DNA of 64,000 nt from Candidatus Pacearchaeota archaeon. Its GTDB lineage: Archaea > Nanobdellota > Nanobdellia > Pacearchaeales > GW2011-AR1. Each line of letters opens with the position of its first letter. Within the stretch, counting starts at the first letter, position 1. The translations under genes were made by a program, and so were the position numbers. The notes beneath the pieces are model-generated. The model had not been told where the DNA came from. It did not search any database and was given only the letters and a program-made list of their open reading frames with translations. This document shows, in pieces, positions 1 through 64,000 of this stretch. The stretch covers positions 27,532 to 91,531 of the forward strand of contig JAGVXH010000002.1 in the NCBI GenBank assembly GCA_018303845.1. Direction: 5' to 3'.

Positions 1-30
1 GCCTCTTAATTTTATAAACATATTGGCCAA

Positions 31-612
31 TCAATAATTCTCTACAAACAATTCATAATAAGCCCTATCATGTTTACACGCCGGACAAACTTCAGGCGCT
101 TCACTTCCCTCATGAACATATCCACAATTCCTGCATTTCCATTCAACAATACTATTCCGAACAAAAACCATCCCAGAATCAACATTATCTTTCAACTTCA
201 AATACCGTGCCTCATGCCTCTCTTCAACTTCAGCAATCTCCTTAAACGAATCAGCAACGTCATTAAACCCTTCCTCACGAGCAACCCTCTCAAACTCAGG
301 ATAAAGCTTACTCCACTCCTCCCTTTCTCCCTCAGCAGCAGAAAGCAAATTCTCCGACGTGTTTCCAATTTTCCCAGCAGGATAACTAGCAACAATCTCA
401 ACTTTGCCACCTTCTAAATACTTAAAAAAAATCTCTGCATGTTCTTTTTCATTATCGGCAGTCTCCTGAAAAATTCCAGCAATCTGTTCGAAACCCTCCT
501 TACGTGCAACCGAAGCAAAAAAAGTATAACGATTCCGAGCTTGACTCTCACCAGCAAATGCCTTCAACAAATTCTTTTCCGTCTTACTCCCCTTCATAAA
601 ATAAAAAAACAA
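31..612 (-). CDS. rbr: Rubrerythrin (ferritin-like diiron domain plus C-terminal rubredoxin-like CxxC..CxxC)
   Basis: The ORF translation has two E..EXXH diiron motifs and a C-terminal CRNCG..CPACK pair typical of rubrerythrins. Confidence 0.85.
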   Translation of the reverse strand: MFFYFMKGSKTEKNLLKAFAGESQARNRYTFFASVARKEGFEQIAGIFQETADNEKEHAEIFFKYLEGGKVEIVASYPAGKIGNTSENLLSAAEGEREEWSKLYPEFERVAREEGFNDVADSFKEIAEVEERHEARYLKLKDNVDSGMVFVRNSIVEWKCRNCGYVHEGSEAPEVCPACKHDRAYYELFVENY

Positions 613-678
613 AATCTCTTTTTATAGTTTTGGAATCAAAATAAAAAACTATAAATAAAAAAAATAAAAAATACAGGT

Positions 679-1131
679 CTAAATTTGATAACAAATATCT
701 TCAAACCACACCGGCTGAGTATCAACAACTTTAACAGGATATATTGGAGTAGTGTGAACAGACGTTCTCCAGCTAGGCAATCCGCAATTAGCATAACACT
801 GATATTCTATACAAATATACAACCCACTTCCCCCACCAACAGTAGCAATCTGAGCTGCAGTTAAACAACTCCCATCTCCATCTAAAAACTGGTCATCAGG
901 ACAAAGAGTAATAGTATTAGTATCAACCGCCCCTGCAGGAATAGTCCCACAATTATACCCAGTTATCGCATTACAAAGCGCATTATCGACAACAACTTCC
1001 CCAGAACTATGTCCCATAAGAGCAGGGCTACTCCCGCCATATCCATAAACAAATCCAACACCAACCAAAATAACAATCAAACCAATCCAAGCAAAATCCC
1101 TTTTCCCTAAACTAAACTTCACATCAACCAT
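679..1131 (-). CDS. Hypothetical small Cys-rich secreted or membrane-anchored protein
   Basis: There is an N-terminal TM segment after a charged start, followed by a Cys/Gly-rich ectodomain. I recognise no family. Confidence 0.4.
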   Translation of the reverse strand: MVDVKFSLGKRDFAWIGLIVILVGVGFVYGYGGSSPALMGHSSGEVVVDNALCNAITGYNCGTIPAGAVDTNTITLCPDDQFLDGDGSCLTAAQIATVGGGSGLYICIEYQCYANCGLPSWRTSVHTTPIYPVKVVDTQPVWFEDICYQI

Positions 1132-1222
1132 CTTACAATTATTAACAATAATTCTTTTAAATATATTCGTATTTCAAAAAAACAGTCCCAAGCCTTTTAT
1201 ACTAAAAACTCTAAATCAAATT

Positions 1223-2050
1223 ATGAAAAAAATCCCCCAAGACATAGTAGGCAACATCGCAATCCTAAAATTTCCAAGAACAACTCTTTGGATAATAAAA
1301 AAATTAAAAGCAATGTCTTTCCTAAAATCACATCCACATGTAACAACAGTAGTTGAAAAAATAGAAAAATTTTCTGGGGAGCTCAGAATTCCAACAACAA
1401 AATATCTAGCTGGAGAAAAAACATACACAGCCATCTACAAGGAAAACGATTGCACATTCAAATTCAACATCAATACAACTTACTTCTCCCCAAGACTGTC
1501 CAATGAAAGAAAAGTTATAGCAGATGAAGTTGGAAAACTCGTCCCCGAACAACCAAACAACCAGACTACCAAACAACCAGTTAAAATGTGCAACATCCTA
1601 GTCATGTTCGCAGGAATTGCCCCTTATCCAATCACAATAGCAAAATGCTTGCTAAAAGCTAATCGCCAAAAACTAAAGGCCAATTTCCACATCTACTCAA
1701 ATGAATTAAACCCAGAAGCAAATAAGTCAGCAAAAGAAAACATAATCCTAAACAAACTACAAAAAGAAATAACCCTCATCCCAGGAGACGCCAATAAAAT
1801 AAAATCCAAAAAAAAGTTCGACATTATCCTAATGCCAAGACCAAACCTAGAAGACACCTTCCTAAAATCAGCCTTAAAACTTTCGAAATCCGGAACAACA
1901 ATCTTCTATCACGGCTTCGGAACAGAAGAATCAGTCCTAAAAGAAATTAAAAAAGACGCTAAAGGAAAAATAGAAAAAATCAAAATCAGAAAAGCCGGAG
2001 ATATCGGACCCTACATTTTCCGTTGGCAAGCCCAATTCAAAGTAAAATAA
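1223..2050 (+). CDS. Trm5/Tyw2-family (Met-10+ like) tRNA methyltransferase
   Basis: It has the DIVGNIAIL N-terminal motif, FSPRLSNER, and a VMFAGIAPY SAM-binding segment characteristic of archaeal Trm5/Taw2 class I MTases. Confidence 0.65.
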   Translation: MKKIPQDIVGNIAILKFPRTTLWIIKKLKAMSFLKSHPHVTTVVEKIEKFSGELRIPTTKYLAGEKTYTAIYKENDCTFKFNINTTYFSPRLSNERKVIADEVGKLVPEQPNNQTTKQPVKMCNILVMFAGIAPYPITIAKCLLKANRQKLKANFHIYSNELNPEANKSAKENIILNKLQKEITLIPGDANKIKSKKKFDIILMPRPNLEDTFLKSALKLSKSGTTIFYHGFGTEESVLKEIKKDAKGKIEKIKIRKAGDIGPYIFRWQAQFKVK

Positions 2051-2170
2051 ATTACAACAAGCCTCCACTTTAGTGAGCCATCCAATTACAAAGTAATCGA
2101 GCCATCCAAAAAATTCATTTTTTGAACCACCCACCTTAGTGAGCCATCCAGCAAAGCTGAGCTAAAGTCA

Positions 2171-2309
2171 CGGCTTCGGAACAGAAGAATCAGTCTTAAA
2201 CGAAATCAAAAAAAACACCAATAGAAAAATAGGAAAAATAACCATAAGAAAAGCTGGGGATATCGGACCTTATTTATTTCGATGGCAAGCTAAATTCAAA
2301 ATCAAATAA
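2171..2309 (+). repeat. Direct duplicate (about 85 % identical) of the last 139 bp of the Trm5-like gene, including its stop; non-functional 3'-end copy
   Basis: Sequence 2171..2309 aligns base-for-base with 1912..2050 (cggcttcggaacagaagaatcag...ttcaaa.t.aaataa). A 120-bp spacer separates the two and itself contains two 20-bp direct repeats (c.ttagtgagccatcca at 2065-2085 and 2131-2150). Confidence 0.7.
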
Positions 2310-2586
2310 GAAAATCCTTTATCTTTTCTCCAAGCTGCCCTTCAGAGACAGAATTCCCTCTAATCTCATCGACAACCTCGCCATCTCTATAAAATTCCAA
2401 AAAGGGGAATGCAGATATCCCCTGCCCCAACATATACTGCCAATGCACACTCTCACCAGAACACAAAGCAATCAGATGTCCTTTATTCTCTTGCACAACA
2501 CTCGACAATTTAGAAAACTTATCATTAAGCCTGGAGCAATGCACACATCCATCCTTCCAAGAATAAACAATCTTCTTGTCAGCCAT
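2302..2586 (-). CDS. Thioredoxin-like protein (CVHC active site)
   Basis: Internal start MADKKIVYSWKDGCVHCSRL gives a roughly 94-aa thioredoxin-fold protein with a CxxC motif. The longer listed ORF (to 2757) overlaps the upstream gene and is probably not translated from its first ATG. Confidence 0.5.
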   Translation of the reverse strand: MADKKIVYSWKDGCVHCSRLNDKFSKLSSVVQENKGHLIALCSGESVHWQYMLGQGISAFPFLEFYRDGEVVDEIRGNSVSEGQLGEKIKDFLI

Positions 2587-2713
2587 AACATCCCCCCTTA
2601 ACTCCTTAACATTTATTCCATTAAGGGGGACCAAAAACCCAAGTTCATTCACTCTATAATTATTCATATTCATATTAATCGCAAAAAAAATTTGGTTTAT
2701 AAAAATTTGCATA

Positions 2714-4024
2714 CTAAAAATTCTCTTTCCTAATCGCCATCGGAGCCTCTCCGCCATGCCAAGTAAACCTAGGACGTATCCTCATTGGATAAATCCTTTC
2801 CGAATTATCATCCAAAATAATTGCCGAACCTTTCAGATGCGGCAACCCATTAAGCTTAGCCGCGATGTCAGACTTCATATAGCTCTGCGTAACATCATTT
2901 AAGGCATCAACATCAGCCCGAGCAGTAACCCTATGCGAAATAACAATGTCACTTTGAGTCATCGCATCTGTATGAATCTTCCCAGGTTGCTGCGTAGCCA
3001 AAACCATCGAAACCCCAGGTTGCCGACCCTCTCTCAAAAGCTGAACCAAAGCATCCGTCGCCGGCGTCTTCCCAACAGACTCATGCGCCAAAAACTCGTG
3101 AGCCTCATCAATGAAAATCCAGACCAAGGGCATCTCTCTCACAACCCGAAATCTCCCATAATCCGCCCCATGCGAAACAGCCGAAATCTCTTCCATCTTC
3201 CGAGCCTTCATTCTCTCATTAAAAATTTTCTTCGACACCAACCCAATAATCAAAGCCCGAACATTAAAAGACCCAAGTGAAGCATACATGGACAAATCAA
3301 TAACCGTAGTAACTCCAGCCTCAATCAAATCACGAACAGCCGTACCCTTTTCCTCATCAAAAACCTTCCAAGTATCAGCCGCATCAAAAAGCGCACTAAC
3401 AGCATTCTGGACATCCTGACTCACATTCCGAGCTCTCCCCACAAGACCATGAATCTCCTTAAACCCAAAACTTTTCCCTTCCTCTCGAAGCTCCGAAATA
3501 ACACCCTCAATCAAAACTGCCACCGGGTCAGTAAATTTCAATTCAAAAAGACTAACCCAATCACTAGCTTCCAATTCCGAAATCTTAATCGCAAACTCAG
3601 CATCGACATCAATCCCCTTATCCTTAAACTCATTATAATAACCAAACGGCGCAAAAACTTTTACATTAACATTCTTCTCACTAAGCCCCCATTCCCGAAG
3701 CAAATCCGCGTCCTTCGCATTCTTATACTTCATCGTCCAATAAATCCCCATAGTATCAAAAATTAAACTCGCAATATTCCCAGATTCCTCGACACCCAAA
3801 TCTCCAAGTGCCTCAGCCATCACACCTAAAGTATACGATTTACCACTTCCCCTCTTACCTGAAACCAAAACAACATGACTCCGCACAATATCCATATAAA
3901 TTGGATTCGATAAAGACGTGTAATTTCCCATCGTAACAAAACTCTTTCCCAAATACGCAAGCCCTCGCATCCCAAACGCTTCCCTATCACTTTTATTACG
4001 ACCAACAATTAAATCAAACGGCAT
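2714..4024 (-). CDS. HerA/FtsK-like P-loop ATPase (DUF87 / HerA central domain)
   Basis: Walker A is GKRGSGKS and Walker B is WIFIDEAHEF with HerA-like spacing. The likely start is MPFDLIVGR. Confidence 0.6.
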   Translation of the reverse strand: MPFDLIVGRNKSDREAFGMRGLAYLGKSFVTMGNYTSLSNPIYMDIVRSHVVLVSGKRGSGKSYTLGVMAEALGDLGVEESGNIASLIFDTMGIYWTMKYKNAKDADLLREWGLSEKNVNVKVFAPFGYYNEFKDKGIDVDAEFAIKISELEASDWVSLFELKFTDPVAVLIEGVISELREEGKSFGFKEIHGLVGRARNVSQDVQNAVSALFDAADTWKVFDEEKGTAVRDLIEAGVTTVIDLSMYASLGSFNVRALIIGLVSKKIFNERMKARKMEEISAVSHGADYGRFRVVREMPLVWIFIDEAHEFLAHESVGKTPATDALVQLLREGRQPGVSMVLATQQPGKIHTDAMTQSDIVISHRVTARADVDALNDVTQSYMKSDIAAKLNGLPHLKGSAIILDDNSERIYPMRIRPRFTWHGGEAPMAIRKENF

Positions 4025-4264
4025 AATAAAATAAAACAAATAAGCTTTATAATTATTTAGCAAAATCAAACAAGTTCACAAATTATTTTTTAAATTCAGA
4101 CGTCATATAAAAAATAACAAAGAAAAAAATTGAAGTATCGCTAATTAAATTCTCACCAAACATCTTTTTCGCTTAGACAAAAATACATCAAATAAATAAA
4201 AGTTATTATGCATAAAATCATGCACAACCAAAACCTTTAAATAGTTTAATTATCTAGTAGTAAC

Positions 4265-4477
4265 ATGGAATACAAACCAAACTACGAAACTTCTTCCCTC
4301 GGGAAGAAAATCGCAAATACAGGACTAGCCCTACTTGTTGCAGGAACCTTATTTGCAGGAATCGTTGGATGCACATCCACCGGAACCTACAATGTGCCAG
4401 TGGAGACATACCAGCATGAAGGTAGAGATGGTGGCGGAAACGGCGGCGGCGGAAACGGCGGCGGCGGAGAAGGCTAA
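4265..4477 (+). CDS. Small putative lipoprotein with Gly-rich C-terminal tail
   Basis: A hydrophobic N-terminus ends in AGIVGC (lipobox-like), followed by GGGNGGGGNGGGGEG. It is followed by a perfect hairpin. Confidence 0.35.
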   Translation: MEYKPNYETSSLGKKIANTGLALLVAGTLFAGIVGCTSTGTYNVPVETYQHEGRDGGGNGGGGNGGGGEG

Positions 4478-4491
4478 TTTTTTATTTTTAA

Positions 4492-4519
4492 AAAAGAACC
4501 TATTCTTATAGGTTCTTTT
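4492..4519. terminator. Perfect inverted repeat aaaagaacctat-tctt-ataggttctttt between convergent genes
   Basis: A 12-bp stem with a 4-nt loop flanked by T/A runs lies directly after the 4265..4477 stop and downstream of the minus-strand gene ending at 4579. Confidence 0.4.
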
Positions 4520-4578
4520 AATCTTATTCTAATCAATCGCTATAATACAAAATAAAAAAATATCCTTACCAATATTAT

Positions 4579-5946
4579 CTAAGGCCTAGGGCACACAAAA
4601 CTAATTCCACCTATATCATTTGAAGCATCATCATAAACACGCACATCATAATCCAAATCATTAAAGCACTGACTATTAGCAAATCCCACAGGATCTATGA
4701 CCAGTCCAAAAGTTCCAGATACTACCTCAATATTATAGATTTTCTCAAAACCAGTTTGGGTTGTCACCCTCTTCCAAACAGTCCCAGCAGCCTCGCCACT
4801 ATTACTAACACTAACCTTATAATTACACTTATTATAATAACATCCAGCGGCTGAATCATAAGTCAAAACCGTAGTCGTCTGAGCAATACTCGCACTCAAA
4901 ACCGCAACTCCCGATGTACCCACGACGCATTTTCCATTACTGCAAACTTTTCCACTAGAACACACACTGCAATTAACGCTTGCACCACAAATCGTTTGCG
5001 TTCCACATTCAAATCCTAAACTAGAACACGTATCATAACAAGACGCCCCAACACAAGATCTGGTACTATCTAAAACATATCCAGGCCAAAGAGAACAATC
5101 CGGAGAGGCCATTTTGCAACTCGTAATTTCATAAACATCATTCCAGCACTCATAACGTTCTTTAAAAAATCCACATCCACCCGTACTTCGCCCATGATCA
5201 TATGCATCACACTCATCATCAAAATTACTTACGCACCCTCCCTTGATAACCGGGCCATCTCCCCGGCAAACTCCTTCCTTGTACAAACTATCAACACACT
5301 CACCACCAACACAAATCTTTCCACGCGAACTACAATCATCGATTACACTTCCAACCCCCCAATTTAAACAACCATCCACATCTTCTACACAATTCTGTCC
5401 CAAAACCTTAACGCCATCAGCAGAACAATCAACAAGTAATCCAGCTGCCGAACACTCATCCACACAAAACCCTGAAGGAAGCTCGCCTTCCCAAAAAAAC
5501 AATCTAACCTTTTTAGGAGAATACACAGCATCAGGTCCTCCGCCAACCTCACTGGATATCACAATTTCCTCCACATAAACATCTTTATCTAAAGTAACAA
5601 TAAAAATTTTCGAATCCATTTTACAAAAATCTGTCAAATTCCCAAGATCACAAATCCGAAGAGAATATCCAAAAACATCTGGAATTTTTTCTTTAACAAA
5701 CGCATTCAACTTATCATAGCTAGGATCTCCCGGCGAATCATCCACAACACTCAAAACATCTAATCTCAAATCAGTCCGAAGAGCAATATCTGCCAAAATT
5801 TCCTTTTGCAAACTATAACTGTAATCACTAATCGTGACCTCCTCTCGAACCGACTGGTTCGAATAAACCGCAATCATAGCCCCGCTAACAATCATAACAG
5901 CAATCGTTGCCTCCAAAATACGAATCCATCCACTCTTCCCCTTCAT
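4579..5946 (-). CDS. Large Cys-rich secreted protein with pilin-like N-terminus (possible pilus-associated adhesin)
   Basis: The N-terminus MKGKSG/WIRILEATIAVMIV resembles a class III signal peptide. There are more than 40 Cys in the ectodomain. It is the first gene of the minus-strand pilus locus. Confidence 0.45.
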   Translation of the reverse strand: MKGKSGWIRILEATIAVMIVSGAMIAVYSNQSVREEVTISDYSYSLQKEILADIALRTDLRLDVLSVVDDSPGDPSYDKLNAFVKEKIPDVFGYSLRICDLGNLTDFCKMDSKIFIVTLDKDVYVEEIVISSEVGGGPDAVYSPKKVRLFFWEGELPSGFCVDECSAAGLLVDCSADGVKVLGQNCVEDVDGCLNWGVGSVIDDCSSRGKICVGGECVDSLYKEGVCRGDGPVIKGGCVSNFDDECDAYDHGRSTGGCGFFKERYECWNDVYEITSCKMASPDCSLWPGYVLDSTRSCVGASCYDTCSSLGFECGTQTICGASVNCSVCSSGKVCSNGKCVVGTSGVAVLSASIAQTTTVLTYDSAAGCYYNKCNYKVSVSNSGEAAGTVWKRVTTQTGFEKIYNIEVVSGTFGLVIDPVGFANSQCFNDLDYDVRVYDDASNDIGGISFVCPRP

Positions 5947-6096
5947 GTAAATATTTACTTATTTATTTTTATATACTTATCCATCAAGATAAATAAACCC
6001 ACAAATTAAAATTTTAAATTTCAATCTAAAAAAGCGTTAATCAAATTTTTCTCAAGTCTTTTTATCCAACAAAAATACATCAAATAAATCTAAGAC

Positions 6097-6801
6097 TTAC
6101 CAAATTCTAATACTAATCCGCTCGTTACTAACTTCCCCATTGCTCTTTAAAACCTTCACGACATAATCCTGAGCCAAAACATTGACGACATCAGGAATAT
6201 CATTACTGGGCTTCATCTCAACCTCACTCATCCCCTCAGGAACAATCGCAAAATCAAAAATATCAGCAACTCCCAAATCTCGCTTCAACCCGCTATAATC
6301 AGTATCATACCTGACCTTCATCGCCTGCAACTTAGAATAAGAAACAACCTCCAACTCAACAACCCCGCCCAATTCAAAATCAGTCAAATGCCCACACGTC
6401 GCAACTATCCCATCCGTAAACTCAGGAGAAATTGCAACCCTAAAAAAACTATCATCCTTTTTCAAATTCAACTCTCCTTCAACAAGATTAGAGTCAATAC
6501 TAGCTCCCCCAAGTCTAGTCACTAAACTACTCTCATCAGTAATAGCATATTTGAAAAGTTCACTGGGCAATTTAATATAAAAACAAGCCTTATCTCCAGT
6601 ATAATTAGTCTTCACAAAAACACTAGACAACTCAGTATTAACCTCATCACTAAATGAATCATAAACCCCCTCAAGCGCAGATTTCGGAAGTGACGAATCT
6701 TTCCATGGACTCAAAAACATAAACAGAAAAAATACAAATCCAATAAAAAACACAAATCCAATTATCATTTCAAAATGCCCCGAACCCTTCTTCCCTCTCA
6801 T
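6097..6801 (-). CDS. Pilin-like / pilus assembly protein with class-III-like signal
   Basis: N-terminus is KKGSGHFEMIIGFVFFIGFVFF, a charged-Gly cleavage context plus a hydrophobic helix, within the pilus locus. Confidence 0.4.
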   Translation of the reverse strand: MRGKKGSGHFEMIIGFVFFIGFVFFLFMFLSPWKDSSLPKSALEGVYDSFSDEVNTELSSVFVKTNYTGDKACFYIKLPSELFKYAITDESSLVTRLGGASIDSNLVEGELNLKKDDSFFRVAISPEFTDGIVATCGHLTDFELGGVVELEVVSYSKLQAMKVRYDTDYSGLKRDLGVADIFDFAIVPEGMSEVEMKPSNDIPDVVNVLAQDYVVKVLKSNGEVSNERISIRIW

Positions 6802-6842
6802 GTCAACAAAATACTTTTCTCATTTATATAACTATTCCCATT

Positions 6843-7670
6843 TTAACCAAACAATACCCGAGCCCCCATAGTAATCAAAAGCGTCACCGTGAGCAAAATA
6901 AACGAATGCCGAATCCCAGCCCTAATTGTCCCCTCCGAAATCTTCCCAATCACCAGTCCAGCAAAAAATGACTGCACTAACAACATCACAAAAAGTGGCA
7001 TAGAAAATTCCTCAGGATTCATCTGACTTATGCTCACGCTTAAACCTTCTCCAGTCTGCAAGTCCGAAACCAAGGGCAAAATCTTAAACTCCATAACAAG
7101 CATAATAATAATAAATACAAAAAAAATCATATAACCTTGAGTCACCAGATTCGAAACCGAAGCCTGTCTCTCCTTTCTCAAAGTCTCAACCTGAGTAACA
7201 GAACTCGCAACTGATTCCAAAATCATTTCAATATTTCCACCAGCCCGTTCAGCCTCACTAATCAAACCAACCGCCCTAGAAACAACTGGGCTATTCGTAT
7301 CCTTCGAAAAAGTAATCAAAGCATTAGTCAAAGTAATCCCAATCGTCAATTGATTCGCCAACTTAACAATATGAAAACTAAGTGTCCCATAATCTCTGCT
7401 CCTTAAATTAATAATACTCTTACTAATCGGAGTCCCCGACCGAACCATCTCAACAAGATCCCTAGTAAACTCCAAAAATTTCTCTTCCTTCTCACGCTGT
7501 CGAGCCTGCCCAAGCAAAAAACTAAGCATAAATGGAATAACCATAACCAAAAGAGAAATAACAAGTAAAAGATTCAACAAATCCCCAGAAAAAATCCCAA
7601 ACGAAGCGCCAGCCACAATAATCCCCGCTCCAATCCCCAGCCAATGCATCAAATCAAGCTTCATCCTCAC
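6843..7670 (-). CDS. TadC/FlaJ-like type II secretion system F-domain membrane protein (pilus platform protein, second half)
   Basis: Polytopic membrane protein with one T2SSF-like domain. Its start overlaps the stop of the upstream gene (ATGA). Confidence 0.55.
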   Translation of the reverse strand: MRMKLDLMHWLGIGAGIIVAGASFGIFSGDLLNLLLVISLLVMVIPFMLSFLLGQARQREKEEKFLEFTRDLVEMVRSGTPISKSIINLRSRDYGTLSFHIVKLANQLTIGITLTNALITFSKDTNSPVVSRAVGLISEAERAGGNIEMILESVASSVTQVETLRKERQASVSNLVTQGYMIFFVFIIIMLVMEFKILPLVSDLQTGEGLSVSISQMNPEEFSMPLFVMLLVQSFFAGLVIGKISEGTIRAGIRHSFILLTVTLLITMGARVLFG

Positions 7671-9154
7671 ATCCTCGGCTGCTTCATATTTAGTACTACA
7701 ATAAAAACAATATTCGTAACAACAATCGCGCCAATCGCCAAAAACATCAAACTAGTAATCCCAAGCCCACCCATGCCAAGCCCAGCCACATTCATAACAA
7801 TAAACATCATCATCAAAACAAGCGGAGCCGCAATCAAAATAGAAATATAAACATCCATAAAAGTCCCAGCCAATGCCGAATACTTTTGCCTTTCAAGTCG
7901 ATAATCAACCAAAAAACTTTCACTCTTCTTGTCCAAATAATTCTTCAATGCCCCACCACTAGAAATATTAGTAGCGAGCCCAGAAAACAATTCCGCTAAT
8001 TGTTTATTAGAAGTAGTCTTCGCAACATTCTTCAAGGACGTTACAATATCATACCCATAGACTTCAATTTGAACAACAATCTTCTTCATCTCAGCACCAA
8101 TATTCGGATATTCTACCGATGCCGCAATAATCTTAAAAATTTTTACAGGCGTAATATTAGACCCAGCAATCGCCGCCATATGAATCGTCGAAAAAGGCAA
8201 CTCATAAGAAACACTTTTATGCACAGAAGAAGCCTCACTCGAAGGATAAAAATAAAATCCAAACATAGTCAGCCCAACAAAACCAAAAGGCAAAAAGAAA
8301 TAAATCCAATTCGATAAACTAAAAAGCAACAAAAGCAAAAACATAAACACCCCAAAAACAAAAGCAATACAACAACTCATCATCGCCATCGACAAATAAC
8401 TCGAAAGTAAAATCGGAATATTCGCGTTCTTCAAATCCTTACTCACCTCATCAAACTGCCGACTCCACTTATCGCTAAACCTTCCGAAATATTTACTCGA
8501 AAAAACAATATACATATTCGGCTTCCAAGCATCTGCGCCTACTCCCTCTTCCTTAATCTTCTTAACTCCCTCCAACGCTTCTTCACTAAGTTTCAAAGTT
8601 TTAAGAAAATTTTTCCTATCCTCTTTGTTAATCGTAATAAATCTCTTCTCATTAGTAGCAGGCGAAACATAACTCATACTAACAGTCTTCTTCTCAATAG
8701 GTGCAGTCTCAATAACTTTAAGTTTTCCAGCCAACTTCTTAGCCTCTCCAGCATCACGACTCGCAATCAAATCCAATTTCTTAATTTCAGGCTTGGCAAC
8801 CAAGGGCTTCAAAGTTTTCCTCTCAGCAACCAAAGGCTTCGCAACAACAGACTCTGGCATCTCAGCAAAGGGACTCCACTCTTTCAATAACTCAGGCACT
8901 GCATTATTCAAATAATCCAACTGCTCAGCGAGAGCCTTCAAGCTCGTACCATAAAAAGCCCTATTCACCGGATCATTCCGATATCCAATCGCAATCGCTC
9001 GCATATCCATAATAATTTTTTTCTCTTGCTCCAAATTCCTCTTCAAATCCTCAAACATATTATGTTCTAAGTGCCTCCGAAATTTTCCGATGAATATCAA
9101 AAATAAAAACCCTAAGCTTATTCGCGCTAACACTATCATGCTTCTCAATCGCAA
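7667..9154 (-). CDS. TadB/FlaJ-like T2SSF-domain membrane protein with about 250-aa cytoplasmic N-terminal extension
   Basis: The C-terminal half has T2SSF-type TM topology. It is translationally coupled to the downstream TadC-like gene. Confidence 0.55.
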   Translation of the reverse strand: MRLRSMIVLARISLGFLFLIFIGKFRRHLEHNMFEDLKRNLEQEKKIIMDMRAIAIGYRNDPVNRAFYGTSLKALAEQLDYLNNAVPELLKEWSPFAEMPESVVAKPLVAERKTLKPLVAKPEIKKLDLIASRDAGEAKKLAGKLKVIETAPIEKKTVSMSYVSPATNEKRFITINKEDRKNFLKTLKLSEEALEGVKKIKEEGVGADAWKPNMYIVFSSKYFGRFSDKWSRQFDEVSKDLKNANIPILLSSYLSMAMMSCCIAFVFGVFMFLLLLLFSLSNWIYFFLPFGFVGLTMFGFYFYPSSEASSVHKSVSYELPFSTIHMAAIAGSNITPVKIFKIIAASVEYPNIGAEMKKIVVQIEVYGYDIVTSLKNVAKTTSNKQLAELFSGLATNISSGGALKNYLDKKSESFLVDYRLERQKYSALAGTFMDVYISILIAAPLVLMMMFIVMNVAGLGMGGLGITSLMFLAIGAIVVTNIVFIVVLNMKQPRM

Positions 9155-9245
9155 TCTCTAACTTCGAAATCCCATCTTCCATAGAATCAACTAATTGCCC
9201 AATAAATTCAACATCCATATATCACCCACAACTCCAAAAGAAACT

Positions 9246-9785
9246 CTATTTATTAACTTTATCCAGATAGCCCTGACAAACAAAACATTCATTTGGGAAA
9301 ATATCTTCCATAAAATTATTATTTAACTTAATTCCCTTAACAAACTCATTCCGCCTAATAGTATTTTTGCCATTATATTGCGCATAAAAGTCCAAACAAA
9401 ATGGAGACAAATTTTTTCCCTTAACTTTCATTTCCTCTCCCCCGAAAAAACACAACCGCTCATAAACATTACTACTTTCTCTAGAACAAAACCCCTGTTC
9501 AAAAAATAAACTACCAACCCTTTCATGCCCTCTCCCAAAATGAAGCGCCGCCATCTCTACTGGTTGCAATAAATAAAACTCTCCACGTTCAAGAATTTCC
9601 CCATCTTTAATCTTCATTATATAATCCAAAAACTTATCAAAAACAGAAGGCATCCTAGATTTAAAATCAGATAAACTCAAGAGATTTCCTTTACTCTCAA
9701 GACGCCCCAATGCATCATTTAAATTTCCAACAATTTTTTCAGGCGACTCAAAATAATGCGGAACAATTTCCATAAAACTATACAA
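9246..9785 (-). CDS. Hypothetical protein inside the pilus operon (possible Zn-binding, several Cys pairs)
   Basis: The ORF lies between the ATPase and platform genes and contains a CFVCQG motif. I recognise no family. Confidence 0.35.
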   Translation of the reverse strand: MYSFMEIVPHYFESPEKIVGNLNDALGRLESKGNLLSLSDFKSRMPSVFDKFLDYIMKIKDGEILERGEFYLLQPVEMAALHFGRGHERVGSLFFEQGFCSRESSNVYERLCFFGGEEMKVKGKNLSPFCLDFYAQYNGKNTIRRNEFVKGIKLNNNFMEDIFPNECFVCQGYLDKVNK

Positions 9786-9813
9786 CCCAACTCTTTATAA
9801 AAATTATTGCACT

Positions 9814-10140
9814 CTAATTAATCCTTCTCTCAAGCTCTCTAAAAAACGCATCCCTCACAACCCCACCAACACGCTTCCCAACTTTAATCTCCATATCATA
9901 TTTTTCATCCCCAAAAGAATCAAAATACCTTCTAGAAAAACCCACGTTCCAACGAGCAAGTCGCATAATATCCAAATAATTATCCAAAGGAATGCTCGCC
10001 TCAATTCCCTTGATAGCGTCCTCAAAAGTCATTTTACCTTTCTCAGAATCCCCAACAAAAACACCTAAATCTTCCAAGCTAAAAATAGACAAATCCACTT
10101 TATTCAACTCTTCAAAAACACAATCTCCAGATAAAACCAT
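9814..10140 (-). CDS. Hypothetical small protein inside the pilus operon
   Basis: The ORF is compactly spaced between neighbouring genes on the same strand. Confidence 0.3.
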   Translation of the reverse strand: MVLSGDCVFEELNKVDLSIFSLEDLGVFVGDSEKGKMTFEDAIKGIEASIPLDNYLDIMRLARWNVGFSRRYFDSFGDEKYDMEIKVGKRVGGVVRDAFFRELERRIN

Positions 10141-10174
10141 AATCCCACATCAAAACCCTACTTTTTAAAAATTA

Positions 10175-11719
10175 TTATACTCGACTCTTCTTACTCTCAA
10201 TACCATACTTCTTCAAAATAATCTCAGGCATTTTCGCATAATCATTAATAATTCTCTGAACTTCATCGTAAGCAAAAACTTTATTCTGAAACAACGCATA
10301 AAGAAGCCTGGTTCGCGTCTCAAACTCCTGCTGCATCTCTTCCTTACCAAACCCATACCTCGCCCCAATTTTATCAAAAATTTTACTCTCCGTAGCATAA
10401 TAAAATTTATCATCAGCCGGATTCCACTTGAATGGAGTATTGGTAGTAGTAGTCCCATCGACTGCAATATTCACAACCTCAGTAACCTCTCTAAGTCGCC
10501 TAGTCTCTTTCCCATTAACAATCGCATGCGTCATAATCGCCATCGCATCAAGCCCATTAACAAGCATCGGAGACAAACTAATCGGAGGTGTCATAAGTCG
10601 TCGAACAATAGAATCAACCGAATCTCCATGCATAGTAGAAATCGAAGCATGACCTGAAGCCATTCCCTGAAATAAAACACTCGCCTCCGCACCTCGCACT
10701 TCACCAACAATTACATAATCCGGATTCTGTCTAAACGAACTCCTAAGCAAACTAAACATATCAACTTCACCAACACCAGCAGAAGAAACCCCACTTCTAA
10801 CAACTGACGGCAACCAATTCTCCCTAGGCAAATTCAACTCACGAGTATCCTCAATCGAAACAACCCTATTCTCTTGCGGAATAAAAAAAGCCAAAGCATT
10901 CAGAAGAGAAGTCTTACCAGAAGCCGTCCCACCAACAATCATCAAATTCGACTGATACTGCAAAAGAATCCAAAAATACGCCATCATCTCTGGACTAAGA
11001 GTATGAAATCCAAGCAACTGAGTAGGCGTCCAAGGAGTCTTGGTAAATTTACGAATCGTAAACGTCGGACCCTTCGAAGAAATATCCTGAGTATACGTAG
11101 CATTAACTCTTGACCCATCCGGCAAACTACCATCTAAAATCGGAGAAGCATAAGAAATATATCGTCCAGTCTTCTGTGCCAACTTCTCAACAAAACTCGA
11201 CAACTCATCCATATCCATAAACTTCGTCGTAGTCTTAATATTTCTAAAAACTCGATGAACAATATAAAGCGAATCCCCCATCCCATTACACTCCAAGTCC
11301 TCAATAAAATAATCCCTCATCATCGGCTCAATCTTATTTAGCCCAATAAAATCTCGATATATAAAATAAAACATCCTAAAATAAGAATCCTCTTCAACCT
11401 CTAAGCCCAACTCCGAAATAATCAACCGCGCCGTCTTATCAACATAATCAATCAAATTTTCAACAGACTGATCAACCGCAACCATATTGACATTAACAAC
11501 CTCCTTCATCGCCGACATAAGCCTATTCAAAATCACCCTTTCCTCCTCACTAACAATCGGCTCCTCAACATCATAGATAACCTCACCAAGCCTCGCATCA
11601 TAATAAACATGAACCGAAACATATGGCGCAATAACCATATACCTAACATCAATCTGGGTCCTATCTTTAAATGCAGGAATAGAAGGAACCTGTGGATTCA
11701 AATTTATATTCATCACCAT
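10175..11719 (-). CDS. FlaI/TadA/VirB11-family secretion ATPase (type IV pilus assembly ATPase)
   Basis: Walker A is GGTASGKTSLLNAL, with Asp-box/His-box style motifs (VIVGEVRGAEA, ASGHASISTMHG) of GspE/FlaI ATPases. Confidence 0.85.
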   Translation of the reverse strand: MVMNINLNPQVPSIPAFKDRTQIDVRYMVIAPYVSVHVYYDARLGEVIYDVEEPIVSEEERVILNRLMSAMKEVVNVNMVAVDQSVENLIDYVDKTARLIISELGLEVEEDSYFRMFYFIYRDFIGLNKIEPMMRDYFIEDLECNGMGDSLYIVHRVFRNIKTTTKFMDMDELSSFVEKLAQKTGRYISYASPILDGSLPDGSRVNATYTQDISSKGPTFTIRKFTKTPWTPTQLLGFHTLSPEMMAYFWILLQYQSNLMIVGGTASGKTSLLNALAFFIPQENRVVSIEDTRELNLPRENWLPSVVRSGVSSAGVGEVDMFSLLRSSFRQNPDYVIVGEVRGAEASVLFQGMASGHASISTMHGDSVDSIVRRLMTPPISLSPMLVNGLDAMAIMTHAIVNGKETRRLREVTEVVNIAVDGTTTTNTPFKWNPADDKFYYATESKIFDKIGARYGFGKEEMQQEFETRTRLLYALFQNKVFAYDEVQRIINDYAKMPEIILKKYGIESKKSRV

Positions 11720-11807
11720 ATCTAAATCTAAAACACAATCAGATTATATAAAACTTCTTTCTTCCAATATTAACCAAAATAATAAAACATCCCAAAATCC
11801 ACACCAA

Positions 11808-12338
11808 TCACGCTTCCACAAATCCAATCACAATATTCCCACTCACATCCTTTCCAACATTCTCAATAATTAGTCTATACGGAGTCGGCGCAACATCAAA
11901 TTTTTTCTCTATAAAATCCCCTCCGGCATAGGTCAAATTCATCTTATACCCAATCTTCAACTCAACCTCATAATTCCCATTCTGCGTCGTAGTAACATTC
12001 ATATCCCCAAAAGGAACCGTCTGTCCAACCTGACTATAGGGAAAACTAGAATCCAAACTCCAAGAAATGCTATCCTCAGCCGGATTAATAATAAGTGAAC
12101 CTTTCTTTATTTCCAAATTAATAACTCGCCTATTCCCAGCGGCCCGACTAACCTCGTAAATCTTATCATCTATATTTGTCATCGCCTCAATCGACCGACT
12201 AATACTCATCTCATCCTTCTTCTGTTCTATCTTCGGCAAAGCCCCCGCCAAAACAAGCCCGATAATCGCAAGCCCAATCAAAGTATAAATCACAGTCTCA
12301 ACCCAAATCTGCCCACGGCAATTAAATAACCCCCTCAT
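11808..12338 (-). CDS. Type IV pilin-like protein (class III signal, Glu at +5)
   Basis: N-terminus is RG/QIWVETVIYTLIGLAIIG. Confidence 0.55.
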   Translation of the reverse strand: MRGLFNCRGQIWVETVIYTLIGLAIIGLVLAGALPKIEQKKDEMSISRSIEAMTNIDDKIYEVSRAAGNRRVINLEIKKGSLIINPAEDSISWSLDSSFPYSQVGQTVPFGDMNVTTTQNGNYEVELKIGYKMNLTYAGGDFIEKKFDVAPTPYRLIIENVGKDVSGNIVIGFVEA

Positions 12339-12436
12339 ATATACAAAACAAAAATATTCTTTATATACTTATTGCAAATTCAAAAAATTCAAAAGCCCAT
12401 AAGGGCTAAAAAAAATAAAAATAATTTAAAAATAAT

Positions 12437-12901
12437 TTAACAAGCTATCAATTTTACCGGAGCCAATGCATCACAGGTTTCATTTTTCCCACCAACTGTA
12501 ACAACAGGAGCAATAGAAACAGAATCAGCAATTACGGTATACGGTCTAACAAAAAGCACTTTCTCTTCATTAACATTAGGAAGAACAGTTAAAGTTCTAT
12601 TAGTAACAGACATAGTATTCCCATTAGTATCCGTAATTAAAATTTGAATAGCCTCTAATCCAACTTCTTTAGAACCATGTTTAACCTGAACCTGAACATG
12701 ATTAGCAACATCATTAAAACATGTATGCCCCTTGTTCTCGATTGATAGTGCAGTCATAGCATCCAAACAAACCGTTCCTCTAGCTAATTGATTATTAATC
12801 ATAGGGATGATTGTAGCCCAAATAATTGTGACAGCAGCAACAGTAATCAAAATTATCAACACCGTAGCGACTACTGCACTTATACCTTTCTTTTTATTCA
12901 T
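12437..12901 (-). CDS. Archaeal type IV pilin (DUF361-like N-terminus)
   Basis: The sequence KKG/ISAVVATVLIILITVAAV is a canonical archaeal prepilin signal. The likely start is MNKKKG. Confidence 0.6.
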   Translation of the reverse strand: MNKKKGISAVVATVLIILITVAAVTIIWATIIPMINNQLARGTVCLDAMTALSIENKGHTCFNDVANHVQVQVKHGSKEVGLEAIQILITDTNGNTMSVTNRTLTVLPNVNEEKVLFVRPYTVIADSVSIAPVVTVGGKNETCDALAPVKLIAC

Positions 12902-12940
12902 AATCATACCTCCTTTCATTTTGTTTTAAATTTCATTTAG

Positions 12941-13396
12941 TTAAAGCGTAACCCCCGAATCTATACAAGTAAACATACTATTAGCTGTTGTCCCCTGCGT
13001 CTTCCCAACCAAAACAGGATAAGCAATAATCTTATCTGGCACACTCCCATCCGCCATCTCAAAAGTAGCATAATCCCTCACGGACTTCCCAGCATCAATC
13101 TTAAACGAAAATCTTGCTGCCTCAGAATTTCCCTTGCCATCAAACATCTTAATATCCAAATATCTGATATTAATATCCCCAATATTCCTAATTTCTAACT
13201 CACTTCCAAATCTCGCAGCATCAAACTTTACCGCTCTACAACTTTCCTCAATTGGTTGTCCAAGCTTTTCAATCTGCTCACCAATAAATCCCCTCGCCCA
13301 TAAAAAAATAATAACAGCTAAAACCAAAACTAACAGAATCAACAACACACTCGCAATCACAGGCGACAAAGCCCTCTTTCCCACACTCTCTTCCAT
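12941..13396 (-). CDS. Archaeal type IV pilin
   Basis: N-terminus is KRA/LSPVIASVLLILLVLVLAVII. It is a paralog of 61679..62137. Confidence 0.6.
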   Translation of the reverse strand: MEESVGKRALSPVIASVLLILLVLVLAVIIFLWARGFIGEQIEKLGQPIEESCRAVKFDAARFGSELEIRNIGDINIRYLDIKMFDGKGNSEAARFSFKIDAGKSVRDYATFEMADGSVPDKIIAYPVLVGKTQGTTANSMFTCIDSGVTL

Positions 13397-13523
13397 GGAA
13401 TCTACCAGTTTCTATATTTTATAAATGTAGCTATTATTAACAAAAAATATCTCTTAGATAAAACGATCAATCCTAACTAAATTCTCAAAATTAAATTATT
13501 TGCCCCAAATTTTCCTCAAAAAA

Positions 13524-14018
13524 CTAAGAACAACTAACCTTCTGGGAAGTATGAGACTCACAGCTAATCTTCCCATCATCCATCAAATATGGCTGGACAT
13601 CAACCAAAGTAATATCCGTAAGCCCATAAGGAAGAAGAGAAGGGTCAGAAAAACGATATACAAATGACTTACTTTCCCCCGTCTTCAAGCCAAGTCCAAG
13701 CTCATCAAAAACATAAAATCCAAATTCGGCATCAGGCCTATCATGAACTCTCAAAATAAATCCATCAATATTAAACAATCCCTTATTTTTAAGCGTCACA
13801 GTCAAATTCCCACCGGCCCCCTTACTACACTCATAACTAGAAACAATCACATTAACATTCTCAGAACAAACAGCCACATCCTCCCCCTCAGCATAAAACT
13901 TCAACCAACCATAAACCAAAACAGACAAAGAAATGGTAATCGAAATCAACAAAACATAAGCAACCACATCACTAAGCCCCTTTCTATCGCCCCCTATTTT
14001 CCTCATCAAATCTCTCAT
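13524..14018 (-). CDS. Archaeal type IV pilin
   Basis: N-terminus is DRKG/LSDVVAYVLLISITISL. Confidence 0.55.
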   Translation of the reverse strand: MRDLMRKIGGDRKGLSDVVAYVLLISITISLSVLVYGWLKFYAEGEDVAVCSENVNVIVSSYECSKGAGGNLTVTLKNKGLFNIDGFILRVHDRPDAEFGFYVFDELGLGLKTGESKSFVYRFSDPSLLPYGLTDITLVDVQPYLMDDGKISCESHTSQKVSCS

Positions 14019-14142
14019 CTTACAAACTTTATAAAACTTCGCGCGACATCCAGCCCATCTAAATACCTAACAATCAAACCCATCCCAATCCTTTCTTCAT
14101 AATCAACTATCACAAAAATTATGCAACAAAATGCCATATTTT

Positions 14143-14754
14143 TTATTCCACAATAATATGTCGATCATCACCAACATTCTTCTGCATAATAAAAATAACC
14201 TGTCGGTATTTTGAAGTAGGAAATTCGAAAACATTCCCTTTAATTTCCACGGTAACATTAGTATTGCTTGCAAGGTTTCTCGCATCATCAATTGCAACTT
14301 GCATACTCGTAGAAATTTCACTATCAAAATCAACAATACTCTCATCAATCTCTTGGCACATTGCCTTCAAGCAAACCCGACTCGTTACCCCCGTATTCAA
14401 TCCCTCAACTTCAACCCCATCTATATAAACACTATCGCTCCCATAATTCTTCAATTCCATCTTCGTACTATTCCCATAAATAAAAATAAAATTACTACCC
14501 GAACTCCTCTCCTCAATCTCTCCCGCAAGCAGATTCACAAACTCCGTCAAATTTACACTCGAATCAAAACCACTATAAACCTCATAATCCAAAACCGCCC
14601 CAACCTCCCTTTTTACTTCATAGCTAAAATCATAAAAACTCCCAGGCTCCTCATTCCCAATAACCTTATTTGTCCCAGCTCCCAAGCTAATTATAACCGC
14701 CGAAATAATCACAGCGGCAAGCAAAAAAAACTGCCCACGCCTATTAATCACCAT
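14143..14754 (-). CDS. Pilin-like protein (first gene of the pilus operon)
   Basis: N-terminus is RRG/QFFLLAAVIISAVIISL. A TTTATAAA box lies about 30 bp upstream at 14782-14789. Confidence 0.45.
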   Translation of the reverse strand: MVINRRGQFFLLAAVIISAVIISLGAGTNKVIGNEEPGSFYDFSYEVKREVGAVLDYEVYSGFDSSVNLTEFVNLLAGEIEERSSGSNFIFIYGNSTKMELKNYGSDSVYIDGVEVEGLNTGVTSRVCLKAMCQEIDESIVDFDSEISTSMQVAIDDARNLASNTNVTVEIKGNVFEFPTSKYRQVIFIMQKNVGDDRHIIVE

Positions 14755-15047
14755 ACAACTATCTATTTCAAATCTTTATAAAATAATCGCAACCAAATTT
14801 TTCACAACCAATGGTAACCAAAAGCAAACCAATCCCATCATATAAAAATCATGCACGATTAAATTTTTAAATATCTACCACAAACCCGTACGAAAACCCC
14901 ATAAATTTTAATTAAAAAATATTATAACATAAACTCTCCAAACACATTTTTATTTTAATTAGACAATTTCGTGGCATAAAAAATTTCGCCGTGTGCAAAA
15001 GCACATAAGAAATTTTTTATCAAGAAATTGACAATTAAAATAAAAAT

Positions 15048-15305
15048 GTAGGCGAGCAAGAGCTCAAATCCACATAACAGAGGAAGACACTCATCCTCAG
15101 GTCTGCTACCCCCTAAGCACCTAAACCTTAACTTAGGGCTGCTGGAATTCCTCCCCCTGACCCAATTCATCAAAGCAAGATCAAAGAGGACAAACCTTCA
15201 ACGTCAAAATGTCAACATGTCAAACTTCATATCACTTACTTGCCTTGCGGTCCGTCATAAAGCCCATTTACGAACAGCGTGGGGCTAGCACGCCAACCTG
15301 CCTAC
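15048..15305 (-). ncRNA. Candidate signal recognition particle (7S/SRP) RNA
   Basis: The minus-strand transcript contains GGUCAGG..GGAA..AGCAGCC..AAGG, matching the conserved helix-8 (domain IV) primary motif of SRP RNAs. Its 5' GUAGGC and 3' GCCUAC pair as a terminal helix. GC content is locally elevated. A TTTTAAAGG box lies about 25 bp upstream. Confidence 0.5.
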
Positions 15306-15357
15306 AAAAAACAAAAGGTAAAAACCTTTAAAAGAGTTGTCATTCTCTTCCCTACAT

Positions 15358-15438
15358 GCCCACATCGCATATCGGTATTGCAGCGGATTGCTAATCCGCG
15401 CCCTCCGGGGCCGGCAGGTTCGACTCCTGCTGTGGGCG
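15358..15438 (+). tRNA. tRNA-Ser (anticodon GCU), type II with long variable arm
   Basis: Manual fold: acceptor GCCCACA/UGUGGGC, anticodon stem GCGGA/UCCGC with loop UUGCUAA, T-arm GCAGG-UUCGACU-CCUGC. CCA is not encoded. Confidence 0.75.
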
Positions 15439-15508
15439 TTCATTATCGAAACTGACGGCTTGACGGCTGGTTTAAAAAAAAATAAAGTTTTTCTTTAGGA
15501 ATCTTTGA

Positions 15509-15555
15509 TTCCGTGTCCGAGTGTCTCTGACACGAAGGCGACTCCTACCGTAGGC
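15509..15555 (+). repeat. tRNA-associated element: conserved motif TTCCGTGTCCGAGTGTCTCTGACACGAAGG fused to a 17-bp copy of the tRNA-Ser 3' end (from the T-loop)
   Basis: cgactcctaccgtaggc after the motif matches the tRNA-Ser 3' end cgactcctgctgtgggc, which lies 70 bp upstream. The same motif family is found at the tRNA-Leu and tRNA-Met loci. Confidence 0.55.
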
Positions 15556-15843
15556 AGTCTAACAAAAATGCAATGTAATTGTAAACAACATTGTCACCGA
15601 CGCTGTTTGTAATCCCTATAAGATTACAAGAAAAACTTATAACTATAAACACCATCTAATATCATTCGATTTATCAGCTTTGGCTTCGGTCAATTCAACC
15701 TAATCGAATGTTCGGCTTCGGTCGAATGGAAGAGAGGTGATGCATTAGAATCAATACTCTTCCATTTTACAATTACATTCAAAATAACAATATTTTCTCT
15801 TCTTCACCTAAATCCTTATAAACAAAATAGAATATCTCGCCAT

Positions 15844-16152
15844 ATGGAAAAAGACATCGGAAAAATAAAAAAGAACGACGAGACAGACATCATAATCAGA
15901 ATCGACGACTTCGGCGGGCAACCAGGTCTAACAATAAGAGAATTCGTTCACTCTCAAAATTACACAGGATTCACAAAAGCCGGCATAAGAATCAAATCAG
16001 AAAAATTAGCAGAATTCAAAGCAATGATAAATTCAGTAAGCCAAAGCGACCTCTTGCCACAAAAAATCCAAACCCCAAAAAAAACAGAGAGACAAGAACC
16101 AAAAGAAATTGACAGTGACGAATCTGGAATCGACGAAGAAGGATTAATGTAA
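15844..16152 (+). CDS. PC4/YdbC-like ssDNA-binding transcriptional coactivator domain protein
   Basis: IIIRIDDFGGQPGLTIREFV...TKAGIRIKSEKLAEF resembles the PC4 C-terminal domain fold signature. It has an acidic C-terminal tail. Confidence 0.45.
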   Translation: MEKDIGKIKKNDETDIIIRIDDFGGQPGLTIREFVHSQNYTGFTKAGIRIKSEKLAEFKAMINSVSQSDLLPQKIQTPKKTERQEPKEIDSDESGIDEEGLM

Positions 16153-16233
16153 TTCGAATCATCTCTACAAAAATTTATAAAGACAAACAGGCAATAACAC
16201 AATAGGTGACATCGGCTTCTAGTCGAAAAATAT

Positions 16234-18168
16234 ATGAAAAAAAGAGGAATACAATACGTAGTAAAAAAAAGTGACGGATTCTACCCAAGCGAAGAAATGA
16301 AAAAAATCGCAAACATTACTGATCCTCAAATTTACGAAAAAGCAGCAAAAGACCCAATTGCTTTCTGGGGCAAAATGGCAAAGGAAGGTATAACATGGGA
16401 AAAGGAATGGGACAAAACTTATGTAGAAAAACTTCCATATTTTGAGTGGTTCAAAGGCGGAAAATTAAACTTCTCAGTAAACTGCCTAGACAGGCACCTA
16501 GCTCATCCAGACAAAACAGCACTAATCTGGGTGCCAGAACCAGATACAGAGCCCTCAATCAAAATCTCATACGAAGAACTCCATGACAAAGTCTGCAAAT
16601 TCGCAAACGTCCTAAAAGCAAACGGAGTCAAAAAAGGAGACGTCGTATCAATCTATCTACCAATGGTACCACAAGCCCTAATCGCAATGCTTTCATGCAC
16701 AAGAATCGGCGCAATCCATTCCGTAGTCTTCTCTGCATTTTCCGCAGACGCACTAAAAGCAAGAATAGAAGACGGCCAATCAAAAATCCTAATCACATCC
16801 GACGGATATTACCGAAGAGGGAAACCAGAAGACCTACTAACAAAAGCAAAAAACGCAGCAAAAAAAACAACCATTAAAAAAATAATAGTAGTAAATAGAA
16901 TTGGGAAAAAAGTCAGAGGAAGAAGATTTCTAAATTTCGAAGATGAAATAAAAAAAGCTCCATCATATTGTAAACCAGAAATGATGAACTCAGAAGACCC
17001 AATGTTCTTACTATATACATCAGGAACAACGGGAAGACCAAAAGGAATTGTCCACGATACTGGGGGCTATGCAACACAAGCCTACTGGACATGTAAATGG
17101 AATTTCGACCTACACCCAGAAGACATAATGTGGTGCACAGCAGATATCGGCTGGATTACAGGACATACCTACGCAATGTACGGGCCATTATTAACCGGAG
17201 CAACAACCCTAATCTACGAAGGCGGACCAGACTTTCCGAATCCAGGAAGATGGTGGAAAATAATCCAAGACCATAAAGTAAACGTATTCTACACCGCACC
17301 TACCGCAATAAGAATGTTTATGAAAACCCCACAAAAATGGATAACAAAATACGACCTCTCTTCAATAAAAATTCTAGGAACAGTAGGCGAACCAATAGAC
17401 AAAGAATCGTGGATGTGGTACTTCAGAACAATCGGAGGTTCTCGTTGCCCCGTAATAGATACCTGGTGGCAAACTGAAACTGGCGGAACCTTAATTAATA
17501 CGATTCCAGGAATCGGGCCATTCATACCAACAATATCAGGGAAAAGCTTCCCAGGAGTAAAACATATAATCGTAGACGACAAAGGATATCCAATGCCAAA
17601 AGGAAGGCAGGGTTTTCTCGCACAACAAAGTCCATTTGCACCAGGAATGTTACACGGAGTTTTCAACAACCACAAAAAATACGTAAGCACATACTGGGAA
17701 AAATTCAAAACAATGTACGACACATCCGACGGAGCCTATCTACAAAACGGACTAATAAGAATCACCGGAAGAACAGACGATGTAATGAAAGTAGCAGGAC
17801 ACAGGCTTGCAACAGCAGAAGTAGAAAACGCAATCCACGACAACAAAGTAGTAGGGGACTGCGCAGTAGTTCCAATGCCAGACAAAATAAAAGGACAAGT
17901 CCCAATCGCATTCGTAGTTCTAAAAAAAGGACACCCATCAAAAGACTTAGAACAAAAACTAAAAAAACACGTTGACATCAAAATAGGGCCGACTGCAAGA
18001 CCAGCAAGAATATTTTTCGTAGAAGACCTTCCAAAAACAAGATCAGGAAAAATAATGAGGAGAATCCTAAAATCACTCTTGATTAAGGAAGAACCAGAAG
18101 GATTAATGACCTTAGTAAACCCTTCATCCGTGGAAAAAATTAAAGATACAATCACAGAAAACCCATGA
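16234..18168 (+). CDS. acs: Acetyl-CoA synthetase (AMP-forming)
   Basis: It has the YTSGTTGRPKG AMP-binding motif, WWQTETGG, and a length of 644 aa with overall Acs architecture. Confidence 0.9.
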   Translation: MKKRGIQYVVKKSDGFYPSEEMKKIANITDPQIYEKAAKDPIAFWGKMAKEGITWEKEWDKTYVEKLPYFEWFKGGKLNFSVNCLDRHLAHPDKTALIWVPEPDTEPSIKISYEELHDKVCKFANVLKANGVKKGDVVSIYLPMVPQALIAMLSCTRIGAIHSVVFSAFSADALKARIEDGQSKILITSDGYYRRGKPEDLLTKAKNAAKKTTIKKIIVVNRIGKKVRGRRFLNFEDEIKKAPSYCKPEMMNSEDPMFLLYTSGTTGRPKGIVHDTGGYATQAYWTCKWNFDLHPEDIMWCTADIGWITGHTYAMYGPLLTGATTLIYEGGPDFPNPGRWWKIIQDHKVNVFYTAPTAIRMFMKTPQKWITKYDLSSIKILGTVGEPIDKESWMWYFRTIGGSRCPVIDTWWQTETGGTLINTIPGIGPFIPTISGKSFPGVKHIIVDDKGYPMPKGRQGFLAQQSPFAPGMLHGVFNNHKKYVSTYWEKFKTMYDTSDGAYLQNGLIRITGRTDDVMKVAGHRLATAEVENAIHDNKVVGDCAVVPMPDKIKGQVPIAFVVLKKGHPSKDLEQKLKKHVDIKIGPTARPARIFFVEDLPKTRSGKIMRRILKSLLIKEEPEGLMTLVNPSSVEKIKDTITENP

Positions 18169-19688
18169 AACTAAATATAACTATAGGCGGATACGCAGGA
18201 CAAGGAATAAACAAAGTTTCGCAAATTTTCTCAAATGTTCTAAGCGCCCACGGCTACTTCACCTTCAACTACCGAGACTACGCTTCCCTAATAAGAGGCG
18301 GACACAACTTCAACACGTTAGCAATATCAGACACACCAATAGAATCTCACGACGCCAAAATAGATGTCTTAATAACACTAGATGAACGAACACTAAAAAC
18401 TCATAAACAAGCCCTCAAAAAAAACGGCATACTAATCTCAGGCGAACAATTCGAAAGCCTAGGCAGAAACCAAAATGTAGCACTAGCAGGATGCCTAACA
18501 AAAATATTTGGTATACCATTTGAAACTCTTGAAAACGAAATCAAATCCCAATTCAAAAATTCAGAAGAAGCAATCATCGCAGCAAAGCAAGGATACGACT
18601 CACAAGAAACATCTCAAGAACTACCAAAGCTAAAAAATTCGCCTACAATTCTAGCAGGATCCCAAGCAATCGCAATCGGTGCAATCAATTCTGGATTACA
18701 AGTCTACATCGCATATCCGATGACACCAGCAACAAACGCAATGCACGAACTAGCAGAAAACCAACTCGAAAATAATATGATAGTATTCCAAGCAGAAAAC
18801 GAAATAGCAGCAATATCAATGGCGCTAGGTGCTTCATTCGCAGGCTCCAAAGTAATGACCGGAACCTCAGGCGGAGGATTTGACTTAATGTCTGAAACTC
18901 TTTCTATGCAAGGAATGTCAGAAATCCCCCTAACAGTATACCTAGCTTCCCGTGCAGGACCAGCAACAGGCGTCCCGACCTACACCGCACAATCCGACCT
19001 AGACATCGCACTTCGAGCAGGACACGGAGATTTCCCAAGAGTAGTTGTAGCGCCAGGAAACCCAACCGAACTAATTCAGAAAACCTCCGAAGCATTATTC
19101 TTGAGCGAAAAATTCAAAACACTTTCAATAATTTTATCAGACAAACATCTAGCAGAATCCGAATTTTCTTCCACAGAAAAACCATACAAATTCCCAACAT
19201 TCAATGTAACACGACCTATACCAGGTTCATCCCTAGTAAAAAATTCCTCTTATGAATCAGACAAATTCGGCAATTCAACAGAATCGTACACAATAACCGA
19301 AGAAAACGCGAACAAAAGAATCCAAAAATACGAAGACATAAAACAATATGTAAGAAAAAATTTCGAAATGATAAAAATTCATGGAAACAAAAAATCCAAA
19401 AACCTAATCATCGGATGGGGCTCAACTTCGGGAGCAATCAAAGATGCAATCAAAGACCTCGATGCCAAATTCCTCCAAGTCATTTATTGCAAACCACTTT
19501 CCCCTCAAATAAAAAAAGAAATAGAAAAGGCGGACAAAGTAATCCTAGTAGAATGCAACGTAACTGGACAACTAGGAAGATTAATCAGAGAAAAAACTGG
19601 AATCAAAATCAAAAACCGATTACTAAAATATAACGGCAGACCATTCCACACCGACGAACTAAACAAATTAATCAAAAGCATAATATGA
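18165..19688 (+). CDS. korA: 2-oxoacid:ferredoxin oxidoreductase, fused gamma-alpha subunit
   Basis: The N-terminus has the gamma-subunit GGYAGQG motif, followed by an alpha-subunit domain. The start overlaps the acs stop (ATGA). Substrate specificity (pyruvate or 2-oxoglutarate) is not determinable from sequence. Confidence 0.85.
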   Translation: MKLNITIGGYAGQGINKVSQIFSNVLSAHGYFTFNYRDYASLIRGGHNFNTLAISDTPIESHDAKIDVLITLDERTLKTHKQALKKNGILISGEQFESLGRNQNVALAGCLTKIFGIPFETLENEIKSQFKNSEEAIIAAKQGYDSQETSQELPKLKNSPTILAGSQAIAIGAINSGLQVYIAYPMTPATNAMHELAENQLENNMIVFQAENEIAAISMALGASFAGSKVMTGTSGGGFDLMSETLSMQGMSEIPLTVYLASRAGPATGVPTYTAQSDLDIALRAGHGDFPRVVVAPGNPTELIQKTSEALFLSEKFKTLSIILSDKHLAESEFSSTEKPYKFPTFNVTRPIPGSSLVKNSSYESDKFGNSTESYTITEENANKRIQKYEDIKQYVRKNFEMIKIHGNKKSKNLIIGWGSTSGAIKDAIKDLDAKFLQVIYCKPLSPQIKKEIEKADKVILVECNVTGQLGRLIREKTGIKIKNRLLKYNGRPFHTDELNKLIKSII

Positions 19689-20548
19689 AAATCCAATTAG
19701 ATACAACTTCAGAAAAGACCTGGTGCCCAGGCTGCCCAAACCACATGATACTAGCATCGGTAAAACAAACCATAACAGAACTAATCGAATCCAAAACTTA
19801 CAAACAAACCGATTTCGCAATAACAACCGACATTGGATGCCACGCAAAAATCTTCGACTACATAAACCTCTCAGGAATCTATTGCCTTCACGGAAGAGCT
19901 CTCCCTACAGCAATCGGAATAAAACTAGGAAACCCTTCATTAAAAGTCTTAAGCTTCGTAGGAGATGGAGGAATGTATTCAGAAGGAATGGCACACTTCA
20001 TCCACGCTTTCAAGCACAACGCCAACATGACACTAATCCTTCACGACAATCAATCTTTCTCCCTAACAACAGGACAACCAAGTCCAACCACTCAACAAGG
20101 TTACATCTCAAAAGCCTCTCCATTAGGAACAGCAGACCGACCATTCAACCCAATTAAACTAGCCCTAGCGGCAAATGCAACTTTCGTAGCAAGAACATCT
20201 GCAAAAGACATGAAACACATGTCAGAAATATTTACAAAAGCAATCGAACACAATGGTTTCTCATTTGTAGAAATAATCCAAGACTGCCTTATCTTCAACG
20301 CAGAAGCAAACAACAAAGACAGCTTAATGTATAAAATCAAAGACAATAAAAGCCTAGAACAAGCAGAAAAATTAGCAAGAGAATTCGACTATAATTCAAA
20401 ATCAGGAAAAATTCCAATTGGGGTAATTTACCAATCAGCCGAAAGATCCCTAGAAGATAAATGGCCACAACTAAAAAAACAACTTAATCTCAAATCTAAC
20501 ATAACAAAAAAACCAAGCATCTTAGACAAACTAATTCCAACTAAATAA
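19685..20548 (+). CDS. korB: 2-oxoacid:ferredoxin oxidoreductase beta (TPP-binding) subunit
   Basis: It has the CPGCPNH motif and GDGG TPP-binding motif. Its start overlaps the korA stop. Confidence 0.85.
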   Translation: MKIQLDTTSEKTWCPGCPNHMILASVKQTITELIESKTYKQTDFAITTDIGCHAKIFDYINLSGIYCLHGRALPTAIGIKLGNPSLKVLSFVGDGGMYSEGMAHFIHAFKHNANMTLILHDNQSFSLTTGQPSPTTQQGYISKASPLGTADRPFNPIKLALAANATFVARTSAKDMKHMSEIFTKAIEHNGFSFVEIIQDCLIFNAEANNKDSLMYKIKDNKSLEQAEKLAREFDYNSKSGKIPIGVIYQSAERSLEDKWPQLKKQLNLKSNITKKPSILDKLIPTK

Positions 20549-20559
20549 AAGGAGTAAAA

Positions 20560-20769
20560 ATGGCAAAGAAAAAGATAGCAAAAAAAACAGAAATAAAACC
20601 CTCACCGGTATGTTCTACAGACGAAACCTGCTACTGCAAAGGAATCATCGCACTGATTATAATTGCACTTACATGGTGGAAACCTGTAGAAATGTGGGCA
20701 AACATAACAATAACTGTACTAGCTGCAATAATCCTATTATCAGGAAACAGCTGCTGCTGCAAGAAATAA
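20560..20769 (+). CDS. Small Cys-rich membrane protein
   Basis: A GGAG-like RBS precedes it. There are two TM helices and a C-terminal CCCKK. Confidence 0.35.
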   Translation: MAKKKIAKKTEIKPSPVCSTDETCYCKGIIALIIIALTWWKPVEMWANITITVLAAIILLSGNSCCCKK

Positions 20770-20839
20770 ACCCCAAATTTTTATTTTTATTTTTTAATAT
20801 TCAAAATTTTAGTAATAAAATTTATTATCATTCTTCCCC

Positions 20840-21646
20840 TCAAAAAAACAACCTTTCAAAATTCTCCCAAATCTTATCAGCAACCTCTTCCAAAGAAATC
20901 CCCTTAATCCTCGCAATCTCCCCTAGCGTAACCGAAACATTAACCGGCTCATTCCAAGTCCCAACAACAGGAGAAAGATAAGCCCCATCAGTCTCCGTCA
21001 AAAGTTGCCCAAGCGGAACTATCTCAACCAACATCTTAAAATGCTCAAGCCTCACAATCACAGCCGGCACACTAAAACTCCAACCATTTTCTAGCACTCT
21101 CCGAATCAAAGCCTTCTTACCATTAAAACAATGCATCACAACCTTATCCATTTTCTCATCTTCCAAAATCTCAATAGCGTCAAGTTCAGCCTTCCGAGAA
21201 TGAATCACCACAACCTTATCCAACTTCTTCGCGAGCCTCAAGCATTTCCGAAAAACCTCCTTCTGTTTCTCCCTCATCTCCTCAGTCTGAAACTCCTTAA
21301 AATTATAATCCAGCCCAATCTCACCGATAGCAACACAGCTCGACTCATGCGCCTCAATCCAAGAGAGCTCCTTATCAACATCAAACTCTTCCAATTTACG
21401 AAGCAATTCATTAGACTCACCCAATTCAACTTCCTTCGCCAAAGCGTCAGTCGGATAAATCCCAAATGCAGCCTTAACACAATCATATTTATTAGCCAAC
21501 TCCAAACTCCGACGATTCGTCTCCTTATTCACACCCGAAGTAACAATAACCTCGCCACCTTTCTCTCGAAACCTTTCCAAAACAGAATCCAAATCCGCGT
21601 CAAATCGCGAATCATTCAAATGACAATGTACATCAACTAACTTCAT
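20840..21646 (-). CDS. tatD: TatD-family metal-dependent hydrolase/DNase
   Basis: It has the HCHL, GEIGLD and TETDGAY motifs. Confidence 0.85.
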   Translation of the reverse strand: MKLVDVHCHLNDSRFDADLDSVLERFREKGGEVIVTSGVNKETNRRSLELANKYDCVKAAFGIYPTDALAKEVELGESNELLRKLEEFDVDKELSWIEAHESSCVAIGEIGLDYNFKEFQTEEMREKQKEVFRKCLRLAKKLDKVVVIHSRKAELDAIEILEDEKMDKVVMHCFNGKKALIRRVLENGWSFSVPAVIVRLEHFKMLVEIVPLGQLLTETDGAYLSPVVGTWNEPVNVSVTLGEIARIKGISLEEVADKIWENFERLFF

Positions 21647-21679
21647 AAAATCTATAAACCAAACCCTCTTAAAAAACTA

Positions 21680-21913
21680 ATGATAGAATACTTTCTCTTA
21701 ATACTAGCAATCCCACTCGGAATCCTCCTAGCAAAAACCACCAAAGACGAAAAACAAATCTTCACAAAACCAGTCTACTTCCCTCTAATCCAAAAAATCA
21801 TCCTAATCCTAATGGCAATCACAATATCTCAAAACCAACAAATTTTCCTAACCTCAACATTCATGCTAATAACAATCTACACCTGGCAAAAGCTTAAACC
21901 CAAAACTTCTTAA
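21680..21913 (+). CDS. Hypothetical small membrane protein
   Basis: Two predicted TM helices. No family recognised. Confidence 0.3.
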   Translation: MIEYFLLILAIPLGILLAKTTKDEKQIFTKPVYFPLIQKIILILMAITISQNQQIFLTSTFMLITIYTWQKLKPKTS

Positions 21914-21935
21914 CCAAAAAACTTCTCCTTATCCC

Positions 21936-23324
21936 ATGAGTACCGAACAACCAAACCACCGAACAACCAAACCACCCACCAAAAAAAACGGATTTTTTTT
22001 GGTCGGAACCGGCATGACAAAAAATTCCCTAACAGCTGAAAGTCTCGAGGCCCTAAAAAAATCCGACAAAATCTACCTAGAAAACTACACTGTAAACTTC
22101 CCCTACAAAATAGAAGACCTAGAAAAAGAAATAAACAAACATCTAAATTCTAATTCCTACAATCTAATCTCTCTTCCAAGAGGAAGTGTCGAAGACGAAT
22201 CAATCCTCCAAGAAGCAAAAACTCAAAAAGTGGCTCTCCTAGTTTACGGAGATTCATTATCAGCAACAACCCACATGCAACTAATCCTAGAATGCAAAAA
22301 ACAAAGTATACCTTACCAAATCTTCCACAATGCAAGTATACTAACAACAGTCGCCGAGACTGGACTCTCCCTCTACAAATTCGGGAAAACAACCTCAATG
22401 CCAAACTGGGCAGAACACACCAACAAACCAACCTCCTTCATAACCTACATAAAACAAAACCTCTCAATCGACGCCCACACCCTAATCCTAACCGACATTG
22501 GACTAGAAATTGAAAACGCAATCAATCAACTAAAAGAAGCATCAGAAAAAGAATCCCTAAAACTCCCAGAAAAAATAATTACAATTTCAAATGCGGGAAC
22601 TGAAAACCAAAAAATTTTCTACGACACTCCAGAAAACCTTAGCAACAAAAATATAGAAATGCCATTTTGCATAATCATACCAACAAAACTTCATTTTCTA
22701 GAAGAGGAAACATTGGAAAAAATTAAAATGATAATTCCGCATTATACATCATATAAAAAGGGTATCATGACGAAATTCGATCTTGTTTTTGAGGAAATTA
22801 GTAAGATTACCAAAAATGCAGCGGATAAAACTGAATATGGTCATTCACAATCCGTTTGGCAGTGGGTCTTAAAACTCAAACCAGACGCAGACATTGCATT
22901 GCAAATCGCCGCCTTGGGTCACGACATTGATAGAAGTTTTGAAGACTATCGGAAGATGAAGGCAAGATATGCGACTTATGATGAATACAAAAAAGCACAT
23001 GCTTTACTTTCTGCCAAGATAACATGCGATATTCTAATAAAACACAATTTTGACAAAGCAACGATAGATAAAGTTAAACATTTGATTGAAAATCATGAAA
23101 TTGGTGGTGAAGGCGATGTCGAGACTTTAACGGAAGCAGATAGCATGACATTCTTCAACAACTTACGGCATTATCGAGACACACATACTGAAAAAGAGAC
23201 AATCGACAAAATCAAATTTATGTATAAACGACTGTCTGCTAAAGCCAAAAAGTTAGTTAATCAAATCAAATTTAAAGACCAAGAATTATCTAATCTTGTG
23301 GAAGAATCAATTTCTGAATTATAG
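21936..23324 (+). CDS. dph5: Diphthine synthase (Dph5/DphB) fused to a C-terminal HD-domain phosphohydrolase-like module
   Basis: Residues about 20-265 match DphB (LVGTG, YGDSLSATTH, ETGLSLYKFG). Residues about 290-462 carry H...HD (YGHSQSV ... AALGHDIDR) in the same uninterrupted frame. Confidence 0.7.
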   Translation: MSTEQPNHRTTKPPTKKNGFFLVGTGMTKNSLTAESLEALKKSDKIYLENYTVNFPYKIEDLEKEINKHLNSNSYNLISLPRGSVEDESILQEAKTQKVALLVYGDSLSATTHMQLILECKKQSIPYQIFHNASILTTVAETGLSLYKFGKTTSMPNWAEHTNKPTSFITYIKQNLSIDAHTLILTDIGLEIENAINQLKEASEKESLKLPEKIITISNAGTENQKIFYDTPENLSNKNIEMPFCIIIPTKLHFLEEETLEKIKMIIPHYTSYKKGIMTKFDLVFEEISKITKNAADKTEYGHSQSVWQWVLKLKPDADIALQIAALGHDIDRSFEDYRKMKARYATYDEYKKAHALLSAKITCDILIKHNFDKATIDKVKHLIENHEIGGEGDVETLTEADSMTFFNNLRHYRDTHTEKETIDKIKFMYKRLSAKAKKLVNQIKFKDQELSNLVEESISEL

Positions 23325-23534
23325 TTGTTTCAGGGCTATTTGGGCGACTTGAGATTTTTACCTTCGGCATCGTTGCTAAAATCTCGTCTTAACGAAAAGC
23401 ATAACAGCGATTAAGAGGTTACGCTCGGTTTCACCTCACTTCACCCAAATTTTTTCCTGCGAGGAAAACTTCCCTTAAGCCCGATGTTAAAAATCCACAA
23501 CAAATCTTAAATAACCTTTCAAACAAGAATTACT

Positions 23535-26417
23535 ATGCAAGAAAAATCCCAAATCCAAGAAACCGAAGAACAAATCTCAAAATTCTGGAAAGCAAACAAA
23601 ACATTCGAAGCCTCACTAAAAAAAACAGAAAAAGGCAAACCCTACATCTTCTACGACGGCCCACCCTTTGCAACAGGCCTTCCTCACTACGGCCACCTTC
23701 TGGCTTCAACCCTAAAAGACGTATACCCAAGATTTCACACAATGCTCGGACGTTACGTAAAAAGAACATGGGGCTGGGACTGCCACGGACTTCCCATTGA
23801 ATCAATCGCAGAAAAAAACCTCGGCATAAAATCTAAAGACGAAATAGAAAAAATGGGCGTCAAAAAATTCAACGACCATTGTAGACAACAAGTTTTAACC
23901 TACGACTCCGACTGGCGAACCTACATAGAAAAAATCGGAAGATGGGTAGACTGGCAAGGAGGCTACAAGACAATGGATAACTCCTACATAGAATCCGTCT
24001 GGTGGGCATTCAAACAATTATACGAAAAAGGCTACCTTTACGAAGGCGAAAAAATCCTACTCTACTGCCCAAGATGCGCAACCCCTCTAGCAAAATCAGA
24101 AATCGCAATGGACAATTCCTACAAAACAGTAAAAGAACTAACACTAACAGCAAAATTCAAACTCCAAACCCCCGAACCACCAAACCCCCGAACCACCAAT
24201 GGAAAAGGTGAAACCTTTTTCATAGCATGGACAACAACCCCATGGACTCTTCCAAGCAACCTGGCCTTAACAGTAAACCCAAACCTAATCTACACCTTCG
24301 TCAAAGATAAAAAAGACAACAACACCTACGTCCTAGCAAAAGAACTAATTCCCTCATTCTACAAAGACACAAATGAATACGAAATAACAAAAGAAATGAA
24401 AGGTAGCAAATTAGAAGGATTACAATACGAACCACTATTTCCCTATTTCAAAAATAACCCAAACTCATTCAAAATCCTAACCGCCGACTTCGTAACCGCA
24501 GAGGCAGGAACAGGAATCGTCCACACAGCCCCAGCATTCGGAGAAGATGACAACGCCATCTGCAGAAAATACAACATCCCAATGGTCCAACCAGTTACAG
24601 AAACAGGACACTTTACAAAAGAAGTAACAGACTACAAGGATCAACTAGTCTACGACGCAAGCCAACAAATAGTAATCGACTTAAAAACACAAGGGAAGGC
24701 AATCCAATCAAAAAAAATGGAACACGAATATCCATTCTGCTACAGATGCGACACGAAACTAATGTATCGAGCACTCCCAGCATGGTTTGTCGACATCCAA
24801 AAAATGAAAAACAGATTCCTAGAACTAAATCTCCAAATCAACTGGTTCCCATCTCACCTAAAAGAAGGACAAATGCAACACAACATCTCAACTGCGCCAG
24901 ACTGGAACATCACAAGAAACAGATACTGGGCAACCGCCATCCCAATTTGGAAATCCCCGTCAGGAAAAATAAAAGTCCTAGGCTCAATTGAAGAATTAAA
25001 ACAATATGCAATAAACCTACCAGAAGGGCAAATAGATTTACACAAAGATTCTCTAGACCCAATCAAATTAAAAATAGACGGAGAAGAATACACAAGAATC
25101 CCAGAAGTCCTAGACTGCTGGTTCGAATCAGGTGCAATGACCTTCGCGCAATTCCACTATCCATTCGAAAACAAAAAATTCTTCGACAAAAACTTCCCAG
25201 CACAATTCGTCACAGAATACATTGGGCAAACTAGGGCTTGGTTCTATTACATGATGGCACTTTCAACTATCCTCTTCGATAAAATCCCTTTCGAAAACGT
25301 CCTAACAACCGGAATCATCCTAGCCGAAGACGGAAAGAAAATGTCAAAATCCCTAAAAAACTATCCAGACCCACTAACAATGATAAACAAATACGGGGCC
25401 GACACATTCAGATTCTATATGTTAGGTTCTCCCCTAATGACAGCCGAAAATTTCAACTTCTCAGAATCCGGGCTAGAAGAAGTCTACAAAAAAATAACAG
25501 TCCTCTTATACAACGTAACAAGATTTTACAAAGATTACGCAACAGAAGACGACAAAAACTTCGAAACCTCAACAAACATATTAGACAACTGGATAATCTC
25601 AAGAACCGAAGAACTAAACAAAGTCGTCCAAGAAAACCTAGAGATATACAACTCCATCAAAGCCTGCGCCTTCGCAAAAAAATACATCGAAGACCTTTCA
25701 ACTTGGTATATCAGAAACTCTAGGAACCGATTCAACGAAGACGACTCCCAAGCAAGAAAAACAACATACTACGTCCTAAACAAACTCTCCAAAATCTTAT
25801 CACCACTAATCCCCTTCGTAACAGAATCAATCTTCCAAGACATAAATAACTCCCAAGATTCCGTCCACCTCCAAGACTATCCCAAAGCAAACGAATCCCT
25901 AATAAATAAAGAGCTAGAAGAAGAAATGGAAACCACAAGGAAAATAGTCTCAACACTATTACAACAAAGAGACAAAGCCGCAATAGGAATAAAATGGCCA
26001 CTAGCAAAAGCAACAGTTTCAACCCCAATACGACCAAAAGAAGAACTATCCAATATCATAAAAGAAGAACTTAACATAAAAGAAATAGAATACATCCCAC
26101 TAGCAGCTAACAGCCAAGAGCTAACAGCCAAATTAGACACAACCCAGACTCCAGAACTAGAATCCGAAGGCTACGCCAGAGAACTATCCAGAATAATCCA
26201 AGCGTCACGAAAAGAAAACAATCTAATAAAATCCGACACAATAGAACTAGAAATAATCTCCAATTTCAACGACATTATAAATTCCCAACTAGAATTCATA
26301 AAAACAAGAGTCGGAGCGACGACAATATCTTTAAAAAAAACCAGTAAAAATTTTGATTACTCAAAAGTCAGTAAAATAAAAAACAAAGAATTTGAAATAA
26401 AATTCAATAAGTTATAA
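23535..26417 (+). CDS. ileS: Isoleucyl-tRNA synthetase
   Basis: It has the HYGH and KMSKS class I motifs and is 960 aa with IleS-type editing and anticodon-binding regions. Confidence 0.9.
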   Translation: MQEKSQIQETEEQISKFWKANKTFEASLKKTEKGKPYIFYDGPPFATGLPHYGHLLASTLKDVYPRFHTMLGRYVKRTWGWDCHGLPIESIAEKNLGIKSKDEIEKMGVKKFNDHCRQQVLTYDSDWRTYIEKIGRWVDWQGGYKTMDNSYIESVWWAFKQLYEKGYLYEGEKILLYCPRCATPLAKSEIAMDNSYKTVKELTLTAKFKLQTPEPPNPRTTNGKGETFFIAWTTTPWTLPSNLALTVNPNLIYTFVKDKKDNNTYVLAKELIPSFYKDTNEYEITKEMKGSKLEGLQYEPLFPYFKNNPNSFKILTADFVTAEAGTGIVHTAPAFGEDDNAICRKYNIPMVQPVTETGHFTKEVTDYKDQLVYDASQQIVIDLKTQGKAIQSKKMEHEYPFCYRCDTKLMYRALPAWFVDIQKMKNRFLELNLQINWFPSHLKEGQMQHNISTAPDWNITRNRYWATAIPIWKSPSGKIKVLGSIEELKQYAINLPEGQIDLHKDSLDPIKLKIDGEEYTRIPEVLDCWFESGAMTFAQFHYPFENKKFFDKNFPAQFVTEYIGQTRAWFYYMMALSTILFDKIPFENVLTTGIILAEDGKKMSKSLKNYPDPLTMINKYGADTFRFYMLGSPLMTAENFNFSESGLEEVYKKITVLLYNVTRFYKDYATEDDKNFETSTNILDNWIISRTEELNKVVQENLEIYNSIKACAFAKKYIEDLSTWYIRNSRNRFNEDDSQARKTTYYVLNKLSKILSPLIPFVTESIFQDINNSQDSVHLQDYPKANESLINKELEEEMETTRKIVSTLLQQRDKAAIGIKWPLAKATVSTPIRPKEELSNIIKEELNIKEIEYIPLAANSQELTAKLDTTQTPELESEGYARELSRIIQASRKENNLIKSDTIELEIISNFNDIINSQLEFIKTRVGATTISLKKTSKNFDYSKVSKIKNKEFEIKFNKL

Positions 26418-26500
26418 ATACGACGACAAAATCCTTTTCACCCCTTAAAATCCAGACAACATGAAGAAACATTTAAATACTATTTAGAGTTAGAACAGTC

Positions 26501-27310
26501 ATGATAGTCAAAGAGGAGTTTCTTAGCAGACTCAGAAAAATATTCGACCTGAACCTTTACGAGGTCAAAGTATGGGCAGCCCTATTATCCAGAGGAACTT
26601 CTACCGCAGGAGAGCTATCCAGCATCTCAGACGTTCCAAGGTCTAGAACTTACGACATCCTAGAATCCCTAGAAAAGAAAGGCTTCATAGTAATGAAACT
26701 AGGAAAACCAATCCAGTTCGTAGCATTAAAGCCAGAAGAAGTAATTGAACGAGTAAAAAGAAATCTGATAGTTAACGCAAAAGAAAAATCAAAAAGATTA
26801 GAAAAGCTAAAAGGCGACGAAGTACTAGAAGAACTAACAAGCATCTTCTCTGAAGGAATCAAATACGTAGAACCAAGCGACCTCTCAGGCGCACTAAAGT
26901 CTAGACAAAACATATACAACCATTTAGACATGCTAGTTAGAGAAGCAGAAAGTACAATAACACTAGTAACAACTGCAGATGGACTAACCAGAAAACTAGA
27001 AGTCCTACTACCTTCTCTAGAAAAAGCAAAGAAAAGAGGAGTTAAAATAAGAATAGCCGCACCAATAACAGCAGAAAACAAAAAGGTAGCAAAAGATTTC
27101 TTAAAAATTGGAGAAGTAAGAGACATCCAAGATCTTAATGCAAGATTCATGTTAGTAGACAGTGAACAAATAATGTTTATGCTCCTAAATGATGACAATG
27201 TTCACCCATCTTACGATGTAGGAATTTGGATAAACACAGAATTCTTCGCACAAGCGCTAGAAAGCCTTTTCGAAATTGCTTGGAAAAATTTCAAAGCAAT
27301 AAAAGCTTAG
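26501..27310 (+). CDS. TrmB-family transcriptional regulator
   Basis: The N-terminal wHTH LNLYEVKVWAALLSRGTSTAGELSSISDVPRSRTYDILESLEKKGF is typical of TrmB. Confidence 0.65.
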   Translation: MIVKEEFLSRLRKIFDLNLYEVKVWAALLSRGTSTAGELSSISDVPRSRTYDILESLEKKGFIVMKLGKPIQFVALKPEEVIERVKRNLIVNAKEKSKRLEKLKGDEVLEELTSIFSEGIKYVEPSDLSGALKSRQNIYNHLDMLVREAESTITLVTTADGLTRKLEVLLPSLEKAKKRGVKIRIAAPITAENKKVAKDFLKIGEVRDIQDLNARFMLVDSEQIMFMLLNDDNVHPSYDVGIWINTEFFAQALESLFEIAWKNFKAIKA

Positions 27311-27388
27311 TCGTAAATCTATAATATCAAAATGTTAAAAACCATTATGATGTAAATCAAAATCCCTAACTTTCTCCAGCCTCAAATC

Positions 27389-29092
27389 CTACATCTCTTC
27401 TAAAGTCTCAATCCCAAGCAAATCAAGTCCCTTCTTAATCACAACCCTAAACACCTCAACAATCTCTAATCTAAACGCCTCACTCTCTCCGCCCAAAACA
27501 GGACAGCCGTGATAAAACTCATTAAAATCCTTAGCAAGTTCAAAACAATAATTCGCAATCAAATTCGGGGACAAATCCTCATAAGCCTTCACGACAACAT
27601 TATCAAACAAATCAATCTTCTTAATCAAAGCAAACTCCAAATCCCCAAAATCCTTATACTTTATATCTTGCCTTTTACTTTCAAATTTAATCTTCCTAAG
27701 GATAGAAGAAGCCCGAGCATACGAATACAAAAGATATGGGCCAGTGTCCCCTTCAAAAGAAAGAAACCTATCAACATCAAAAACCATATTATGCTCCCGA
27801 TTATTCTTCAAGTCTCCATAAAAAATCGCAGCCAAAGCAATTCTTCGAGCCCGCTCATCTAAATTATCACAATCGCCTCGAGCCTCCAAATTCCCTCGAG
27901 CCTTCTCGACAACCTCACCCAAAACATCTTCCATATAAACCGTCTTCCCTCGCCTAGTAGAAAACTTTTTCCCATCACTATCTAAATAAAGCCCATGCGC
28001 AGCATGCACCAAATCATCCGCCCAAGCATAGCCCATCTTCTTCAAAATACCAAACACCTGCCGAAAATGCAATGTCTGTTCAGCCCCAACCTCATAAATC
28101 GCCCGGTCAAAATCATAAACCTTCTTCCTATCAAGTGCCATGGCCAAATCCCTCGTCGCATAAAGACTAGTCCCATCACTCTTCTGAATCAAAACCTTCC
28201 CCAATCCAACATCATCAAGGTCAACAATCCTAGCACCCGCATCTTCAATTAGCAATCCCTTCTCCTTCAACTCGAAGATAACCGCATCCATCTTATCATT
28301 ATACAAACTCTCCCCAGAAACCTCATCAAAACTAATCCCAAGCAAATCATAAATCTTCTGAAACTTCACCAAAGACATCTCTCTAAATCTCTTCCACAAA
28401 GCCAAATTCTCAAAATCCCCACTCTCTAACTTCTTAAATTCAAGTCGACACTCATCATCAAATTCATCCGTAGCATTAATCCGAACATAAAGTTCCTGCA
28501 AGTGCCCAATGGCATCGCTCTCTAATTTCTCCTCACTACCCCACTTCTTCCAAGCACAAATAATCTTCCCAAACTGTGTCCCCCAATCCCCAAGATAATT
28601 AATCTTAACAACCTCAAATCCATTCGCCTCACAAATCCTCGCAATCGAATTACCAATAATCGTCGACCTCAAATGCCCAATCCCAAAAGGCTTTGCAATA
28701 TTCGGACTCGACATATCAATAACAATTCGCTTCCCATTTTTCAAAACCTTCTTCCCATAATCCTTGCCCAAAACCTTCCGCGCAAAAATCCCCTTATCAA
28801 TAAAAAAGTTAACATAAGCACCACTAGCCTCAACTCTCTCAATTTCCTTAGGCAAAACCTTCACAAAAGTCAAAGCCAAATCTCCAGCAATAACTCCAGG
28901 GGACTTCTTCAAAGTTTTAGCCAAACCAAAACAAGGAAAAGCATAATCCCCCATTTCAGACCTAGGCGGAACCTCAAGCAATCCCTCAATTTCACAAATA
29001 TCAAAATCAACTTCTTCAGCAATTAATTTAACAACAACATCTTTCATACAACAAAACACAAACAAACACTTATTAACTTTTCTTTTCTTCAA
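27389..29092 (-). CDS. argS: Arginyl-tRNA synthetase
   Basis: It has the SSPNIAKPFGIGHLR (HIGH-type) motif and a DALR-like C-terminus. The true start may be the internal MKDVVV. Confidence 0.88.
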   Translation of the reverse strand: MKKRKVNKCLFVFCCMKDVVVKLIAEEVDFDICEIEGLLEVPPRSEMGDYAFPCFGLAKTLKKSPGVIAGDLALTFVKVLPKEIERVEASGAYVNFFIDKGIFARKVLGKDYGKKVLKNGKRIVIDMSSPNIAKPFGIGHLRSTIIGNSIARICEANGFEVVKINYLGDWGTQFGKIICAWKKWGSEEKLESDAIGHLQELYVRINATDEFDDECRLEFKKLESGDFENLALWKRFREMSLVKFQKIYDLLGISFDEVSGESLYNDKMDAVIFELKEKGLLIEDAGARIVDLDDVGLGKVLIQKSDGTSLYATRDLAMALDRKKVYDFDRAIYEVGAEQTLHFRQVFGILKKMGYAWADDLVHAAHGLYLDSDGKKFSTRRGKTVYMEDVLGEVVEKARGNLEARGDCDNLDERARRIALAAIFYGDLKNNREHNMVFDVDRFLSFEGDTGPYLLYSYARASSILRKIKFESKRQDIKYKDFGDLEFALIKKIDLFDNVVVKAYEDLSPNLIANYCFELAKDFNEFYHGCPVLGGESEAFRLEIVEVFRVVIKKGLDLLGIETLEEM

Positions 29093-29098
29093 TATTCC

Positions 29099-29767
29099 AT
29101 GCGAACTAAGATCATAGCGACCTACGGCCCATCATCAAAAAATCTAATCCCCGAACTCCTAAAAGCCGGCGCTTCCATAATACGACTAAACACAAAATAC
29201 ATCTCCCCCAGACAAGTCCAAAACATAATACAAAGACATCCAAAAACATCTTTCATGCTAGACATCAAAGACAGAAATCTCCTTCAAAAAATTTCCCATC
29301 TAAAATTCAAATACCTAGCAATTTCTTTTGCAGAATCCGAAAAAGAAATCATCCAGATAAAAGAAATGTTTCCAAAACAAATAATAATATCAAAAATAGA
29401 GAACCAAAAAGGTGTAGATAATATTAACAAATTAATAAAAGTTAGTGACGGAATCATGATAGCAAGAGGAGATTTAGGAAAAAGTATTCAATTCCAAAAA
29501 GTTCCAATGATACAAAAATCCATTACAAAAAAATGTAATAAAGCAAAAATATTCTCAATAACAGCGACCGAAATGATGCCATCCATGATAAGTTACGTAA
29601 GACCTTCAAGAGCGGAAACAGCAGACATAGCAAATGCAATTTTAGAAGGCTCGGAAGCCCTAATGCTTTCCGAAGAAACTGCCATAGGCAAATATCCAGT
29701 CTTAGCAATAAAAATGATGAAAACAATAATTCTAGAAACCGAAAAGCATATCAAAGAATTCAAATAA
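29099..29767 (+). CDS. Minimal pyruvate-kinase-like protein (A/TIM-barrel domain only; B lid and C-terminal domains absent)
   Basis: KIIATYGPSS, ISKIENQKGVDN, DGIMIARGDLG, ATEMMPSM and RPSRAETADIANA are collinear with the pyruvate kinase catalytic core, but the protein is only 222 aa. Confidence 0.6.
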   Translation: MRTKIIATYGPSSKNLIPELLKAGASIIRLNTKYISPRQVQNIIQRHPKTSFMLDIKDRNLLQKISHLKFKYLAISFAESEKEIIQIKEMFPKQIIISKIENQKGVDNINKLIKVSDGIMIARGDLGKSIQFQKVPMIQKSITKKCNKAKIFSITATEMMPSMISYVRPSRAETADIANAILEGSEALMLSEETAIGKYPVLAIKMMKTIILETEKHIKEFK

Positions 29768-29773
29768 ATAAAA

Positions 29774-30187
29774 TCATATTTTCAAACTAACCAACTTAGT
29801 ATTCCCAAGATTCACCCTCGCCAAAACCCGCCTCGTCTCAAGCTCAGACAAAATCCTCGAAACCTTAACCTTATTCAAACCCGACAAAGCAACCAGCCGA
29901 TTCTGCTCTAAGCTCCCATTATTCTCAACTAGCAAACCAACAATCTTCCTCTCCCCTTCAGGCAAAATACTCAAAACCCGATTTAACAAAACTTTATTTA
30001 TCTTACTCTGAAACAGCACAACAATCCCACCACCAACAACAATCGACAAAAACGAAATTCCATAAACAATCAAAGGCAAACTACTCCCCTCTTCAGAGAC
30101 ATAATAGCCATTAACAACAGCAAACAAAACCCCAAGAAAAAAAATCAAAACAAGTCCAACAATCAATCGCCTAACAGAAACTTCCAT
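29774..30187 (-). CDS. Membrane-anchored winged-HTH transcriptional regulator
   Basis: Two N-terminal TM helices are followed by a C-terminal wHTH (LEQNRLVALSGLNKVKVSRILSELE). It is a paralog of 54220..54750. Confidence 0.45.
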   Translation of the reverse strand: MEVSVRRLIVGLVLIFFLGVLFAVVNGYYVSEEGSSLPLIVYGISFLSIVVGGGIVVLFQSKINKVLLNRVLSILPEGERKIVGLLVENNGSLEQNRLVALSGLNKVKVSRILSELETRRVLARVNLGNTKLVSLKI

Positions 30188-30426
30188 TATCTCAATACCT
30201 TCTTTATTTTCAAAAATTCCTTCTCACTTATTTCACCAGCAGCAAACCGCTTCTTAACAATGTCAATAGCGGACTCATTCTTATTCCCTCTAACAACCCA
30301 ATAGATAACAAACCCAACGGCAAACAATATCAATAACTGAAAGACCCATCCATAAGGATGAAAACCCATAACTGGCTTAAATCCATCTCTTACCGCACAT
30401 CCCGTAATTCCAATTGGCATATTCAT
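30187..30426 (-). CDS. Small membrane protein with SHOCT-like C-terminus
   Basis: The C-terminus VKKRFAAGEISEKEFLKIKKVL matches the SHOCT motif. Confidence 0.45.
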   Translation of the reverse strand: MNMPIGITGCAVRDGFKPVMGFHPYGWVFQLLILFAVGFVIYWVVRGNKNESAIDIVKKRFAAGEISEKEFLKIKKVLR

Positions 30427-30494
30427 TTTAATTTCCCAAACCTTTTAACCTTTGCCAAAATAAAAATAAAAATAAAATTTAATTATACTTAGCC

Positions 30495-30884
30495 CTATTC
30501 AGCAAAAGGACATCCTTCATGAGACTTGCCCATTCCACGCCCAAAGCCTTTCTTGCCGCCCATCTGGCCAAAGCCCATTCCACGACCTTCAGGCATAAGC
30601 TCTTCTAATTCAGCCATCAAACTCTCAACAGCCTCATCATCTCCAGCTTCACGAGCTTCTAAAAGCTCAGTCCTTAAAGCATGCATCCGAGTCATCCTAT
30701 CAAAATTCTCTTCACTAAGTTGAGCTATATGCAATTCCTTCCAAGCAGAATAGTCTCCACTCTCAACAGCCGCTTTCATAACATCCCTATCTTCACTAGA
30801 AGCAAAAGGCATAGCCACAACAAAAGAAACAGCAAAAAGCCCGACTAAAGCCAAAGCCAAAATCGCCAATGTTTTTCTTTCCAT
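30495..30884 (-). CDS. Secreted CpxP/Spy/ZraP-like periplasmic protein with Gly/Met-rich C-terminal tail
   Basis: It has a signal peptide, helical LTxxQ-like repeats, and a tail GRGMGFGQMGGKKGFGRGMG. GC content is noticeably higher than in neighbouring genes. Confidence 0.4.
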   Translation of the reverse strand: MERKTLAILALALVGLFAVSFVVAMPFASSEDRDVMKAAVESGDYSAWKELHIAQLSEENFDRMTRMHALRTELLEAREAGDDEAVESLMAELEELMPEGRGMGFGQMGGKKGFGRGMGKSHEGCPFAE

Positions 30885-31229
30885 GTTAAATCCTCCCTTA
30901 TATCTCATGACAAAACCAGCATGAAACGAGATATACTTTTTACTGAAACGAGAAATGCAAAAGAATTATGGGCATATTAAAAAATCCCATCAAAACAATA
31001 AAAAAATAAGAAGGAAACAAAATCTCAAATCAGAGAATTCAAATGATTGTTTCCAAGTAATCTAATTAATCCCAGTCGCCTTCTTCAGGATCTTCAATTT
31101 CACTTTCGAAATCATCCTCAAAATCTTCGTCTTCATCATATGCCATTATAAAGTTCTCCGAATTTAGATGAAACTATCTATCTAAACATTATTTAAACCT
31201 TACTAACAACATATTTCCCAACAAAAATC

Positions 31230-33017
31230 CTAAAAAACAGCCCACTTTCCAGTTTCTTTCTGCTCCCTATCTAAAACTGAACCCCTCTTATTAATCCTAG
31301 GTCTCCCAGATTCCTTGTCTTTCCTAAGCGTAACATCCAAACTCCTAAGCAACTCCGAAACACCCTCTTCAAACAAAACAACCTTTCCAGCCTCACCACG
31401 AACTCCACCAACACCACCAAAATTAATAATGGAATCAGCCAAATATGAAATCACCAACAAATCATGATCCACCACAAACGCCGTCTTACCTCGCTCAACC
31501 ATAATGTCCTTAATCGCCTTAGCAACAGAAATCCTTTCCTCAACATCAAGATATGCGCTAGGTTCATCAATCAAATAAACATCCGCATCCCGAGCCAAGC
31601 ACCGAGCAACCTCAAACCTTTGCAACTCACCACCAGACAAATTCTTCAACTTCTTCCCCTCCAAAACTCCCAAATTAAAAGTACTTTTTAATCTCTTAGA
31701 AATTTTCTCCTTAAAACAAATATCCCGAACCATTGTCTCATCCTCCGAAAATAAATATTGCTTCTTATAAGAAATATCTAATTTCAAATCCAATTTCCCC
31801 AAACTAGTTTCAAGCTCCCCAGCCAAAGCCTTAACAAAAGTCGTCTTCCCAGTTCCATTTTTCCCTAAAATCCCAATCACATGATTCTCATGTATCACCC
31901 CGCCCTTAACATCCAACTCAAATCCAGTATCAAACTTCAAAGAAAAATCCGGCCAAGTCGCAATCTTGTGCCCCGACATCATCGCATTCCGCGTAAAATC
32001 AAACTTCAAAGCCTTATCCCGAATCCTCATATTCTCCTCTTTCAAGAAACCATCAAGATAAGCATTAACCCCCACCTTCGAACTCTTAACCCCACTAACC
32101 AAACCAAACGCTCCCTGCCCCCCAAAAAACACATTAACATAATCAGTCAAATAATCCAAAATCAATAGATCATGCTCGACAACAATTAAAGTTTTATTTT
32201 TAGAAATCTCCTTCAAAAAATCCGAAACCCTAAGTCTCTCTCCAATATCCAAAAATGCCAAAGGCTCATCAAAAAAATAAATATCACTCTCGCCCAAACT
32301 CGCCGCCAAAATCGCGACCCGCTGCAACTCACCACCAGACAGCTTATTCATCCTATTCCCCAAAACCTGACTCACCCCCAAAACCTCAGCCAATCTCTTT
32401 ATGTCTGCCTCACCTCCTCGTTGCAACAACAAATCCATAACCCCAACATCCAAAGAAAGTACAGACAAATTCTGCGGCTTATACGAAACCTTCTTCCCGC
32501 TAAGCCCCTCAAAATATCTCAAAATCTCATTTCCCTTAAAAAACTCTTTAATATCCTCATCACTCGCTTCAGTTTTCCCAAGATTCAACTTCTCCGTCCC
32601 AGCCAAAATCTTAACCGCAGTCGATTTCCCAATTCCATTCCTCCCAAGCAAACCCAAAACAGAACCCTCTTTCGGTACAGGCAAACCATAAAGCGCAAAC
32701 CCATTAGCCCCATAGCGATGCACAATATCCTTCTCTGATACAGAAGGCAAATTCACAATATCAATCGCTTCGAACGGACACCTCTTGACACAAATCGCAC
32801 ACCCAACACAAGTATTTTCATCAATAACACATTTTCCCGAAGAAGACAAAACACCAGTTCCTTTCTTAACAGACGGCCCGGCATCAACCAAACCAATCAC
32901 AACACAACTATCTGGTTCTTTCTTTTCAACAGGGCAATACTTCTTACACTCCCGACCACAAAGGGTTGGCTTACATTTCTCCTTATGCACAATCGCTAAC
33001 TTCATAAAAATACCCAA
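31230..33017 (-). CDS. abcE1: ABCE1/RLI ribosome-recycling ATPase
   Basis: An N-terminal 4Fe-4S domain (CKPTLC..CKKYCP, CVGCAICVKRCP) is followed by twin ABC domains. Confidence 0.9.
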   Translation of the reverse strand: MGIFMKLAIVHKEKCKPTLCGRECKKYCPVEKKEPDSCVVIGLVDAGPSVKKGTGVLSSSGKCVIDENTCVGCAICVKRCPFEAIDIVNLPSVSEKDIVHRYGANGFALYGLPVPKEGSVLGLLGRNGIGKSTAVKILAGTEKLNLGKTEASDEDIKEFFKGNEILRYFEGLSGKKVSYKPQNLSVLSLDVGVMDLLLQRGGEADIKRLAEVLGVSQVLGNRMNKLSGGELQRVAILAASLGESDIYFFDEPLAFLDIGERLRVSDFLKEISKNKTLIVVEHDLLILDYLTDYVNVFFGGQGAFGLVSGVKSSKVGVNAYLDGFLKEENMRIRDKALKFDFTRNAMMSGHKIATWPDFSLKFDTGFELDVKGGVIHENHVIGILGKNGTGKTTFVKALAGELETSLGKLDLKLDISYKKQYLFSEDETMVRDICFKEKISKRLKSTFNLGVLEGKKLKNLSGGELQRFEVARCLARDADVYLIDEPSAYLDVEERISVAKAIKDIMVERGKTAFVVDHDLLVISYLADSIINFGGVGGVRGEAGKVVLFEEGVSELLRSLDVTLRKDKESGRPRINKRGSVLDREQKETGKWAVF

Positions 33018-33047
33018 TCATTTAGAGTTTTAAGTTTAACTCATATA

Positions 33048-33941
33048 CTAACCCTTATCTCCCCCAGCCAACCGCGCCCTCAAGACCGGCAACTCCCCAT
33101 TAATCTCAGTCAATCTCTCACCATACTTCTTCATCCTAATATCATAAACTAACCCAGAAAGACTTCTCTTCTTAAACCGCTCAACCTGAACCTTCCTAAT
33201 CAAATCCTTCAAAACAGTACGCTCTGTCTCCATCTTCAAAATCTTATTCTTCAAGATTCTTTTCACAATATTCTTTCTAAGAAAAAATACCATAAAACCA
33301 ACTAAAACAAAACCAACTAAAACAAAAATCCAATGCTCCTGAAAAAAATTTTTAGCCCCACGTTGAACCCCCGCAAAAACAGTTCTATCAGCCCTATCTT
33401 TTTCAACACTAACTCGATATACTTTAATCAAATCTTCAGTCTCAGAAAATCTCTCCTCATAAAAAGCAGCCTTAGCATCTTCCAATATCTGAACATTTCC
33501 AGGAGAAACAATTCCAGGGAGGGGCTCTTCTATAATAATCTTATCCCACAATAAAAACGCTAAATCCCGACGAGCAACAATATCATAATAATAAACCATC
33601 ACGTCATCATACTCAAGATTTTGCCACTTAATCAACCTCAAAGCCTCAGTCGCTTCAGCCTTATCCTCACGAGAAAGACTACCATTCCTCAAAATTTCGG
33701 CATAACTAACCTGCTCAAAAACCCGATTCATCTCTAGTAAAGAATCTTCAACATAAGAAACAGAAAAATTATGCGCCTTCATTTCCGAAATAATATCATC
33801 AACATTTTCAAAAGCCACCATCACAGAATCCAAAGTAATATTTTCTTCTTTTTCCAAAATATCACCAGTCACCAAATTCATAACAATAAATAAATAAATA
33901 AATAGAATAGGCACACCAAAAACTTTAATTTTATTTTTCAT
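33048..33941 (-). CDS. Hypothetical membrane protein
   Basis: There is an N-terminal TM, a soluble domain and a C-terminal TM. The internal start MKNKIKVF avoids a long overlap with the upstream giant gene. Confidence 0.4.
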   Translation of the reverse strand: MKNKIKVFGVPILFIYLFIVMNLVTGDILEKEENITLDSVMVAFENVDDIISEMKAHNFSVSYVEDSLLEMNRVFEQVSYAEILRNGSLSREDKAEATEALRLIKWQNLEYDDVMVYYYDIVARRDLAFLLWDKIIIEEPLPGIVSPGNVQILEDAKAAFYEERFSETEDLIKVYRVSVEKDRADRTVFAGVQRGAKNFFQEHWIFVLVGFVLVGFMVFFLRKNIVKRILKNKILKMETERTVLKDLIRKVQVERFKKRSLSGLVYDIRMKKYGERLTEINGELPVLRARLAGGDKG

Positions 33942-36900
33942 TTTTCCCGCCCTTAATTTTAATCCACTTCCCATGAACATTCCTACCCAAAAAGCCCTTC
34001 CGTCCAACAAAAACTTTCTTAGCAAAACCCTTATCTATAATCTTGCTTTCCCCCTTATCCTCCTTATTCCCCGACGCCACAGACTTAGAAGAAATCTTGT
34101 TCACCCTCTCCTTCATCAGCAACACCGTCATCCTTTCTCCTTCAATCTCGGCCAACCTCTCATTCAAAATCCTAAACTGCAACTCATAACTATCCGTACC
34201 AATCTTCTTATTCTTATAATAATCATTCTGCAATTTCTTAACTTCCGCTTCCGCCTGAATCCTTTCACTATCAAGTTCAGAAATAATCTCCCTAGGCTTC
34301 AATATTCCAATTCTCTGATTCCTCAAAGTCAATCGAACTCCCCTTAAATTCGCCAACCTTTTCTCGTACTGATTCATAATCCGATGATATTCTCCAGAAG
34401 AAATCACACCCGTAAAATATTGTTGCTGAGACGCAGTCATTAATTTCCTAATATTCTCCTCTTCCCTATTAATATCAATAATCCTAGAACTCGCGACGCT
34501 CTTCTGATATTTACGATACCCAAAAATTCCACCCAAGAAAATAAAAAAGACACCCAAGAAAATAAACGGCCAATACAAAAATAAAAACAAAGTAAAATTT
34601 CCCTTTCGATTAAACAACAACAAATTCTGAGCCTCTTTTATTCTCTCATTAGCCAAAGCGTAATCTCCCCTTTCAAAAGCAACCTTAGCTAAATTCAAAA
34701 TATCCTCAACAGACTTATCGCCAAAAATAGCCCAACCAGTAAATATAGAATTCATATTGGCCCGAATACTATCATCAGCATAAGCATCCTTTACAGCGTT
34801 TCCAGTAATTACACCCATCTTCACCGGGTTCCTAAGCGATTCAAAAACTCCATCAATCAAACCTTGAGTTTCAAAAGCCAAATCTCTCAAATCCAAAATA
34901 CTTTCACTTAATTCCAATGCCTCCGCATTTTTTCTTTCTCCCAATTTCAACTTAGCCTTAGCAAAAAAATCCTCAACCTGAATCGTATTAAAACCCGCAA
35001 GCTTCATCTCAAGAATAGCCTTCTCCGCCGCTAGCAAAGAAAGACTCGTATCTTCAAAACTAGCCTCCTGAATAATCAACAAAATATTCTGAGTCTCTCT
35101 ATAACTTCTAGCAGCACCACCCACAACCAATTGACCACTAATCACCGCAACCAAAGTATGTTCCTCCATTACCTCCTTATATGCCGGAACCCGAACATTA
35201 ATATTAAACTTCCCAGATTCTCTATAGCCTATCGGGCCAACAACCAAAGGAGAAATTTTAATATACTTAGACATAAAACCATTCAAACTCAAAGTCAAAT
35301 TTTCCAAAGTAGAATTAATATATTTATTATCCACAGTTATCTCAAAACTATCTTCCCCCCCACGAACAATTTCAATAACTTTAGAATACACAACGGATTC
35401 TCCACTTGCCCCACCCCCGCCGCCTCCACTTCCGCCTCCACCAGTGATAGAAACCACAGTCGAGGCCACAATCGTCCCAGCGCCAATAGTAACCGCCTTA
35501 CTAGCATTAGCGGAATCAGCATTACTAGAATTAGCTACAGCAACAATAGAAACAGAGCTGTCCGTAGCCGACGAAGAAACAGAAACAACCAAACTATTTG
35601 AACCACTTCCGCCAATAGGCAAAGCCCCAAGACTTCTCGTCAAACTTCCACTACTAACACTAAACACCGAAGGCAAAGTCCAACTTAAATAAACATCCGT
35701 CGCATCCGCAGTACCAAGATTAGTAACCGTCGCAACCAAATTCACACTAGAATCCCCAGCCGTCACGCTCCCACTATAAGTACCAATATCAACAACCAAA
35801 TAAGGTCCAACAGCCGTCTGAAGATTGAGTCGCCTCTCAAAAATTTCCACTCCAGCCGCAGAAACAACAGTCACATTATAACTATACAAACCAGAAATCA
35901 AACCAGTAGTATTCACATCAATAGTTATATTTGCAAAACTCCCAGAACCGACAGAATAATTTACACTTAAATTTCCAGAATAATTTACACTCAATCGAGA
36001 ACCAATAGAAGAAGAACTAAGGCTAACATTAAAATTCAAATCTACATCTCCAGTATTATTTAAAATAACATTTCCTAAAGAATTGTTAGAAGCCCTATCA
36101 GCATAAACCAAAGAAACAATAGAACCAATCACAGCACTAACATTATGAGAAGTATCATTCCCAACAACAATCACAGTATTTGCAGAAATATTTCTATTAC
36201 CAGCAAAATCCGTAGCATTAATCTTAAACGTCCAGTTATCTGCCTCAGGAATAAAAGAACCGTTGTAAACAATCACCGAAGACGAACCTACAACCAAATC
36301 AGAATTATTATTCATACTAACAAAACTCCAATTCGTCTCCGTAGAATTCTTGTACATCAAAACAACCGAAGAAATATTATAATCTTCCGTAATACTAGAA
36401 TTCACATTCACAACAACAACAGGGTCCAAGCCATCCGTTGAGTTAGGAAAATAAGTTATATTATTAATAACAGGGGCAGTGTCATCAAAAATAACAACAT
36501 CATCAATACTACTATCATTAACTCTCCCAGCTAAATCATAAACATAAAGCCTAGCACTAAAACCTGGCGGAGAATGATTTCCAGAACCAATTGTATAACT
36601 AGTGGAATTCAAAGTCCCACTCAAATCAATATCAGAACTATTTACCCAAGTCCCACTAGCATTATAACTAACAATAACATAATCCAATCCAACAGCATCA
36701 CTAACATTCACAACACAAACAACATTAACAGAATCATTCGAATCACTGCATGAAAAATTATTCACAGCCGGTACAGTCAAATCGACATAAACAATCACCG
36801 AAGAATTCCCCTGATTACCAGAACTATCATTTGCATAAAATATTACATTATGCTGCCCCTCAACAAAATTAACGGTAGCATTCCAAGAGGTAGAAGAAGT

Positions 36901-39900
36901 ATTCCCCAAATTAGTAAGCGCACCAGAGTTATTCCTATATCCTGCCCAAATAACATTCTCACTCATAGTCGCATTCAAAAGAACACTCCCGTCCAAATCA
37001 TAAGAATTATTAGAAGGACTCCAAACAGTTATCACGGGGGCAGTACTATCCGCAGGAACAGCATCAACAGTAAACGAAACAGAGCTCACTCCGATATTCC
37101 CAGAAGAGTCCACAGCATAAAAAATAACAGTCTTGCTCTCGTCCGCTCCGGTCGCAACAACGCTATTCCAAGCAGATCCAGAACCAGACAAACTAACATT
37201 AGTAGCCCCACCATCCAAAGAATAATTCGCAGCAGTAGCATTCTCATTTAAACTAATACTAAATAAAATATTCGCAGTACCATAAGTCTGATTCAATGGA
37301 CTATTAATACTAACAACCGGAGCAGTCACATCATTAACCGTAAAAGTTATGGAACTAGAATTAGAATTTCCAGCAACATCACTAGAATAGAAATTACAAA
37401 CATATCCACCCTTAGCAACGCTACTCATCGTATAGTTCATCCATCCAGTTCCAGTCAAACTAATTGTATGATTCACAAAACTTCCCGTAACATTCTCCCC
37501 AATCTTAACATTAGTCAAACCAAAAGCATCCGCGACATAAGCACTACAAACCACATTCTGACTTTCATTCGCAGGATTCGGAGTTGCACCAACATTCGTA
37601 TAAACAGGAGAAACGCCATCAACATAAAACACAATCGTCTTACTTCCCTGATTACTCGAAGTATCATTAGCATAAACAACCAAAGTATTAGTAGATTCAT
37701 CACTCAAAGTAAGCATAGCATTCCAATCAACCATAGTCGTATTTGTCAAAGCAACAACAGAAGAGCCATTCAAAGTATACCCAGCCCAAGTCAAATTTTC
37801 ATTAGCAGTCACATTCAAAATAAGACTAGTCGAAGTGTAATAAGTCGCATTAGAAATCGTATCTATCGTTATCACCGGAGGAACAGTATCGGGGGCAGCA
37901 GTATTAACAGAAAAATAAATCACCGAAGAAACTCCAATATTCCCAGAAGAATCATTAGAATAAAACACAATATTATATGCCCCATCTGATAAATTAGTCA
38001 ATGTACTATTCCATGCCACAAGAGAAGTATTTCCCATACTAACATTCGCAGACCCATTCAAAGAATACCATGCCAAACTAGCATTCTCAGAAACACTAAT
38101 CGAAGCAGAAACATTAGCAACATTATACGTAAGATTACTAGGACTATTAACCGTTATTACCGGAACAGTCACATCATTAACATTAAAATTAACAGAACTA
38201 ACATTAGCGTTCCCGGCAAGATCACTAGCATAAAATTTGCAAGTATACCCACCAAAAGTTCCAAGCTGTGCACCAGAAATCAAATAACTAGCTTCACCAC
38301 TAATTCCAGAAAAAGAAATACTATGATTCTCAAAAGTCCCACTACTATTCTCCCCGATTATAACACCAGTTATATTATACGTATCAGTCCAACTAATAGA
38401 ACAATTAACATCCTGCGAAACATTAGCAGGACTAGGGAAAGCCTGAGCCAAACTATATCTCGGAGCAAGACTATCAGCATAAAACACCGAAGTCTTATTG
38501 TTCAAATTATTAGAAGTGTCATTAGCATAAACAACTAATGTATACGTAGTCTCCTGCGTCAAACTAGTCAAAGTAATATTCCAACTCCGAAGACTACTAT
38601 TCCCCAAATCCGAAACAGAACCACCATTCAAAGAATATCCAGCCCAACGCAAATCTTCATCCGCGGTAATATTAATCAAAGTATTCGCAGGATTCTTATA
38701 ACTTAGATTAGCAGGAGAAACAATCGTAATAGAAGGAGGCGTTGTATCAACCGGAGTCGTATCAATCACAAAAGAATTCCCAGTCAAAGTCCCAATATTC
38801 CCATAGCTATCATTCGCCCAAAAAGTCAAAGAATAAGTCCCATCCGCAATACTCGAATTTGTATGAGTATAACTAAGCAAAGTAGTATTCGCCATAGAAA
38901 CATTAGTCGCCCCACCATTCAAAGAATACCAAGCACGAGATAAAGCCTCGCTAACAGAAACACTAATCGTAACAGAATCCTGAGTTATCGTAGAACCATT
39001 AGTCGGAGAAACCAAAGTAATAATCGGAGCTGTATAATCAGTCGTATAGCTCCCGGTCAAACTATTGTTAGTTGCCGCTTCTCCAAGCTGATCAAAAACA
39101 TAAGCATACCAAGTATGAGTAGAAGAATCTAGTTCCGAAACAAGAACACAAGACAAATTAGCGCCACCAGAATCGCTACAATATTCACCCCCAAAACATC
39201 CACTTGAATTCGCCCCAGAAGAATTACAGACAAAAAGAGAAATCAATTGACTAGCATCAGAATCATAAGACACACTAGAAATATTAACGGCAACTCCACC
39301 TTTAATAATCGTAGCATTATCACTAGCACTCATAAAAGTAGGAAGTTGATTTATATTAATCGTTTTATTTTGAACCTCCTGAATGTTACCTGCATCATCA
39401 CTTGAATTATATCTCAAATAATTTATCCCACGGTTTACAGAAGTAAAAATAATTTGCCCACCATTATCAACACTAACCGAAGGCACACAAGTTCCAACAG
39501 TATCAGTACAATATAGAGTAGTAGGATCCGAATCTACATTATCTGCTTCCGTAATCGTAACAGTATAATTTGGAGCTTGAATAGTAGAAACCGAATTATC
39601 CGAAGTTGTTGGAGCAGTATAATCCAAAAAAAACTGCACATCTAAATTTTGACTAGAATTTTGTCCATTAGTATAATTATCTTGACAAGAAACATACCGC
39701 GCATAAAATCCCTGAGAAGCTACATTATTCACAGAACAATTCGCCCGTATTCCAGATACGGTGCAATCATTAGACATAGAAGAATAGGAAACATCACTTG
39801 AACTCCATCGACAGCTCATATTCGCCTCGCCAGAAACAACGATGTTCGTCACCCCATCATTTACTATATCAAAATAACTAGCAGCACTATCTCCAGCAAC

Positions 39901-40827
39901 ACTAACTATCGAAGTCGTTGGAGGAGTAGAATCTGTAATGTAAGTCACATTTGGAACAACCGAAGAATAAGCTGCCCCATCATAAACTCTACAATACTCT
40001 GTATAATTCGTGCTCGTAACAGCCGTAGCAAAAGTGCAAGACAAACTATATGGATAAGTCCCACTAGTAGTCCCACCAGTGCAATCTGTATTCGCAGAAG
40101 TAGGTAAATTAGTGGAATCACAAAATAATTGTAAAGTATTCAAGTCACTATCATTTACTCCATTACGCGTAGTATTCGCGTAGATAGTTATCGTATCCCC
40201 TCCCTTAATCACGGAATGACTTGCACTAATATTCGCAATCACAGGCTCAGCATTTGCAGAATAAGTCACATTAAAATACATCACATCCCAAGTCCCAGTC
40301 TCAGTCGTAGCAGGACCAGTTCCAATTCTTGACATTTCAGATTTCGCAAGCCCCCTAGTTCCACTCGCTCCAAAAAAATTCCCACAACTCCAAGTTTCCA
40401 GACTAGTTACATTTGAACAAGTTATAGAAGCCGGCTCACTAATTGCAGGACAAGTCGTAGTCACAACACTATAACTAGCTCCTCCATTAGCATCGACAGA
40501 AACATCACAATCCTGAGGCGTAGCAGTATTAGTTCTCCACCACTTGTAACAAACAAAAACCTGAGAAACCCCACCACAACTAAGCATGGAGCTATTTACC
40601 GACTGTATTCTTACACCCCCATAAGTACTTTTCAAATAAGTATGAGTCTCAAGAGAAGCATCGTCATTAATCAAAAAAGAACCCGTAGTATTATCACAAA
40701 CTCCCGCAAAACTTCCCTTAATTGCATTATCTTCCGCAGAACAAGTACTCACAACATTCGTGAACACAGCAGCACTCCCAAAAGTTCCAATAAAAACTCC
40801 AATCAACAAAACAAAAATTAACCTCAT
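33931..40827 (-). CDS. Giant (2298 aa) type-I membrane surface protein/adhesin with tandem Ig-like repeats, Gly-rich linker, C-terminal TM and cytoplasmic coiled-coil tail
   Basis: It has a signal peptide, more than 100 N-x-S/T sequons, and about 90-aa repeats (xP.IT..SP.N.SY...WAGYSLNG..) alternating with about 110-aa P.PAN.SQ.V.C modules in an A-A-B pattern repeated three times. There is a GGGGSGGGGGGASG linker, then TM FLFLYWPFIFLGVFFIFLGGIFGY, then a tail of about 180 aa. Confidence 0.8.
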   Translation of the reverse strand: MRLIFVLLIGVFIGTFGSAAVFTNVVSTCSAEDNAIKGSFAGVCDNTTGSFLINDDASLETHTYLKSTYGGVRIQSVNSSMLSCGGVSQVFVCYKWWRTNTATPQDCDVSVDANGGASYSVVTTTCPAISEPASITCSNVTSLETWSCGNFFGASGTRGLAKSEMSRIGTGPATTETGTWDVMYFNVTYSANAEPVIANISASHSVIKGGDTITIYANTTRNGVNDSDLNTLQLFCDSTNLPTSANTDCTGGTTSGTYPYSLSCTFATAVTSTNYTEYCRVYDGAAYSSVVPNVTYITDSTPPTTSIVSVAGDSAASYFDIVNDGVTNIVVSGEANMSCRWSSSDVSYSSMSNDCTVSGIRANCSVNNVASQGFYARYVSCQDNYTNGQNSSQNLDVQFFLDYTAPTTSDNSVSTIQAPNYTVTITEADNVDSDPTTLYCTDTVGTCVPSVSVDNGGQIIFTSVNRGINYLRYNSSDDAGNIQEVQNKTININQLPTFMSASDNATIIKGGVAVNISSVSYDSDASQLISLFVCNSSGANSSGCFGGEYCSDSGGANLSCVLVSELDSSTHTWYAYVFDQLGEAATNNSLTGSYTTDYTAPIITLVSPTNGSTITQDSVTISVSVSEALSRAWYSLNGGATNVSMANTTLLSYTHTNSSIADGTYSLTFWANDSYGNIGTLTGNSFVIDTTPVDTTPPSITIVSPANLSYKNPANTLINITADEDLRWAGYSLNGGSVSDLGNSSLRSWNITLTSLTQETTYTLVVYANDTSNNLNNKTSVFYADSLAPRYSLAQAFPSPANVSQDVNCSISWTDTYNITGVIIGENSSGTFENHSISFSGISGEASYLISGAQLGTFGGYTCKFYASDLAGNANVSSVNFNVNDVTVPVITVNSPSNLTYNVANVSASISVSENASLAWYSLNGSANVSMGNTSLVAWNSTLTNLSDGAYNIVFYSNDSSGNIGVSSVIYFSVNTAAPDTVPPVITIDTISNATYYTSTSLILNVTANENLTWAGYTLNGSSVVALTNTTMVDWNAMLTLSDESTNTLVVYANDTSSNQGSKTIVFYVDGVSPVYTNVGATPNPANESQNVVCSAYVADAFGLTNVKIGENVTGSFVNHTISLTGTGWMNYTMSSVAKGGYVCNFYSSDVAGNSNSSSITFTVNDVTAPVVSINSPLNQTYGTANILFSISLNENATAANYSLDGGATNVSLSGSGSAWNSVVATGADESKTVIFYAVDSSGNIGVSSVSFTVDAVPADSTAPVITVWSPSNNSYDLDGSVLLNATMSENVIWAGYRNNSGALTNLGNTSSTSWNATVNFVEGQHNVIFYANDSSGNQGNSSVIVYVDLTVPAVNNFSCSDSNDSVNVVCVVNVSDAVGLDYVIVSYNASGTWVNSSDIDLSGTLNSTSYTIGSGNHSPPGFSARLYVYDLAGRVNDSSIDDVVIFDDTAPVINNITYFPNSTDGLDPVVVVNVNSSITEDYNISSVVLMYKNSTETNWSFVSMNNNSDLVVGSSSVIVYNGSFIPEADNWTFKINATDFAGNRNISANTVIVVGNDTSHNVSAVIGSIVSLVYADRASNNSLGNVILNNTGDVDLNFNVSLSSSSIGSRLSVNYSGNLSVNYSVGSGSFANITIDVNTTGLISGLYSYNVTVVSAAGVEIFERRLNLQTAVGPYLVVDIGTYSGSVTAGDSSVNLVATVTNLGTADATDVYLSWTLPSVFSVSSGSLTRSLGALPIGGSGSNSLVVSVSSSATDSSVSIVAVANSSNADSANASKAVTIGAGTIVASTVVSITGGGGSGGGGGGASGESVVYSKVIEIVRGGEDSFEITVDNKYINSTLENLTLSLNGFMSKYIKISPLVVGPIGYRESGKFNINVRVPAYKEVMEEHTLVAVISGQLVVGGAARSYRETQNILLIIQEASFEDTSLSLLAAEKAILEMKLAGFNTIQVEDFFAKAKLKLGERKNAEALELSESILDLRDLAFETQGLIDGVFESLRNPVKMGVITGNAVKDAYADDSIRANMNSIFTGWAIFGDKSVEDILNLAKVAFERGDYALANERIKEAQNLLLFNRKGNFTLFLFLYWPFIFLGVFFIFLGGIFGYRKYQKSVASSRIIDINREEENIRKLMTASQQQYFTGVISSGEYHRIMNQYEKRLANLRGVRLTLRNQRIGILKPREIISELDSERIQAEAEVKKLQNDYYKNKKIGTDSYELQFRILNERLAEIEGERMTVLLMKERVNKISSKSVASGNKEDKGESKIIDKGFAKKVFVGRKGFLGRNVHGKWIKIKGGKNEK

Positions 40828-41106
40828 CCGATCTCCTCCATATGCGCCATAATCAACCTCTCAACCCGCTTAGAAAGCATAACATCATTCTTATCGCAAA
40901 AATCCTGAAACTTCCCATAAACATCCACGTCCAAACTAAGAGTCACCTTCTTTCTCATAACAAAGCCAACCACTTTTTATTATTAAGAATTCTTACGCAC
41001 ATATACGTACATAACAACACATCCATATATTACAAAGAAATACATAGAAGAAAATACCATAAGTATACCTACAAAGAAATACAAAACCAAACTAACCTAA
41101 ATCCCA

Positions 41107-41136
41107 AATCCGTGAGAATCCGTGAGAATCCGTGTG
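41107..41136. repeat. Short tandem repeat (aatccgtgag) x 3
   Basis: It reads aatccgtgagaatccgtgagaatccgtgtg, in the promoter-proximal region of the giant surface protein gene. Confidence 0.6.
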
Positions 41137-41194
41137 CCAAATAATTAACAAACATTTCCAAAATCCAATCTACAAAACATCCAACAAATAAAAA

Positions 41195-42154
41195 CTAATC
41201 AATCTCACTAAAAACTTCTTGCTCAGGATAAACCATTATCCCCTCTCCAGTAATTTGCATCGCAACAATCTTCTTTTGATGTGCGGCCCCTCGAAGCTTC
41301 AAAACCTCTATCGCATTTTCTCTAACATTCCCATGTTTCAAATTATAAAACACGATAACCCCATCGGCCAAAAACTCCTCAACACCAGAAGTGCTAAAAA
41401 TCTTTGGAATTTGCTCAGTTTCCGTAATCAAAAAACTAGTCGCTCCAATCTTCTCAAAAAACCTAAACAACTGCTCGATATAAATCCGATAACTATCCTC
41501 CTTGCCAGTAAACGCCGAAGCAATCGCAGTTAAAGAGTCCAGTGCAATAAAGTCAGGCTTAAAGCCGCTTGGAATAATCACCGGGTCAACATCAATTAAT
41601 AATTCACCTTTCTCTTTAGCAAGAAGCGCATCGACATTTCGAGTAATCTCAAACGGACTAATCCTTTGAATTTTCAACAGCCCCTTCTTAATAAGCTTAT
41701 CAGCTCCCCATCCAAAACCATTCATATGATCAATCAATCTTTCCTCTCTCTCTTCAAAACTCATATACAAACATTTTTTACCAGCCTCTGCCTGATGAAC
41801 CAAAGTCTGCAAACTAAAAATAGTCTTACCACTTCCCGCTCCTCCTGCAACCAAAACAGCACTACCTTCAGGGATACCCTTATCCAAAAGTTCATCAAAC
41901 CCAGGAACTCCAGTCATAATATATTTCCTGTTATCTTTCTTAACTTTTACAGAAGATTTATTTTTCATACTAGCTAAATTTTTAAAAGAGGCTCTCTGAC
42001 TAGAGATTTGCTCAGCCCTAACCTCTTTTGCAATTTCTGAAACATCTATCTTCCCTTTGACAACTTTCTTCGATACAGCTTTCTTCGATACAGCTTTTTT
42101 CAAAACAACTTTCTTTCTAATCACAGACCCAACCTTCTTTTTCTTTCCTACCAC
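41195..42154 (-). CDS. KaiC/RadA-like RecA-superfamily ATPase with Lys-rich N-terminal extension
   Basis: GVPGFDELLDKGIPEGSAVLVAGGAGSGKT (Walker A) and the KaiC-domain layout are present. The 70-aa N-terminus is K-rich. Confidence 0.7.
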   Translation of the reverse strand: MVGKKKKVGSVIRKKVVLKKAVSKKAVSKKVVKGKIDVSEIAKEVRAEQISSQRASFKNLASMKNKSSVKVKKDNRKYIMTGVPGFDELLDKGIPEGSAVLVAGGAGSGKTIFSLQTLVHQAEAGKKCLYMSFEEREERLIDHMNGFGWGADKLIKKGLLKIQRISPFEITRNVDALLAKEKGELLIDVDPVIIPSGFKPDFIALDSLTAIASAFTGKEDSYRIYIEQLFRFFEKIGATSFLITETEQIPKIFSTSGVEEFLADGVIVFYNLKHGNVRENAIEVLKLRGAAHQKKIVAMQITGEGIMVYPEQEVFSEID

Positions 42155-42200
42155 AAATAGGAATAGTAAAAACCTTATAATTACCCTTATACGAACATAT
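42155..42200 (-). promoter_or_regulatory. Conserved 46-bp promoter/operator element (copy 1 of 2)
   Basis: aaataggaatagtaaaaaccttataattacccttatacgaacatatt lies immediately 5' of the KaiC-like start. It matches 48996..49042 upstream of the receiver-kinase operon at 41 of 46 positions and contains a TATA-like ttataagg at about -28. Confidence 0.55.
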
Positions 42201-42608
42201 TTACTTTAATCCACAAGCCCGAAAATTTTCCACATATTTATGATCCATTTTAATCAAATGATCTTCCCACCAACTTTTTAAAAAATTTAAAACATCATCA
42301 GCACTACAAGTCCCATTCTGAAAATTTCTATAAAGCAAAAGAACTTTTGCAATATATCCCATATGGGCCGCTACATGGGCCTCGGCTCCTCCATAATTAC
42401 ATTTTGCAAAATAATTTTCTTCCGTAGTAAAATGCACACGAGCAAATTCAATAAGCTCATTTAATATCCTGTTCCCCTTCTCCTTATCTTTATCCCAATC
42501 AATATCATGCGCCCAATTAATCAAACCAAGAAGTTTCTTATGCTGGTTATCAATTTCCTCCACATGAACACTAACACTTTCACTCCATTTAATAAACACC
42601 ACAATCAT
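42201..42608 (-). CDS. Hemerythrin (bacteriohemerythrin-like O2/iron-binding)
   Basis: IDNQHKKL..HFTTEE..H..AH matches hemerythrin metal-ligand spacing. Confidence 0.7.
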   Translation of the reverse strand: MIVVFIKWSESVSVHVEEIDNQHKKLLGLINWAHDIDWDKDKEKGNRILNELIEFARVHFTTEENYFAKCNYGGAEAHVAAHMGYIAKVLLLYRNFQNGTCSADDVLNFLKSWWEDHLIKMDHKYVENFRACGLK

Positions 42609-42620
42609 TCAGAAATATCC

Positions 42621-43802
42621 CTATTTTTTCAAAGGAATATCTTTCTTCCCTCCTTCATCCTTACTAATATTTTTTTCAGAAAAAACCTTTTTTTCATTTG
42701 AGCCAGAAATTTTCTTAGCAGGAACCTCGCATTCATCTCCTAGGCACAAAAAACTACCGCTAGAACCAGTTCTCAAAATTGCTAATTTTAATGACGCTAG
42801 TATTCGATTCAAAGAATCTGCCAAATTCTGAATTTCAAAGATACTACTTTTTTCCAGTTGGATTTCCAATTTGCCTTTTGTTATTTCGTCAACATCAAAC
42901 GCCAATTTCTTGATAGGATTCAAAATAAAAAAAGAAACAATCCACCCAATCAGAGAAACAAAAATGATGATAATGGCTACAATAACAATCGCTTTTCTAA
43001 TCAATTGATTCCGAGCAATACCGAGTGCTTCAGCTTCATCAATTTTAACAACAAGTCCAACATCCATCTCATCAATATATCTCGTCACTGCGAGAACTTC
43101 AACATTACGGTAATCAAACAAACCATAGGCAACCCCTTCTTCTTTGTCCAATGCCTTTTCAATAGGCAAAATGCCAATCAATCTTTCTCTTTCATCAACA
43201 GCCTCTTCCTCAAACCTCCTTTCTGTAAACAAAGAAACGCTCCCATCAACAGTACGATAGGCTAGCAACACCTCACCAGTTTCACCTAAACCCGTCCTAT
43301 CGGATACAAATTCATTAAAACTATCCAAATCAATTCTTGCAACCAAAACATCCTCATGAAAAGGAACAGAGATGGCAATAGATTCTTTTTGAACAGTTTC
43401 AGAAAAATAAGCAGGTTTAACATACACATCTTCTCTAACATTAATAAAATAAGCATCCCCTGATTTATCTTTTCCCACCTGAGATTCATCAGAACTAGCA
43501 ACCACTTTCCCCTCAGGGTCTAAAATAAAAATCTCATAAAATTCTTCCTGCAATTCTATTATCGCCCTTAACTCCTCAGAAGAAAGTTCTTGATGCGTAG
43601 CAGCTATCTTTAATTTTTCTTTTTGCTCTTCCAAAACCTCTTCAATAAAATTTTCAAGTGACTGCGCGACAGATTCTAAATTTAAAACAACCTTTTCTTC
43701 CAATAAAGAATTAGCCTCAATATAATAAGAATACATTCCAACGATACTCCCAACCGTACCTACAAAAATAAATGACATAATCAGTACAACTAAAAATTTC
43801 AT
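42621..43802 (-). CDS. Membrane sensor protein with periplasmic Cache-like domain and HAMP domain (no output domain)
   Basis: A TM helix, a roughly 250-aa extracytoplasmic domain, a second TM, a HAMP-like segment and a short tail are present. No kinase or MA domain follows. Confidence 0.5.
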   Translation of the reverse strand: MKFLVVLIMSFIFVGTVGSIVGMYSYYIEANSLLEEKVVLNLESVAQSLENFIEEVLEEQKEKLKIAATHQELSSEELRAIIELQEEFYEIFILDPEGKVVASSDESQVGKDKSGDAYFINVREDVYVKPAYFSETVQKESIAISVPFHEDVLVARIDLDSFNEFVSDRTGLGETGEVLLAYRTVDGSVSLFTERRFEEEAVDERERLIGILPIEKALDKEEGVAYGLFDYRNVEVLAVTRYIDEMDVGLVVKIDEAEALGIARNQLIRKAIVIVAIIIIFVSLIGWIVSFFILNPIKKLAFDVDEITKGKLEIQLEKSSIFEIQNLADSLNRILASLKLAILRTGSSGSFLCLGDECEVPAKKISGSNEKKVFSEKNISKDEGGKKDIPLKK

Positions 43803-44230
43803 TTCTTCACCTCGTAATATTTTTCATAAACGGGGAAAAGCACCCCTTCTTCAAGGTTAATCCTTTTTATAACGACCTGAGCAATTAGACTAAGTTCATT
43901 TTTAAATTTAAAATTTTCAAATAAATACTTTACACTCTCGTTCTTATGTCTCTCAAAAAAATCCATACTCACTCCAAAAATTGCCAACATCTCTTCAGAA
44001 AATAAACTCCCTAACTTTTTAACACTAGCATCGTCACATTTAGAAAAAAATGGATACAACATCTTATTCTCCAAATCAAGATGGGCAACAAGAATATCTT
44101 TTAACATTCTTAAATCCCTCACCAAATCATCAGCCTCAATCAATTGATCAGAAAAATATTCTTGTATATTATTAAACATTCGCTCAATCTCAATATGTTC
44201 CTGTTTCAGTCGTAAGATTAATCCAATCAT
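43799..44230 (-). CDS. Hemerythrin-like HHE cation-binding domain protein
   Basis: It has repeated H..E / H...E ligand patterns in a four-helix layout. It is translationally coupled to the flanking genes. Confidence 0.45.
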   Translation of the reverse strand: MIGLILRLKQEHIEIERMFNNIQEYFSDQLIEADDLVRDLRMLKDILVAHLDLENKMLYPFFSKCDDASVKKLGSLFSEEMLAIFGVSMDFFERHKNESVKYLFENFKFKNELSLIAQVVIKRINLEEGVLFPVYEKYYEVKK

Positions 44231-47200
44231 TTTTCATTCTCCTTACTCCCAAATATACTAGAGATTGCTTCTTTAAAAACTTCACCATTTTCTTCTTTCA
44301 ATATTCCCTTTTCCGTCAAATCGTTAATATATGAAATCAAATCTTTCTCAAATAACTTATCCTTCTTCTCCAAAAGCTCAAACTCCTGTTTTCCCATGGG
44401 ACCAAGCATTTTAACAAATAAATCCTTAATCTTATCCTTACTATTCTCCTGTATAGAAAACAATAATTTAATTGGCTTAATCTCTTTAGTAGGTTTAAGA
44501 GGCAAGGTAAAATTAAATGTAGTTCCTTTACCAACAACACTTTCCAGCCAAACCTTACCACCTTGAGACTCAACAATTCCTTTAACAATAGCAAGACCAA
44601 GTCCCGTTCCCTGATATTCACGATAGATCGTCTGCTCAACCTGGAAAAAGGGCTCAAAAAGTCTTTGTTGAGATTTCGCATCTATACCAATGCCATGGTC
44701 AGCAACCGAAAACAAAATCATATCTCCCTTTAATTTGGCCTTAACATCAACAGTCGAACCTTCTTTGGAAAATTTAATGGCATTGTTAATCAAATTTCTC
44801 AAAACTTGAGATAATCTATTCGGATCGTGCTCAACAATTGGCAATTTTTCTATACTAGGAATAATAGTAATCTTTTTTTCCGGCATAAACCCTTTCATCT
44901 CTTCAATAACTTGAAGAACAACCTTACCAGGATCATCTCTAACAAACTTAAACTTTAACCGAGCAGCTTCAATCCTAGAAATCTCCAAAAAATCAACAAT
45001 AATACCGTCCAACCTCTTCGTGTTCCTAGAAACAATCTCAATAGCAGTCTTCTGCTCGTCAGTCAACTTCCCATAATATTCGCCAAGTAACATCTGCAAC
45101 TGAGCCTGCATCGGAGTCATGGGAGACCGAAGTTCATGAGAGGTAATAGACAAAAATTCCGTCTTAGCTTTCTCCAATTGTTTATACTCTATTTCCATTC
45201 TGTCCAACGCCTCAGCAGTACTATTAAGAGTCTCACCAAGCGTCTGCAACTCATCGCCAGTATCAATATTAGTCCTAGCCTTAAAATTCTTCTTCCGCAA
45301 CTCTTGCGCCACAACATTTAATTCAGCAATAGGTTTAGAGACTCTATTTGAAACATAAAAACCAAGTCCTACAAAAATAGAAAAAACAATGAAAAGGATA
45401 AACAAAATAACAAACCTAATATTAATCATAATATTATAGTCCTTTGTGGCATTTATTGAAGAAAATATCACTGCAGGTTTTTCATTATAAACATCAACCA
45501 TGGAAAATCCCCCACAAGCAAATACCTCATCATCTAACTTGGAAATTTTCAAAAGAGAAGATTTTTTTCTCAATAACTCAACATTTTCTTCTGAAAAACA
45601 AGGAAAGATTTTTTCAGAATTACTGCTGACTATAACATACTCTTCAAAATCATCCCAATTATTTCTTAATCCCTGAGATTTCCTTGAAGAAGCCCAGTCC
45701 ATTTCATCTAATGAGCCTTTATCTGCAACCATTAAAAAATCATCTCCCTTTCTTTTTTCCATAATATCAAAAAATCCGTCAATCCCTTGAGCTAATTCCA
45801 CATAACCAATCAAATCATCCCCATCATAATACGGGGCCACTACTCTTAACGCATAAGTAGTTTTCCCAAGTTCAATCCCAGAACTCACCAATCCAGTTTC
45901 TTTAGCTTTCAAAAAAGAAGATCTCTTAATCTCATCTCCAAAAATACTTTTATCATGGAGCCGAACAAAACTGGTCCCATTAGGTTCTATAAAATAAAAA
46001 TGCGTTATTCCATATTCATTTTTAAGTTCCGAAAACAACGGATAACTATACTCAAACAATTTCTCCCTATCTCTTTCAAGATAAAGATGCCTCATACTTT
46101 CATCATTTAAAACAACTTCAAGCGTTGCGGATAAACGAGTTATACTGGCCTCCTGCAAATCAAAAAAATCTTCCTCATTTTCAAGTACAGCATCAAAAAA
46201 TTGACGTTCAAGAATTTGATTTTGATAATAAACGACAAGGGCGCCAATTAAAACTATTTCAAACAAAATAATAAATAGAATCACCATAAACTTTTTATCA
46301 ATCTTACTAAAAATTACTTCCTTCGAAGATGAAACATTCGTATTTTTTTTCTTACGAACAATAATCCCAACACCAATCGCAATCGCAATAACAATAGCAA
46401 TCGCAATAAAATAAAATTTGAAACTTATTCCAGGAACAGGTTCAGAAGGCGTCAGTTGAATAGACAACATTATTCCACCAAAAACACCAACATCTTCATA
46501 ATTAGTATTTGGATTAGAATACAAAACAGGAACAGCTAATGTAACCTTAGTTCTGCCACCAACATCAGTAGCATAAGAGACAAACGTCTCCTTATCTTCC
46601 AAAACCTGCCTCGCCATTTCGCTATAAGCAAAAGATCCGCGATACTTATACAAATTAAATATGCTTCCCTCTCTCGTAGAATTAGGCTCATTAAATCCAG
46701 CCAATTGCCCATCCTCTAAATAACCTAAAACATTATCAGGCTTTGGATGAAAAATAGTATTCCCCTCCAAATCAAAAACTAAAAGATAATTCCGAGCATA
46801 AGTGCTACTGATTACAATTTCATCCCTAGCAGGTTCAATGTGCTTAAACAATTCCTGCAAATGCCTATAATCTAAAGACAAAACAACAACACCCTTGAAA
46901 ACTCCGTCCCTATAAACTGGAGAAGAAAATCTTATCACTCCTTGCTTCAAAATATCTCTTCCAATAACTTCTTCATAAATTTTCCCCTCTTTCGCCTCGA
47001 CAGAAGCTCCCTCAAAAACATCATCAAATCCAACATACCAAGTCAAAACTTTCCCAATAAAAACCTCGCCACTATCTAAACCCTTAGTGTCTTCAAAATA
47101 AACTTCAGATTTAAATTCTGTATTCTCTTGGACAGAAACATCCAAAAGATTATCCGAAAATCCATCCTCACTATATTTAATAATTTCTTTCCCATCAGCT

Positions 47201-47520
47201 CCAATAAAAACAATGTCCCTATAAATGGGAATAACTTTTTTTTTCTCTATAGGAAAATTGTCACTTCCCAAATTAAACCAAATCTCAGAATTATGATCAG
47301 CATAAAAATCACGAATAGAATTTTTCGCAACCTCAATATCAGAATAATCAAAATTTGCAACCTCAATAGTTTCGTCAACCCTTTTATCTAAAAAAGAACC
47401 AAAATTCTCAGCAATCTTTAAACCTTCAGTTTCAAAATCACTTTCATGGGTTGCAAAAATCCCAGGAGCCAGAAAAAGACCAATTAAAAAACCAATTAAA
47501 AAAAATCTTCCCAAATACAT
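44227..47520 (-). CDS. Large sensor histidine kinase (double periplasmic sensor domain, TM, HAMP, HisKA, HATPase_c)
   Basis: The H-box is ITSHELRSPMTP. The N, G1 and G2 boxes include GTGLGLAIVKG. The periplasmic region is about 350 aa. Confidence 0.85.
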   Translation of the reverse strand: MYLGRFFLIGFLIGLFLAPGIFATHESDFETEGLKIAENFGSFLDKRVDETIEVANFDYSDIEVAKNSIRDFYADHNSEIWFNLGSDNFPIEKKKVIPIYRDIVFIGADGKEIIKYSEDGFSDNLLDVSVQENTEFKSEVYFEDTKGLDSGEVFIGKVLTWYVGFDDVFEGASVEAKEGKIYEEVIGRDILKQGVIRFSSPVYRDGVFKGVVVLSLDYRHLQELFKHIEPARDEIVISSTYARNYLLVFDLEGNTIFHPKPDNVLGYLEDGQLAGFNEPNSTREGSIFNLYKYRGSFAYSEMARQVLEDKETFVSYATDVGGRTKVTLAVPVLYSNPNTNYEDVGVFGGIMLSIQLTPSEPVPGISFKFYFIAIAIVIAIAIGVGIIVRKKKNTNVSSSKEVIFSKIDKKFMVILFIILFEIVLIGALVVYYQNQILERQFFDAVLENEEDFFDLQEASITRLSATLEVVLNDESMRHLYLERDREKLFEYSYPLFSELKNEYGITHFYFIEPNGTSFVRLHDKSIFGDEIKRSSFLKAKETGLVSSGIELGKTTYALRVVAPYYDGDDLIGYVELAQGIDGFFDIMEKRKGDDFLMVADKGSLDEMDWASSRKSQGLRNNWDDFEEYVIVSSNSEKIFPCFSEENVELLRKKSSLLKISKLDDEVFACGGFSMVDVYNEKPAVIFSSINATKDYNIMINIRFVILFILFIVFSIFVGLGFYVSNRVSKPIAELNVVAQELRKKNFKARTNIDTGDELQTLGETLNSTAEALDRMEIEYKQLEKAKTEFLSITSHELRSPMTPMQAQLQMLLGEYYGKLTDEQKTAIEIVSRNTKRLDGIIVDFLEISRIEAARLKFKFVRDDPGKVVLQVIEEMKGFMPEKKITIIPSIEKLPIVEHDPNRLSQVLRNLINNAIKFSKEGSTVDVKAKLKGDMILFSVADHGIGIDAKSQQRLFEPFFQVEQTIYREYQGTGLGLAIVKGIVESQGGKVWLESVVGKGTTFNFTLPLKPTKEIKPIKLLFSIQENSKDKIKDLFVKMLGPMGKQEFELLEKKDKLFEKDLISYINDLTEKGILKEENGEVFKEAISSIFGSKENEK

Positions 47521-47560
47521 TTCGTCAACAAGAAAACGTCATTAAATAAAACACCATTTC

Positions 47561-48157
47561 CTACCCCTCCTTATTAATTTTTATTTTTTCAATTTTTTCA
47601 TTAGAGAGAACAAAAGATTTAGAAAACTTGCCACGAATAACCTTATCCACAACAGTTCCAACTTTAGCAATAAGGTCTTCATTATTAGAAGATTCAACCG
47701 CATAAAAAATAGCTCGAGTTTTAGACCTCTTAACCTTATCAACCAAATCAGCAAGAAACTTATTACACATATTATTATCCTGATAAGTCAAAAGATTAGT
47801 CACTGCATCAAAAACCAAATAATCAAAATCATGTTTCAAAAATTTTTTAATAACTAGTGACAATTCCGTCAAAGCCCCAGGACTCGAAACATAATAAACA
47901 TCTTCAGATTGATCCGGAATTTTCATCATCGCTTTAGAAATAGTATCAATAAAAACAATATTCCCAATCTCAATCTTCTTCTTTAAAAAAATTTCTTTCA
48001 AAGAATAAAAAGTTTTATTCGTGGTAATATAACAAATATTCCCAGACAATTTTTTTATCACACTAACAATATTCTCGTTATATTCACCACTAGACATAAC
48101 AAAAAGAATAGTCTGATTAGATTTCAATTCAGATTTAATATCCACCATCTTAGCCAA
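47561..48157 (-). CDS. KaiC/RecA-fold-like protein lacking Walker A (probable pseudo-ATPase)
   Basis: The beta-alpha pattern resembles a KaiC domain (ILFVMSSGE.., YLVFDAVTNLL), but no GxxxxGK[ST] motif is present. Confidence 0.35.
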   Translation of the reverse strand: MAKMVDIKSELKSNQTILFVMSSGEYNENIVSVIKKLSGNICYITTNKTFYSLKEIFLKKKIEIGNIVFIDTISKAMMKIPDQSEDVYYVSSPGALTELSLVIKKFLKHDFDYLVFDAVTNLLTYQDNNMCNKFLADLVDKVKRSKTRAIFYAVESSNNEDLIAKVGTVVDKVIRGKFSKSFVLSNEKIEKIKINKEG

Positions 48158-48503
48158 TTAACTCCTTTACTTTATTCAAAAGCTTATCAATATCAAAAGG
48201 CTTCTGAATAAAACCAACAATATTTTTCGATTTCATCAAATCTTCCTTCTCGGCTTCAGAAATTCTAACAACACTCAAATAAGCTACCTTGGCTCCCATC
48301 ATTTTAGGAATAATATCTCTAACGGGGGTCCCAGGCATCATAATATCCATCAAAACCAAATCCGATTTTTTCTCTGCCCATTTCTTCAACGCATCATCCC
48401 CACTAACCGCAAGAATAACATTATAGCCATTTTTTTCCAAAATCATCTTCACCGTAGTCCTATTGTCAGCTTCATCATCAACAACCATAACCGTCTTAAC
48501 CAT
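48150..48503 (-). CDS. CheY-like response regulator receiver (stand-alone)
   Basis: It has DD..D (phospho-acceptor), T and K in a roughly 117-aa REC domain. Confidence 0.85.
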   Translation of the reverse strand: MVKTVMVVDDEADNRTTVKMILEKNGYNVILAVSGDDALKKWAEKKSDLVLMDIMMPGTPVRDIIPKMMGAKVAYLSVVRISEAEKEDLMKSKNIVGFIQKPFDIDKLLNKVKELIG

Positions 48504-48638
48504 TCTTTCCGCTACCTCCTTTTATCCAATCAAAAATACAAACATCCATCTGCATCAAAACCCCTTCTCCTTCAGCAACAATTACCATAAATTTAACATC
48601 TCCTTTAACCCTCCAAATAAGACCAAAAAGTCATAACC

Positions 48639-48995
48639 TCATCTTTTGTTAATTACTTCCTTTACAGTCTTCAATAAAACTCCTGAAGAAAATGGTTTCT
48701 GAATAAAACCATCCACATTCCCCATATCAACCTCTTTACGGGGAACAATCGAAACATAAATTATTTTAATTTTTTTATTAGATCTCCATTTCAATAACCT
48801 AGAAAAATCATAACCAGAAAGCGTCGGCATCTTAATATCAAGCAAAATAACATCAACCTCATTAACTCCTAATAAATCCAAGGCAACGGCACCATTCCCA
48901 GCCATGACAACTTCATAGCCATCCTTCTTAAGAAAACTCCCCATAAGCTCTCTGTCTTCCTCATCATCATCAACAATTAAAATCTTTTTCGCCAT
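48639..48995 (-). CDS. CheY-like response regulator receiver (stand-alone)
   Basis: ILIVDDDEEDRE...ILLDIKMP is a canonical REC domain. Confidence 0.85.
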   Translation of the reverse strand: MAKKILIVDDDEEDRELMGSFLKKDGYEVVMAGNGAVALDLLGVNEVDVILLDIKMPTLSGYDFSRLLKWRSNKKIKIIYVSIVPRKEVDMGNVDGFIQKPFSSGVLLKTVKEVINKR

Positions 48996-49042
48996 AAATA
49001 GGAATAGAAAAAACTATATAATTACTCTTATACGAACATATT
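48996..49042 (-). promoter_or_regulatory. Conserved 46-bp promoter/operator element (copy 2 of 2)
   Basis: aaataggaatagaaaaaactatataattactcttatacgaacatatt lies immediately 5' of the receiver start. Confidence 0.55.
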
Positions 49043-49284
49043 CAAATCGGAATCTTCTTCCCGCATTCCGAGCAAAACTTCACTCCGCTTTCAATTGGCC
49101 AACCACATTCACACCTCTTCACCTTCTCTTCTCTCTTCTCAATAACAGCCGTATAATCCCCTCGTCCAGACATTACCTTCCCAATAATCTTTGCTATCTT
49201 CTCTTGCTCTTTCTCGTCATTCTGATACCGCGTCAAATCAAATCCTTCCATGTTCATTTTAGGGAAAACACTAGGGCCTCCCAT
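49042..49284 (-). CDS. Small zinc-ribbon protein
   Basis: C-terminal CECGWP...CSECG. Confidence 0.4.
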   Translation of the reverse strand: MGGPSVFPKMNMEGFDLTRYQNDEKEQEKIAKIIGKVMSGRGDYTAVIEKREEKVKRCECGWPIESGVKFCSECGKKIPI

Positions 49285-49467
49285 CCCAAATCTAGAAAAT
49301 TCAACTTTTAAAATTATCTATACCCAACTATAGTAAATTCCTAACTTTTCGTTACACAACTCTATGAAATCCTATACCTAAAATCACCAAAACAAAACTC
49401 CAATACTCTATTTTCACAACAAAAACAAACCCCAATATTTTATAAAGATTACTCAACTAAAATCTTC

Positions 49468-49635
49468 ATGACACACAAATGCGACCTCTGCAAAAAAGAA
49501 ATCAAAACAACATTCCTAGACAAACTAAACGGAACAATAATCAAAACAGGAAAAAGCGAAACCTCGAAAACCCACTACATCTGCTCATCCTGCCAAAAAG
49601 AACACAAAGAAAAGTTAAAAGAGAAATTAATCTAA
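49468..49635 (+). CDS. Small (55 aa) zinc-ribbon protein not present in the supplied ORF track
   Basis: Manual translation gives MTHKCDLCKKEIKTTFLDKLNGTIIKTGKSETSKTHYICSSCQKEHKEKLKEKLI. A TATA-like ttttataaaga box lies about 25 bp upstream. The stop abuts the tRNA-Thr 3' end. Confidence 0.4.
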   Translation: MTHKCDLCKKEIKTTFLDKLNGTIIKTGKSETSKTHYICSSCQKEHKEKLKEKLI

Positions 49636-49708
49636 AGCCTCCGGCGGGAGTCAAACCCGCGACCTCAACATTACGAGTGTTGCGCTCTGTCAACTGAGCT
49701 ACGAAGGC
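49636..49708 (-). tRNA. tRNA-Thr (anticodon CGU)
   Basis: Manual fold: acceptor GCCUUCG/CGAGGGC-type 7 bp, D-stem GCUC/GAGC, anticodon stem CAACA/UGUUG with loop CUCGUAA, T-arm GCGGG-UUUGACU-CCCGC. Confidence 0.8.
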
Positions 49709-49740
49709 ACCCTCATAAACGTCCCTAACAATTAATAAAT

Positions 49741-50859
49741 CTACCTCACTGAAGCATACCCGCCATCAACCCCACCCTTAGAAAAAACAATCTGCCACAA
49801 CTGATTCCGCCGAGCCCTAAAGCTCCCCGCACAACTCAGCAAATAATAATCCCACATCCTCTTAAATCTCTCTCCATAATTCTCCTTCAACCTATCCCAC
49901 CCCTTCGAAAAATTCTCATGCCACGCCATCAAAGTCTTATCATAATCAGTCCCAAAATTATGCCAATCCTCAACAACAAAAACATCCTCACTGCTACTAG
50001 CAATTTGCTTTGCCGAAGGAATCATGGAATTAGGAAAAATATACTTTTCAATCCAAGGGTCAGTAGAATTAACCGACCTATTCCCTCCAATACTATGCAA
50101 CAAAAACAAACCCTTATCATCTAAACACTCACTAATCTTTTTCATATATGTTTCATAATTCTTAATTCCTACATGCTCAAACATCCCTAGGGAAATAACA
50201 GCATCAAATTTCTCATAGACATCCCTATAATCCTGAAACCTAATATCAACAGGTAACCCAGTACATTTTTCTCGCCCGAGCTTAACCTGTTCTTCAGAAA
50301 TAGTAATCCCCACAACTTCCGCTCCATGTTTCTCCGCGGCATATTTAGCAAAACTGCCCCAACCACAGCCCACATCCAAAACCTTCATCCCGCTCTTCAG
50401 CCCAATCTTTCGACAAACAAGCTCAAGCTTCGACTCCTGAGCATCCGCCAAATTACTAGCATCCTTCCAATATCCACAAGTATAAACCATCCTCTCACCC
50501 AACATCTCACTATAAAGATCATTACCAATATCATAATGATGCCTACCAACCTTCAAGGCCCCAACCTTATTTTGCAAATTAAGCAACTTAGACCTTAACG
50601 ATAAAAAAAATCTCTGACCATGCCCAACCCTATCTTCCAACTTAACTCTCAATACCCGATTAAAAAATTCATCCAACTTATCACAATCCCACTGCCCATC
50701 CATATAAGATTCCCCCAGTCCCAAAGACCCCTGACCCAAAACCCTTCCATAAAACCTATCATCATAAACCCGAATATCCCACGGCCTCTCTCCACCAATC
50801 TCAACATCAGCAAAACCAAGAATTTCCTCAACAGCCTTTTTCATCCTACCAACAAACAC
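49741..50859 (-). CDS. cfa: Cyclopropane-fatty-acyl-phospholipid synthase family SAM-dependent methyltransferase
   Basis: The VLDVGCGWGSFAKYAAEKHGAEVVGITIS motif I and CMAS-family length and architecture are present. Confidence 0.8.
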   Translation of the reverse strand: MFVGRMKKAVEEILGFADVEIGGERPWDIRVYDDRFYGRVLGQGSLGLGESYMDGQWDCDKLDEFFNRVLRVKLEDRVGHGQRFFLSLRSKLLNLQNKVGALKVGRHHYDIGNDLYSEMLGERMVYTCGYWKDASNLADAQESKLELVCRKIGLKSGMKVLDVGCGWGSFAKYAAEKHGAEVVGITISEEQVKLGREKCTGLPVDIRFQDYRDVYEKFDAVISLGMFEHVGIKNYETYMKKISECLDDKGLFLLHSIGGNRSVNSTDPWIEKYIFPNSMIPSAKQIASSSEDVFVVEDWHNFGTDYDKTLMAWHENFSKGWDRLKENYGERFKRMWDYYLLSCAGSFRARRNQLWQIVFSKGGVDGGYASVR

Positions 50860-50908
50860 CTCTAAACATCAACGATTAATTAATATAAATATTTAACTAA
50901 CAAAAATC

Positions 50909-53092
50909 CTAAATCTTCGCCATCCGAAGCAAATTAGCATTCCCAACAACCGTCACCGAAGACAAAGCCATAGCAATTTCCGCCACGACAGGAGAAAGAA
51001 ACCCCCCCATAGCCAAAGGAATAGCCAAAACATTATACCCAAAAGCCCAAAACAAATTCTGCTTAATCTTCATAAATGTCGCCCTAGACAAATTAAAAGC
51101 CTCGACAACTCCCATCAAACTCCCGCGAACCAAAACAATATCTCCCGCCTCAATCGCAATATCAGTCCCGCCCCCCATAGCTATTCCAACATTCGCACTT
51201 TTCAAAGCAACCGCATCATTAACCCCATCCCCAACAAAAACAACCTTTCCCTCTTTCTGCAACTCCAAAATCTTCTTCGCCTTATCCTCAGGCAACACAT
51301 CGCTAAAAACCTCATCCACACCAACCGCCTTAGCAATAGCATGAGAAGTTAAAGCATTATCCCCACTAACAATCACAGTCCGAAAACCCATCTTCTTCAA
51401 TCTGGAAATAGCCTCAACAGAATCGTCCTTCAAACCATCCGCAACAGCAATCACGCCAAAAGCCTTCCCATCAACGCAAACAACCATAACGCTCTTTCCT
51501 TCCGAAGAATACTTCTTAATCATATCAACAAACAAGTCCAAAGAAACCTTCCGCTCACTCATCAACAAAACATTTCCAATCAAAACATTCTTCCCATCAA
51601 CAACGCCCTCAACACCTCGACCTCTCAAAACTTTAAACTTATCAACTTTCAAATACTTCTTCAAAGAAGCCCTAGCAACAACAGCCCTAGAAATAGAATG
51701 CTCACTTAAAACTTCCAAGCTAGCGGCAATTTCCAACAACTTTTTCTCATCTTTAGCATAAACATCACTAACCTCGGGCTTCCCCTTCGTAATCGTCCCA
51801 GTCTTATCAAAAACAATAGTCTTAACATCCTTCATCGTCTGAATCGCCTCTCCCTTCCTAATCAAAATCCCACGCTCAGCCCCCATACCAGAACCAACCA
51901 TCAAAGCCGTAGGAACAGCCAATCCCAAAGCACAAGGACAAGCAATAACCAAAACAGAAACCATCACGCCAATCGCACGACCCCAATCACTCGTCACAAA
52001 AAAACCCCAAACCCAAAAAGTAAGAAAAGCAACAATCAAAACAACTGGAACAAAAACGGCCGTAATCTTATCCACCAATTCCTGAATCGGAATCTTCGAA
52101 CCTTGAGCCTCCTCAACCAATTTCACAATATGCGCCAAAAAAGTATCCTTCCCAACCCTAGTCGCCCGAACATACAAAATCCCATCCTGATTAATCGTCG
52201 CCCCAATAACATTACTCCCCACGACTTTATCCAAAGGCAAACTTTCCCCACTAATCATCGACTCATCAACAGAACTCTCTCCCTTAACAACAACACCATC
52301 AGTCGGAATCTTCTCCCCAGGCTTCACAACCATGACATCTCCAATCTTCACTTCCGAAATCAAAACAGAAATCTGCTTCCCATCACGAACAACAGCTGCA
52401 TTCTTCGCCCCCATCTCCAAGAGCTTCTTAATCTCCGCACCAGCCCGACCCTTCGCCAAATTCTCAACATACTTCCCACTAAAAAAGAAAGCCATAATCA
52501 TCGCCGAAATTCCAGAATAATCCTGCACACTAATAAAAAAACTAAGTATTCCCGTAGAAAAAGCAACAACAGTCCCAAGTGAAATCAAAGAATCCATATT
52601 AAAATAAAAACTAGTAAAACCCTTCAGTCCCCCTCGCAAAGTATCAAACCCCAAAATAAAAATAACAGGAAAACTTAAGAACAACATCACAACAGTCATC
52701 GCCGTCTCACTAAACAAATGAAGCCCAAATAATCTCTCACTCCCCATAATAAAAATCAACGGCAAAACAATCAACCAAGAAATAATAGTCCGCCTTTTCC
52801 ATTTTAAAACCTCATCAACTTCCGCCATCTTAGAGTGATCCATCTTAGAGTGATCCATTTCTCCACCATCAAAATTAGAAACCTTATAATTCCCAACAGT
52901 AGAAACAGCCTTTTCTATCTCCGCCTCACTAACCTTCCCCTCAACAAAACCCTTCTTTGCCAAAAAATTAACCTTAACATTCTCAACGCCCTTAATCTTA
53001 CCAAGACCTCGTTCAATATTCGCAGCACACGAAGCGCAACTCATTCCAGAAACATCAAACCTAATCTTATCACCCATACAAAAAACCAACAC
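50909..53092 (-). CDS. copA: Copper-translocating P1B-type ATPase
   Basis: It has an N-terminal HMA (GMSCASCA), a CPC transmembrane motif, DKTGTIT and [10 protein letters not shown]. Confidence 0.9.
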
Positions 53093-53133
53093 AAAAATTA
53101 GTTATAAGGATTTCGCGAACAACATCATTAACA

Positions 53134-53727
53134 TCATCCAACTTCATCAGAAACAACCTCCGCAGGATACTCCTCAAAAACATCCAAACCCAAAACATCT
53201 TCTCGCACTCCAGCCTCATAAAAAATTTCAAACTTATTAGGAAAAGAATATTCAACTCCCTTAACACCATTAACGCCAGAAACCTCACTACTAATCAAAG
53301 GCGCATGCCCAGGACACGGAATATCAACTTCCAAATTCATAACACGCAAACCAGAAGAGTCCTCAACGCTCGCGCCAACAAAACCAGACAAAAAAGGAAA
53401 AATAAAAAAGAATAACAAAACATTCACCCCGACAGTAAACCCATACATACCAAACAAATATCCTTTCTTCTCCCTAATCCCATCAAAAGACAAAGCATCA
53501 TTTTTTCTCAAATAAAAAAAAGAACTAACACTAGCAAATCCAATAGAAACCAGAATCAAATAATAAAAAATATTTCGACTCATCAAAAGTGGCTTAAAAT
53601 ATTGCATCAAAACAGTTGTTCCCAAAATAGAAACAATAATAAAAAGAATACACCCGACATGAGGAATCAGCCCAAACAAAATCCCCTTACCGACATTTCT
53701 CTCGCAACAACTTTTATCTTTAGCCAT
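53134..53727 (-). CDS. Cys-rich membrane protein adjacent to copA (possible metal handling)
   Basis: N-terminus is CCERNVGKG..HVGC. There are four TM helices and a C-terminal soluble domain with a CPGH motif. Confidence 0.35.
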   Translation of the reverse strand: MAKDKSCCERNVGKGILFGLIPHVGCILFIIVSILGTTVLMQYFKPLLMSRNIFYYLILVSIGFASVSSFFYLRKNDALSFDGIREKKGYLFGMYGFTVGVNVLLFFFIFPFLSGFVGASVEDSSGLRVMNLEVDIPCPGHAPLISSEVSGVNGVKGVEYSFPNKFEIFYEAGVREDVLGLDVFEEYPAEVVSDEVG

Positions 53728-53816
53728 AACAAATTAAAAAAAATTCTTTATTTAACGACTTCGCTGAAACTAGTTACATCAACAAAATATTTATACCACA
53801 ACATACAAAACAAATT

Positions 53817-54227
53817 ATGAAAACAAAAATCCTTCCAATTTTCCTAATCGCCTTCGCAACAAACGCAATCTGGGAACTCCTCCACTATCCCCTCTACATC
53901 GACCTATCCGGCATCCCCCAATATCCACATCTTTTCCTAGCAACAATAACTGACGCCATCATTATAACAACAATCTTCCTAATCATCTCCCTAAAAAACT
54001 CCTCATCCAACTGGACAAAAAACCCAAAAAAAACAGATTACCTAATAGCACTAATTCTACCAATTGCAATAGCAATAGCAATAGAAACAAGAGCCCTAAA
54101 AATACAAAGATGGGCATATACTTCTTCAATGCCAACAATTCTAGGAATCGGCTTAAGTCCCCTAATTCAGTTAGCAACAACATCAATAATAACATTTGCA
54201 ATAATCAAAAAAATAAAATCTACCTAA
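53817..54227 (+). CDS. Hypothetical membrane protein
   Basis: Four predicted TM helices. Confidence 0.35.
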   Translation: MKTKILPIFLIAFATNAIWELLHYPLYIDLSGIPQYPHLFLATITDAIIITTIFLIISLKNSSSNWTKNPKKTDYLIALILPIAIAIAIETRALKIQRWAYTSSMPTILGIGLSPLIQLATTSIITFAIIKKIKST

Positions 54228-54750
54228 CTAAAACCAAAATATTATTCATACCGCGCCTCTTCCTTTCAACTAAACCCTTAGCTTCCAACTTATCAGTAAT
54301 CCGCGTCATCTTGACCTTCCCGCATCCAAGCTCATCCATAATACTCTTCTGGAAAAAAGCCCCTTTCTCACGCTGCAAAATCCCAACAACCCTCTTCTCC
54401 ACAGAATCAAGCCCACTCAAATCAAGCTTCTTCTTCAAAACTTTCTCCTTGACTTTCTTAACAACAATCCTCTCATTTTCCCTAGAAAAAACAAAAAACA
54501 CCCCAATCAAAAAAACCAACCCCGCAATAATCAAACTAAGTCCCGTCTGAATTCGAATCGTATCGTACATAGTACAACTCGCCCCATGGTCACACCCTTC
54601 GTCCATAATATCCTTCAACCCAAAATTAAATAACAATATAATTGCGACTATTAACACCGAAATCCCGACTATCAAAAACCCGACATTTTTATTCTTCATA
54701 ACAACAAAAGTCATCCAATCTATAAAAACATACCTAAACACCGTTAACAA
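54220..54750 (-). CDS. Membrane-anchored winged-HTH transcriptional regulator (paralog of 29774..30187)
   Basis: There are N-terminal TMs, a CDHGASC motif, and a C-terminal wHTH RVVGILQREKGAFFQKSIMDELGCGKVKMTRITDKLEAKGLV. Confidence 0.45.
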   Translation of the reverse strand: MLTVFRYVFIDWMTFVVMKNKNVGFLIVGISVLIVAIILLFNFGLKDIMDEGCDHGASCTMYDTIRIQTGLSLIIAGLVFLIGVFFVFSRENERIVVKKVKEKVLKKKLDLSGLDSVEKRVVGILQREKGAFFQKSIMDELGCGKVKMTRITDKLEAKGLVERKRRGMNNILVLVR

Positions 54751-54786
54751 TAAAACTTATAACCCATATAAATATCCAAAATACAT

Positions 54787-54869
54787 GTGGGGATGCCGGA
54801 GTGGCCAAACGGGCTGGCTTTAAGCGCCAGTAGCATCTGCTTACGGGGGTTCGAATCCTCCTCCCCACA
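54787..54869 (+). tRNA. tRNA-Leu (anticodon UAA), type II
   Basis: Manual fold: acceptor GUGGGGA/UCCCCAC, anticodon stem CUGGC/GCCAG with loop UUUAAGC, long variable arm, T-arm GGGGG-UUCGAAU-CCUCC. Confidence 0.8.
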
Positions 54870-54990
54870 TTTATACAATTCAATTTATTGAATTGTATTT
54901 ATTTTTGGAAGACGATTCTAATGCTCGAACTTTACGGGGGTTTGCGAAAAATTACGAAGTAACTTTTTCGCAGAAAAATTCAAAGAATTT

Positions 54991-55040
54991 TTCGTGTCCG
55001 AGTGTTCTTCATAACACGAAGGCGAATCCTCCTCTCTACA
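54991..55040 (+). repeat. tRNA-associated element: motif TTCGTGTCCGAGTGTTCTTCATAACACGAAGG fused to an 18-bp copy of the tRNA-Leu 3' end
   Basis: cgaatcctcctctctaca matches the tRNA-Leu 3' end cgaatcctcctccccaca, which lies 120 bp upstream. Two hairpins sit in the spacer. Confidence 0.55.
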
Positions 55041-55307
55041 TTAAAAATATTTTTCTAAAACCTTATTCATCTCGTCTGCAAAAGTTGTGTCACAGCAGTT
55101 CCTACAAATAAAATCAATCAAAGCGATATACCCCAAAAGGAAAATAAGCCCAAACAATATTGCCATAACCATCCTCAAGCTTCCCGTAACCTGTAATAAA
55201 ATTTCTCCAGCTAAAACCTTCTCCATAGTAGGATATCCGAATATCAAGGACCCCACTCCGTAAAAAAATTCTCCTACAGAAATACCTACACCTTTGATAT
55301 CTGCCAT
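55041..55307 (-). CDS. Hypothetical small membrane protein (internal start MADIKG)
   Basis: This is ORF-based only. The listed longer ORF extends into the repeat region. Confidence 0.25.
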   Translation of the reverse strand: MADIKGVGISVGEFFYGVGSLIFGYPTMEKVLAGEILLQVTGSLRMVMAILFGLIFLLGYIALIDFICRNCCDTTFADEMNKVLEKYF

Positions 55308-55349
55308 AAAACAAAAATGAATCTCCACTTTATATATTAGAGGTATCAA

Positions 55350-55580
55350 GATTAGATAGCGGGCGAACAATTTGCATTTGAAAAAGAATATTTTTCTTCG
55401 AAAAATTTTTTCAAAAGCAAATTGCAAGTAGGGATTTCAAATCCTCGTCAACGCATAGCGGGCGAAAACTTCGCGCGAATTTTGTCCTAGAACAAAAATT
55501 AGACAAAATTTTAGTGCAAAGTTTGAGTAGGGATTTTTCAAATCTCTCCCTGCCATAGCGGGGGCAGGATGCGGACAAAA
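55350..55580. repeat. Degenerate roughly 100-bp direct repeats carrying GTAGGGATTT(T)CAAATC...ATAGCGGG(C/G)G cores (tRNA-Met 3'-end-like)
   Basis: Cores occur at 55355, 55453 and 55553. The last copy, tagcggggcaggat, matches the plus-strand image of the tRNA-Met acceptor/T-arm tagcggggacaggat. Copies are irregularly spaced. Confidence 0.4.
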
Positions 55581-55641
55581 AGTCTAGAAGGCGGCTATCT
55601 TATCTACTACTGGAAAAATAAACTATACCTGTCTGTCCAAA

Positions 55642-56391
55642 TTAAGGACAATCAATTATCTTGCTCTGGCCGTATTTATGATCAGAACTTCCTGAATTTA
55701 TATTAGGTTTTATCTCTCCAGCTTCATAAGATCCAGGCAAATCAACAGAATCCTCCGCCACCCAACTGGTGAAGGAAACTTCTCCTTGCATTCTCTGACA
55801 ATAATAATTTTCAGGATACATATTCTTAGTCACCATTGTCCAATCACCGCAATCAGTTATATATCCCAAAGGCCGTTGCCCGGAACCATCCAAATAAAAT
55901 CTTGTTCCCACAGGGCCCTGTGCTTTTCCAGAAGAAACAGCATTATATTTAGTAAGATAACCGTTATTTCCAGCAATTGTACACACCGCAGAATCAATTG
56001 TGACTTCAGTCGTAACTATATCTGGAGCCGCTGTAATCTCTCCTCCAGAATCTCCTACATCAATCTTTATCGGATCAGAAGTGGTCATCTCACACTGGCC
56101 TGCAATACAACACTTTTGACTTTTAGGTATGCAAAACATACCACACATCTTTTTATCATCGCTACATGAGTTACAAATTGTATTCTCAGTCACAGATTCA
56201 AGACAATAACTTCCTCCAGAACTGCACCGGGCATTAGTTGGAATACACCCATCATCGCATCTCTGCAATCCTGCAGGGCAAATAGATTTAACGTTAGAAT
56301 CCGACATATAGCTAAAGATCATTATACTCGCAAGAATCAGAACAACCCCTCCAATAACAAAAGGCCACTTAATACCTACCATAGAATACAC
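55642..56391 (-). CDS. Secreted Cys-rich protein (signal/TM anchor plus Cys-knot-like N-terminal region)
   Basis: There is an N-terminal hydrophobic segment and 20 Cys. No family recognised. Confidence 0.4.
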   Translation of the reverse strand: MYSMVGIKWPFVIGGVVLILASIMIFSYMSDSNVKSICPAGLQRCDDGCIPTNARCSSGGSYCLESVTENTICNSCSDDKKMCGMFCIPKSQKCCIAGQCEMTTSDPIKIDVGDSGGEITAAPDIVTTEVTIDSAVCTIAGNNGYLTKYNAVSSGKAQGPVGTRFYLDGSGQRPLGYITDCGDWTMVTKNMYPENYYCQRMQGEVSFTSWVAEDSVDLPGSYEAGEIKPNINSGSSDHKYGQSKIIDCP

Positions 56392-56476
56392 AAATCAAAA
56401 TATTATTTAAATCTTATCAATCAAGGTTCAAATCTGACTCTATCAAAAAATGAGATTTTACCGACGATAAAAAAAA

Positions 56477-56552
56477 TAGCGGGGACAGGATTTGAACCAT
56501 GTGACCTCGAGGTTATGGGCCTCGCGAGCTGACCAGACTGCTCCACCCCGCT
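56477..56552 (-). tRNA. tRNA-Met (anticodon CAU), probably initiator-type (A1:U72); T-stem carries a one-nucleotide bulge
   Basis: Manual fold: acceptor AGCGGGG/CCCCGCU, D-stem GAGC/GCUC, anticodon stem CGAGG/CCUCG with loop CCCAUAA. The T-arm ACAUGG-UUCAAAU-CCUGU needs a U bulge. A TTTATAA box lies about 25 nt upstream. Confidence 0.6.
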
Positions 56553-56653
56553 ACACAATTAAACGCCTAAAACGTGTTATAAATCTTTCTTTAAGCAAAA
56601 ACAAGGGGACTGGATTAAAAGTTCTTTATGAACTTTTAGAAATTCAAGAGAAT

Positions 56654-56779
56654 TTCGTGTCCGAGCTTCTTTGAAGCGAAGGTTGAACTATTGTGACCTC
56701 GAGGTTATGGGAATCGCTGGTCGGGACAGACTGCTCCATCCCGCTACACAATTAAACATCTAAAACGTGTTATAAATCG
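56654..56779 (-). repeat. tRNA-associated element: motif (TTCGTGTCCGAGCTTCTTTGAAGCGAAGG on plus) fused to a copy of the tRNA-Met 5' two-thirds plus its promoter
   Basis: 56683-56746 is a diverged copy of tRNA-Met from acceptor 5' end to T-loop. 56747-56779 copies the 33-bp promoter region cacaattaaac..ctaaaacgtgttataaatc found at 56553-56585. Confidence 0.55.
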
Positions 56780-56799
56780 TTATTATAAAAAAGTCGAAC

Positions 56800-57330
56800 T
56801 CAATAACTCAAAAAAGAAACATCAAGCTTATTCATTCTCAAATAAAATTCATAATCCGGAAAACCTTTCTTGGACTCTATAAACATTTTCCCAAGTCCTT
56901 CCCAAAAAGCAAACCATCCGGCCGGCTCAGAAATTATAAAAAATAAATCAATCAAAAAACTATCCGAACTAAATCTATATGCAAAAGTAGCGACAATCAT
57001 AATAATCGTTCCAAGAAAAACCCAAAATAAACCTTCAACCCAAATCTTCTTTATTCCTTTTTTTTGAATCACAAAATTTTTATAAAAATGTTCTTTAAGT
57101 CTACGCTTAATCCTTAATTCGTCCGGCTTTTTACGAAACTTTCTAGGGACAAGAAGACGAAGTTCAATCTTCTCAGAATCTTTCTCTCTAGCCGCCCGCC
57201 TGCATTCTAACAAAAAATCCTCAGACAAAGCACGATCAGAATAAGGCCTAGGATCAAAATCAGAAAATAAATCATTATAAGAATCTAAAATCAAACTGAC
57301 ATTACCTTCTCTTAAATTAACTTTTCCCAT
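56800..57330 (-). CDS. Hypothetical membrane protein
   Basis: There is a soluble N-terminal domain and two C-terminal TM helices. Confidence 0.35.
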   Translation of the reverse strand: MGKVNLREGNVSLILDSYNDLFSDFDPRPYSDRALSEDFLLECRRAAREKDSEKIELRLLVPRKFRKKPDELRIKRRLKEHFYKNFVIQKKGIKKIWVEGLFWVFLGTIIMIVATFAYRFSSDSFLIDLFFIISEPAGWFAFWEGLGKMFIESKKGFPDYEFYLRMNKLDVSFLSY

Positions 57331-57369
57331 AGAGCCAAAAAATATATTGGGTTAATAAACTCTTTGAAA

Positions 57370-57813
57370 TCAATAACAAAAAATATCTTTTTTTTCCGAA
57401 ATCTCACTGCCATCCTCGTATCTCATAATTTTCATAAAAGAACATCCAGAAGCACCAATATTCTTACCAATATAATCTAATAAAAAATTTCCATCCATAT
57501 CCAGATTACAGGTATTGAAATCAAACTCCATAAAGCCATCCTCGGGCCAACTATGAGCAGAAGCATGAGACTCCGTAATCCCAATCAAAACCGTAGCTCC
57601 TTGTGGATAAAACTGCTTAACAGATTTAGAAAAAATATTCGCCCCAATATCAACCAGCCCATCGCAAATCAACCCGCACAAAAATTCCGCATCATCAATC
57701 ACAAGCTTACCACTATCAACCCGTCTTCTACAACCAGAGAAACTTGCAATCCAGTGAATTCCATATAATTTCTTTTCCACATTACCATAAATTTTTACTG
57801 CTGGGCAAAACAA
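57370..57813 (-). CDS. speH: S-adenosylmethionine decarboxylase proenzyme (class 1b, SpeH-type)
   Basis: It has LYGIH, PQGATVL and the self-processing ESHASAHSWPE motif. Confidence 0.7.
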   Translation of the reverse strand: MFCPAVKIYGNVEKKLYGIHWIASFSGCRRRVDSGKLVIDDAEFLCGLICDGLVDIGANIFSKSVKQFYPQGATVLIGITESHASAHSWPEDGFMEFDFNTCNLDMDGNFLLDYIGKNIGASGCSFMKIMRYEDGSEISEKKDIFCY

Positions 57814-57888
57814 ATTTAAAAACCTTGCCCCTAATACAAAGAAATCTCAAGCCCACAACATTAAAAACATCAATCTCTTAAAATCAAA

Positions 57889-58548
57889 ATGAAACTTCTA
57901 GGAATCGACGACGCAGGACGGGGACCAGTCCTCGGGCCAATGGTTTTAGCAGGAATAATCGCAAACCCGCAAGACGAAACAATCCTAAAATCATGGAATG
58001 CAAAAGATTCAAAACTTTTATCTCCCCTTCAAAGAAAAACAATCGCAGACAAAATAAGACCACAATTCATTCACTACATCGTAACATCCTCGCCAAAACA
58101 AATCGATGAATCCTCAAATCTAAACTACCTCGAAGCAATCAAAACCGCCCAAATCATAAACCATCTAACAAAAGACATTCAAGAAAAAACCACAGCCATA
58201 ATAGACTGTCCGTCGGTAAACATAGAAAGTTGGACCAGAGACGTCCAAAAACTCCTAGAAAAACCGGAAAATATAATCCTTCAATGCGAACACAAAGCAG
58301 ACGCCAATCACCCAATCGTCTCCGCTGCCTCAATCCTAGCAAAAGAAAAAAGAGAAGAAGAAATGGGAAAATTAAGACAAACCTTTAAAATTGACTTCGG
58401 CTCAGGATACCCAGCCGATCCAAAAACAAAAAAATTCATCTTAGAAAACTTCAACAACAAAGAATACTCTTCAATAATAAGATTCTCCTGGAGCACCGTA
58501 AAAAAACTAATTCAAGCAAAAACCTCGCCACAAAAAAAATTATTTTGA
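57889..58548 (+). CDS. rnhB: Ribonuclease HII
   Basis: MKLLGIDDAGRGPVLGPMVLAGI is the canonical RNase HII N-terminus. Confidence 0.9.
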   Translation: MKLLGIDDAGRGPVLGPMVLAGIIANPQDETILKSWNAKDSKLLSPLQRKTIADKIRPQFIHYIVTSSPKQIDESSNLNYLEAIKTAQIINHLTKDIQEKTTAIIDCPSVNIESWTRDVQKLLEKPENIILQCEHKADANHPIVSAASILAKEKREEEMGKLRQTFKIDFGSGYPADPKTKKFILENFNNKEYSSIIRFSWSTVKKLIQAKTSPQKKLF

Positions 58549-58667
58549 ATCAACAATTCTTAAAAACCCCACTCACCTCTTCCAAACATGAAAAAAAGAG
58601 TCGCTAACGCCCAAACCACCAAACTGCCAAACCACCAAACCACCCCAAGTAAACCAGGGGTTTACAA

Positions 58668-61532
58668 ATGACTTACATAAAAAAAATGACAATGCACGGG
58701 TTCAAATCCTTCGCAAGAAAAACCGAACTCCCATTTGACAACTCAATGAACGTAATCGTCGGACCAAACGGCTCCGGAAAATCAAACATCACTGACGCCC
58801 TCTGTTTCGTACTAGGCCGACTTTCAATCAAATCAATCAGAGCGGCAAGAGCTGCAAACCTCCTCTTCTCCGGAAACCAGACATACAAAGGATCCCTAGA
58901 AGCCTCAGTAGAACTAACCTTCGACAACACAGACAAAAGCTTCGCCATCGACTCAAAAGAAGTCGTAATAAAAAGAGCCGTAAGAAAATCCGGTCAATCC
59001 ATCTACAAAATCAACGATAAAATAAAAAACCGTCAAGAAATTTTAGAACTCCTCTCACAGGCCGGCGTAGACCCAAACGGATTCAACATAGTCCTCCAAG
59101 GCGAAATCCAATCCTTAGTCCAAGCAACGTCAGAAGAGCGAAGAAAAATAATAGAAGAAGTAGCTGGAATTTCAATTTACGAAGCAAGAAAAATAAAATC
59201 GATTAGAGAACTAGAAAAAACCGAAGAAAAACTCCACGAAGTTTCAACCGTCCTAAAAGAAAGAACCGCATATCTAAAAAACCTAGACAAAGAAAGACAA
59301 GAAGCGATATCTTATCAAAAATTAGAAGAAACAATAAAGCGATGTAAAAAAACACTACTGGTAAAAAACAAAAAAGGAAAAGAAGAAAATATAGTTGAAA
59401 TAAAAAAATCAATACAAGATATCGACAATGAAATAGAAAAAATAAAAAAATCAATACAAGAAAAAAATTTCAGAGTTGAAGAATTTCAAAACAAAATACT
59501 CGCAGTGAATAAACAAATCCAATCCTCAACTTCCAACGAACAAGAAGTGCTCCATAGAGAAATCTCAGACTTAAAAGCAGAACTAGCAGGACTAGATGTC
59601 CGACGTGAAAATTTTGAAAACAGGCTAACACAAGGAAAGAAAAAAACAGAAGATCTAAAAGAAAAAATAGAAAACCTCGGATTAGAAATGTCAAGGATAC
59701 AAACATCTTCACCAGAAATAAAAAAACAACAAGAACAACAAAAAATTCTAACACAGAAATTCGAAATACTAGAGCAACAAAGAAGAAAATTCTATATCTC
59801 AAAATCCGAGCTTTCAACCCTAGAAAATCAAAAACTCCAAAAAGAAAAATTCCTAATAGAATCCAAAAAGGAAGTCCAACTAATAGAACAAACCATCACG
59901 GCCCTCTTCAATGAAATAAAATACGAAAAAGCTCTAGGGCCAAACGAAAATTTAAAATTCGAAACAGGAGCCAAAATAGAAAAAACAACAGATCAAATAT
60001 TCGCCTTAGAAAGAGAAATATTAGAAAAAGAAAAAAGAAATGCAATACTAGAAATGGATGTCAAAAGAGAAGAAAAATTAAAATCCGACATAATAGCCCT
60101 TAAATCCTGTCCAATCTGTAAGCAAGAAGTAAGCGAAGATCACAAACATAAGATATCAACAAATGCAAACGAAAAAATAGAAAGTGCATCAAAAGAAGTT
60201 AAAACCAATCTAAAAATCAAAATAGAAGAGGCAGCAAGAGTAACTCATCTAAAAGAAAAACTTTCAGACCTAAGAACAAAACTAGAAGAAATAAGAATAG
60301 ATAGAATAAAATTAAAAAATTCAGACGAAAAGAAAGAAAGGATAAAAATACTTACCGAAAAACAAGAAGAAGTCTACGAAGAAATAAAATATTTAAACGA
60401 AAAAATCCACGCACAAAGAGCAATCTACGAAAAACTTACAGATATAGAAGAAAAATACGACGAAACAAGACTGGCCTTACAAGAAAATTCTTTCATAGAC
60501 ATGGACGTAGACACAGAAGTCCAAATCAAAAAACGAGAAATAGGAAGGCTCACACTAGACCTAAGAGCAACGGGGCGAGACATAGAAGAATCCCAAATAG
60601 AATTACGAAAAATAGAATTACGAATAACAGAAAAAGATAAAGAAGCCGTCAAAAAAGAAATTGAGGAACAAAAACTTTATGAAAAATCTCAAAAATTCTT
60701 CGACCTTAGAAACGAATTACAAGACCAACAAAAAGTAATAGAAACTGACATCATCGGACTCCAACATACTGTCAAAAATTTCGAAGACAAAATTAACTAC
60801 AACAAAATACAAAAGGCACAACTCGATGCACAGATAGAATCCCTAAACTCAGAGCTTGCTGAATTCACATCATTAGAAACCCTGCCACTATCAACTGAAC
60901 AACTAAAAGAACGTCTCCAGAAAGCCCAATTCGGAATATCAAGATTAGGAAATGTAAATATGCGGGCATTAGAAGTTTTCGACAAAGTAGAAGAACAAGT
61001 AAAAATAATAGAAGAAAAAGTAAAAGTCATCCAAGAAGAAAAAGAACAAATAGATAAAATAATACAAGAGATAGACAAGAAAAAAAAGAAATCTTTCCTA
61101 TCAACTCTTTCAGCTGTAAATGAATACTTCACCAGAAACTTCACACAACTTTCCAGAAAAGGCGAAGTAACCCTAGAATTGGAGAACAAACAAAACCCAT
61201 TCGAAGGCGGACTAAGCATACTAGTAAAAGTTTCCCACGGCAAACACTTCGATATAACATCCCTTTCAGGAGGAGAAAAAACAATGGTCGCACTTTCCCT
61301 AATCTTTGCAATCCAAGAATACAAACCCTATTGCTTCTATGTCTTTGACGAAATCGACGCCGCACTAGACAAACACAACTCCGAACTCTTATCGGCCTTA
61401 ATTAAAAAATACATGACAACAGGTCAATATATAGTAATTACGCACAATGACACCCTAATCTCCGAAGCTTCAAATCTCTATGGAGTATCAATGCAAGAAA
61501 ATATATCAAAGATTATCTCTTTGAAAGTATAG
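58668..61532 (+). CDS. SMC/Rad50-family ATPase: SMC-type head motifs with a central CxxC (zinc-hook-like) in the coiled coil
   Basis: N-terminus is HGFKSFARKT..VIVGPNGSGKSNITDALCFVLG (SMC-like). C-terminus is LSGGEKTMVALSLIFA..YVFDEIDAALD..QYIVITH. CPICKQ lies at about residue 480 of 954. Confidence 0.75.
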   Translation: MTYIKKMTMHGFKSFARKTELPFDNSMNVIVGPNGSGKSNITDALCFVLGRLSIKSIRAARAANLLFSGNQTYKGSLEASVELTFDNTDKSFAIDSKEVVIKRAVRKSGQSIYKINDKIKNRQEILELLSQAGVDPNGFNIVLQGEIQSLVQATSEERRKIIEEVAGISIYEARKIKSIRELEKTEEKLHEVSTVLKERTAYLKNLDKERQEAISYQKLEETIKRCKKTLLVKNKKGKEENIVEIKKSIQDIDNEIEKIKKSIQEKNFRVEEFQNKILAVNKQIQSSTSNEQEVLHREISDLKAELAGLDVRRENFENRLTQGKKKTEDLKEKIENLGLEMSRIQTSSPEIKKQQEQQKILTQKFEILEQQRRKFYISKSELSTLENQKLQKEKFLIESKKEVQLIEQTITALFNEIKYEKALGPNENLKFETGAKIEKTTDQIFALEREILEKEKRNAILEMDVKREEKLKSDIIALKSCPICKQEVSEDHKHKISTNANEKIESASKEVKTNLKIKIEEAARVTHLKEKLSDLRTKLEEIRIDRIKLKNSDEKKERIKILTEKQEEVYEEIKYLNEKIHAQRAIYEKLTDIEEKYDETRLALQENSFIDMDVDTEVQIKKREIGRLTLDLRATGRDIEESQIELRKIELRITEKDKEAVKKEIEEQKLYEKSQKFFDLRNELQDQQKVIETDIIGLQHTVKNFEDKINYNKIQKAQLDAQIESLNSELAEFTSLETLPLSTEQLKERLQKAQFGISRLGNVNMRALEVFDKVEEQVKIIEEKVKVIQEEKEQIDKIIQEIDKKKKKSFLSTLSAVNEYFTRNFTQLSRKGEVTLELENKQNPFEGGLSILVKVSHGKHFDITSLSGGEKTMVALSLIFAIQEYKPYCFYVFDEIDAALDKHNSELLSALIKKYMTTGQYIVITHNDTLISEASNLYGVSMQENISKIISLKV

Positions 61533-61620
61533 TTGCATGAACAATAGACGAAGGTTCCACCCTTCGACAAAATAAGTTCTTTGACTCCAGGGAACCTTTC
61601 TTTCTAAGAAAGGGAGCCTA

Positions 61621-61662
61621 ATGCAAGAAAATATTTCTAAAATAATCAGCCTAAAAATCTAA
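61621..61662 (+). repeat. Duplicate of the last 14 codons of the SMC-family gene (MQENISKIISLKI*) preceded by a hairpin and a GGGAG Shine-Dalgarno-like site
   Basis: atgcaagaaaatatttctaaaataatcagcctaaaaatctaa matches atgcaagaaaatatatcaaagattatctctttgaaagtatag at 61491-61532. The 88-bp spacer contains cgaaggttccacccttcg and cctttctt/aagaaagg hairpins. Confidence 0.6.
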
Positions 61663-61678
61663 AAAATATTTAACTAAC

Positions 61679-62137
61679 CTAAGCTCCTTTCACCTTAACC
61701 GGATTCTTAGCACAAACAACATCAGAAGATGAGCCAACCAACTCTCCATCTAAAACGCCCAAGGCCTCGACTCTCTCAATAACTCCAGTCAAAACAACAT
61801 GCCCAGCAACAGAGCTGCCAGCCCAAAGACCAACGGCCGAATTAACAACATTAGAATCTCCCCCGGGGAAAATCCTAAACCTCAAAGAACTAATATTAAC
61901 ATTTCCCCTGTTTACCGCCTCAAACTCATAATCATCCCCAATCTTATCAACAACTACAACATCAAAATCAACGGCCCGACATAAAGCATCCGCGGAGACA
62001 CTCGACCTAATCTCCTCCCCCTTATCATTCACTAAGCCTCGTGCCCAAGCAAATACAACAGAAGACAAAACCAAAACAAGCAAAATCATAAGAACACTTG
62101 CAATCACAGGTGACAAACCACGCTTCCAAACTCCCAT
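61679..62137 (-). CDS. Archaeal type IV pilin (paralog of 12941..13396)
   Basis: N-terminus is KRG/LSPVIASVLMILLVLVLSSVVFAWARG. Confidence 0.6.
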   Translation of the reverse strand: MGVWKRGLSPVIASVLMILLVLVLSSVVFAWARGLVNDKGEEIRSSVSADALCRAVDFDVVVVDKIGDDYEFEAVNRGNVNISSLRFRIFPGGDSNVVNSAVGLWAGSSVAGHVVLTGVIERVEALGVLDGELVGSSSDVVCAKNPVKVKGA

Positions 62138-62255
62138 AAAATCAACAAGTATACCAACTTTATAAAACTACTTTCCCCAAGTCCCAAAGCACCTCTAAAA
62201 AATTTCAAGCCTTCAAAAGCGAAGGCAAAATAAAAAATAATAATCAAATTTGAAT

Positions 62256-63446
62256 TTAGTAGTAACTAGTCTCTACTTCTTCAATTGGCTTTTCTTTCTT
62301 TGTCAAAAGAACAACCAAAACAGCAAGAAGCACGACGAAGACAATAACCAAGATAACTGTCAAAGCAATAACAGAAGAAGACACAGAGCCTCCAACAACA
62401 TTAGCGCCAAAAACAGTTTGTTCACCATCAACATCTACAGAGAAAGTATAAGTTCCAACTTCAGCGTCCTTATCAGCAGTAACTGCAACAGGGACAATTT
62501 GACTAGCCTTTGGTCCAACAGTAACAACTGAGGGAACAGAAACACTCAAAGCATCTCCAGAAACACTGTTCAATGTAAAAACTTTAATATCATCTGCAGA
62601 ATTAACAATAACCAAATCATAAGTTACAGTCTCTCCACTCATCAAATTTTGATTCTTTACAGCAGCTAAAACAGTAGTAGATGCAGATCCACCGATACTA
62701 ACCAACTGCTTAACAGTTGTCTCAGCATCATCGTTATAGACCAAAACTTCCATCTCGTAAACCCCACTAGCAGCACTAGAAGGAATCTTCAGGTAAACAG
62801 TTCGGTACATAGAATCTTCTTCATCGTCATAATCTATATAGTCCTCAGCTGGGATTAAATCGCCAACATATCCTCGAGTAGAAACACTCAAGGCAGGAAT
62901 AGAAACAACAACATAAGCGTCATCCATCCTATTATATCCAGTGTTTTTTACAACAACAGAAACAGGAACAACATCACCAGCCTTAACTTTAGAAGAAAAA
63001 TCAACAGACTTAACTTCAAAAGTATATGACTCTCTCTGCATACTGATAGTATACCGAGCTTCACTCTGGTCATCCTTGGAAACAATTTCTACGTATAGAG
63101 TATATTTCTCAGACAAATCATCAGAATCAGTTGGTAACTTCAAGGCCAAAAGCTTAGTATAAGAAGAACCAGCCTCAATATCGAACCTATCAGTTTTGAC
63201 AGATACGTCGTCTCGGTGACCTTCCATGTAAACCTTAACCTTAACATCAGCAGCGTCTACATCAGCAGTGAATGTTACTCTAACAGGAACAACATCATCA
63301 ACATCGCCAACCATAGTGTTAGAGCTAGTCAAATCAACCCCGTTAAAATCAGTATCAATGTCACTAGCCAATCCAGCTGAAGCAAAAGCAACAACCATCA
63401 AAGTCATAACAGCCACGAAAGGAATCAAAAGTACATTTCTTTTCAT
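62256..63446 (-). CDS. Cell-surface protein with signal peptide, beta-rich repeats and C-terminal TM anchor (S-layer-like)
   Basis: It has a signal peptide, an acidic Asp/Val-rich ectodomain with CARDB-like segments (VVVKNTGYN), and a C-terminal TM plus KKEK tail. Confidence 0.5.
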   Translation of the reverse strand: MKRNVLLIPFVAVMTLMVVAFASAGLASDIDTDFNGVDLTSSNTMVGDVDDVVPVRVTFTADVDAADVKVKVYMEGHRDDVSVKTDRFDIEAGSSYTKLLALKLPTDSDDLSEKYTLYVEIVSKDDQSEARYTISMQRESYTFEVKSVDFSSKVKAGDVVPVSVVVKNTGYNRMDDAYVVVSIPALSVSTRGYVGDLIPAEDYIDYDDEEDSMYRTVYLKIPSSAASGVYEMEVLVYNDDAETTVKQLVSIGGSASTTVLAAVKNQNLMSGETVTYDLVIVNSADDIKVFTLNSVSGDALSVSVPSVVTVGPKASQIVPVAVTADKDAEVGTYTFSVDVDGEQTVFGANVVGGSVSSSVIALTVILVIVFVVLLAVLVVLLTKKEKPIEEVETSYY

Positions 63447-63585
63447 TTTTTCATTTTGAATTTAGTTAAAATAATAACCCTCAAAACCTATATAAACCTT
63501 ACGTCTGTTGTAATTCCGGAGAGACGAAAAAGCTTAAAAAGTATACTTCGGTATACAACCTATTGTAAAAATAAGTAACAAAAAA

Positions 63586-63852
63586 ATGGCGAAGAAAAAA
63601 AATCCAGAAGAAAAAATTACGACGATAAAACTCTTAGAAGAAACAAAAATAAGAATTGAAAAATTAAGAGAGCATAAAAGAGAATCTTATGACGACATCT
63701 TAAAAAAAATTTTATACATATTAAACACAGCACGAGATTCTCCAGAAAAAGCAAAAAGAATATTAGAGAGAATATCTGAATTAAGAAACAGAATGTTAGA
63801 AGAGGAAAAACAACAAAAAGAAGATCTTAAAAAAGAAAACACTCTAACCTAA
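63586..63852 (+). CDS. Hypothetical small Lys/Glu-rich protein (possible ribbon-helix-helix)
   Basis: ITTIKLLEETKIRIEKL is a beta-strand/helix start. It overlaps a convergent adk end by 9 nt. Confidence 0.3.
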   Translation: MAKKKNPEEKITTIKLLEETKIRIEKLREHKRESYDDILKKILYILNTARDSPEKAKRILERISELRNRMLEEEKQQKEDLKKENTLT

Positions 63853-64000
63853 TCCAACTCCTTCAACAATATCCGCCTCAACTTTTTCAATACTATTATT
63901 TCCGTTAACCCTCATAAACTTATACATCTTCAAAATCCTCTCCGTCTCTTTATGGTAAACCTTTAGTCTCTCCTTCAAAGCCTTCTCGTTATCATCCGCT
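63844..64000 (-). CDS. adk: Adenylate kinase, C-terminal fragment (gene continues beyond window)
   Basis: Manual translation of the minus strand gives ...DDNEKALKERLKVYHKETERILKMYKFMRVNGNNSIEKVEADIVEGVGLG*, matching the Adk C-terminus (RLxVYHxxT...VDG..SI.EV). Confidence 0.55.
   Translation of the reverse strand, partial: ADDNEKALKERLKVYHKETERILKMYKFMRVNGNNSIEKVEADIVEGVGLG

Follow-up and report, generated by a model that had tools for sequence, protein, structure and literature searches.

The block of a tRNA gene that runs from the T-loop to the 3′ end reportedly serves the T-loop-type attachment sites of tyrosine integrases, a use that Williams is said to have described in Nucleic Acids Research in 2002. 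In IS608-type elements, the hairpins at the two ends are alike. Casposons have inverted repeats at their termini, code for Cas1 and a polymerase, and make target duplications of 14-15 bp. Insertion of casposons at tRNA 3′ ends with target duplication is described in PMC5137440, and for Caldiarchaeum a mobile-element model of tRNA disruption exists (PMC3293823). The open-access literature yielded related ideas only (these two, together with partial tRNAs at sites of integration and the remnants of tycheposons), and no account of ~70-nt structured inserts in tRNA loops of DPANN archaea. Here we describe such an insert, element A, at a tRNA-Ser locus and at the tRNA loci of related genomes. Element A is specific to tRNA genes of Pacearchaeota-like archaea.

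The tRNA-Ser locus

The window, the 64-kb stretch of DNA analysed here, is chromosomal DNA of an uncultivated archaeon, and its gene content includes aminoacyl-tRNA synthetases, pyruvate:ferredoxin oxidoreductase, acetyl-CoA synthetase and archaeal pilus genes. An identical copy of the protein encoded beside the locus is assigned by NCBI to Candidatus Pacearchaeota. Its tRNA-Ser(GCU) gene, that of the window, was called alike by ARAGORN and Infernal, at 15357/8-15438/9 (+). A first-pass annotation had placed an element-associated motif 70 bp after this gene, and our coordinates agree: the 30-mer TTCCGTGTCCGAGTGTCTCTGACACGAAGG occupies 15509-15538, 70 nt past the tRNA-Ser end, and is directly followed at 15539-15556 by CGACTCCTACCGTAGGC(A). 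The complete order 3′ of the gene is a 6-nt spacer (15439-15444), ATCGAAAC, CGGCTGGTT, a 66-nt core and CGACTCCTACCGTAGGCA. The features of the locus are as follows.

15046-15307, minus strand: archaeal SRP RNA (Rfam scan)
15358-15438, plus strand: tRNA-Ser(GCU), the intact resident gene, whose 3′ end is repeated downstream (ARAGORN; Rfam tRNA model, 50 bits, E 1e-7)
15445-15452, plus strand: ATCGAAAC, inverted T-loop/T-stem junction, the reverse complement of GTTTCGAT (compare GTTCGAC of the tRNA; sequence)
15464-15472, plus strand: CGGCTGGTT, decayed T-stem 5′ strand plus T54 and T55 of tRNA-Ser (gene: CGGCAGGTT), the left flank of the insertion (sequence)
15473-15538, plus strand: element A core, 66 nt (covariance model match 15469-15545, 73 bits, E 1.3e-15; alignment, covariation and fold)
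15473-15497, plus strand: hairpin 1 of the core, degenerate
15498-15512, plus strand: hairpin 2 of the core, GGAATC-ttt-GATTCC
15513-15521, plus strand: invariant GTGTCCGAG of the core
15522-15532, plus strand: hairpin 3 of the core, TGTC-tct-GACA
15533-15538, plus strand: invariant CGAAGG of the core
15539-15556, plus strand: diverged direct repeat of tRNA-Ser from C56 to the discriminator, CGACTCCTACCGTAGGCA against CGACTCCTGCTGTGGGCG, 14/18; the right flank

The arrangement is not an assembly artefact, because the locus is identical in independent assemblies (ENA ERZ27254807 and JGI 3300002146), with zero base differences between them. The tRNA-derived part begins in the T-loop, as had been noted, and its start is C56, the position found in every same-orientation copy. 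Its divergence had been overestimated at 5 of 17 positions: the 3′ 17-mer of tRNA-Ser and the downstream 17-mer match at 14 of 17, differing at three (G>A, T>C and G>A), and with the discriminator counted the match is 14/18. A similarity no better than chance, named beforehand as the refuting condition, did not survive a 17-mer scan of the window. Chance was ruled out because, on both strands (128 kb), the downstream repeat is the sole other site matching at least 13 of 17 positions, and because an independent covariance model, described below, returns the site at E 1e-15. Scoring with Infernal called the upstream gene and did not score the downstream segment as a tRNA; against the tRNA family (RF00005), cmscan at E≤1 reported just the four intact tRNAs of the window and nothing at 15469-15556. 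The 18-nt tail is unable to pair with the 5′ acceptor strand of tRNA-Ser and is therefore a relic.

Structure of element A and its copies in the window

In the aligned copies, element A has the order hairpin 1, hairpin 2, GTGTCCGAG, hairpin 3 and CGAAGG within a core of 66-80 nt, in which GTGTCCGAG and CGAAGG are invariant and single-stranded. We built a covariance model (R2) from nine copies on other contigs, with no window sequences, and searched the window with filters off. Exactly three matches were obtained, at tRNA-Leu (78 bits, E 7e-17), tRNA-Ser (73 bits, E 1.3e-15) and tRNA-Met (67 bits, E 3e-14); the next-best match had an E value of 0.22. The Ser site is thus a further copy of a tRNA-associated element, as first proposed. 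It shows the three hairpins, both motifs and the T-loop halves as flanks that define the family, and hairpin 1 alone among these parts is degenerate. The unit is bounded not as the 30-mer but as the 66-80-nt three-hairpin core.

The element motif recurs at the tRNA-Leu and tRNA-Met loci of the window in two different settings. At tRNA-Leu(UAA), a strong hairpin and a T-run separate the gene from its unit. At tRNA-Met, element A lies within a complete tandem pseudo-tRNA-Met, in the orientation opposite to the tRNA. The features of these loci, together with a copy of a second core described below, are as follows.

54787-54869, plus strand: tRNA-Leu(UAA), intact, the second element-bearing locus (ARAGORN; Rfam scan)
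54931-55040, plus strand: the whole Leu unit (sequence; model match, 78 bits, E 7e-17)
54931-54942, plus strand: left flank of the Leu unit, TTTACGGGGGTT, with an 11-nt match to the tRNA
54943-55022, plus strand: element A core of the Leu unit, 80 nt
55023-55040, plus strand: repeat of the Leu unit, CGAATCCTCCTCTCTACA, 16/18
55463-55529, plus strand: core B copy with the conserved end ...AAATTTTAGTGCAAAGTTTGAGTA, between ~35-nt repeats of tRNA-like fragments (pattern search, 1 match, 0 expected)
56477-56552, minus strand: initiator-type tRNA-Met, intact (ARAGORN; Rfam scan)
56602-56784, minus strand: the whole tandem pseudo-tRNA-Met (direct repeat D14, 58 nt at 91%; model match, 67 bits, E 3e-14; ortholog L115)
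56683-56784, minus strand: duplicated promoter and positions 1-~58 of the pseudo-tRNA-Met
56617-56682, reading on the plus strand: element A core in the T-loop, in reverse orientation to the tRNA
56602-56616, minus strand: degenerate 3′ end of the pseudo-tRNA-Met, AATCCAGTCCCCTTG

In the orthologous Met locus (L115), the 5′ 63 nt of the pseudo-copy are still identical to the gene, and ARAGORN annotates one pseudo-Met of L115 as a gene.

Hairpins 1 and 3 were supported by RNAalifold and by the counting of pairs. In the pairing test, 97.5% of cells were paired, against 80% in shuffles (none of 500 reached the observed value), and 35 double-change cells were observed where 11.8 were expected. Slid controls gave 44-60% paired. 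Hairpin 2 covaries as well, reading GGAATC/GATTCC in the Ser copy, GAAAAATTC/GAATTTTTC in the Leu copy and GAAATTC/GAATTTC in the Met copy; since GGAATC pairs with GATTCC, the TCC-for-TTC mismatch in the Ser copy is accounted for. The element A hairpins are under selection and are maintained by compensatory changes. Single-sequence folds returned the same three-hairpin shape in each A copy, and the sense fold was better than the antisense fold in 10 of 12 copies (sums of −206 and −182 kcal/mol, respectively).

The 6-bp hairpin CGTGTC/GACACG reported in the first-pass annotation is present in the Ser copy, and the family-wide form of this stem is TGTC-tct-GACA closed by a G-C pair, with the CGTG/CACG extension in some copies only. 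The loop of hairpin 1 in element A shares a GCGAAGC/ACGAAGT-type sequence with the hairpin loop of core B. The segment GTGTCCGAGTG has what we take to be a resemblance to the D-arm of a class II tRNA; no consistent tRNA-like fold could be made from it, and we treat the likeness as a resemblance only.

Insertion site and distribution among relatives

A pattern scan of JGI metagenomes recovered ten low-GC archaeal contigs with an A unit beside tRNA genes. The same kind of scan of GTDB representative genomes gave 77 matches, 76 of which were high-GC bacterial coincidences within coding sequence and one of which was real (L043, an archaeal MAG). On their different contigs, the A copies adjoin genes for tRNA-Ser, Leu(UAA), Leu(CAA), Met, Arg(UCG), Ile(GAU), Gln(UUG) and Arg(UCU), so that at least six tRNA species in several genomes have the family as a neighbour. 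Partial tRNA copies are common in this material, being found next to at least 12 of the 22 tRNA genes in ~190 kb of related sequence.

Without exception, element A occupies a loop in a second copy, partial or pseudo, of the tRNA next to it. In same-orientation copies, T55 and C56 of a truncated second copy are cleanly separated by the inserted core; because the core is preceded by a remnant of the T-stem 5′ strand and by TT, it is placed within the T-loop. The intact tRNA lies 60-110 nt upstream in these copies, and since the insertion sits in the second, truncated copy, the adjoining intact tRNA stays functional. Direction is the same as that of the tRNA in 10 of 13 A copies, those of Met, L115 and L122 being antisense. 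All 13 A copies, and all units of the cores B, C and F introduced below, measure ~75-150 nt and have the same internal order.

Of 12 copies, 11 have GG(N)TT at the end of the left flank, whereas L132 has GCAT. Its length ranges from 5 to 45 nt (11 nt at the Leu loci, 10-14 nt in L113 and ~45 nt in L129), and in L113, the Leu loci and L129 it is specific to the tRNA concerned. Upstream of the left flank, an inverted piece of the T-arm occurs regularly in same-orientation units (L112, L111, L113, L118, L122 and L135), for example as AATCGAACCC in L112, as a 14-nt palindrome arm in L113 and as a whole inverted T-arm in L135. The same piece is also present 3′ of tRNA-Ser in L130, which is without element A. 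On the right side, same-orientation copies continue with tRNA sequence from C56 to the tRNA end. This flanking repeat is perfect over 17-19 nt in L112 (18/18), L113 (19/19), L118 (19/19) and L135 (18/18, around core F), and decayed at the Ser (14/18) and Leu (16/18) loci of the window. The perfect repeats could reflect gene conversion with the adjacent tRNA instead of recent insertion.

Two copies, in L132 and L129, lie in the D-loop (positions 13/14), and there CGAAGG is directly followed by another hairpin-1 module. For these D-loop copies and for the complete tandem pseudo-tRNA of the Met locus, recombination at an attachment site seems a poorer description than plain insertion into a tRNA copy that was redundant. 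Behind the same spacer and left flank at the orthologous tRNA-Leu(UAA) site, element A is present in the window, L128 and L121, and core B in L115. The tRNA-Met of L128 has no element.

The Ser site in orthologous loci

Five orthologous SRP-RNA/tRNA-Ser loci were collected via the neighbouring protein. L129 (neighbour protein 69% identical) has the same arrangement with two A cores, more decayed than that of the window; its second tRNA copy is much longer, covering approximately positions 11-55, of which 26-55 are identical to the tRNA. In L132 (64%), an intact A lies upstream, in a 5′ duplicate. No recognizable A was found at the Ser site of L130 or L131 (60%), and L130 is without any insert. 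L135 (57%) has no A at this site; a 65-nt core, F, lies downstream with its perfect 18/18 repeat, and two tandem 54-nt units lie upstream of tRNA-Ser, each consisting of tRNA positions 1-15 and a 39-nt insert (E).

Judged from these comparisons, the Ser insertion in the window is old, as had been suggested from its divergence, because it is common to L129 and even more decayed there, and because L130 is without the insert and L135 without A. On the same footing, the tRNA-Ser locus is a recurrent target.

Other cores and tandem arrays

Cores B to F have the same architecture as A, and at least five of the cores that do so are unrelated or distantly related.

Core B, ~66 nt: window 55463-55529, L111, L118, L043 and L115
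Core C, 31 nt: L122, in three identical tandem units
Core D: L122, in the anticodon loop of a pseudo-tRNA-Cys
Cores E and F: L135

Cores of different families occur side by side. L118 reads tRNA-A-repeat-B-repeat and L111 reads tRNA-B-repeat-A-repeat, so that each of A and B is trailed by its own tRNA-end repeat, and the three identical units of L122 are 75 nt each. The junctions differ between cores, A following T55 and B following G53, and among the pseudo-copies insertions are seen in T-, D- and anticodon loops. The repeats end 0-1 nt from the mature tRNA ends, spanning C56-73 in 3′ units and positions 1-13/15 in 5′ units. In the Met, Thr and Cys cases the duplication exceeds 100 nt and includes the promoter.

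Origin of the units

We tentatively rank first an explanation in which element A is a miniature, integrase-less integrative unit at tRNA genes, mobilized in trans. It ranks first because T-loop-type attachment sites use the very block that is repeated here, from the T-loop to the end of the tRNA; a direct repeat of this extent, the mark of integrase-type attachment, was found around the insert. A mobile, non-autonomous DNA element is favoured because the units are small and non-coding, have a structure under selection, occupy many tRNA hosts, are present or absent at orthologous sites of different genomes, alternate between A and B at one such site, accrete in tandem and carry repeats that range from perfect to decayed. 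Genomes differ at shared sites: L130 has no insert, L135 has core F without A, and the tRNA-Met of L128 is free of the element.

Under this explanation, a recombinase encoded elsewhere, by a helper element or by the host, would recombine the unit at the T-arm, which is palindromic. The shared attachment sequence would extend from the T-loop to the tRNA 3′ end, and for that reason integration would regenerate the tRNA and leave a partial tRNA repeat on the far side. Tandem arrays would be the product of repeated integration events. The hairpins, with GTGTCCGAG and CGAAGG, may act as cis sites for the recombinase, probably read on one DNA strand. With the same tentative standing as the integrative reading, of which it forms a part, the Ser segment may be taken as an old, decaying copy of the small non-coding mobile DNA element A. 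It would be immobile now, because hairpin 1 is degenerate or lost, most of the left flank is gone and 4 of 18 repeat positions have changed.

The recombinase search covered 40 ORFs by Pfam (30 from the window and 10 from related loci) and the precomputed Pfam assignments of called genes in L108-L136. No tyrosine or serine recombinase gene was found inside or beside an element among the 40 ORFs and the gene tables of 12 related loci; likewise, the 64-kb window and ~130 kb of related loci show no gene for an integrase, a transposase or Cas1. A full-length parent element was not found. The attachment model does not predict a tRNA-derived left flank that abuts the core, nor the inverted T-arm piece upstream, and it leaves unexplained how one core family serves many tRNAs with differing 3′ ends. 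Because of these features, a single-strand transposon, a staggered-cut integrase and a functional RNA are kept alive as explanations.

Of these, a relic of a single-strand-DNA transposon appears unlikely, though it accounts for several features of the core. The unit would be an IS200/IS605-like miniature (PATE), moved by a Y1/HUH transposase reading subterminal hairpins, inserted 3′ of GGNTT in the hairpin loops of tRNA genes without target duplication, and surviving in redundant copies only. Hairpins at both ends, strand-biased folding, clean insertion of a core that is without terminal inverted repeats, the GG(N)TT that ends 11 of 12 left flanks, and insertions in the T-, D- and anticodon loops of pseudo-copies all fit, as does the placement of CGAAGG directly before a hairpin-1 module in L132 and L129, which is like a right-end/left-end junction. 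The GCGAAGC-type loops fit too: as DNA, this sequence forms a mini-hairpin of unusual stability, of a kind typical where DNA functions in single-stranded form (PMC13037366). However, neither a Y1 transposase nor TnpB was seen in any locus, the matches of the metagenome-scan motif being all miniature units; hairpins 1 and 3 are dissimilar; and the 66-80-nt core is below the size of known PATEs. Nor does this reading account for a right tRNA repeat that nearly always reaches position 73 beside a short left flank, for the inverted T-arm piece, or for the perfect repeats in tandem arrays. Another mechanism would be staggered-cut integration at a fixed spacing, by a casposase/Cas1-like or other transposase cutting in the T- or D-loop and at the tRNA end, after which gap repair would duplicate the terminal 13-19 nt and further rounds would yield CRISPR-array-like strings. 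Perfect repeats whose ends, on either side, deviate by 0-1 nt from those of the mature tRNA, the use of any tRNA with no need for a tRNA-specific element sequence, the repeat-insert-repeat periodicity of L118, L111, L122 and L135, and the precedent of casposons, which duplicate their target at tRNA 3′ ends (PMC5137440), speak for such a mechanism. We nevertheless consider it improbable: the units have no terminal inverted repeats and no locus has a Cas1 gene, the left flank and inverted T-arm would be inserted DNA and yet are tRNA-specific, the Met, Thr and Cys duplications exceed 100 nt and include the promoter, and the A and B junctions differ (T55 and G53).

The selected structure could instead belong to a functional small RNA, or to an RNA element acting in cis, whose transcription accompanies or directly follows that of the tRNA, with the tRNA-like tail serving processing or targeting and the copies multiplied by duplication. 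Covarying hairpins, invariant single-stranded motifs, several G-U pairs that favour the sense strand, the 10 of 13 copies that follow the tRNA direction, and the M2 part of the Ser copy, intact despite its decayed flanks, are consistent with an RNA. Yet the Met, L115 and L122 copies are antisense to their tRNA, the L129 copies are decaying, the same site is without insert in L130 and without A in L135, at least five unrelated or distant cores share the architecture, and a strong hairpin with a T-run stands between tRNA-Leu and its unit. A cmscan of the whole window at E≤1 found no Rfam family at the Ser, Leu or Met element sites, and inspection found no bulge-helix-bulge at the junctions, no box C/D, no K-turn and no hammerhead core. 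Together these points make a functional RNA a poor candidate, with little probability in our estimate. Ordinary scars of full-size integrated viruses or plasmids, that is, attL-attR remnants after deletion of the body, would explain a tRNA followed by a partial 3′ repeat, the classic integrase footprint; degenerate remnants and partial tRNAs are reported to gather at tRNA sites in other systems (tycheposons, 10.1101/2020.12.28.424599; Caldiarchaeum, PMC3293823). We regard scars as highly improbable, since separate deletion events would not arrive at the same order and a length of ~75-150 nt in all 13 A copies and every B, C and F unit, and since the covariation of the hairpins indicates selection on the unit itself. 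Databases of such elements gave no match: blastn against 50,697 phage records (GenBank) and 72,556 plasmid records (PLSDB) returned nothing, and the 30 matches of a pattern scan of IMG/VR were all coincidences in high-GC coding sequence.

Further readings were tried and rejected. The trailer of the Met 5′ fragment is complementary to the Ser and Leu leaders and at first resembled Nanoarchaeum-type split halves; a tRNA intron or split tRNA was rejected because the interrupted copies are pseudogenes, with degenerate fragments and intact tRNAs alongside, and because neither bulge-helix-bulge geometry fits the 55/56 junction. Checked by hand for two 3-nt bulges separated by a 4-bp helix, exon GGGG against intron CGAA pairs at 1 of 4 positions, and the mirrored AAGG against GATT at 2 of 4, which is not conserved. 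A MITE would have terminal inverted repeats and a short, fixed target duplication; here inverted repeats are absent, and the duplicated segment measures 13-19 nt or >100 nt and depends on the tRNA ends. For a casposon, the unit ends are not inverted repeats on inspection and no Cas1 domain was found in the scanned ORFs. A CRISPR array, with regular repeats of at least 23 nt and unique spacers, was set aside on the grounds that the repeats are 18-nt tRNA ends, the inserts recur across genomes and are identical within L122, and no cas genes were seen. A folded single-strand attachment site like that of CTX phage was discarded after the circularized unit, folded by hand, formed no T-arm mimic. 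An origin of the inverted piece by copy-DNA snap-back or P-nucleotides does not agree with an inverted arm that matches the uninterrupted T-arm and not the core junction.

Discussion

If the units are mobile, as the first-ranked integrative explanation holds, they would be among the smallest site-specific mobile DNAs known, hitting the most conserved hairpins of a genome while sparing the gene. Partial tRNA copies, carried by 12 or more of the 22 tRNA genes in the related sequence, have a major part in shaping the tRNA loci of these reduced DPANN genomes. It is likely that they also cause tRNAs to be mis-annotated, one pseudo-Met of L115 being an example, and they bear on how archaeal tRNA genes become interrupted or split and on how repeat-insert arrays arise at a fixed anchor. 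The value of the Ser copy itself is more modest: it is a fossil, useful for dating the family.

A bolder proposal, which we regard as doubtful, is that tRNA genes of Pacearchaeota and other DPANN archaea have been colonized by a new class of hairpin elements that are tiny (30-80 nt) and fall into several families, A-F. Their insertion would be the work of an enzyme that reads structure, recognizing the T-, D- and anticodon arms of tRNA genes, perhaps in single-stranded or R-loop DNA, and duplicating exactly the segment from the loop to the mature end. CRISPR-array-like strings would result, whether the chemistry of integration is new or a Cas1/HUH-type enzyme has been put to a new use.

Among known systems, the islands and prophages of T-loop tyrosine integrases and their integrase-less derivatives (cis-mobilizable elements and tycheposon remnants) resemble the A units in their intact tRNA, foreign DNA and direct repeat from the T-loop to the 3′ end, and in the tandem accretion of different elements at one tRNA, with older repeats more decayed. 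The A-type units differ in being ~75-150 nt long and gene-free, with no integrase nearby. Their core abuts a tRNA-derived left flank with an inverted T-arm piece ahead of it, and it serves many tRNA species; D-loop and anticodon-loop sites and 5′-end repeats also occur here. PATEs and REP-like hairpin elements resemble element A in their small size, in lacking both coding capacity and terminal inverted repeats, in their strand-specific subterminal hairpins and in clean insertion beside a short conserved flank (here GGNTT). In contrast to these, no Y1/TnpB partner was found for element A, its end hairpins are unlike, and it is confined to the loops of tRNA genes, a segment of which is duplicated.

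Casposons likewise target tRNA 3′ ends, and beyond the inserted casposon a duplicate of the tRNA 3′ segment is found; they are kilobases long (PMC5137440), whereas the A-type units are without inverted repeats or Cas1 and have a repeat of 18-19 nt from C56. The MITEs are also short, non-coding and multi-copy, with presence/absence polymorphism and trans-supplied function, but element A targets a structured loop of an RNA gene and not a short di- to octanucleotide. Finally, foreign sequence in tRNA loops, fragments beside intact genes and inserts common to different tRNAs are features that element A shares with archaeal non-canonical introns, with split tRNAs and with the model in which mobile elements disrupt tRNA genes (Sugahara et al. 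2012, PMC3293823). Unlike in those systems, the interrupted copies here are pseudogenes with broken acceptor or anticodon stems, and the functional tRNA is the uninterrupted neighbour.

tRNA fragments between tRNA-Leu and tRNA-Met

The segment at window 55430-55575, between tRNA-Leu and tRNA-Met, is a graveyard of tRNA fragments. It includes a copy of element B, a core family with the same architecture (an insert plus a repeat of the tRNA end) as element A, the three-hairpin core of 66-80 nt found inside a second, partial or pseudo tRNA copy.

Window 55463-55529, plus strand: element B, with ~35-nt direct repeats on both sides

These direct repeats are composed of tRNA-like pieces (GGGATTTCAAATCC...CATAGCGGG), and the same segment holds a fragment of the tRNA-Met 3' end as its reverse complement (TAGCGGGGGCAGGAT). 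At the related archaeal locus L128, tRNA-Leu and its element A are followed directly by tRNA-Met in the same direction, and then by RNase HII. Relative to L128, window 55030-57880 is ~2.8 kb longer, carries four minus-strand ORFs and has tRNA-Met inverted. The additional sequence and the inverted tRNA-Met suggest that DNA was inverted or inserted between two sites resembling a tRNA T-arm (T-stem and T-loop).

Tandem units and interrupted tRNAs in related loci

Related loci carry further units.

L122 1190-1490, minus strand: three identical tandem 75-nt units, then a reversed A core
L135 4640-4955, plus strand: tRNA-Ser with flanking units on both sides
L115 7384-7459, minus strand: pseudo-tRNA-Met interrupted by element A

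Each 75-nt unit of L122 consists of an inverted T-arm, CAGGTT, a 31-nt core including GCTTCGC and an 18-nt tRNA-Arg(UCU) end; the reversed A core that follows lies in a chimeric T-loop. Upstream of the tandem units, the anticodon loop of a pseudo-tRNA-Cys is interrupted by 68 nt of inserted sequence. In L135, two tandem 54-nt units, each made of tRNA positions 1-15 and a 39-nt insert, precede tRNA-Ser, and core F (65 nt, with an 18/18 repeat) follows it. The 3' part of core F, read in reverse (CCGAGCGAAGCGAAGG), is similar to the A motif. ARAGORN called the interrupted pseudo-tRNA-Met of L115 a second tRNA-Met gene, an example of how A-type units can inflate tRNA counts.

L115 also has a 2'-5' RNA ligase (LigT-like) gene (6325-6966, plus strand) between its tRNA-Leu/B unit and its tRNA-Met cluster; this position is probably coincidental.

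Genomic context

Strand asymmetry is very strong across the whole window, with a GC skew of -0.2 to -0.56 in most 2-kb bins, easing to -0.05 at 16-18 kb, where genes change to the plus strand. The skew follows the coding strand because coding strands are purine-rich.

Window 1545-1579, 21943-21993, 24156-24206 and 58603-58645: CCRAACMACCAAACCACC-type short repeats (family D1), close to the starts of several genes
Window 33931-40827, minus strand: 2298-aa ORF with internal repeats of ~850 nt (families D2, D4, D5, D10), probably encoding a giant surface protein

Small four-helix-bundle genes (23S_rRNA_IVP/Avd-like, PF05635) occur in four related loci.

L129 16234-16611 and 17536-17943
L132 17169-17537
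L118 2802-3164, putative
L121 2373-2732, putative

Those of L129 and L132, identified by precomputed Pfam hits, are inserted between the pilus T2SSF genes; those of L118 and L121 are assigned from N-terminal similarity only. The genes may be mobile, or they may have a link to diversity-generating retroelements.

Non-coding sequences around tRNA-Ser

A conserved non-coding stretch lies in the interval separating the Ser element from the next gene.

Window 15640-15775, plus strand
L129 8905-9045, minus strand
L130 7372-7470, minus strand
L135 4065-4250, minus strand

It contains repeated GRCYUCGGUY hairpins, which have UUCG tetraloops and show some compensatory changes. The stretch matched nothing in Rfam, and it may represent an undescribed leader or small RNA.

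tRNA-Ser also adjoins, in divergent orientation, an SRP RNA gene.

Window 15046-15307, minus strand: archaeal SRP (7S) RNA, shortened; 69 bits, under the Rfam gathering score of 96.5

The pairing is kept in L129, L130, L132 and L135, and linkage of 7S RNA with tRNA-Ser is known from Methanothermus fervidus.

What the first reader, a model, noticed from the sequence alone, without database searches (positions are those of the whole stretch)
33931..40827. 2298-aa surface glycoprotein with an (A-A-B)x3 supermodule architecture and a cytoplasmic coiled-coil tail
Six about 90-aa Ig-like repeats (P.IT..SP.N.SY…WAGYSLNG) are interleaved in pairs with three about 110-aa modules carrying a conserved Cys pair (…P.PAN.SQ.V.C…). 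There are more than 100 N-glycosylation sequons and a GGGGSGGGGGGASG hinge. After the TM comes a 180-aa Lys/Glu-rich cytoplasmic tail predicted to form a coiled coil. That is unusual for archaeal S-layer or adhesin proteins and could couple surface binding to intracellular partners. A 3x aatccgtgag tandem repeat sits in its upstream region (41107-41136).
Basis: seen in the sequence. Interest (0 to 1): 0.55.

Follow-up and report, generated by a model that had tools for sequence, protein, structure and literature searches.

The report
Modular archaeal adhesin with conserved cytoplasmic tail
This giant sugar-coated surface protein of a tiny symbiotic archaeon (Pacearchaeota) belongs to a large, unnamed family of stalk-like adhesins with swappable tips, and its conserved inner tail, paralogous partner protein and linked KaiC-like ATPase suggest that attachment outside the cell is wired to machinery inside it.

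Summary
Window 33931-40827(-) encodes a 2298-aa type I membrane protein with 105 N-X-S/T sequons, a Gly hinge, one TM and a 194-aa charged helical tail. The repeats are really (A1-A2-B)x3.

It is 100% identical to a hypothetical protein of a Candidatus Pacearchaeota MAG. It matches no known S-layer family.

About 92 homologues share the whole C-terminal module. The TM+tail profile finds 897 clusters in proteins of about 800 to over 5000 aa.

The family is modular:
- The distal head is exchangeable. It is replaced outright in a relative that is 94-100% identical elsewhere, and other members carry LamG, CBM96 or FG-GAP heads.
- The stalk length varies by whole supermodules (1, 3, 4-5 copies).
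- The cytoplasmic two-hairpin tail is among the best conserved parts.

The gene sits in a conserved cluster: KaiC-like ATPase, a small DNA-binding protein overlapping the giant's start, the giant, then a 297-aa paralogue of its anchor module (hhalign E 1e-27). In one genome the paralogue is fused to the giant.

Best reading: a membrane-anchored fibrillar adhesin complex whose tails engage a cytoplasmic partner, probably the KaiC-like ATPase. That last step is inferred. The 3x10-bp upstream repeat is real but not conserved.

The parts
33931..40827 (-). Giant surface glycoprotein gene (2298 aa + stop)
   Evidence: ORF list and translation. 100% identical to P0001, 'hypothetical protein J4226_00525 [Candidatus Pacearchaeota archaeon]'.
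40768..40827 (-). Residues 1-20: signal-peptide-like hydrophobic N-terminus
   Evidence: Kyte-Doolittle window above 1.8 over residues 1-26. A hydrophobic N-terminus is present in most homologues.
40258..40752 (-). Residues 26-190: Cys-rich distal head (tip), the exchangeable module
   Evidence: Only 18-26 of 113 hits cover it. It is replaced by unrelated sequence in P0002, which is 94-100% identical from residue 600 on. It also occurs on P0097/P0098/P0104, which lack the tail module. No Pfam hit. AF2 pLDDT below 50 over much of it.
39037..40257 (-). Residues 191-597: conserved neck of four all-beta (Ig-like) domains with conserved Cys
   Evidence: 55-68% identity to most homologues. Invariant Cys columns. 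AF2 gives beta-sandwich domains at pLDDT 80-90. Weak OmpL47/Big-type hits.
38173..39036 (-). Residues 598-885: supermodule 1 (A1 598-694, A2 695-788, B 789-885)
   Evidence: Self-BLAST, repeat alignments, Pfam Big_13/Big_5 on the A copies. AF2: A1, A2 and B are all beta-sandwiches.
37330..38172 (-). Residues 886-1166: supermodule 2 (A1, A2, B)
   Evidence: Self-BLAST E 1e-22 to 1e-27 against supermodule 1. Pfam Big_3_4 at 922-1020, above its cut-off.
36463..37329 (-). Residues 1167-1455: supermodule 3 (A1, A2, B with altered Cys pattern)
   Evidence: This B type resembles the single B of the 1.7-kaa homologues (sequences).
35443..36462 (-). Residues 1456-1795: conserved membrane-proximal base, including a NEW3/CARDB-like beta-sandwich (about 1692-1757)
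   Evidence: Pfam NPCBM_assoc, weak here but above its cut-off in short family members. Conserved in about 95-105 of 113 hits.
35401..35442 (-). Residues 1796-1809: GGGGSGGGGGGASG hinge
   Evidence: Direct reading.
34597..35400 (-). Residues 1810-2077: juxtamembrane beta-sandwich plus extracellular helical bundle (conserved AAFERGDY motif)
   Evidence: AF2 model md47ea567abce: strands at model 9-89 and helices at 94-169 and 208-246, pLDDT about 90. Alignment A3. Homologous to the partner's ectodomain.
34516..34596 (-). Residues 2078-2104: transmembrane helix
   Evidence: Hydropathy. Conserved (F)LYLYW motif. In the AF2 model the helix continues into the cytoplasm.
34099..34515 (-). Residues 2105-2243: conserved cytoplasmic module, two helical hairpins each with a Y(F/Y)xGKISxxEY-type turn
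   Evidence: 87-sequence alignment. Internal repeat E 4e-4. AF2 helices at model 256-308, 314-345, 348-374 and 381-423. The profile finds 897 clusters. Sub-threshold CdvA-like hits.
33934..34098 (-). Residues 2244-2298: poorly conserved Lys/Gly-rich basic C-terminal extension
   Evidence: 25% Lys, net charge +11. Low occupancy and conservation. pLDDT below 50.
33048..33941 (-). Partner gene (297 aa from MKNKIKV): signal/TM, helical ectodomain, TM, one-hairpin tail. It is a paralogue of the giant's anchor module and its start overlaps the giant's stop by 11 nt.
   Evidence: BLASTP. hhalign A6 vs A3: prob 99.8, E 9.7e-28, 244 columns. Directly downstream in 13/13 loci and in L014 and L016. Fused to the giant in L015.
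40824..40958 (-). Small ribbon-helix-helix-like gene (44 aa, MRKKVTLSLDVDVY...), with its stop overlapping the giant's ATG (ATGA)
   Evidence: Sequence. Pfam DUF6364 E 0.002 here; orthologues hit RHH_1 above its cut-off, plus RHH_9 and ParG. Present with the same overlap in the other loci.
41031..41082 (-). Two copies of GTATTTCTTTGTA (41031-41043, 41070-41082) upstream of a TATA-like TTAATAATAAAAA: candidate operator/promoter element
   Evidence: 2 matches, 0.29 expected. The same motif lies only upstream of the RHH gene in L003 and L008 among 13 loci.
41107..41136 (-).
   Evidence: TRF 2.8 copies at 100%, positions. Absent from the homologous intergenic regions of L001-L003, L008 and L009.
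41195..42154 (-). KaiC-like single-domain ATPase with a Lys-rich N-terminal extension
   Evidence: Pfam PF06745 E 2.7e-51. NCBIfam KaiC-domain families, weaker ArlH. Within a few kb of the giant in every locus with enough flank, upstream or downstream.
42201..47520 (-). Sensor genes: hemerythrin (42201-42608), Cache-HAMP protein (42621-43802), partial hemerythrin (43799-44230), Cache-HAMP-HisKA-HATPase kinase (44227-47520)
   Evidence: Pfam/NCBIfam. Equivalent Cache/PAS/HAMP/hemerythrin genes lie upstream in L001, L002, L006, L008, L009 and the P0069 locus.

Best explanation
The gene encodes a membrane-anchored, heavily N-glycosylated fibrillar adhesin. It belongs to a large uncharacterised family found in Pacearchaeota/Woesearchaeota-type DPANN archaea.

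Reading from the outside in, the protein has:
- an exchangeable ligand-binding head;
- a conserved four-domain Ig-like neck;
- a stalk whose length is set by the number of 285-aa A1-A2-B supermodules (three here);
- a conserved base, a Gly hinge, a beta-sandwich and a helical bundle next to the membrane;
- one TM helix;
- a conserved cytoplasmic module of two helical hairpins.

It is made from one transcription unit with a small DNA-binding (RHH) protein and a 297-aa paralogue of its own anchor module. The giant and the paralogue most likely pair through their helical ectodomains, TM helices and tails.

Shown here: the anatomy, family membership, modular head and stalk variation, the paralogy, and the conserved gene linkage.

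Inferred:
- The head binds a host or substrate surface glycan.
- The two proteins form a hetero-oligomer.
- The conserved tails dock a cytoplasmic partner. The operon-linked KaiC-like ATPase, which sits below Cache/PAS/hemerythrin sensors, is the best candidate. This would couple adhesion to signalling or to regulated assembly.
- The RHH protein autoregulates the operon through the GTATTTCTTTGTA repeats.
For: Anatomy.

Family:
- 113 hits, of which 92 carry the tail module.
- The C-terminal 410 aa align in one HSP at 25-70% identity.
- The TM+tail profile finds 897 clusters (427 at E<=1e-10) in proteins of about 800 to over 5000 aa.

Adhesin-type modularity:
- The head is replaced in P0002 while residues 600-2298 stay 94-100% identical.
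- Heads of other members are Laminin_G_3 (E 3e-18), CBM96 (E 9e-31) and an FG-GAP propeller (E 2e-35).
- Supermodule copy number is 1, 3 or 4-5.
- The ectodomain model matches only chains of Ig/Fn3 domains, such as the GhpA grappling-hook base and contactin.

Partner:
- hhalign E 9.7e-28.
- Adjacent in 13/13 loci, plus L014 and L016.
- Fused to the giant in P0086.

KaiC link:
- Adjacent in every locus with enough flank.
- Gene order varies: upstream in most, immediately after the partner in L005 and L007, directly abutting the 828-aa mini-member in L011.

Tail conservation.

Small DNA-binding gene overlapping the start in all loci, RHH in most and wHTH-like in L015/L016.

Conserved promoter motif.
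Against: - No experiment or expression data exist for any member. Every source calls them hypothetical.
- The head of this particular protein has no recognisable fold and a low-confidence model, so ligand binding is inferred from relatives.
- No interaction between the tail and the KaiC-like ATPase was computed or shown.
- In some loci the ATPase is fused to hemerythrin or a wHTH-like segment. That fits a purely regulatory role upstream of transcription just as well.
- The gene fusion in P0086 could be an assembly or indel artefact of two overlapping genes, although the same sequence is carried by several contigs.
- Literature searching was limited to the held library.
Confidence: 0.5

Rival explanations
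1. It is the S-layer system of the organism. The giant is the lattice-forming canopy protein and the 297-aa protein is its membrane stalk, as with SlaA/SlaB of Sulfolobales.
For: - Chain of Ig-like domains and twofold sequon enrichment.
- A large gene and a small gene co-transcribed, the small one helical and membrane-anchored.
- Archaeal S-layer proteins are often TM-anchored (bioRxiv 10.1101/2024.05.28.596244).
Against: - A lattice protein should keep its size and contacts. Family members instead range from 828 to over 5000 aa, gain or lose whole supermodules and swap heads between near-identical strains.
- Both proteins carry their own TM and tail.
- There is no sequence or fold match to any S-layer family.
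- A structure survey assigns DPANN phyla, including Nanoarchaeota, an orthologous MSTP-like beta-sandwich S-layer protein.
Confidence: 0.12
2. It is an adhesin, but the tail is only an anchor/oligomerisation element. The KaiC-like ATPase, sensors and RHH protein merely control transcription of the operon and make no physical contact with the tail.
For: - KaiC-like ATPases in neighbouring loci are fused to hemerythrin (a sensor) or a wHTH-like segment (DNA binding).
- A dedicated small DNA-binding gene and a conserved promoter motif are present.
- Sensor kinases lie upstream.
Against: - A 135-aa tail among the best conserved parts of the protein, duplicated internally and kept in the partner, is more than an anchor needs.
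- The ATPase stays glued to the pair even when gene order changes (L005, L007, L011).
Confidence: 0.25
3. The tail is a CdvA-like helical-hairpin module that polymerises under the membrane or recruits membrane-remodelling factors at the contact site with a host cell.
For: - Pfam PF18822 (CdvA-like coiled-coil) is the commonest hit of the C-terminal module: 7 of 38 members and 7 of 9 tails.
- All hits are in the same register; the best is E 1.3e-6 at 28.9 bits.
- Foldseek lists the S. islandicus CdvA filament 9s9g_I at prob 0.99, E 0.32.
- CdvA coiled-coils drive filament formation (PMC12818579).
Against: - All scores are below the Pfam cut-off of 30 bits. The window protein itself scores 15 bits.
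- Family profiles do not find CdvA among PDB sequences.
- There is no PRC barrel.
- Coiled-coil composition inflates such hits.
- No ESCRT-III or Vps4 gene was seen in the loci examined.
Confidence: 0.08
4. The tail is a ribosome/translocon-docking four-helix bundle like the cytoplasmic domain of OST1/ribophorin I. It would tether translating ribosomes near the secretion and glycosylation site of these very large glycoproteins.
For: - The first-hairpin profile hits the Prometheoarchaeum OST1 cytoplasmic domain 8whn with two matching stretches, E 0.1.
- The same entry appears in Foldseek at prob 0.98, 129 columns.
- That domain is a four-helix bundle that pulls down ribosomes (PMC11417166).
- The overall layout is similar: extracellular beta-sandwich, TM, cytoplasmic helices.
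Against: - Neither hit is significant.
- There is no Ribophorin_I domain.
- The hypothesis does not explain the KaiC linkage.
Confidence: 0.05

Closest known systems
Bacterial fibrillar adhesins (Ig-like repeat stalk plus adhesive tip plus anchor), e.g. the GhpA grappling-hook protein of Aureispira
   Same: - Beads-on-a-string Ig-like stalk built from tandem repeats whose number varies between relatives.
- Distal lectin, CBM or propeller heads in family members.
- Foldseek match of residues 26-890 to the GhpA base 9fly_A (E 7e-17).
- Head swapping.
   Different: - Archaeal and N-glycosylated.
- Anchored by a C-proximal TM followed by a conserved 135-aa cytoplasmic module.
- Obligately paired with a paralogous small membrane protein and a KaiC-like ATPase.
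- No sequence homology beyond generic Ig-like domains.
SlaA/SlaB S-layer pair of Sulfolobales
   Same: - A large glycosylated Ig-rich protein encoded next to a small helical membrane-anchored protein (SlaA/SlaB described in bioRxiv 10.1101/2023.10.27.564410).
   Different: - Here both proteins have a TM and a tail.
- The small one is a paralogue of the large one's anchor.
- Size and head vary widely.
- No homology detected.
Giant surface proteins of other DPANN, e.g. the SPEARE proteins of Nanohaloarchaeota (own knowledge; the paper PMC6642349 was listed but not read)
   Same: - Very large secreted or anchored multidomain proteins proposed to mediate host contact in DPANN symbionts.
   Different: - No homology was tested.
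- SPEARE proteins are described as carrying protease and nuclease-type domains.
- No conserved tail/partner/KaiC module is known to me for them.
ArlX/ArlH of the crenarchaeal archaellum motor (own knowledge; review PMC8978795 was listed but not read)
   Same: - A monotopic membrane protein with a cytoplasmic coiled-coil that scaffolds a single-domain KaiC-like ATPase.
- The window's ATPase hits ArlH models weakly (E 8e-12, far below their cut-off).
   Different: - No ArlI or ArlJ next to this cluster.
- The membrane proteins here carry huge ectodomains.
- The ATPase is closer to generic archaeal KaiC-domain families than to ArlH.
Integrins (functional analogy only)
   Same: - Two type I membrane subunits with short conserved cytoplasmic tails.
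- A leg made of Ig-like domains.
- One family member (P0013) has an FG-GAP propeller head.
   Different: - No homology is claimed.
- The partner has no head.
- The tails are unrelated.
CdvA coiled-coil hairpin (PF18822) and the OST1/ribophorin I cytoplasmic bundle (8whn)
   Same: - Helical hairpins with a similar turn.
- Recurrent sub-threshold sequence and fold hits.
   Different: - All scores are below curated or significance thresholds.
- The accompanying domains (PRC barrel, ribophorin luminal domain) are absent.

Membership tests
Archaeal S-layer lattice protein (SlaA-type, csg-type or MSTP-like) | Sequence or fold homology to a described S-layer family | tested here: not met
   Pfam, NCBIfam and PDB sequence and fold searches return only generic Ig-like domains.
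Archaeal S-layer lattice protein (SlaA-type, csg-type or MSTP-like) | Stable architecture among close relatives, as a lattice requires | tested here: not met
   Head replaced in a 94-100% identical relative. Supermodule copies number 1, 3 or 4-5. Tail-bearing relatives range from 828 to over 5000 aa.
Archaeal S-layer lattice protein (SlaA-type, csg-type or MSTP-like) | Forms a 2-D crystalline layer and is among the most abundant proteins | not testable with these tools
   No expression or imaging data are available for this uncultured organism.
Fibrillar adhesin (stalk of tandem Ig-like domains + adhesive domain + surface anchor) | Stalk of tandemly repeated Ig-like domains | tested here: met
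   Six A and three B repeats, Big_3_4/Big_13/Big_5 hits, all-beta AF2 domains.
Fibrillar adhesin (stalk of tandem Ig-like domains + adhesive domain + surface anchor) | Recognisable adhesive/ligand-binding domain at the distal end | tested here: inconclusive
   The window protein's head (26-190) has no family hit and a low-confidence model. Homologues carry Laminin_G_3, CBM96 and FG-GAP heads at the same position.
Fibrillar adhesin (stalk of tandem Ig-like domains + adhesive domain + surface anchor) | Cell-surface anchor | tested here: met
   Single TM at 2078-2104 with positive-inside flank, conserved in the family.
Fibrillar adhesin (stalk of tandem Ig-like domains + adhesive domain + surface anchor) | Demonstrated adhesion to a cell or substrate | not testable with these tools
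   Needs experiment.
CdvA-like coiled-coil domain (Pfam PF18822) | Score at or above the Pfam gathering threshold (30 bits) | tested here: not met
   Window tail 15.1 bits, E 0.024. Best homologue 28.9 bits, E 1.3e-6. 7 of 9 tails hit in the same register.
CdvA-like coiled-coil domain (Pfam PF18822) | CdvA architecture: N-terminal PRC barrel and C-terminal ESCRT-III-binding peptide | tested here: not met
   No PRC barrel hit anywhere in the protein. The C-terminus is a non-conserved Lys-rich stretch. The E3B peptide was not specifically searched.
OST1/ribophorin I | Ribophorin_I extracellular domain plus cytoplasmic four-helix bundle | tested here: not met
   No Ribophorin_I hit. The cytoplasmic domain resembles 8whn only at E 0.1 (sequence profile) and E 0.29 (Foldseek).
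SHOCT domain (a resemblance recalled from memory for the GxISxxEY turn) | Pfam SHOCT match | tested here: not met
   No SHOCT hit was listed for the tail even at E <= 10 or among tails at E <= 0.5.
KaiC-like ATPase (neighbouring gene 41195-42154) | KaiC/RecA-type P-loop domain | tested here: met
   PF06745 E 2.7e-51, 174.6 bits against a cut-off of 26.6. Walker A GGAGSGKT and the FEERE motif can be read in the sequence.
Ribbon-helix-helix DNA-binding protein (gene 40824-40958) | RHH family match | tested here: inconclusive
   Window protein: only DUF6364 at E 0.002, below its cut-off. The syntenic small protein of L001 hits RHH_1 at 21.3 bits (cut-off 20.5), and the 62% identical L002 orthologue hits RHH_9 and ParG weakly. 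L014's small ORF has RHH_1 (weak) on record.

The most novel reading that the evidence does not exclude
The giant protein and its small paralogue form an integrin-like two-subunit adhesion receptor of DPANN archaea. Their conserved cytoplasmic hairpin modules would bind and regulate, or be regulated by, a dedicated KaiC-like ATPase. Contact with a host cell would then be signalled inward, or adhesion switched on from inside in response to Cache/PAS/hemerythrin sensors. This would be a previously undescribed transmembrane adhesion-signalling device in archaea.
Probability: 0.22. Interest if true: 0.85.

Novelty: new variant of a known kind. Interest (0 to 1): 0.6.

Why it matters
How Pacearchaeota and Woesearchaeota, which are abundant, uncultured archaea with reduced genomes, attach to and sense partners is unknown.

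This locus defines a concrete, widespread and testable candidate for that role (about 900 sequence clusters). It has:
- a modular adhesin whose head can be compared across strains to predict host or substrate range;
- a stalk whose length is tuned in 285-aa steps;
- a conserved cytoplasmic module with a paralogous partner and a KaiC-like ATPase, which could be the first example of adhesion coupled to intracellular signalling in archaea.

The conserved TM+tail profile is also a practical marker for finding this class of surface proteins in metagenomes.

Tried and rejected
- BLASTP of the whole protein against itself returned only the identity hit. It was replaced by fragment-versus-protein BLAST.
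- The search for related loci with the 38-sequence alignment A3 failed for lack of a conserved stretch.
- Foldseek of the C-terminal model against the PDB found nothing at E < 0.03. Its beta-sandwich matched only generic PapD/MSP-like folds.
- Family profiles against PDB sequences (A4, A7) gave no significant hit.
- Makarova et al. 2017 on KaiC-like hubs (PMC5717392) is not held, so I could not check whether this neighbourhood is mentioned there.
- A profile search with the partner returned only 12 proteins, because of the word index.
- The 3x10-bp tandem repeat was considered as an operator and rejected as a conserved element, because it is absent from homologous loci.
- The SHOCT resemblance recalled from memory was not confirmed by Pfam.
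- The tip domain was modelled but came out at low confidence, so no fold assignment was attempted for it.

Full report
**1. What is there**

The minus strand of window 33931-40827 carries an uninterrupted ATG-initiated ORF of 2298 codons. The product has these features:

- A hydrophobic N-terminus of signal-peptide type.
- A 2050-aa ectodomain that is acidic, poor in Lys and Arg, and rich in Ser, Thr, Asn and Val.
- One hydrophobic helix at 2078-2104, followed by RKYQK.
- A 194-aa tail in which 35% of residues are charged.
- 105 N-X-S/T sequons, none of them in the tail. Composition-matched shuffles of the ectodomain give 47.8 +/- 5.7.

The surrounding genes are archaeal: ABCE1/RLI, arginyl-tRNA synthetase, DUF7343 and a KaiC-like ATPase. 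The protein is 100% identical to a 'hypothetical protein' of a Candidatus Pacearchaeota MAG.

**2. The repeats**

Cutting the protein into 100-aa fragments and comparing them with the whole gives many off-diagonal matches. E-values reach 1e-27, with a main period of about 285 aa and a sub-period of about 95 aa. Alignment of the copies shows:

- Six A units in two alternating subtypes.
  - A1, with 'AWYSLNG', starts at 598, 886 and 1167.
  - A2, with 'WAGY', starts at 695, 981 and 1261.
- Three B units at 789-885, 1074-1166 and 1352-1455.

Like subtypes are 40-52% identical. Unlike subtypes are 30-46% identical. The duplicated unit is therefore the whole A1-A2-B supermodule.

The Cys pair of B is conserved in B1 and B2 only. 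B3 keeps the first Cys, has lost the second and has a different extra Cys.

The A units hit bacterial Ig-like families: Big_3_4 above its cut-off, Big_13 just under and Big_5 well under its cut-off.

An AlphaFold2 model of residues 26-890 has mean pLDDT 75.7, and 80-90 from residue 195 on. It shows seven consecutive all-beta domains: four in the 'neck', then A1, A2 and B. Foldseek matches it only to chains of Ig/Fn3 domains, namely thick-filament proteins, contactin, the base of the Aureispira grappling-hook protein and mastigonemes. B is therefore another beta-sandwich, not a different kind of fold.

**3. The family and what varies in it**

The protein search returned 113 proteins. Most are 1600-2900 aa, come from metagenomes, and are named Pacearchaeota, Woesearchaeota, Nanoarchaeia or Aenigmarchaeota where named at all. 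All are 'hypothetical'. A scan of species-representative genomes found loci only in MAGs labelled Pacearchaeota, Woesearchaeota or Nanoarchaeia, plus one labelled simply 'archaeon' and one 'bacterium'.

A coverage map and a targeted BLAST give three results:

- Residues 1831-2240 align in a single segment with 92 homologues at 25-70% identity.
- Residues 190-890 are 50-68% identical in most of them.
- Residues 1-190 are covered by only about 20.

The stalk varies by whole supermodules. The 1.7-kaa members have a single copy; P0006, for example, is 68% identical and 1733 aa, which is the query minus 565 aa. The 2.3-kaa members have three copies, and P0008 and P0005 have four to five.

The head is exchangeable.

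- The closest relative, P0002, is 94-100% identical from residue 600 to the end.
- It is only 57-78% identical over residues 200-600.
- Over residues 26-190 it is unrelated (18-33%, signal peptide excepted).
- The window's own head also occurs on three other giant proteins that lack this family's tail.
- In other members the head position holds a Laminin_G_3 lectin-type domain with DUF2341, a CBM96 carbohydrate-binding module, or a six-bladed FG-GAP repeat region. All of these score well above their Pfam cut-offs.

This is the pattern expected of a receptor-binding tip under diversifying pressure on a conserved shaft. A lattice-forming wall protein would not be expected to behave this way.

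**4. The anchor module and the tail**

An AlphaFold2 model of residues 1831-2298 was built on 38 sequences (mean pLDDT 79.8). It shows, in order:

- A beta-sandwich.
- An extracellular helical bundle carrying the nearly invariant AAFERGDY motif.
- A TM helix that runs on into the cytoplasm.
- Three further helices.

The cytoplasmic part is therefore two helical hairpins, followed by a disordered Lys/Gly-rich end.

In an 87-sequence alignment, the roughly 135 residues after the TM are among the best conserved parts of the protein. The consensus reads:

...YRxYQKSSI..KI.DLNKEE.NI..L....Q..YF.GKIS..EYH.......RLA.I...R..LRNKRIK.LKP......L..E...VE.EIKKLQ..YY...KISE.EY...F..LNERLAEIEGER

The two hairpins are an internal duplication (E 4e-4). 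The partner profile also matches the second hairpin.

A profile of TM plus tail, searched against 1.84 billion representatives, finds 897 clusters at E <= 1e-3, of which 427 are at E <= 1e-10. The match is always near the C-terminus. Host proteins run from 800 to over 5000 aa, fragments aside. Short members keep a NEW3/CARDB-like sandwich together with the anchor.

No curated family covers the module. Two weak leads recur:

- **CdvA-like coiled-coil (PF18822).** It hits 7 of 9 tails in one register. The best score is 28.9 bits against a cut-off of 30, and the window protein scores 15 bits. Foldseek lists the CdvA filament at E 0.32.
- **OST1/ribophorin I cytoplasmic four-helix bundle of Prometheoarchaeum (8whn).** It appears both in a profile search (E 0.1) and in Foldseek (E 0.29).

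Neither lead is significant. I treat both as resemblances of helical hairpins, not as membership.

**5. The gene neighbourhood**

(a) A small DNA-binding gene overlaps the giant's start.
- In the window it is a 44-aa ORF (40824-40958) that ends in the giant's start codon (ATGA).
- Its orthologues hit RHH families.
- A small ORF with the same overlap precedes the giant in every locus examined.
- In most loci it is RHH-like. In the distant loci L015 and L016 it is a 66-aa winged-helix-like protein.

(b) A paralogue of the anchor module lies immediately downstream.
- It is a 297-aa protein, and its start overlaps the giant's stop by 11 nt.
- It has a signal/TM segment, a helical ectodomain, a TM and a one-hairpin tail.
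- Profile-profile comparison with the giant's C-terminal module gives probability 99.8% and E 9.7e-28 over 244 columns. The match spans the ectodomain bundle, the TM and the hairpin.
- It follows the giant in 13 of 13 loci, and also in L014, L016 and the P0069 locus.
- In L015 (P0086) it is fused in frame to the end of the giant. This is a Rosetta-stone indication that the two act together.

(c) A single-domain KaiC-like ATPase (41195-42154; PF06745, E 3e-51) lies within a few kb in every locus with enough flanking sequence.
- It is usually just upstream.
- In L005 and L007 it lies directly after the partner.
- In L011 it directly abuts an 828-aa miniature member of the family.
- Upstream of it lie Cache, PAS, HAMP and hemerythrin sensor genes.
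- In several loci hemerythrin is fused to the ATPase. In one locus a wHTH-like segment is fused instead.

It is missing from the corresponding intergenic regions of related loci. What is shared is a 13-bp element, GTATTTCT(T/A)TGTA. It occurs twice in the window (41031-41043 and 41070-82; 0.29 matches expected by chance). Among 13 related loci it occurs only upstream of the RHH gene, in L003 and L008, just before a TATA-like box.

**6. Interpretation**

Shown:
- The protein is a type I membrane glycoprotein built as head, neck, variable stalk, base, hinge, juxtamembrane domains, TM and conserved tail.
- It belongs to a very large uncharacterised family.
- It is co-encoded with a paralogous anchor protein, a small DNA-binding protein and a KaiC-like ATPase.

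Inferred:
- It is a fibrillar adhesin whose head binds a surface ligand, probably a glycan, judging from the lectin and CBM heads of relatives.
- It pairs with the partner through the homologous helical, TM and hairpin parts.
- The conserved cytoplasmic modules bind a cytoplasmic protein. The ATPase is the obvious candidate because it is the only cytoplasmic enzyme that stays linked through rearrangements.
- The small RHH protein probably autoregulates the operon.

Rivals:
- The S-layer reading is disfavoured by the size and head variability. It is also disfavoured by a published survey that assigns DPANN lineages an orthologous MSTP-like S-layer protein (bioRxiv 10.1101/2024.05.28.596244).
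- A purely regulatory role for the ATPase remains a serious rival.
- The CdvA-like and OST1-like readings of the tail are minor rivals.

**7. Novelty**

Giant Ig-repeat surface proteins, and the idea that DPANN use them for host contact, are known. Examples are, plus my own knowledge of SPEARE proteins.

My searches found no description of the following:
- the conserved TM-plus-two-hairpin cytoplasmic module;
- its paralogous partner;
- the constant link to a KaiC-like ATPase and a translationally coupled DNA-binding protein.

No curated family covers them either. The literature library is incomplete, and the key KaiC paper could not be read. I therefore rate this a new variant of a known kind, with moderate to high interest.

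Noticed in passing
window 1-64000: Very strong strand composition bias. GC skew of the + strand is -0.4 to -0.55 wherever genes lie on the minus strand and much weaker where they lie on the plus strand, so coding strands have G far in excess of C.
   Followed up: no
window 7667-9154 (-) and 10175-11719 (-): A T2SSF-type membrane protein and a T2SSE-type ATPase, i.e. a type IV pilus or archaellum-like assembly locus about 22 kb from the giant gene.
   Followed up: no
window 49741-50859 (-) and 50909-53092 (-): A cyclopropane-fatty-acyl-phospholipid-synthase-like (CMAS) methyltransferase next to a heavy-metal P-type ATPase. A CMAS-type gene is unexpected in an archaeon with ether lipids.
   Followed up: no
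window 42201-42608 (-), 43799-44230 (-); L001 4298-5695; L002 4325-5725; L003 104-1405; L006 5235-6473: Hemerythrin is a separate gene here, and a second ORF matches only the C-terminal half of the domain. In L001-L003 hemerythrin is fused to the N-terminus of the KaiC-like ATPase. In L006 the ATPase carries a wHTH-like N-terminal segment instead.
   Followed up: partly
window 41930-42154 (-): The KaiC-like ATPase starts with a roughly 75-aa Lys-rich, low-complexity extension (MVGKKKKVGSVIRKKVVLKKAVSKKAVSKK...).
   Followed up: no
L011 7686-11879: A miniature 828-aa family member (NEW3-like domain plus anchor module) sits directly after a 233-aa KaiC-like gene and before a partner gene. This may be the minimal form of the system.
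   Followed up: partly
L015 6001-13755 (P0086): The giant and the partner are fused in one 2584-aa ORF. A complete anchor module is followed by a second, partner-type module. The same protein is carried by several contigs.
   Followed up: partly
L015 5804-6004 and L016 5804-6004: In the most distant loci the small ORF overlapping the giant's start is a 66-aa winged-helix-like protein rather than an RHH protein. This looks like a non-orthologous replacement of the coupled DNA-binding gene.
   Followed up: no
window 41031-41043 and 41070-41082 (-); L003 1414-1426; L008 5239-5251, 5268-5280: The 13-bp motif GTATTTCT(T/A)TGTA is found only in the promoter region of the RHH-giant operon in three related loci.
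   Followed up: partly
P0002 residues 20-165 (closest homologue of the window protein): Its replacement head (NFEGNLSNW...SLEC...IYIKFSYF...) reads like a jelly-roll/CBM-type module but has no Pfam hit.
   Followed up: partly

What the first reader, a model, noticed from the sequence alone, without database searches (positions are those of the whole stretch)
41195..49284. Signal-transduction island combining KaiC-like ATPases, two hemerythrin-type proteins, a HAMP sensor, a giant histidine kinase and two single-domain receivers
Ten consecutive minus-strand genes, several translationally coupled, are: zinc ribbon, REC, REC, KaiC-like without P-loop, a 1097-aa HK with double sensor domain, HHE-domain protein, Cache-HAMP sensor with no output domain, hemerythrin, KaiC-like ATPase. 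There is no DNA-binding output domain. The outputs are two stand-alone CheY-like receivers and KaiC-family proteins. This suggests an O2/iron/NO-responsive (hemerythrin) phosphorelay feeding a KaiC-type timing or ATPase module, not a transcription factor.
Basis: partly seen in the sequence, partly recalled or inferred. Interest (0 to 1): 0.6.

Follow-up and report, generated by a model that had tools for sequence, protein, structure and literature searches.

The report
DPANN histidine-kinase–KaiC signalling operon
This stretch of a tiny groundwater archaeon (Pacearchaeota) encodes a real gene cluster, conserved across many related lineages, that joins a bacterial-type two-component sensor system to KaiC-family ATPases, with an oxygen-binding hemerythrin attached to the KaiC side; it is a new variant of an already proposed archaeal signalling principle, not a clock.

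Summary
Nine (not ten) consecutive minus-strand genes at 41195-49284 encode a Zn-ribbon protein, REC, REC, a P-loop-less KaiC-fold protein (DUF7090, "iKaiC"), a 1097-aa double-Cache histidine kinase, an HHE-like protein, a Cache-HAMP sensor without output, a bacteriohemerythrin and an active single-domain KaiC. The source is a Pacearchaeota (DPANN) genome from the Rifle aquifer. In 75 species-level loci, the REC-iKaiC pair is adjacent in 55. Of the 26 with at least 8 kb downstream, 23 have the kinase, 19 an output-less sensor and 15 a KaiC. Hemerythrin-type genes are optional (8/26). They sit directly before KaiC or are fused to it, so they most likely feed KaiC, not the phosphorelay. The stand-alone hemerythrin keeps all seven di-iron ligands; the HHE-like protein keeps only part of the set. 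Nothing supports timing: there is one KaiC domain and no KaiA/KaiB. "No DNA-binding output" needs qualifying. Orthologous KaiCs carry an N-terminal wHTH where this one has a Lys-rich tail, and an RHH-like gene coupled to a 2298-aa surface protein follows. The kinase has an unannotated C-terminal helical domain that also occurs on KaiC ATPases. This is a new variant of the "KaiC hub" idea.

The parts
49636..49708 (-). tRNA-Thr(CGT); upstream boundary of the cluster
   Evidence: ARAGORN and Rfam
49042..49284 (-). 80-aa Zn-ribbon protein (CxC...CxxC at residues 58-74); conserved only in close relatives
   Evidence: PF13240 at 26.5 bits. The profile found only 7 hits among the loci, e.g. L012.
48639..48995 (-). 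REC1, stand-alone receiver (D9-D11, D53, S82, K100)
   Evidence: PF00072, E 8e-21; motif positions
48150..48503 (-). REC2, stand-alone receiver that is always coupled to iKaiC; D9, D10, D53, S77 and K101 are invariant in 59 sequences
   Evidence: PF00072, E 2e-17. 56 of 57 iKaiC-adjacent RECs are of the REC2 type.
47561..48148 (-). iKaiC: DUF7090 protein with a KaiC/ArlH fold and no Walker A (SSGEYNEN in its place); the Walker-B-like Asp is retained; family motif VSSPGALTELS
   Evidence: PF23365, 32.6 bits. AF2 pLDDT 86.7. Foldseek top hits are FlaH 4YDS at 8e-7, then KaiC and PH0284. Alignment A1. Start codon.
44227..47520 (-). Histidine kinase, 1097 aa. It has four TM helices, two extracytoplasmic Cache-type domains (dCache_1 between TM1 and TM2, dCache_3 between TM3 and TM4), HAMP, HisKA (H795) and HATPase_c (N-box 909, G1 941, G2 971).
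44230..44490 (-). C-terminal ~85-aa helical 'tail' domain of the kinase (IKLLFS...LGPxGxxEF...Y...L..kGI...FK). It has no Pfam or NCBIfam family and also occurs at the C-terminus of KaiC ATPases.
   Evidence: All 120 best kinase homologues have it. It matches 203 50%-identity clusters in 1.84e9 proteins, among them KaiC+tail proteins P0357, P0364, P0373 and P0361, and a double KaiC in L064. The AF2 model has four helices. There is no PDB fold match. HTH-family matches are weak only.
43799..44230 (-). HHE/hemerythrin-like four-helix protein, 143 aa, with a reduced ligand set (H12, H50, E54, E80, R123, E127/E128 invariant)
   Evidence: PF01814 at 35 bits, partial match; family alignment; hhalign to the hemerythrin family
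42621..43802 (-). Membrane sensor: TM, dCache, TM, HAMP, then a ~50-aa Lys-rich tail; no output domain
   Evidence: dCache_1, E 3.7e-9. The HAMP region aligns to HK HAMPs. TM helices. Homologues show HAMP/PAS/MASE3 variants at the same position.
42201..42608 (-). Bacteriohemerythrin, 135 aa, with all seven di-iron ligands (H23, H59, E63, H78, H82, H117, D122)
   Evidence: NF033749, 106 bits, above its cut-off. Alignment to DcrH-Hr 2AVK. The ligands are invariant in A5, including the KaiC-fused copies.
41195..42154 (-). Single-domain KaiC-family ATPase, 319 aa. It has a 75-aa Lys/Arg-rich N-terminal tail, a conserved linker motif IDVSEIAKEVRAEQ (36-49), Walker A 104-111, catalytic EE 134-135, Walker B D206 and R288.
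   Evidence: PF06745, E 2.7e-51. Alignment to KaiC CI. 70-87% identical to orthologues in other DPANN. The N-terminal slot is variable.
41107..41136 (.). 10-bp tandem repeat x3 (AATCCGTGAG) in the KaiC-RHH intergenic region, together with a 14-nt direct repeat at 41031-41044 / 41070-41083; candidate operator sites
   Evidence: function not tested
40824..40958 (-). 44-aa RHH-like protein, ATGA-coupled to the giant gene; found after KaiC in at least 6 lineages
   Evidence: Family hits are weak only: DUF6364, RHH_1, Omega repressor, CopG.
33931..40827 (-). 2298-aa Ig-like surface protein (N-terminal signal/anchor, TM at 2080-2098); a recurrent downstream neighbour
   Evidence: Big_3_4/Big_13; TM helices; a giant protein of at least 800 aa is present in 10 of 26 informative loci

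Best explanation
The region is one copy of a signalling operon conserved across DPANN archaea. It wires a bacterial-type two-component system to KaiC-family ATPases.

Proposed flow; every step is inferred unless marked shown.

1. The membrane kinase senses extracellular ligands through its two Cache domains. It is probably helped by the co-translated HHE-like protein and by the output-less Cache-HAMP sensor. It autophosphorylates on H795.
2. Phosphate passes to the stand-alone receivers. REC2 is the dedicated partner of the P-loop-less KaiC-fold protein iKaiC. Together they work as a split version of the REC-iKaiC response regulators known from other archaea.
3. REC2~P/iKaiC binds the active KaiC ATPase and changes its oligomeric or ATPase state. 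KaiC also takes a second, direct input from the hemerythrin: the O2/redox state of its di-iron site.
4. KaiC acts on downstream targets through its variable N-terminal module, which here is a Lys-rich tail and in relatives a wHTH or a hemerythrin. The most likely targets are the adjacent RHH regulator with its giant surface protein, and in some lineages type IV pilus genes.

Shown: the domain identities, the intact catalytic and ligand residues, the conserved gene order, the fusions, and the helical domain shared by the kinase and KaiC ATPases.
For: Gene content and intact motifs.

Conservation:
- 55 of 75 species-level loci have the REC-iKaiC pair with a gap of about -10 to +12 nt.
- Of the 26 with at least 8 kb downstream, 23 have the kinase (21 with the tail), 19 an output-less sensor and 15 a KaiC.
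- Independent context look-ups give the same order in Pace-, Woese- and Nanoarchaeia.

REC2 and iKaiC:
- REC2 is a distinct orthologous group that always sits next to iKaiC.
- iKaiC has a KaiC/ArlH fold and lacks the P-loop.
- An iKaiC-family gene lies directly next to a KaiC gene in 15 of 33 loci that contain KaiC. These include KaiC-iKaiC-iKaiC triplets with no two-component genes.

Hemerythrin and KaiC:
- Hemerythrin-KaiC fusions occur in L012, L017 and L026.
- A hemerythrin gene lies immediately before KaiC in the window, L008, L011, L030 and L085; L040 and L052 have an HHE-like gene in that position.

Kinase tail: the tail domain also occurs C-terminal to KaiC ATPase domains.

Precedents:
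- REC-iKaiC (DUF835, MEDS) response regulators, and the KaiC-hub proposal (PMC5847659).
- The KaiC-like proteins ArlH and CirA regulate the archaellum and cell shape, and CirA turned up in the same screen as a two-component regulator (PMC10983859, PMC13464002).
Against: - No interaction or phosphotransfer has been tested. The direction of flow (kinase to KaiC, or KaiC to kinase) is not determined.
- KaiC is missing from 11 of 26 informative loci. A complete 1.07-Mb genome (L090) has REC-REC-kinase(tail)-PAS sensor with no iKaiC or KaiC nearby, so the tail does not strictly require KaiC.
- A KaiC+tail protein (L089) has no iKaiC neighbour.
- The output is guessed from neighbourhood only. A giant protein is present in 10 of 26 loci and T4P genes in 3 of 26. 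In this window the T4P locus is 27 kb away.
- The tail domain has no significant structural match, and only sub-threshold HTH similarities.
Confidence: 0.6

Rival explanations
1. Reverse wiring, as in cyanobacterial SasA/CikA. KaiC is the upstream integrator, loaded with the hemerythrin and output-less-sensor inputs. It docks on the kinase through the kinase's extra C-terminal domain and sets kinase/phosphatase activity. The REC proteins, with iKaiC as effector, are the outputs.
For: - Input-type domains (hemerythrin, Zn ribbon) are fused to KaiC in relatives.
- The kinase carries an extra domain that is shared with KaiC ATPases.
- From general knowledge: SasA binds KaiC through an added KaiB-like domain.
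- The REC2-iKaiC pair comes first in the operon and is its most conserved part.
Against: - The kinase has two large extracellular sensor domains of its own, so it does not need KaiC as its sensor.
- Some orthologous KaiCs carry an output-type wHTH.
- Kinase+tail systems exist without KaiC.
Confidence: 0.2
2. The module regulates pili or surface structures. iKaiC acts like ArlH and docks onto a PilB/ArlI-type ATPase of the type IV pilus machinery under REC~P control. The big KaiC and the hemerythrin are side branches.
For: - The best structural match of iKaiC is FlaH/ArlH.
- T2SSE/T2SSF genes directly abut the REC-iKaiC-kinase genes in L009/L019, L054, L059, L063 and L065.
- The window has its own T4P-like locus at 6843-11719.
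- ArlH-ArlI and CirA provide precedents.
Against: - Only about 6 of 75 loci show this adjacency (3 of the 26 informative ones).
- The KaiCs next to T4P genes belong to a different subfamily, 29-32% identical.
- In the window the T4P genes are 27 kb away.
Confidence: 0.12
3. One reading: a hemerythrin-driven O2/iron/NO phosphorelay feeding a KaiC timing device.
For: - An intact di-iron hemerythrin and an HHE-like protein lie inside the operon.
- The HHE gene overlaps the kinase stop codon.
- A KaiC is present.
Against: - Hemerythrins are absent from most homologous loci, and where present they associate with KaiC.
- The HHE ligand set is incomplete.
- The kinase's sensors are extracellular Cache domains.
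- There is one KaiC domain. Circadian-KaiC NCBIfam scores are 104-140 bits against cut-offs of 408-546. No KaiA/KaiB was found.
Confidence: 0.05
4. A chance neighbourhood of independent signalling genes, with the hemerythrins acting only as oxidative-stress protectants.
For: - Hemerythrins can protect Fe-S enzymes such as POR (PMC4257069).
- The window encodes POR and rubrerythrin.
Against: - Gene order is conserved across several DPANN phyla.
- Start and stop codons overlap.
- Hemerythrin-KaiC fusions exist.
Confidence: 0.03

Closest known systems
Archaeal 'KaiC-like ATPase signalling hubs' (Makarova, Galperin & Koonin 2017, as summarised in PMC5847659)
   Same: - A single-domain KaiC ATPase together with an inactivated KaiC homologue.
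- Both are encoded with sensor, REC and HTH components.
- Input and output modules are fused variably to KaiC.
   Different: - The original paper was not available to me, so I cannot say whether this arrangement is listed there.
- That census had only about 4 complete DPANN genomes.
- The features seen here do not appear in the papers I could read: the fixed REC2-iKaiC(DUF7090)-kinase(tail)-sensor-(hemerythrin)-KaiC order, the hemerythrin-KaiC fusions, and the kinase/KaiC-shared tail domain.
REC-iKaiC response regulators (REC-DUF835, REC-MEDS, iKaiC-REC; Galperin et al. 2018, PMC5847659 Table 2)
   Same: A receiver domain is paired with an inactivated KaiC-fold domain as the presumed protein-interaction output.
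   Different: - Here the two are separate genes with a 1-nt spacer, never fused in the 75 loci.
- The iKaiC belongs to DUF7090, not to DUF835 or MEDS (DUF835 scores only E 0.008).
Cyanobacterial KaiC-SasA/CikA-RpaA output pathway
   Same: A KaiC ATPase is functionally coupled to HisKA-type kinases and a receiver, and the kinase carries an extra domain for contact with KaiC.
   Different: - No KaiA/KaiB.
- One KaiC domain instead of two.
- No KaiB-like domain on the kinase; it has an unrelated helical tail instead.
- No evidence for oscillation.
ArlH (FlaH)/ArlI and Haloferax CirA
   Same: - KaiC-fold proteins that regulate a type IV-pilus-like machine and cell behaviour.
- iKaiC's best fold match is FlaH.
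   Different: - iKaiC lacks the P-loop that ArlH needs.
- NCBIfam ArlH scores are far below the cut-off (45 against 215 bits for KaiC; no hit for iKaiC).
- There is no arl operon.
DcrH-Hr and other hemerythrin-domain O2/redox sensors (PMC9388753)
   Same: - The same seven-ligand di-iron site, with 2AVK as the best PDB match.
- Located in a signalling context in an anaerobe.
   Different: The partner is a KaiC ATPase, adjacent or fused, rather than the MCP, GGDEF, HD-GYP or P-type ATPase partners listed in that review. It is also archaeal.
GvpD-GvpE (haloarchaeal gas-vesicle regulation; general knowledge)
   Same: A KaiC-family ATPase that controls a small transcription regulator through protein-protein contact. 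This is a possible analogue of KaiC acting on the RHH protein.
   Different: There is no homology of the regulator, and the interaction is untested here.

Membership tests
KaiC superfamily ATPase (PF06745), gene 41195-42154 | RecA-like domain with Walker A GxxxxGK[TS], a catalytic Glu pair, a Walker B Asp and an Arg finger | tested here: met
   PF06745 scores 174.6 bits against a cut-off of 26.6. GGAGSGKT is at 104-111, SFEE at 132-135, FIALDS at 202-207 and LKLRG at 285-289, all aligned to KaiC CI.
Circadian KaiC (KaiABC oscillator) | Two tandem KaiC domains (CI + CII) and a score above the equivalog cut-off | tested here: not met
   There is one domain only. NF006799 scores 139.5 against 408 and TIGR02655 scores 103.6 against 546.
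Circadian KaiC (KaiABC oscillator) | KaiB (and KaiA) partners encoded with it | tested here: not met
   No KaiA/KaiB family appeared among the Pfam hits of the roughly 55 ORFs scanned in the window. The rest of the genome was not available.
ArlH/FlaH | NCBIfam equivalog score and arl-operon context | tested here: not met
   NF052589 scores 45.3 against a cut-off of 215 for KaiC, and gives no hit for iKaiC. There are no arl genes next to the cluster.
Inactivated KaiC (iKaiC) / DUF7090, gene 47561-48148 | KaiC/RecA-like fold | tested here: met
   AF2 pLDDT is 86.7. Foldseek gives FlaH 4YDS at 8e-7, and KaiC and PH0284 at 1e-5 or better. PF23365 scores 32.6 against a cut-off of 27.
Inactivated KaiC (iKaiC) / DUF7090, gene 47561-48148 | Loss of the nucleotide-binding P-loop | tested here: met
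   No GxxxxGK[ST] in any of the 18 aligned members. The window protein has SSGEYNEN at that position.
REC-iKaiC response regulators (Galperin 2018) | REC and iKaiC in one polypeptide | tested here: not met
   They are always separate ORFs in 55 loci, with a gap of about -10 to +12 nt. This makes them a functional analogue, not a member.
Hemerythrin / bacteriohemerythrin, gene 42201-42608 | H-HxxxE-HxxxH-HxxxxD di-iron ligand set | tested here: met
   H23, H59, E63, H78, H82, H117 and D122 align to the DcrH-Hr ligands and are invariant in the family. NF033749 scores 106 against a cut-off of 84. Metal binding itself cannot be tested here.
Hemerythrin HHE cation-binding domain, gene 43799-44230 | Pfam gathering score | tested here: met
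   PF01814 scores 35.1 against 25.3, but only residues 4-61 match, and they match the C-terminal half of the model.
Hemerythrin HHE cation-binding domain, gene 43799-44230 | Complete set of His/Glu metal ligands on four helices | tested here: not met
   Only H12, H50, E54, E80 and E127/E128 are conserved. R123 stands where the fourth-helix His is expected, and H94 is not conserved.
HisKA-type sensor histidine kinase, gene 44227-47520 | H-box His plus N, G1 and G2 boxes, with a HAMP linker | tested here: met
   HisKA E 1.4e-14, HATPase_c E 2e-30, HAMP E 8e-8. H795, N-box 909, G1 941 and G2 971.
CheY-like stand-alone receivers, genes 48150-48503 and 48639-48995 | Acidic pocket DD, phospho-acceptor Asp, Ser/Thr and Lys | tested here: met
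   REC1 has D9-D11, D53, S82 and K100. REC2 has D9, D10, D53, S77 and K101, invariant in 59 sequences.
Winged-helix DNA-binding domain (candidate identity of the kinase tail) | Significant profile match or a wHTH fold | tested here: inconclusive
   Only sub-threshold hits: MCM_C in 6 of 25 members with best E 9e-4, Sso10a in 7 of 31, and LrpA at 1.7e-5 in one member. The AF2 model has four helices and no beta-wing. There is no PDB match below E = 3.

The most novel reading that the evidence does not exclude
Many DPANN archaea carry one dedicated sensory pathway. A two-component kinase and a hemerythrin-gated KaiC ATPase are joined by a pseudo-ATPase adaptor (REC2-iKaiC) and by a previously undescribed helical docking domain shared by the kinase and KaiC ATPases. 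The pathway controls the giant surface adhesin (through the RHH protein) or pili, that is, contact with the host cell in response to oxygen and extracellular cues.
Probability: 0.3. Interest if true: 0.75.

Novelty: new variant of a known kind. Interest (0 to 1): 0.55.

Why it matters
DPANN archaea have very small genomes and are thought to depend on host cells, yet almost nothing is known about how they sense their surroundings. The 2018 census of archaeal two-component systems had only four complete DPANN genomes and found at most one kinase in them (PMC5847659).

This cluster shows a signalling operon that is widespread in Pace-, Woese- and Nanoarchaeia, Iainarchaeum and others. Its parts are strongly conserved: the KaiC core is 70-87% identical and iKaiC about 50-60%.

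It gives the "KaiC hub" hypothesis a concrete, testable wiring diagram:
- a dedicated REC-iKaiC pair;
- hemerythrin-KaiC fusions that point to O2/redox gating of a KaiC ATPase, a partner type not listed for hemerythrin sensors;
- an unannotated domain shared by kinases and KaiC ATPases that could be the physical link.

The recurrent RHH plus giant-surface-protein neighbour suggests a link to host attachment.

Tried and rejected
- **Makarova 2017 paper:** it could not be read, whether by DOI or PMC id. Comparison with it relies on later papers that cite it.
- **Word-index search with the 87-aa tail alone:** it found nothing. The tail family was recovered through the longer kinase query and the exhaustive profile search.
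- **HHE protein against PDB sequences:** no hit.
- **Sigma-70 promoter and intrinsic-terminator scan:** at background level and not relevant for an archaeon.
- **iKaiC next to tail-bearing KaiC P0373:** the neighbouring gene is not iKaiC.
- **The tail-bearing kinase always needs iKaiC/KaiC:** rejected by L090.
- **The 30-aa ORF between the REC genes called by JGI (48496-48588):** it has no support and is treated as spurious.
- **Literature search for DPANN/KaiC/hemerythrin combinations:** nothing found.

Full report
**1. What is there**

The region 41195-49284 holds nine consecutive minus-strand ORFs. Pfam and NCBIfam reproduce every domain call.

- Zn-ribbon protein, 49042-49284.
- REC1, 48639-48995.
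- REC2, 48150-48503.
- A DUF7090 protein, 47561-48148.
- A 1097-aa kinase, 44227-47520, with dCache_1, dCache_3, HAMP, HisKA and HATPase_c.
- An HHE/hemerythrin-like protein, 43799-44230.
- A dCache-TM-HAMP protein with no output domain, 42621-43802.
- A bacteriohemerythrin, 42201-42608.
- A KaiC-family ATPase, 41195-42154.

Three junctions are translationally coupled. REC2/iKaiC reads TAA-g-ATG. HK/HHE and HHE/sensor both overlap as ATGA. A tRNA-Thr (49636-49708) bounds the cluster upstream.

**2. Source**

The kinase sequence is found, identical and in the same gene order, on 23 contigs from Rifle aquifer metagenomes. NCBI names the DUF7090 protein as coming from a Candidatus Pacearchaeota archaeon. 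The window also encodes ABCE1/RLI, archaeal-type aminoacyl-tRNA synthetases, POR, rubrerythrin and a type IV pilus-like locus. This is a chromosomal region of a DPANN archaeon.

**3. Anatomy of the parts**

*Kinase.* It has four TM helices that place both Cache-type domains outside the cell. H795 and the N, G1 and G2 boxes are intact.

*Receivers.* Both keep the acidic pocket, the acceptor Asp53, Ser and Lys.

*KaiC.* It is a single RecA-like domain with Walker A, the catalytic Glu pair, Walker B and the Arg finger, all aligned to KaiC CI. It scores far below the NCBIfam cut-offs for circadian KaiC, the archaeal KaiC equivalogs and ArlH. A 75-residue tail with 33% Lys+Arg precedes the domain.

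*DUF7090 protein.* It lacks any P-loop. It still folds with confidence (pLDDT 86.7) into a KaiC/ArlH-like domain. The best PDB matches are FlaH 4YDS, KaiC and PH0284. It is therefore an inactivated KaiC ("iKaiC").

*135-aa hemerythrin.* It aligns along its length with DcrH-Hr and keeps all seven di-iron ligands. These are invariant in the family.

*143-aa HHE-like protein.* It passes the Pfam threshold on only half of the model. It conserves H12, H50xxxE54, E80 and RxxxE127E128. The first helix pair matches hemerythrin, but the second pair has lost its histidines.

**4. Conservation elsewhere**

A search with iKaiC found 118 relatives, almost all from DPANN. Context look-ups in Pace-, Woese- and Nanoarchaeia gave the same order: REC(s), iKaiC, kinase, output-less sensor, KaiC.

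A scan of one genome per species returned 75 loci. I called ORFs in these and labelled them with profiles built from the window proteins.

- 55 loci have a REC gene directly before iKaiC, with a gap mostly between -10 and +12 nt.
- Among the 26 with at least 8 kb downstream, 23 have the kinase and 21 of those carry its C-terminal tail.
- 19 have an output-less sensor (Cache-HAMP, PAS or MASE3).
- 15 have KaiC.
- 8 have a hemerythrin-type gene.
- 10 have a giant (at least 800 aa) Ig-like protein.
- 3 have T2SSE/T2SSF genes.

The REC next to iKaiC is a separate orthologous group equal to the window's REC2 (56 of 57). The KaiC core is 70-87% identical among Pace-, Woese- and Nanoarchaeia loci. 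An iKaiC-family gene lies directly beside a KaiC gene in 15 of the 33 loci that contain KaiC. These include KaiC-iKaiC-iKaiC triplets without any two-component genes in Altiarchaeota-labelled and other contigs. That links iKaiC to KaiC independently of the kinase.

**5. Where the hemerythrin belongs**

When a hemerythrin gene is present downstream of the kinase, it usually sits immediately before KaiC; this holds for the window, L008, L011, L030 and L085, while L040 and L052 have an HHE-like gene there. In three lineages it is fused to the N-terminus of the orthologous KaiC: L012 (465 aa), L017 (543 aa) and L026. The fused copies keep the ligands, apart from one His-to-Asn change in L026.

The same N-terminal slot of KaiC holds other modules in other lineages:
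- a wHTH in L010, L023 and L035 (HTH_24 at E 1.5e-5, above threshold, in L035);
- a Zn ribbon in L036;
- a Lys-rich tail in the window and several others.

A conserved linker motif (IDVSEIAKEVRAEQ..QR.P) precedes the ATPase domain in all of them. The hemerythrin is therefore best read as an optional input module of KaiC, not as the stimulus of the phosphorelay.

**6. An unannotated domain on the kinase**

The last ~85 residues of the kinase are conserved in all 120 best homologues, out of 1088 with E below 1e-30. The motif is IKLLFS...F...LGPxGxxEF...Y...L..kGI...FK. No Pfam or NCBIfam family reaches threshold. Only weak, recurrent HTH-type similarities appear. AF2 gives a four-helix domain with pLDDT around 90 in the core. 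It has no PDB fold match.

An exhaustive profile search found 203 clusters. Most are at the C-terminus of kinases. Several lie C-terminal to a KaiC ATPase domain: P0357, P0364, P0373 and P0361, and a double-domain KaiC in L064. In the hits I examined, the domain therefore follows either a kinase catalytic core or a KaiC ATPase domain. This makes it a candidate docking module between the two systems.

It is not strictly tied to KaiC, however. A 1.07-Mb genome has REC-REC-kinase(tail)-PAS sensor without iKaiC or KaiC nearby.

**7. Downstream neighbours**

A 44-aa ORF (40824-40958) lies 236 nt after KaiC. It has a ribbon-helix-helix-like pattern and overlaps, as ATGA, the start of a 2298-aa Ig-like surface protein. 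KaiC followed by this small protein recurs in the window lineage, L008, L012, L021, L035 and L085, and a giant protein follows it in the window, L008, L035 and L085. Family assignment of the small protein is weak only. The intergenic region carries a 10-bp triple tandem repeat and a 14-nt direct repeat.

In about six loci the REC-iKaiC-kinase genes abut T2SSE/T2SSF pilus genes and a KaiC of another subfamily.

**8. Most likely mechanism** (inference; confidence about 0.6)

1. The kinase senses extracellular ligands and phosphorylates the stand-alone receivers.
2. REC2~P works with its co-translated partner iKaiC as a split response regulator. This is analogous to the REC-DUF835 and REC-MEDS fusions listed by Galperin et al. 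2018.
3. iKaiC contacts the active KaiC ATPase.
4. KaiC also integrates the O2/redox state of the hemerythrin. It acts through its N-terminal module on targets such as the RHH/giant-adhesin unit or pili.

The main rival keeps the same parts but reverses the flow, with KaiC modulating the kinase as in cyanobacterial SasA/CikA. The data cannot decide between these. Nothing supports a timing function.

**9. Relation to known systems**

The cluster fits the proposal that KaiC-like ATPases and their inactivated homologues are signalling hubs in archaea, and that archaeal two-component systems signal mainly by protein-protein contacts (PMC5847659). Experimental parallels are ArlH-ArlI, and Haloferax CirA together with a two-component regulator in motility and shape control.

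It is not a member of circadian KaiC, of ArlH, or of the fused REC-iKaiC regulators, because defining features were tested and not met. The hemerythrin is a true member of its family. Its partner, a KaiC ATPase, is not among those reviewed for hemerythrin sensors. I found no paper in the held library that combines DPANN, KaiC and hemerythrin.

**10. Verdict**

The TCS-KaiC coupling, the stand-alone receivers and the intact hemerythrin hold up. The placement of the hemerythrin in the phosphorelay, the timing idea and the exclusion of transcriptional output do not.

It is a new variant of a known kind, of moderate to good interest. That interest comes mainly from three things: the module is so widespread in the poorly understood DPANN archaea, the fusions give a clear prediction, and the kinase/KaiC-shared domain is a new handle.

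Noticed in passing
window 1-64000: Strand asymmetry is extreme throughout. GC skew is -0.05 to -0.56 and AT skew +0.03 to +0.45 in every 2-kb bin. The + strand stays A+C-rich even where genes lie on the + strand (16-27 kb). The bias is therefore not only a coding-strand effect.
   Followed up: no
window 6843-14754 (-): A type IV pilus-like locus: two T2SSF genes (6843-7670, 7667-9154) and a T2SSE ATPase (10175-11719). Five small ORFs without Pfam hits (11808-14754) lie next to it and may be pilins. It lies 27 kb from the signalling cluster; in some relatives such genes abut the cluster.
   Followed up: partly
window 40824-40958 (-) and 33931-40827 (-): A 44-aa RHH-like ORF is ATGA-coupled to a 2298-aa Ig-like surface protein. 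That protein has an N-terminal anchor and a TM helix at residues 2080-2098, which leaves about 200 residues after it. The pair recurs after KaiC in other DPANN.
   Followed up: partly
window 41031-41136: The KaiC-RHH intergenic region holds a 10-bp tandem repeat x3 (AATCCGTGAG, 41107-41136) and a 14-nt direct repeat (TACAAAGAAATACA, 41031-41044 and 41070-41083). These are possible operator sites.
   Followed up: no
window 44230-44490 (-); P0195, P0239: The kinase tail domain occurs in two or three tandem copies in some proteins, for example P0195 (647 aa, 3 copies) and P0239 (331 aa, 3 copies).
   Followed up: no
window 49741-54750 (-); L008 776-5363: A CMAS-type methyltransferase, an HMA-domain P1B-type ATPase, a 197-aa ORF without hits and a DUF7343/MarR-like regulator lie upstream of the cluster. 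The DUF7343 regulator and the HMA ATPase also lie upstream of the cluster in L008.
   Followed up: no
window 29099-29767 (+): A 222-aa ORF matches only the C-terminal part of the pyruvate kinase barrel (model positions 177-328). It may be a truncated or split pyruvate kinase.
   Followed up: no
L023 15209-17320: A 704-aa protein lies between the sensor and a wHTH-KaiC. It has an N-terminal hemerythrin with complete ligands, followed by about 500 residues of Lys/Glu-rich coiled-coil repeats.
   Followed up: no
L013, L073, L079, L080, L082: A more distant iKaiC subfamily (31-37% identical) occurs as KaiC-iKaiC-iKaiC triplets without REC or kinase genes. The contigs are labelled Altiarchaeota and Methanobacteriota.
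   Followed up: partly
output-less sensors in many loci (e.g. window 42621-42770, L009, L028, L030): The output-less sensor proteins usually end in a Lys/Arg-rich tail, much like the N-terminal tail of KaiC. It is unclear whether this is functional or only a compositional bias of these AT-rich genomes.
   Followed up: no
window 31-612 (-): A rubrerythrin gene is present, which fits an oxygen-sensitive lifestyle. POR genes lie at 18165-20548. Both bear on why a hemerythrin O2/redox sensor might be useful.
   Followed up: no
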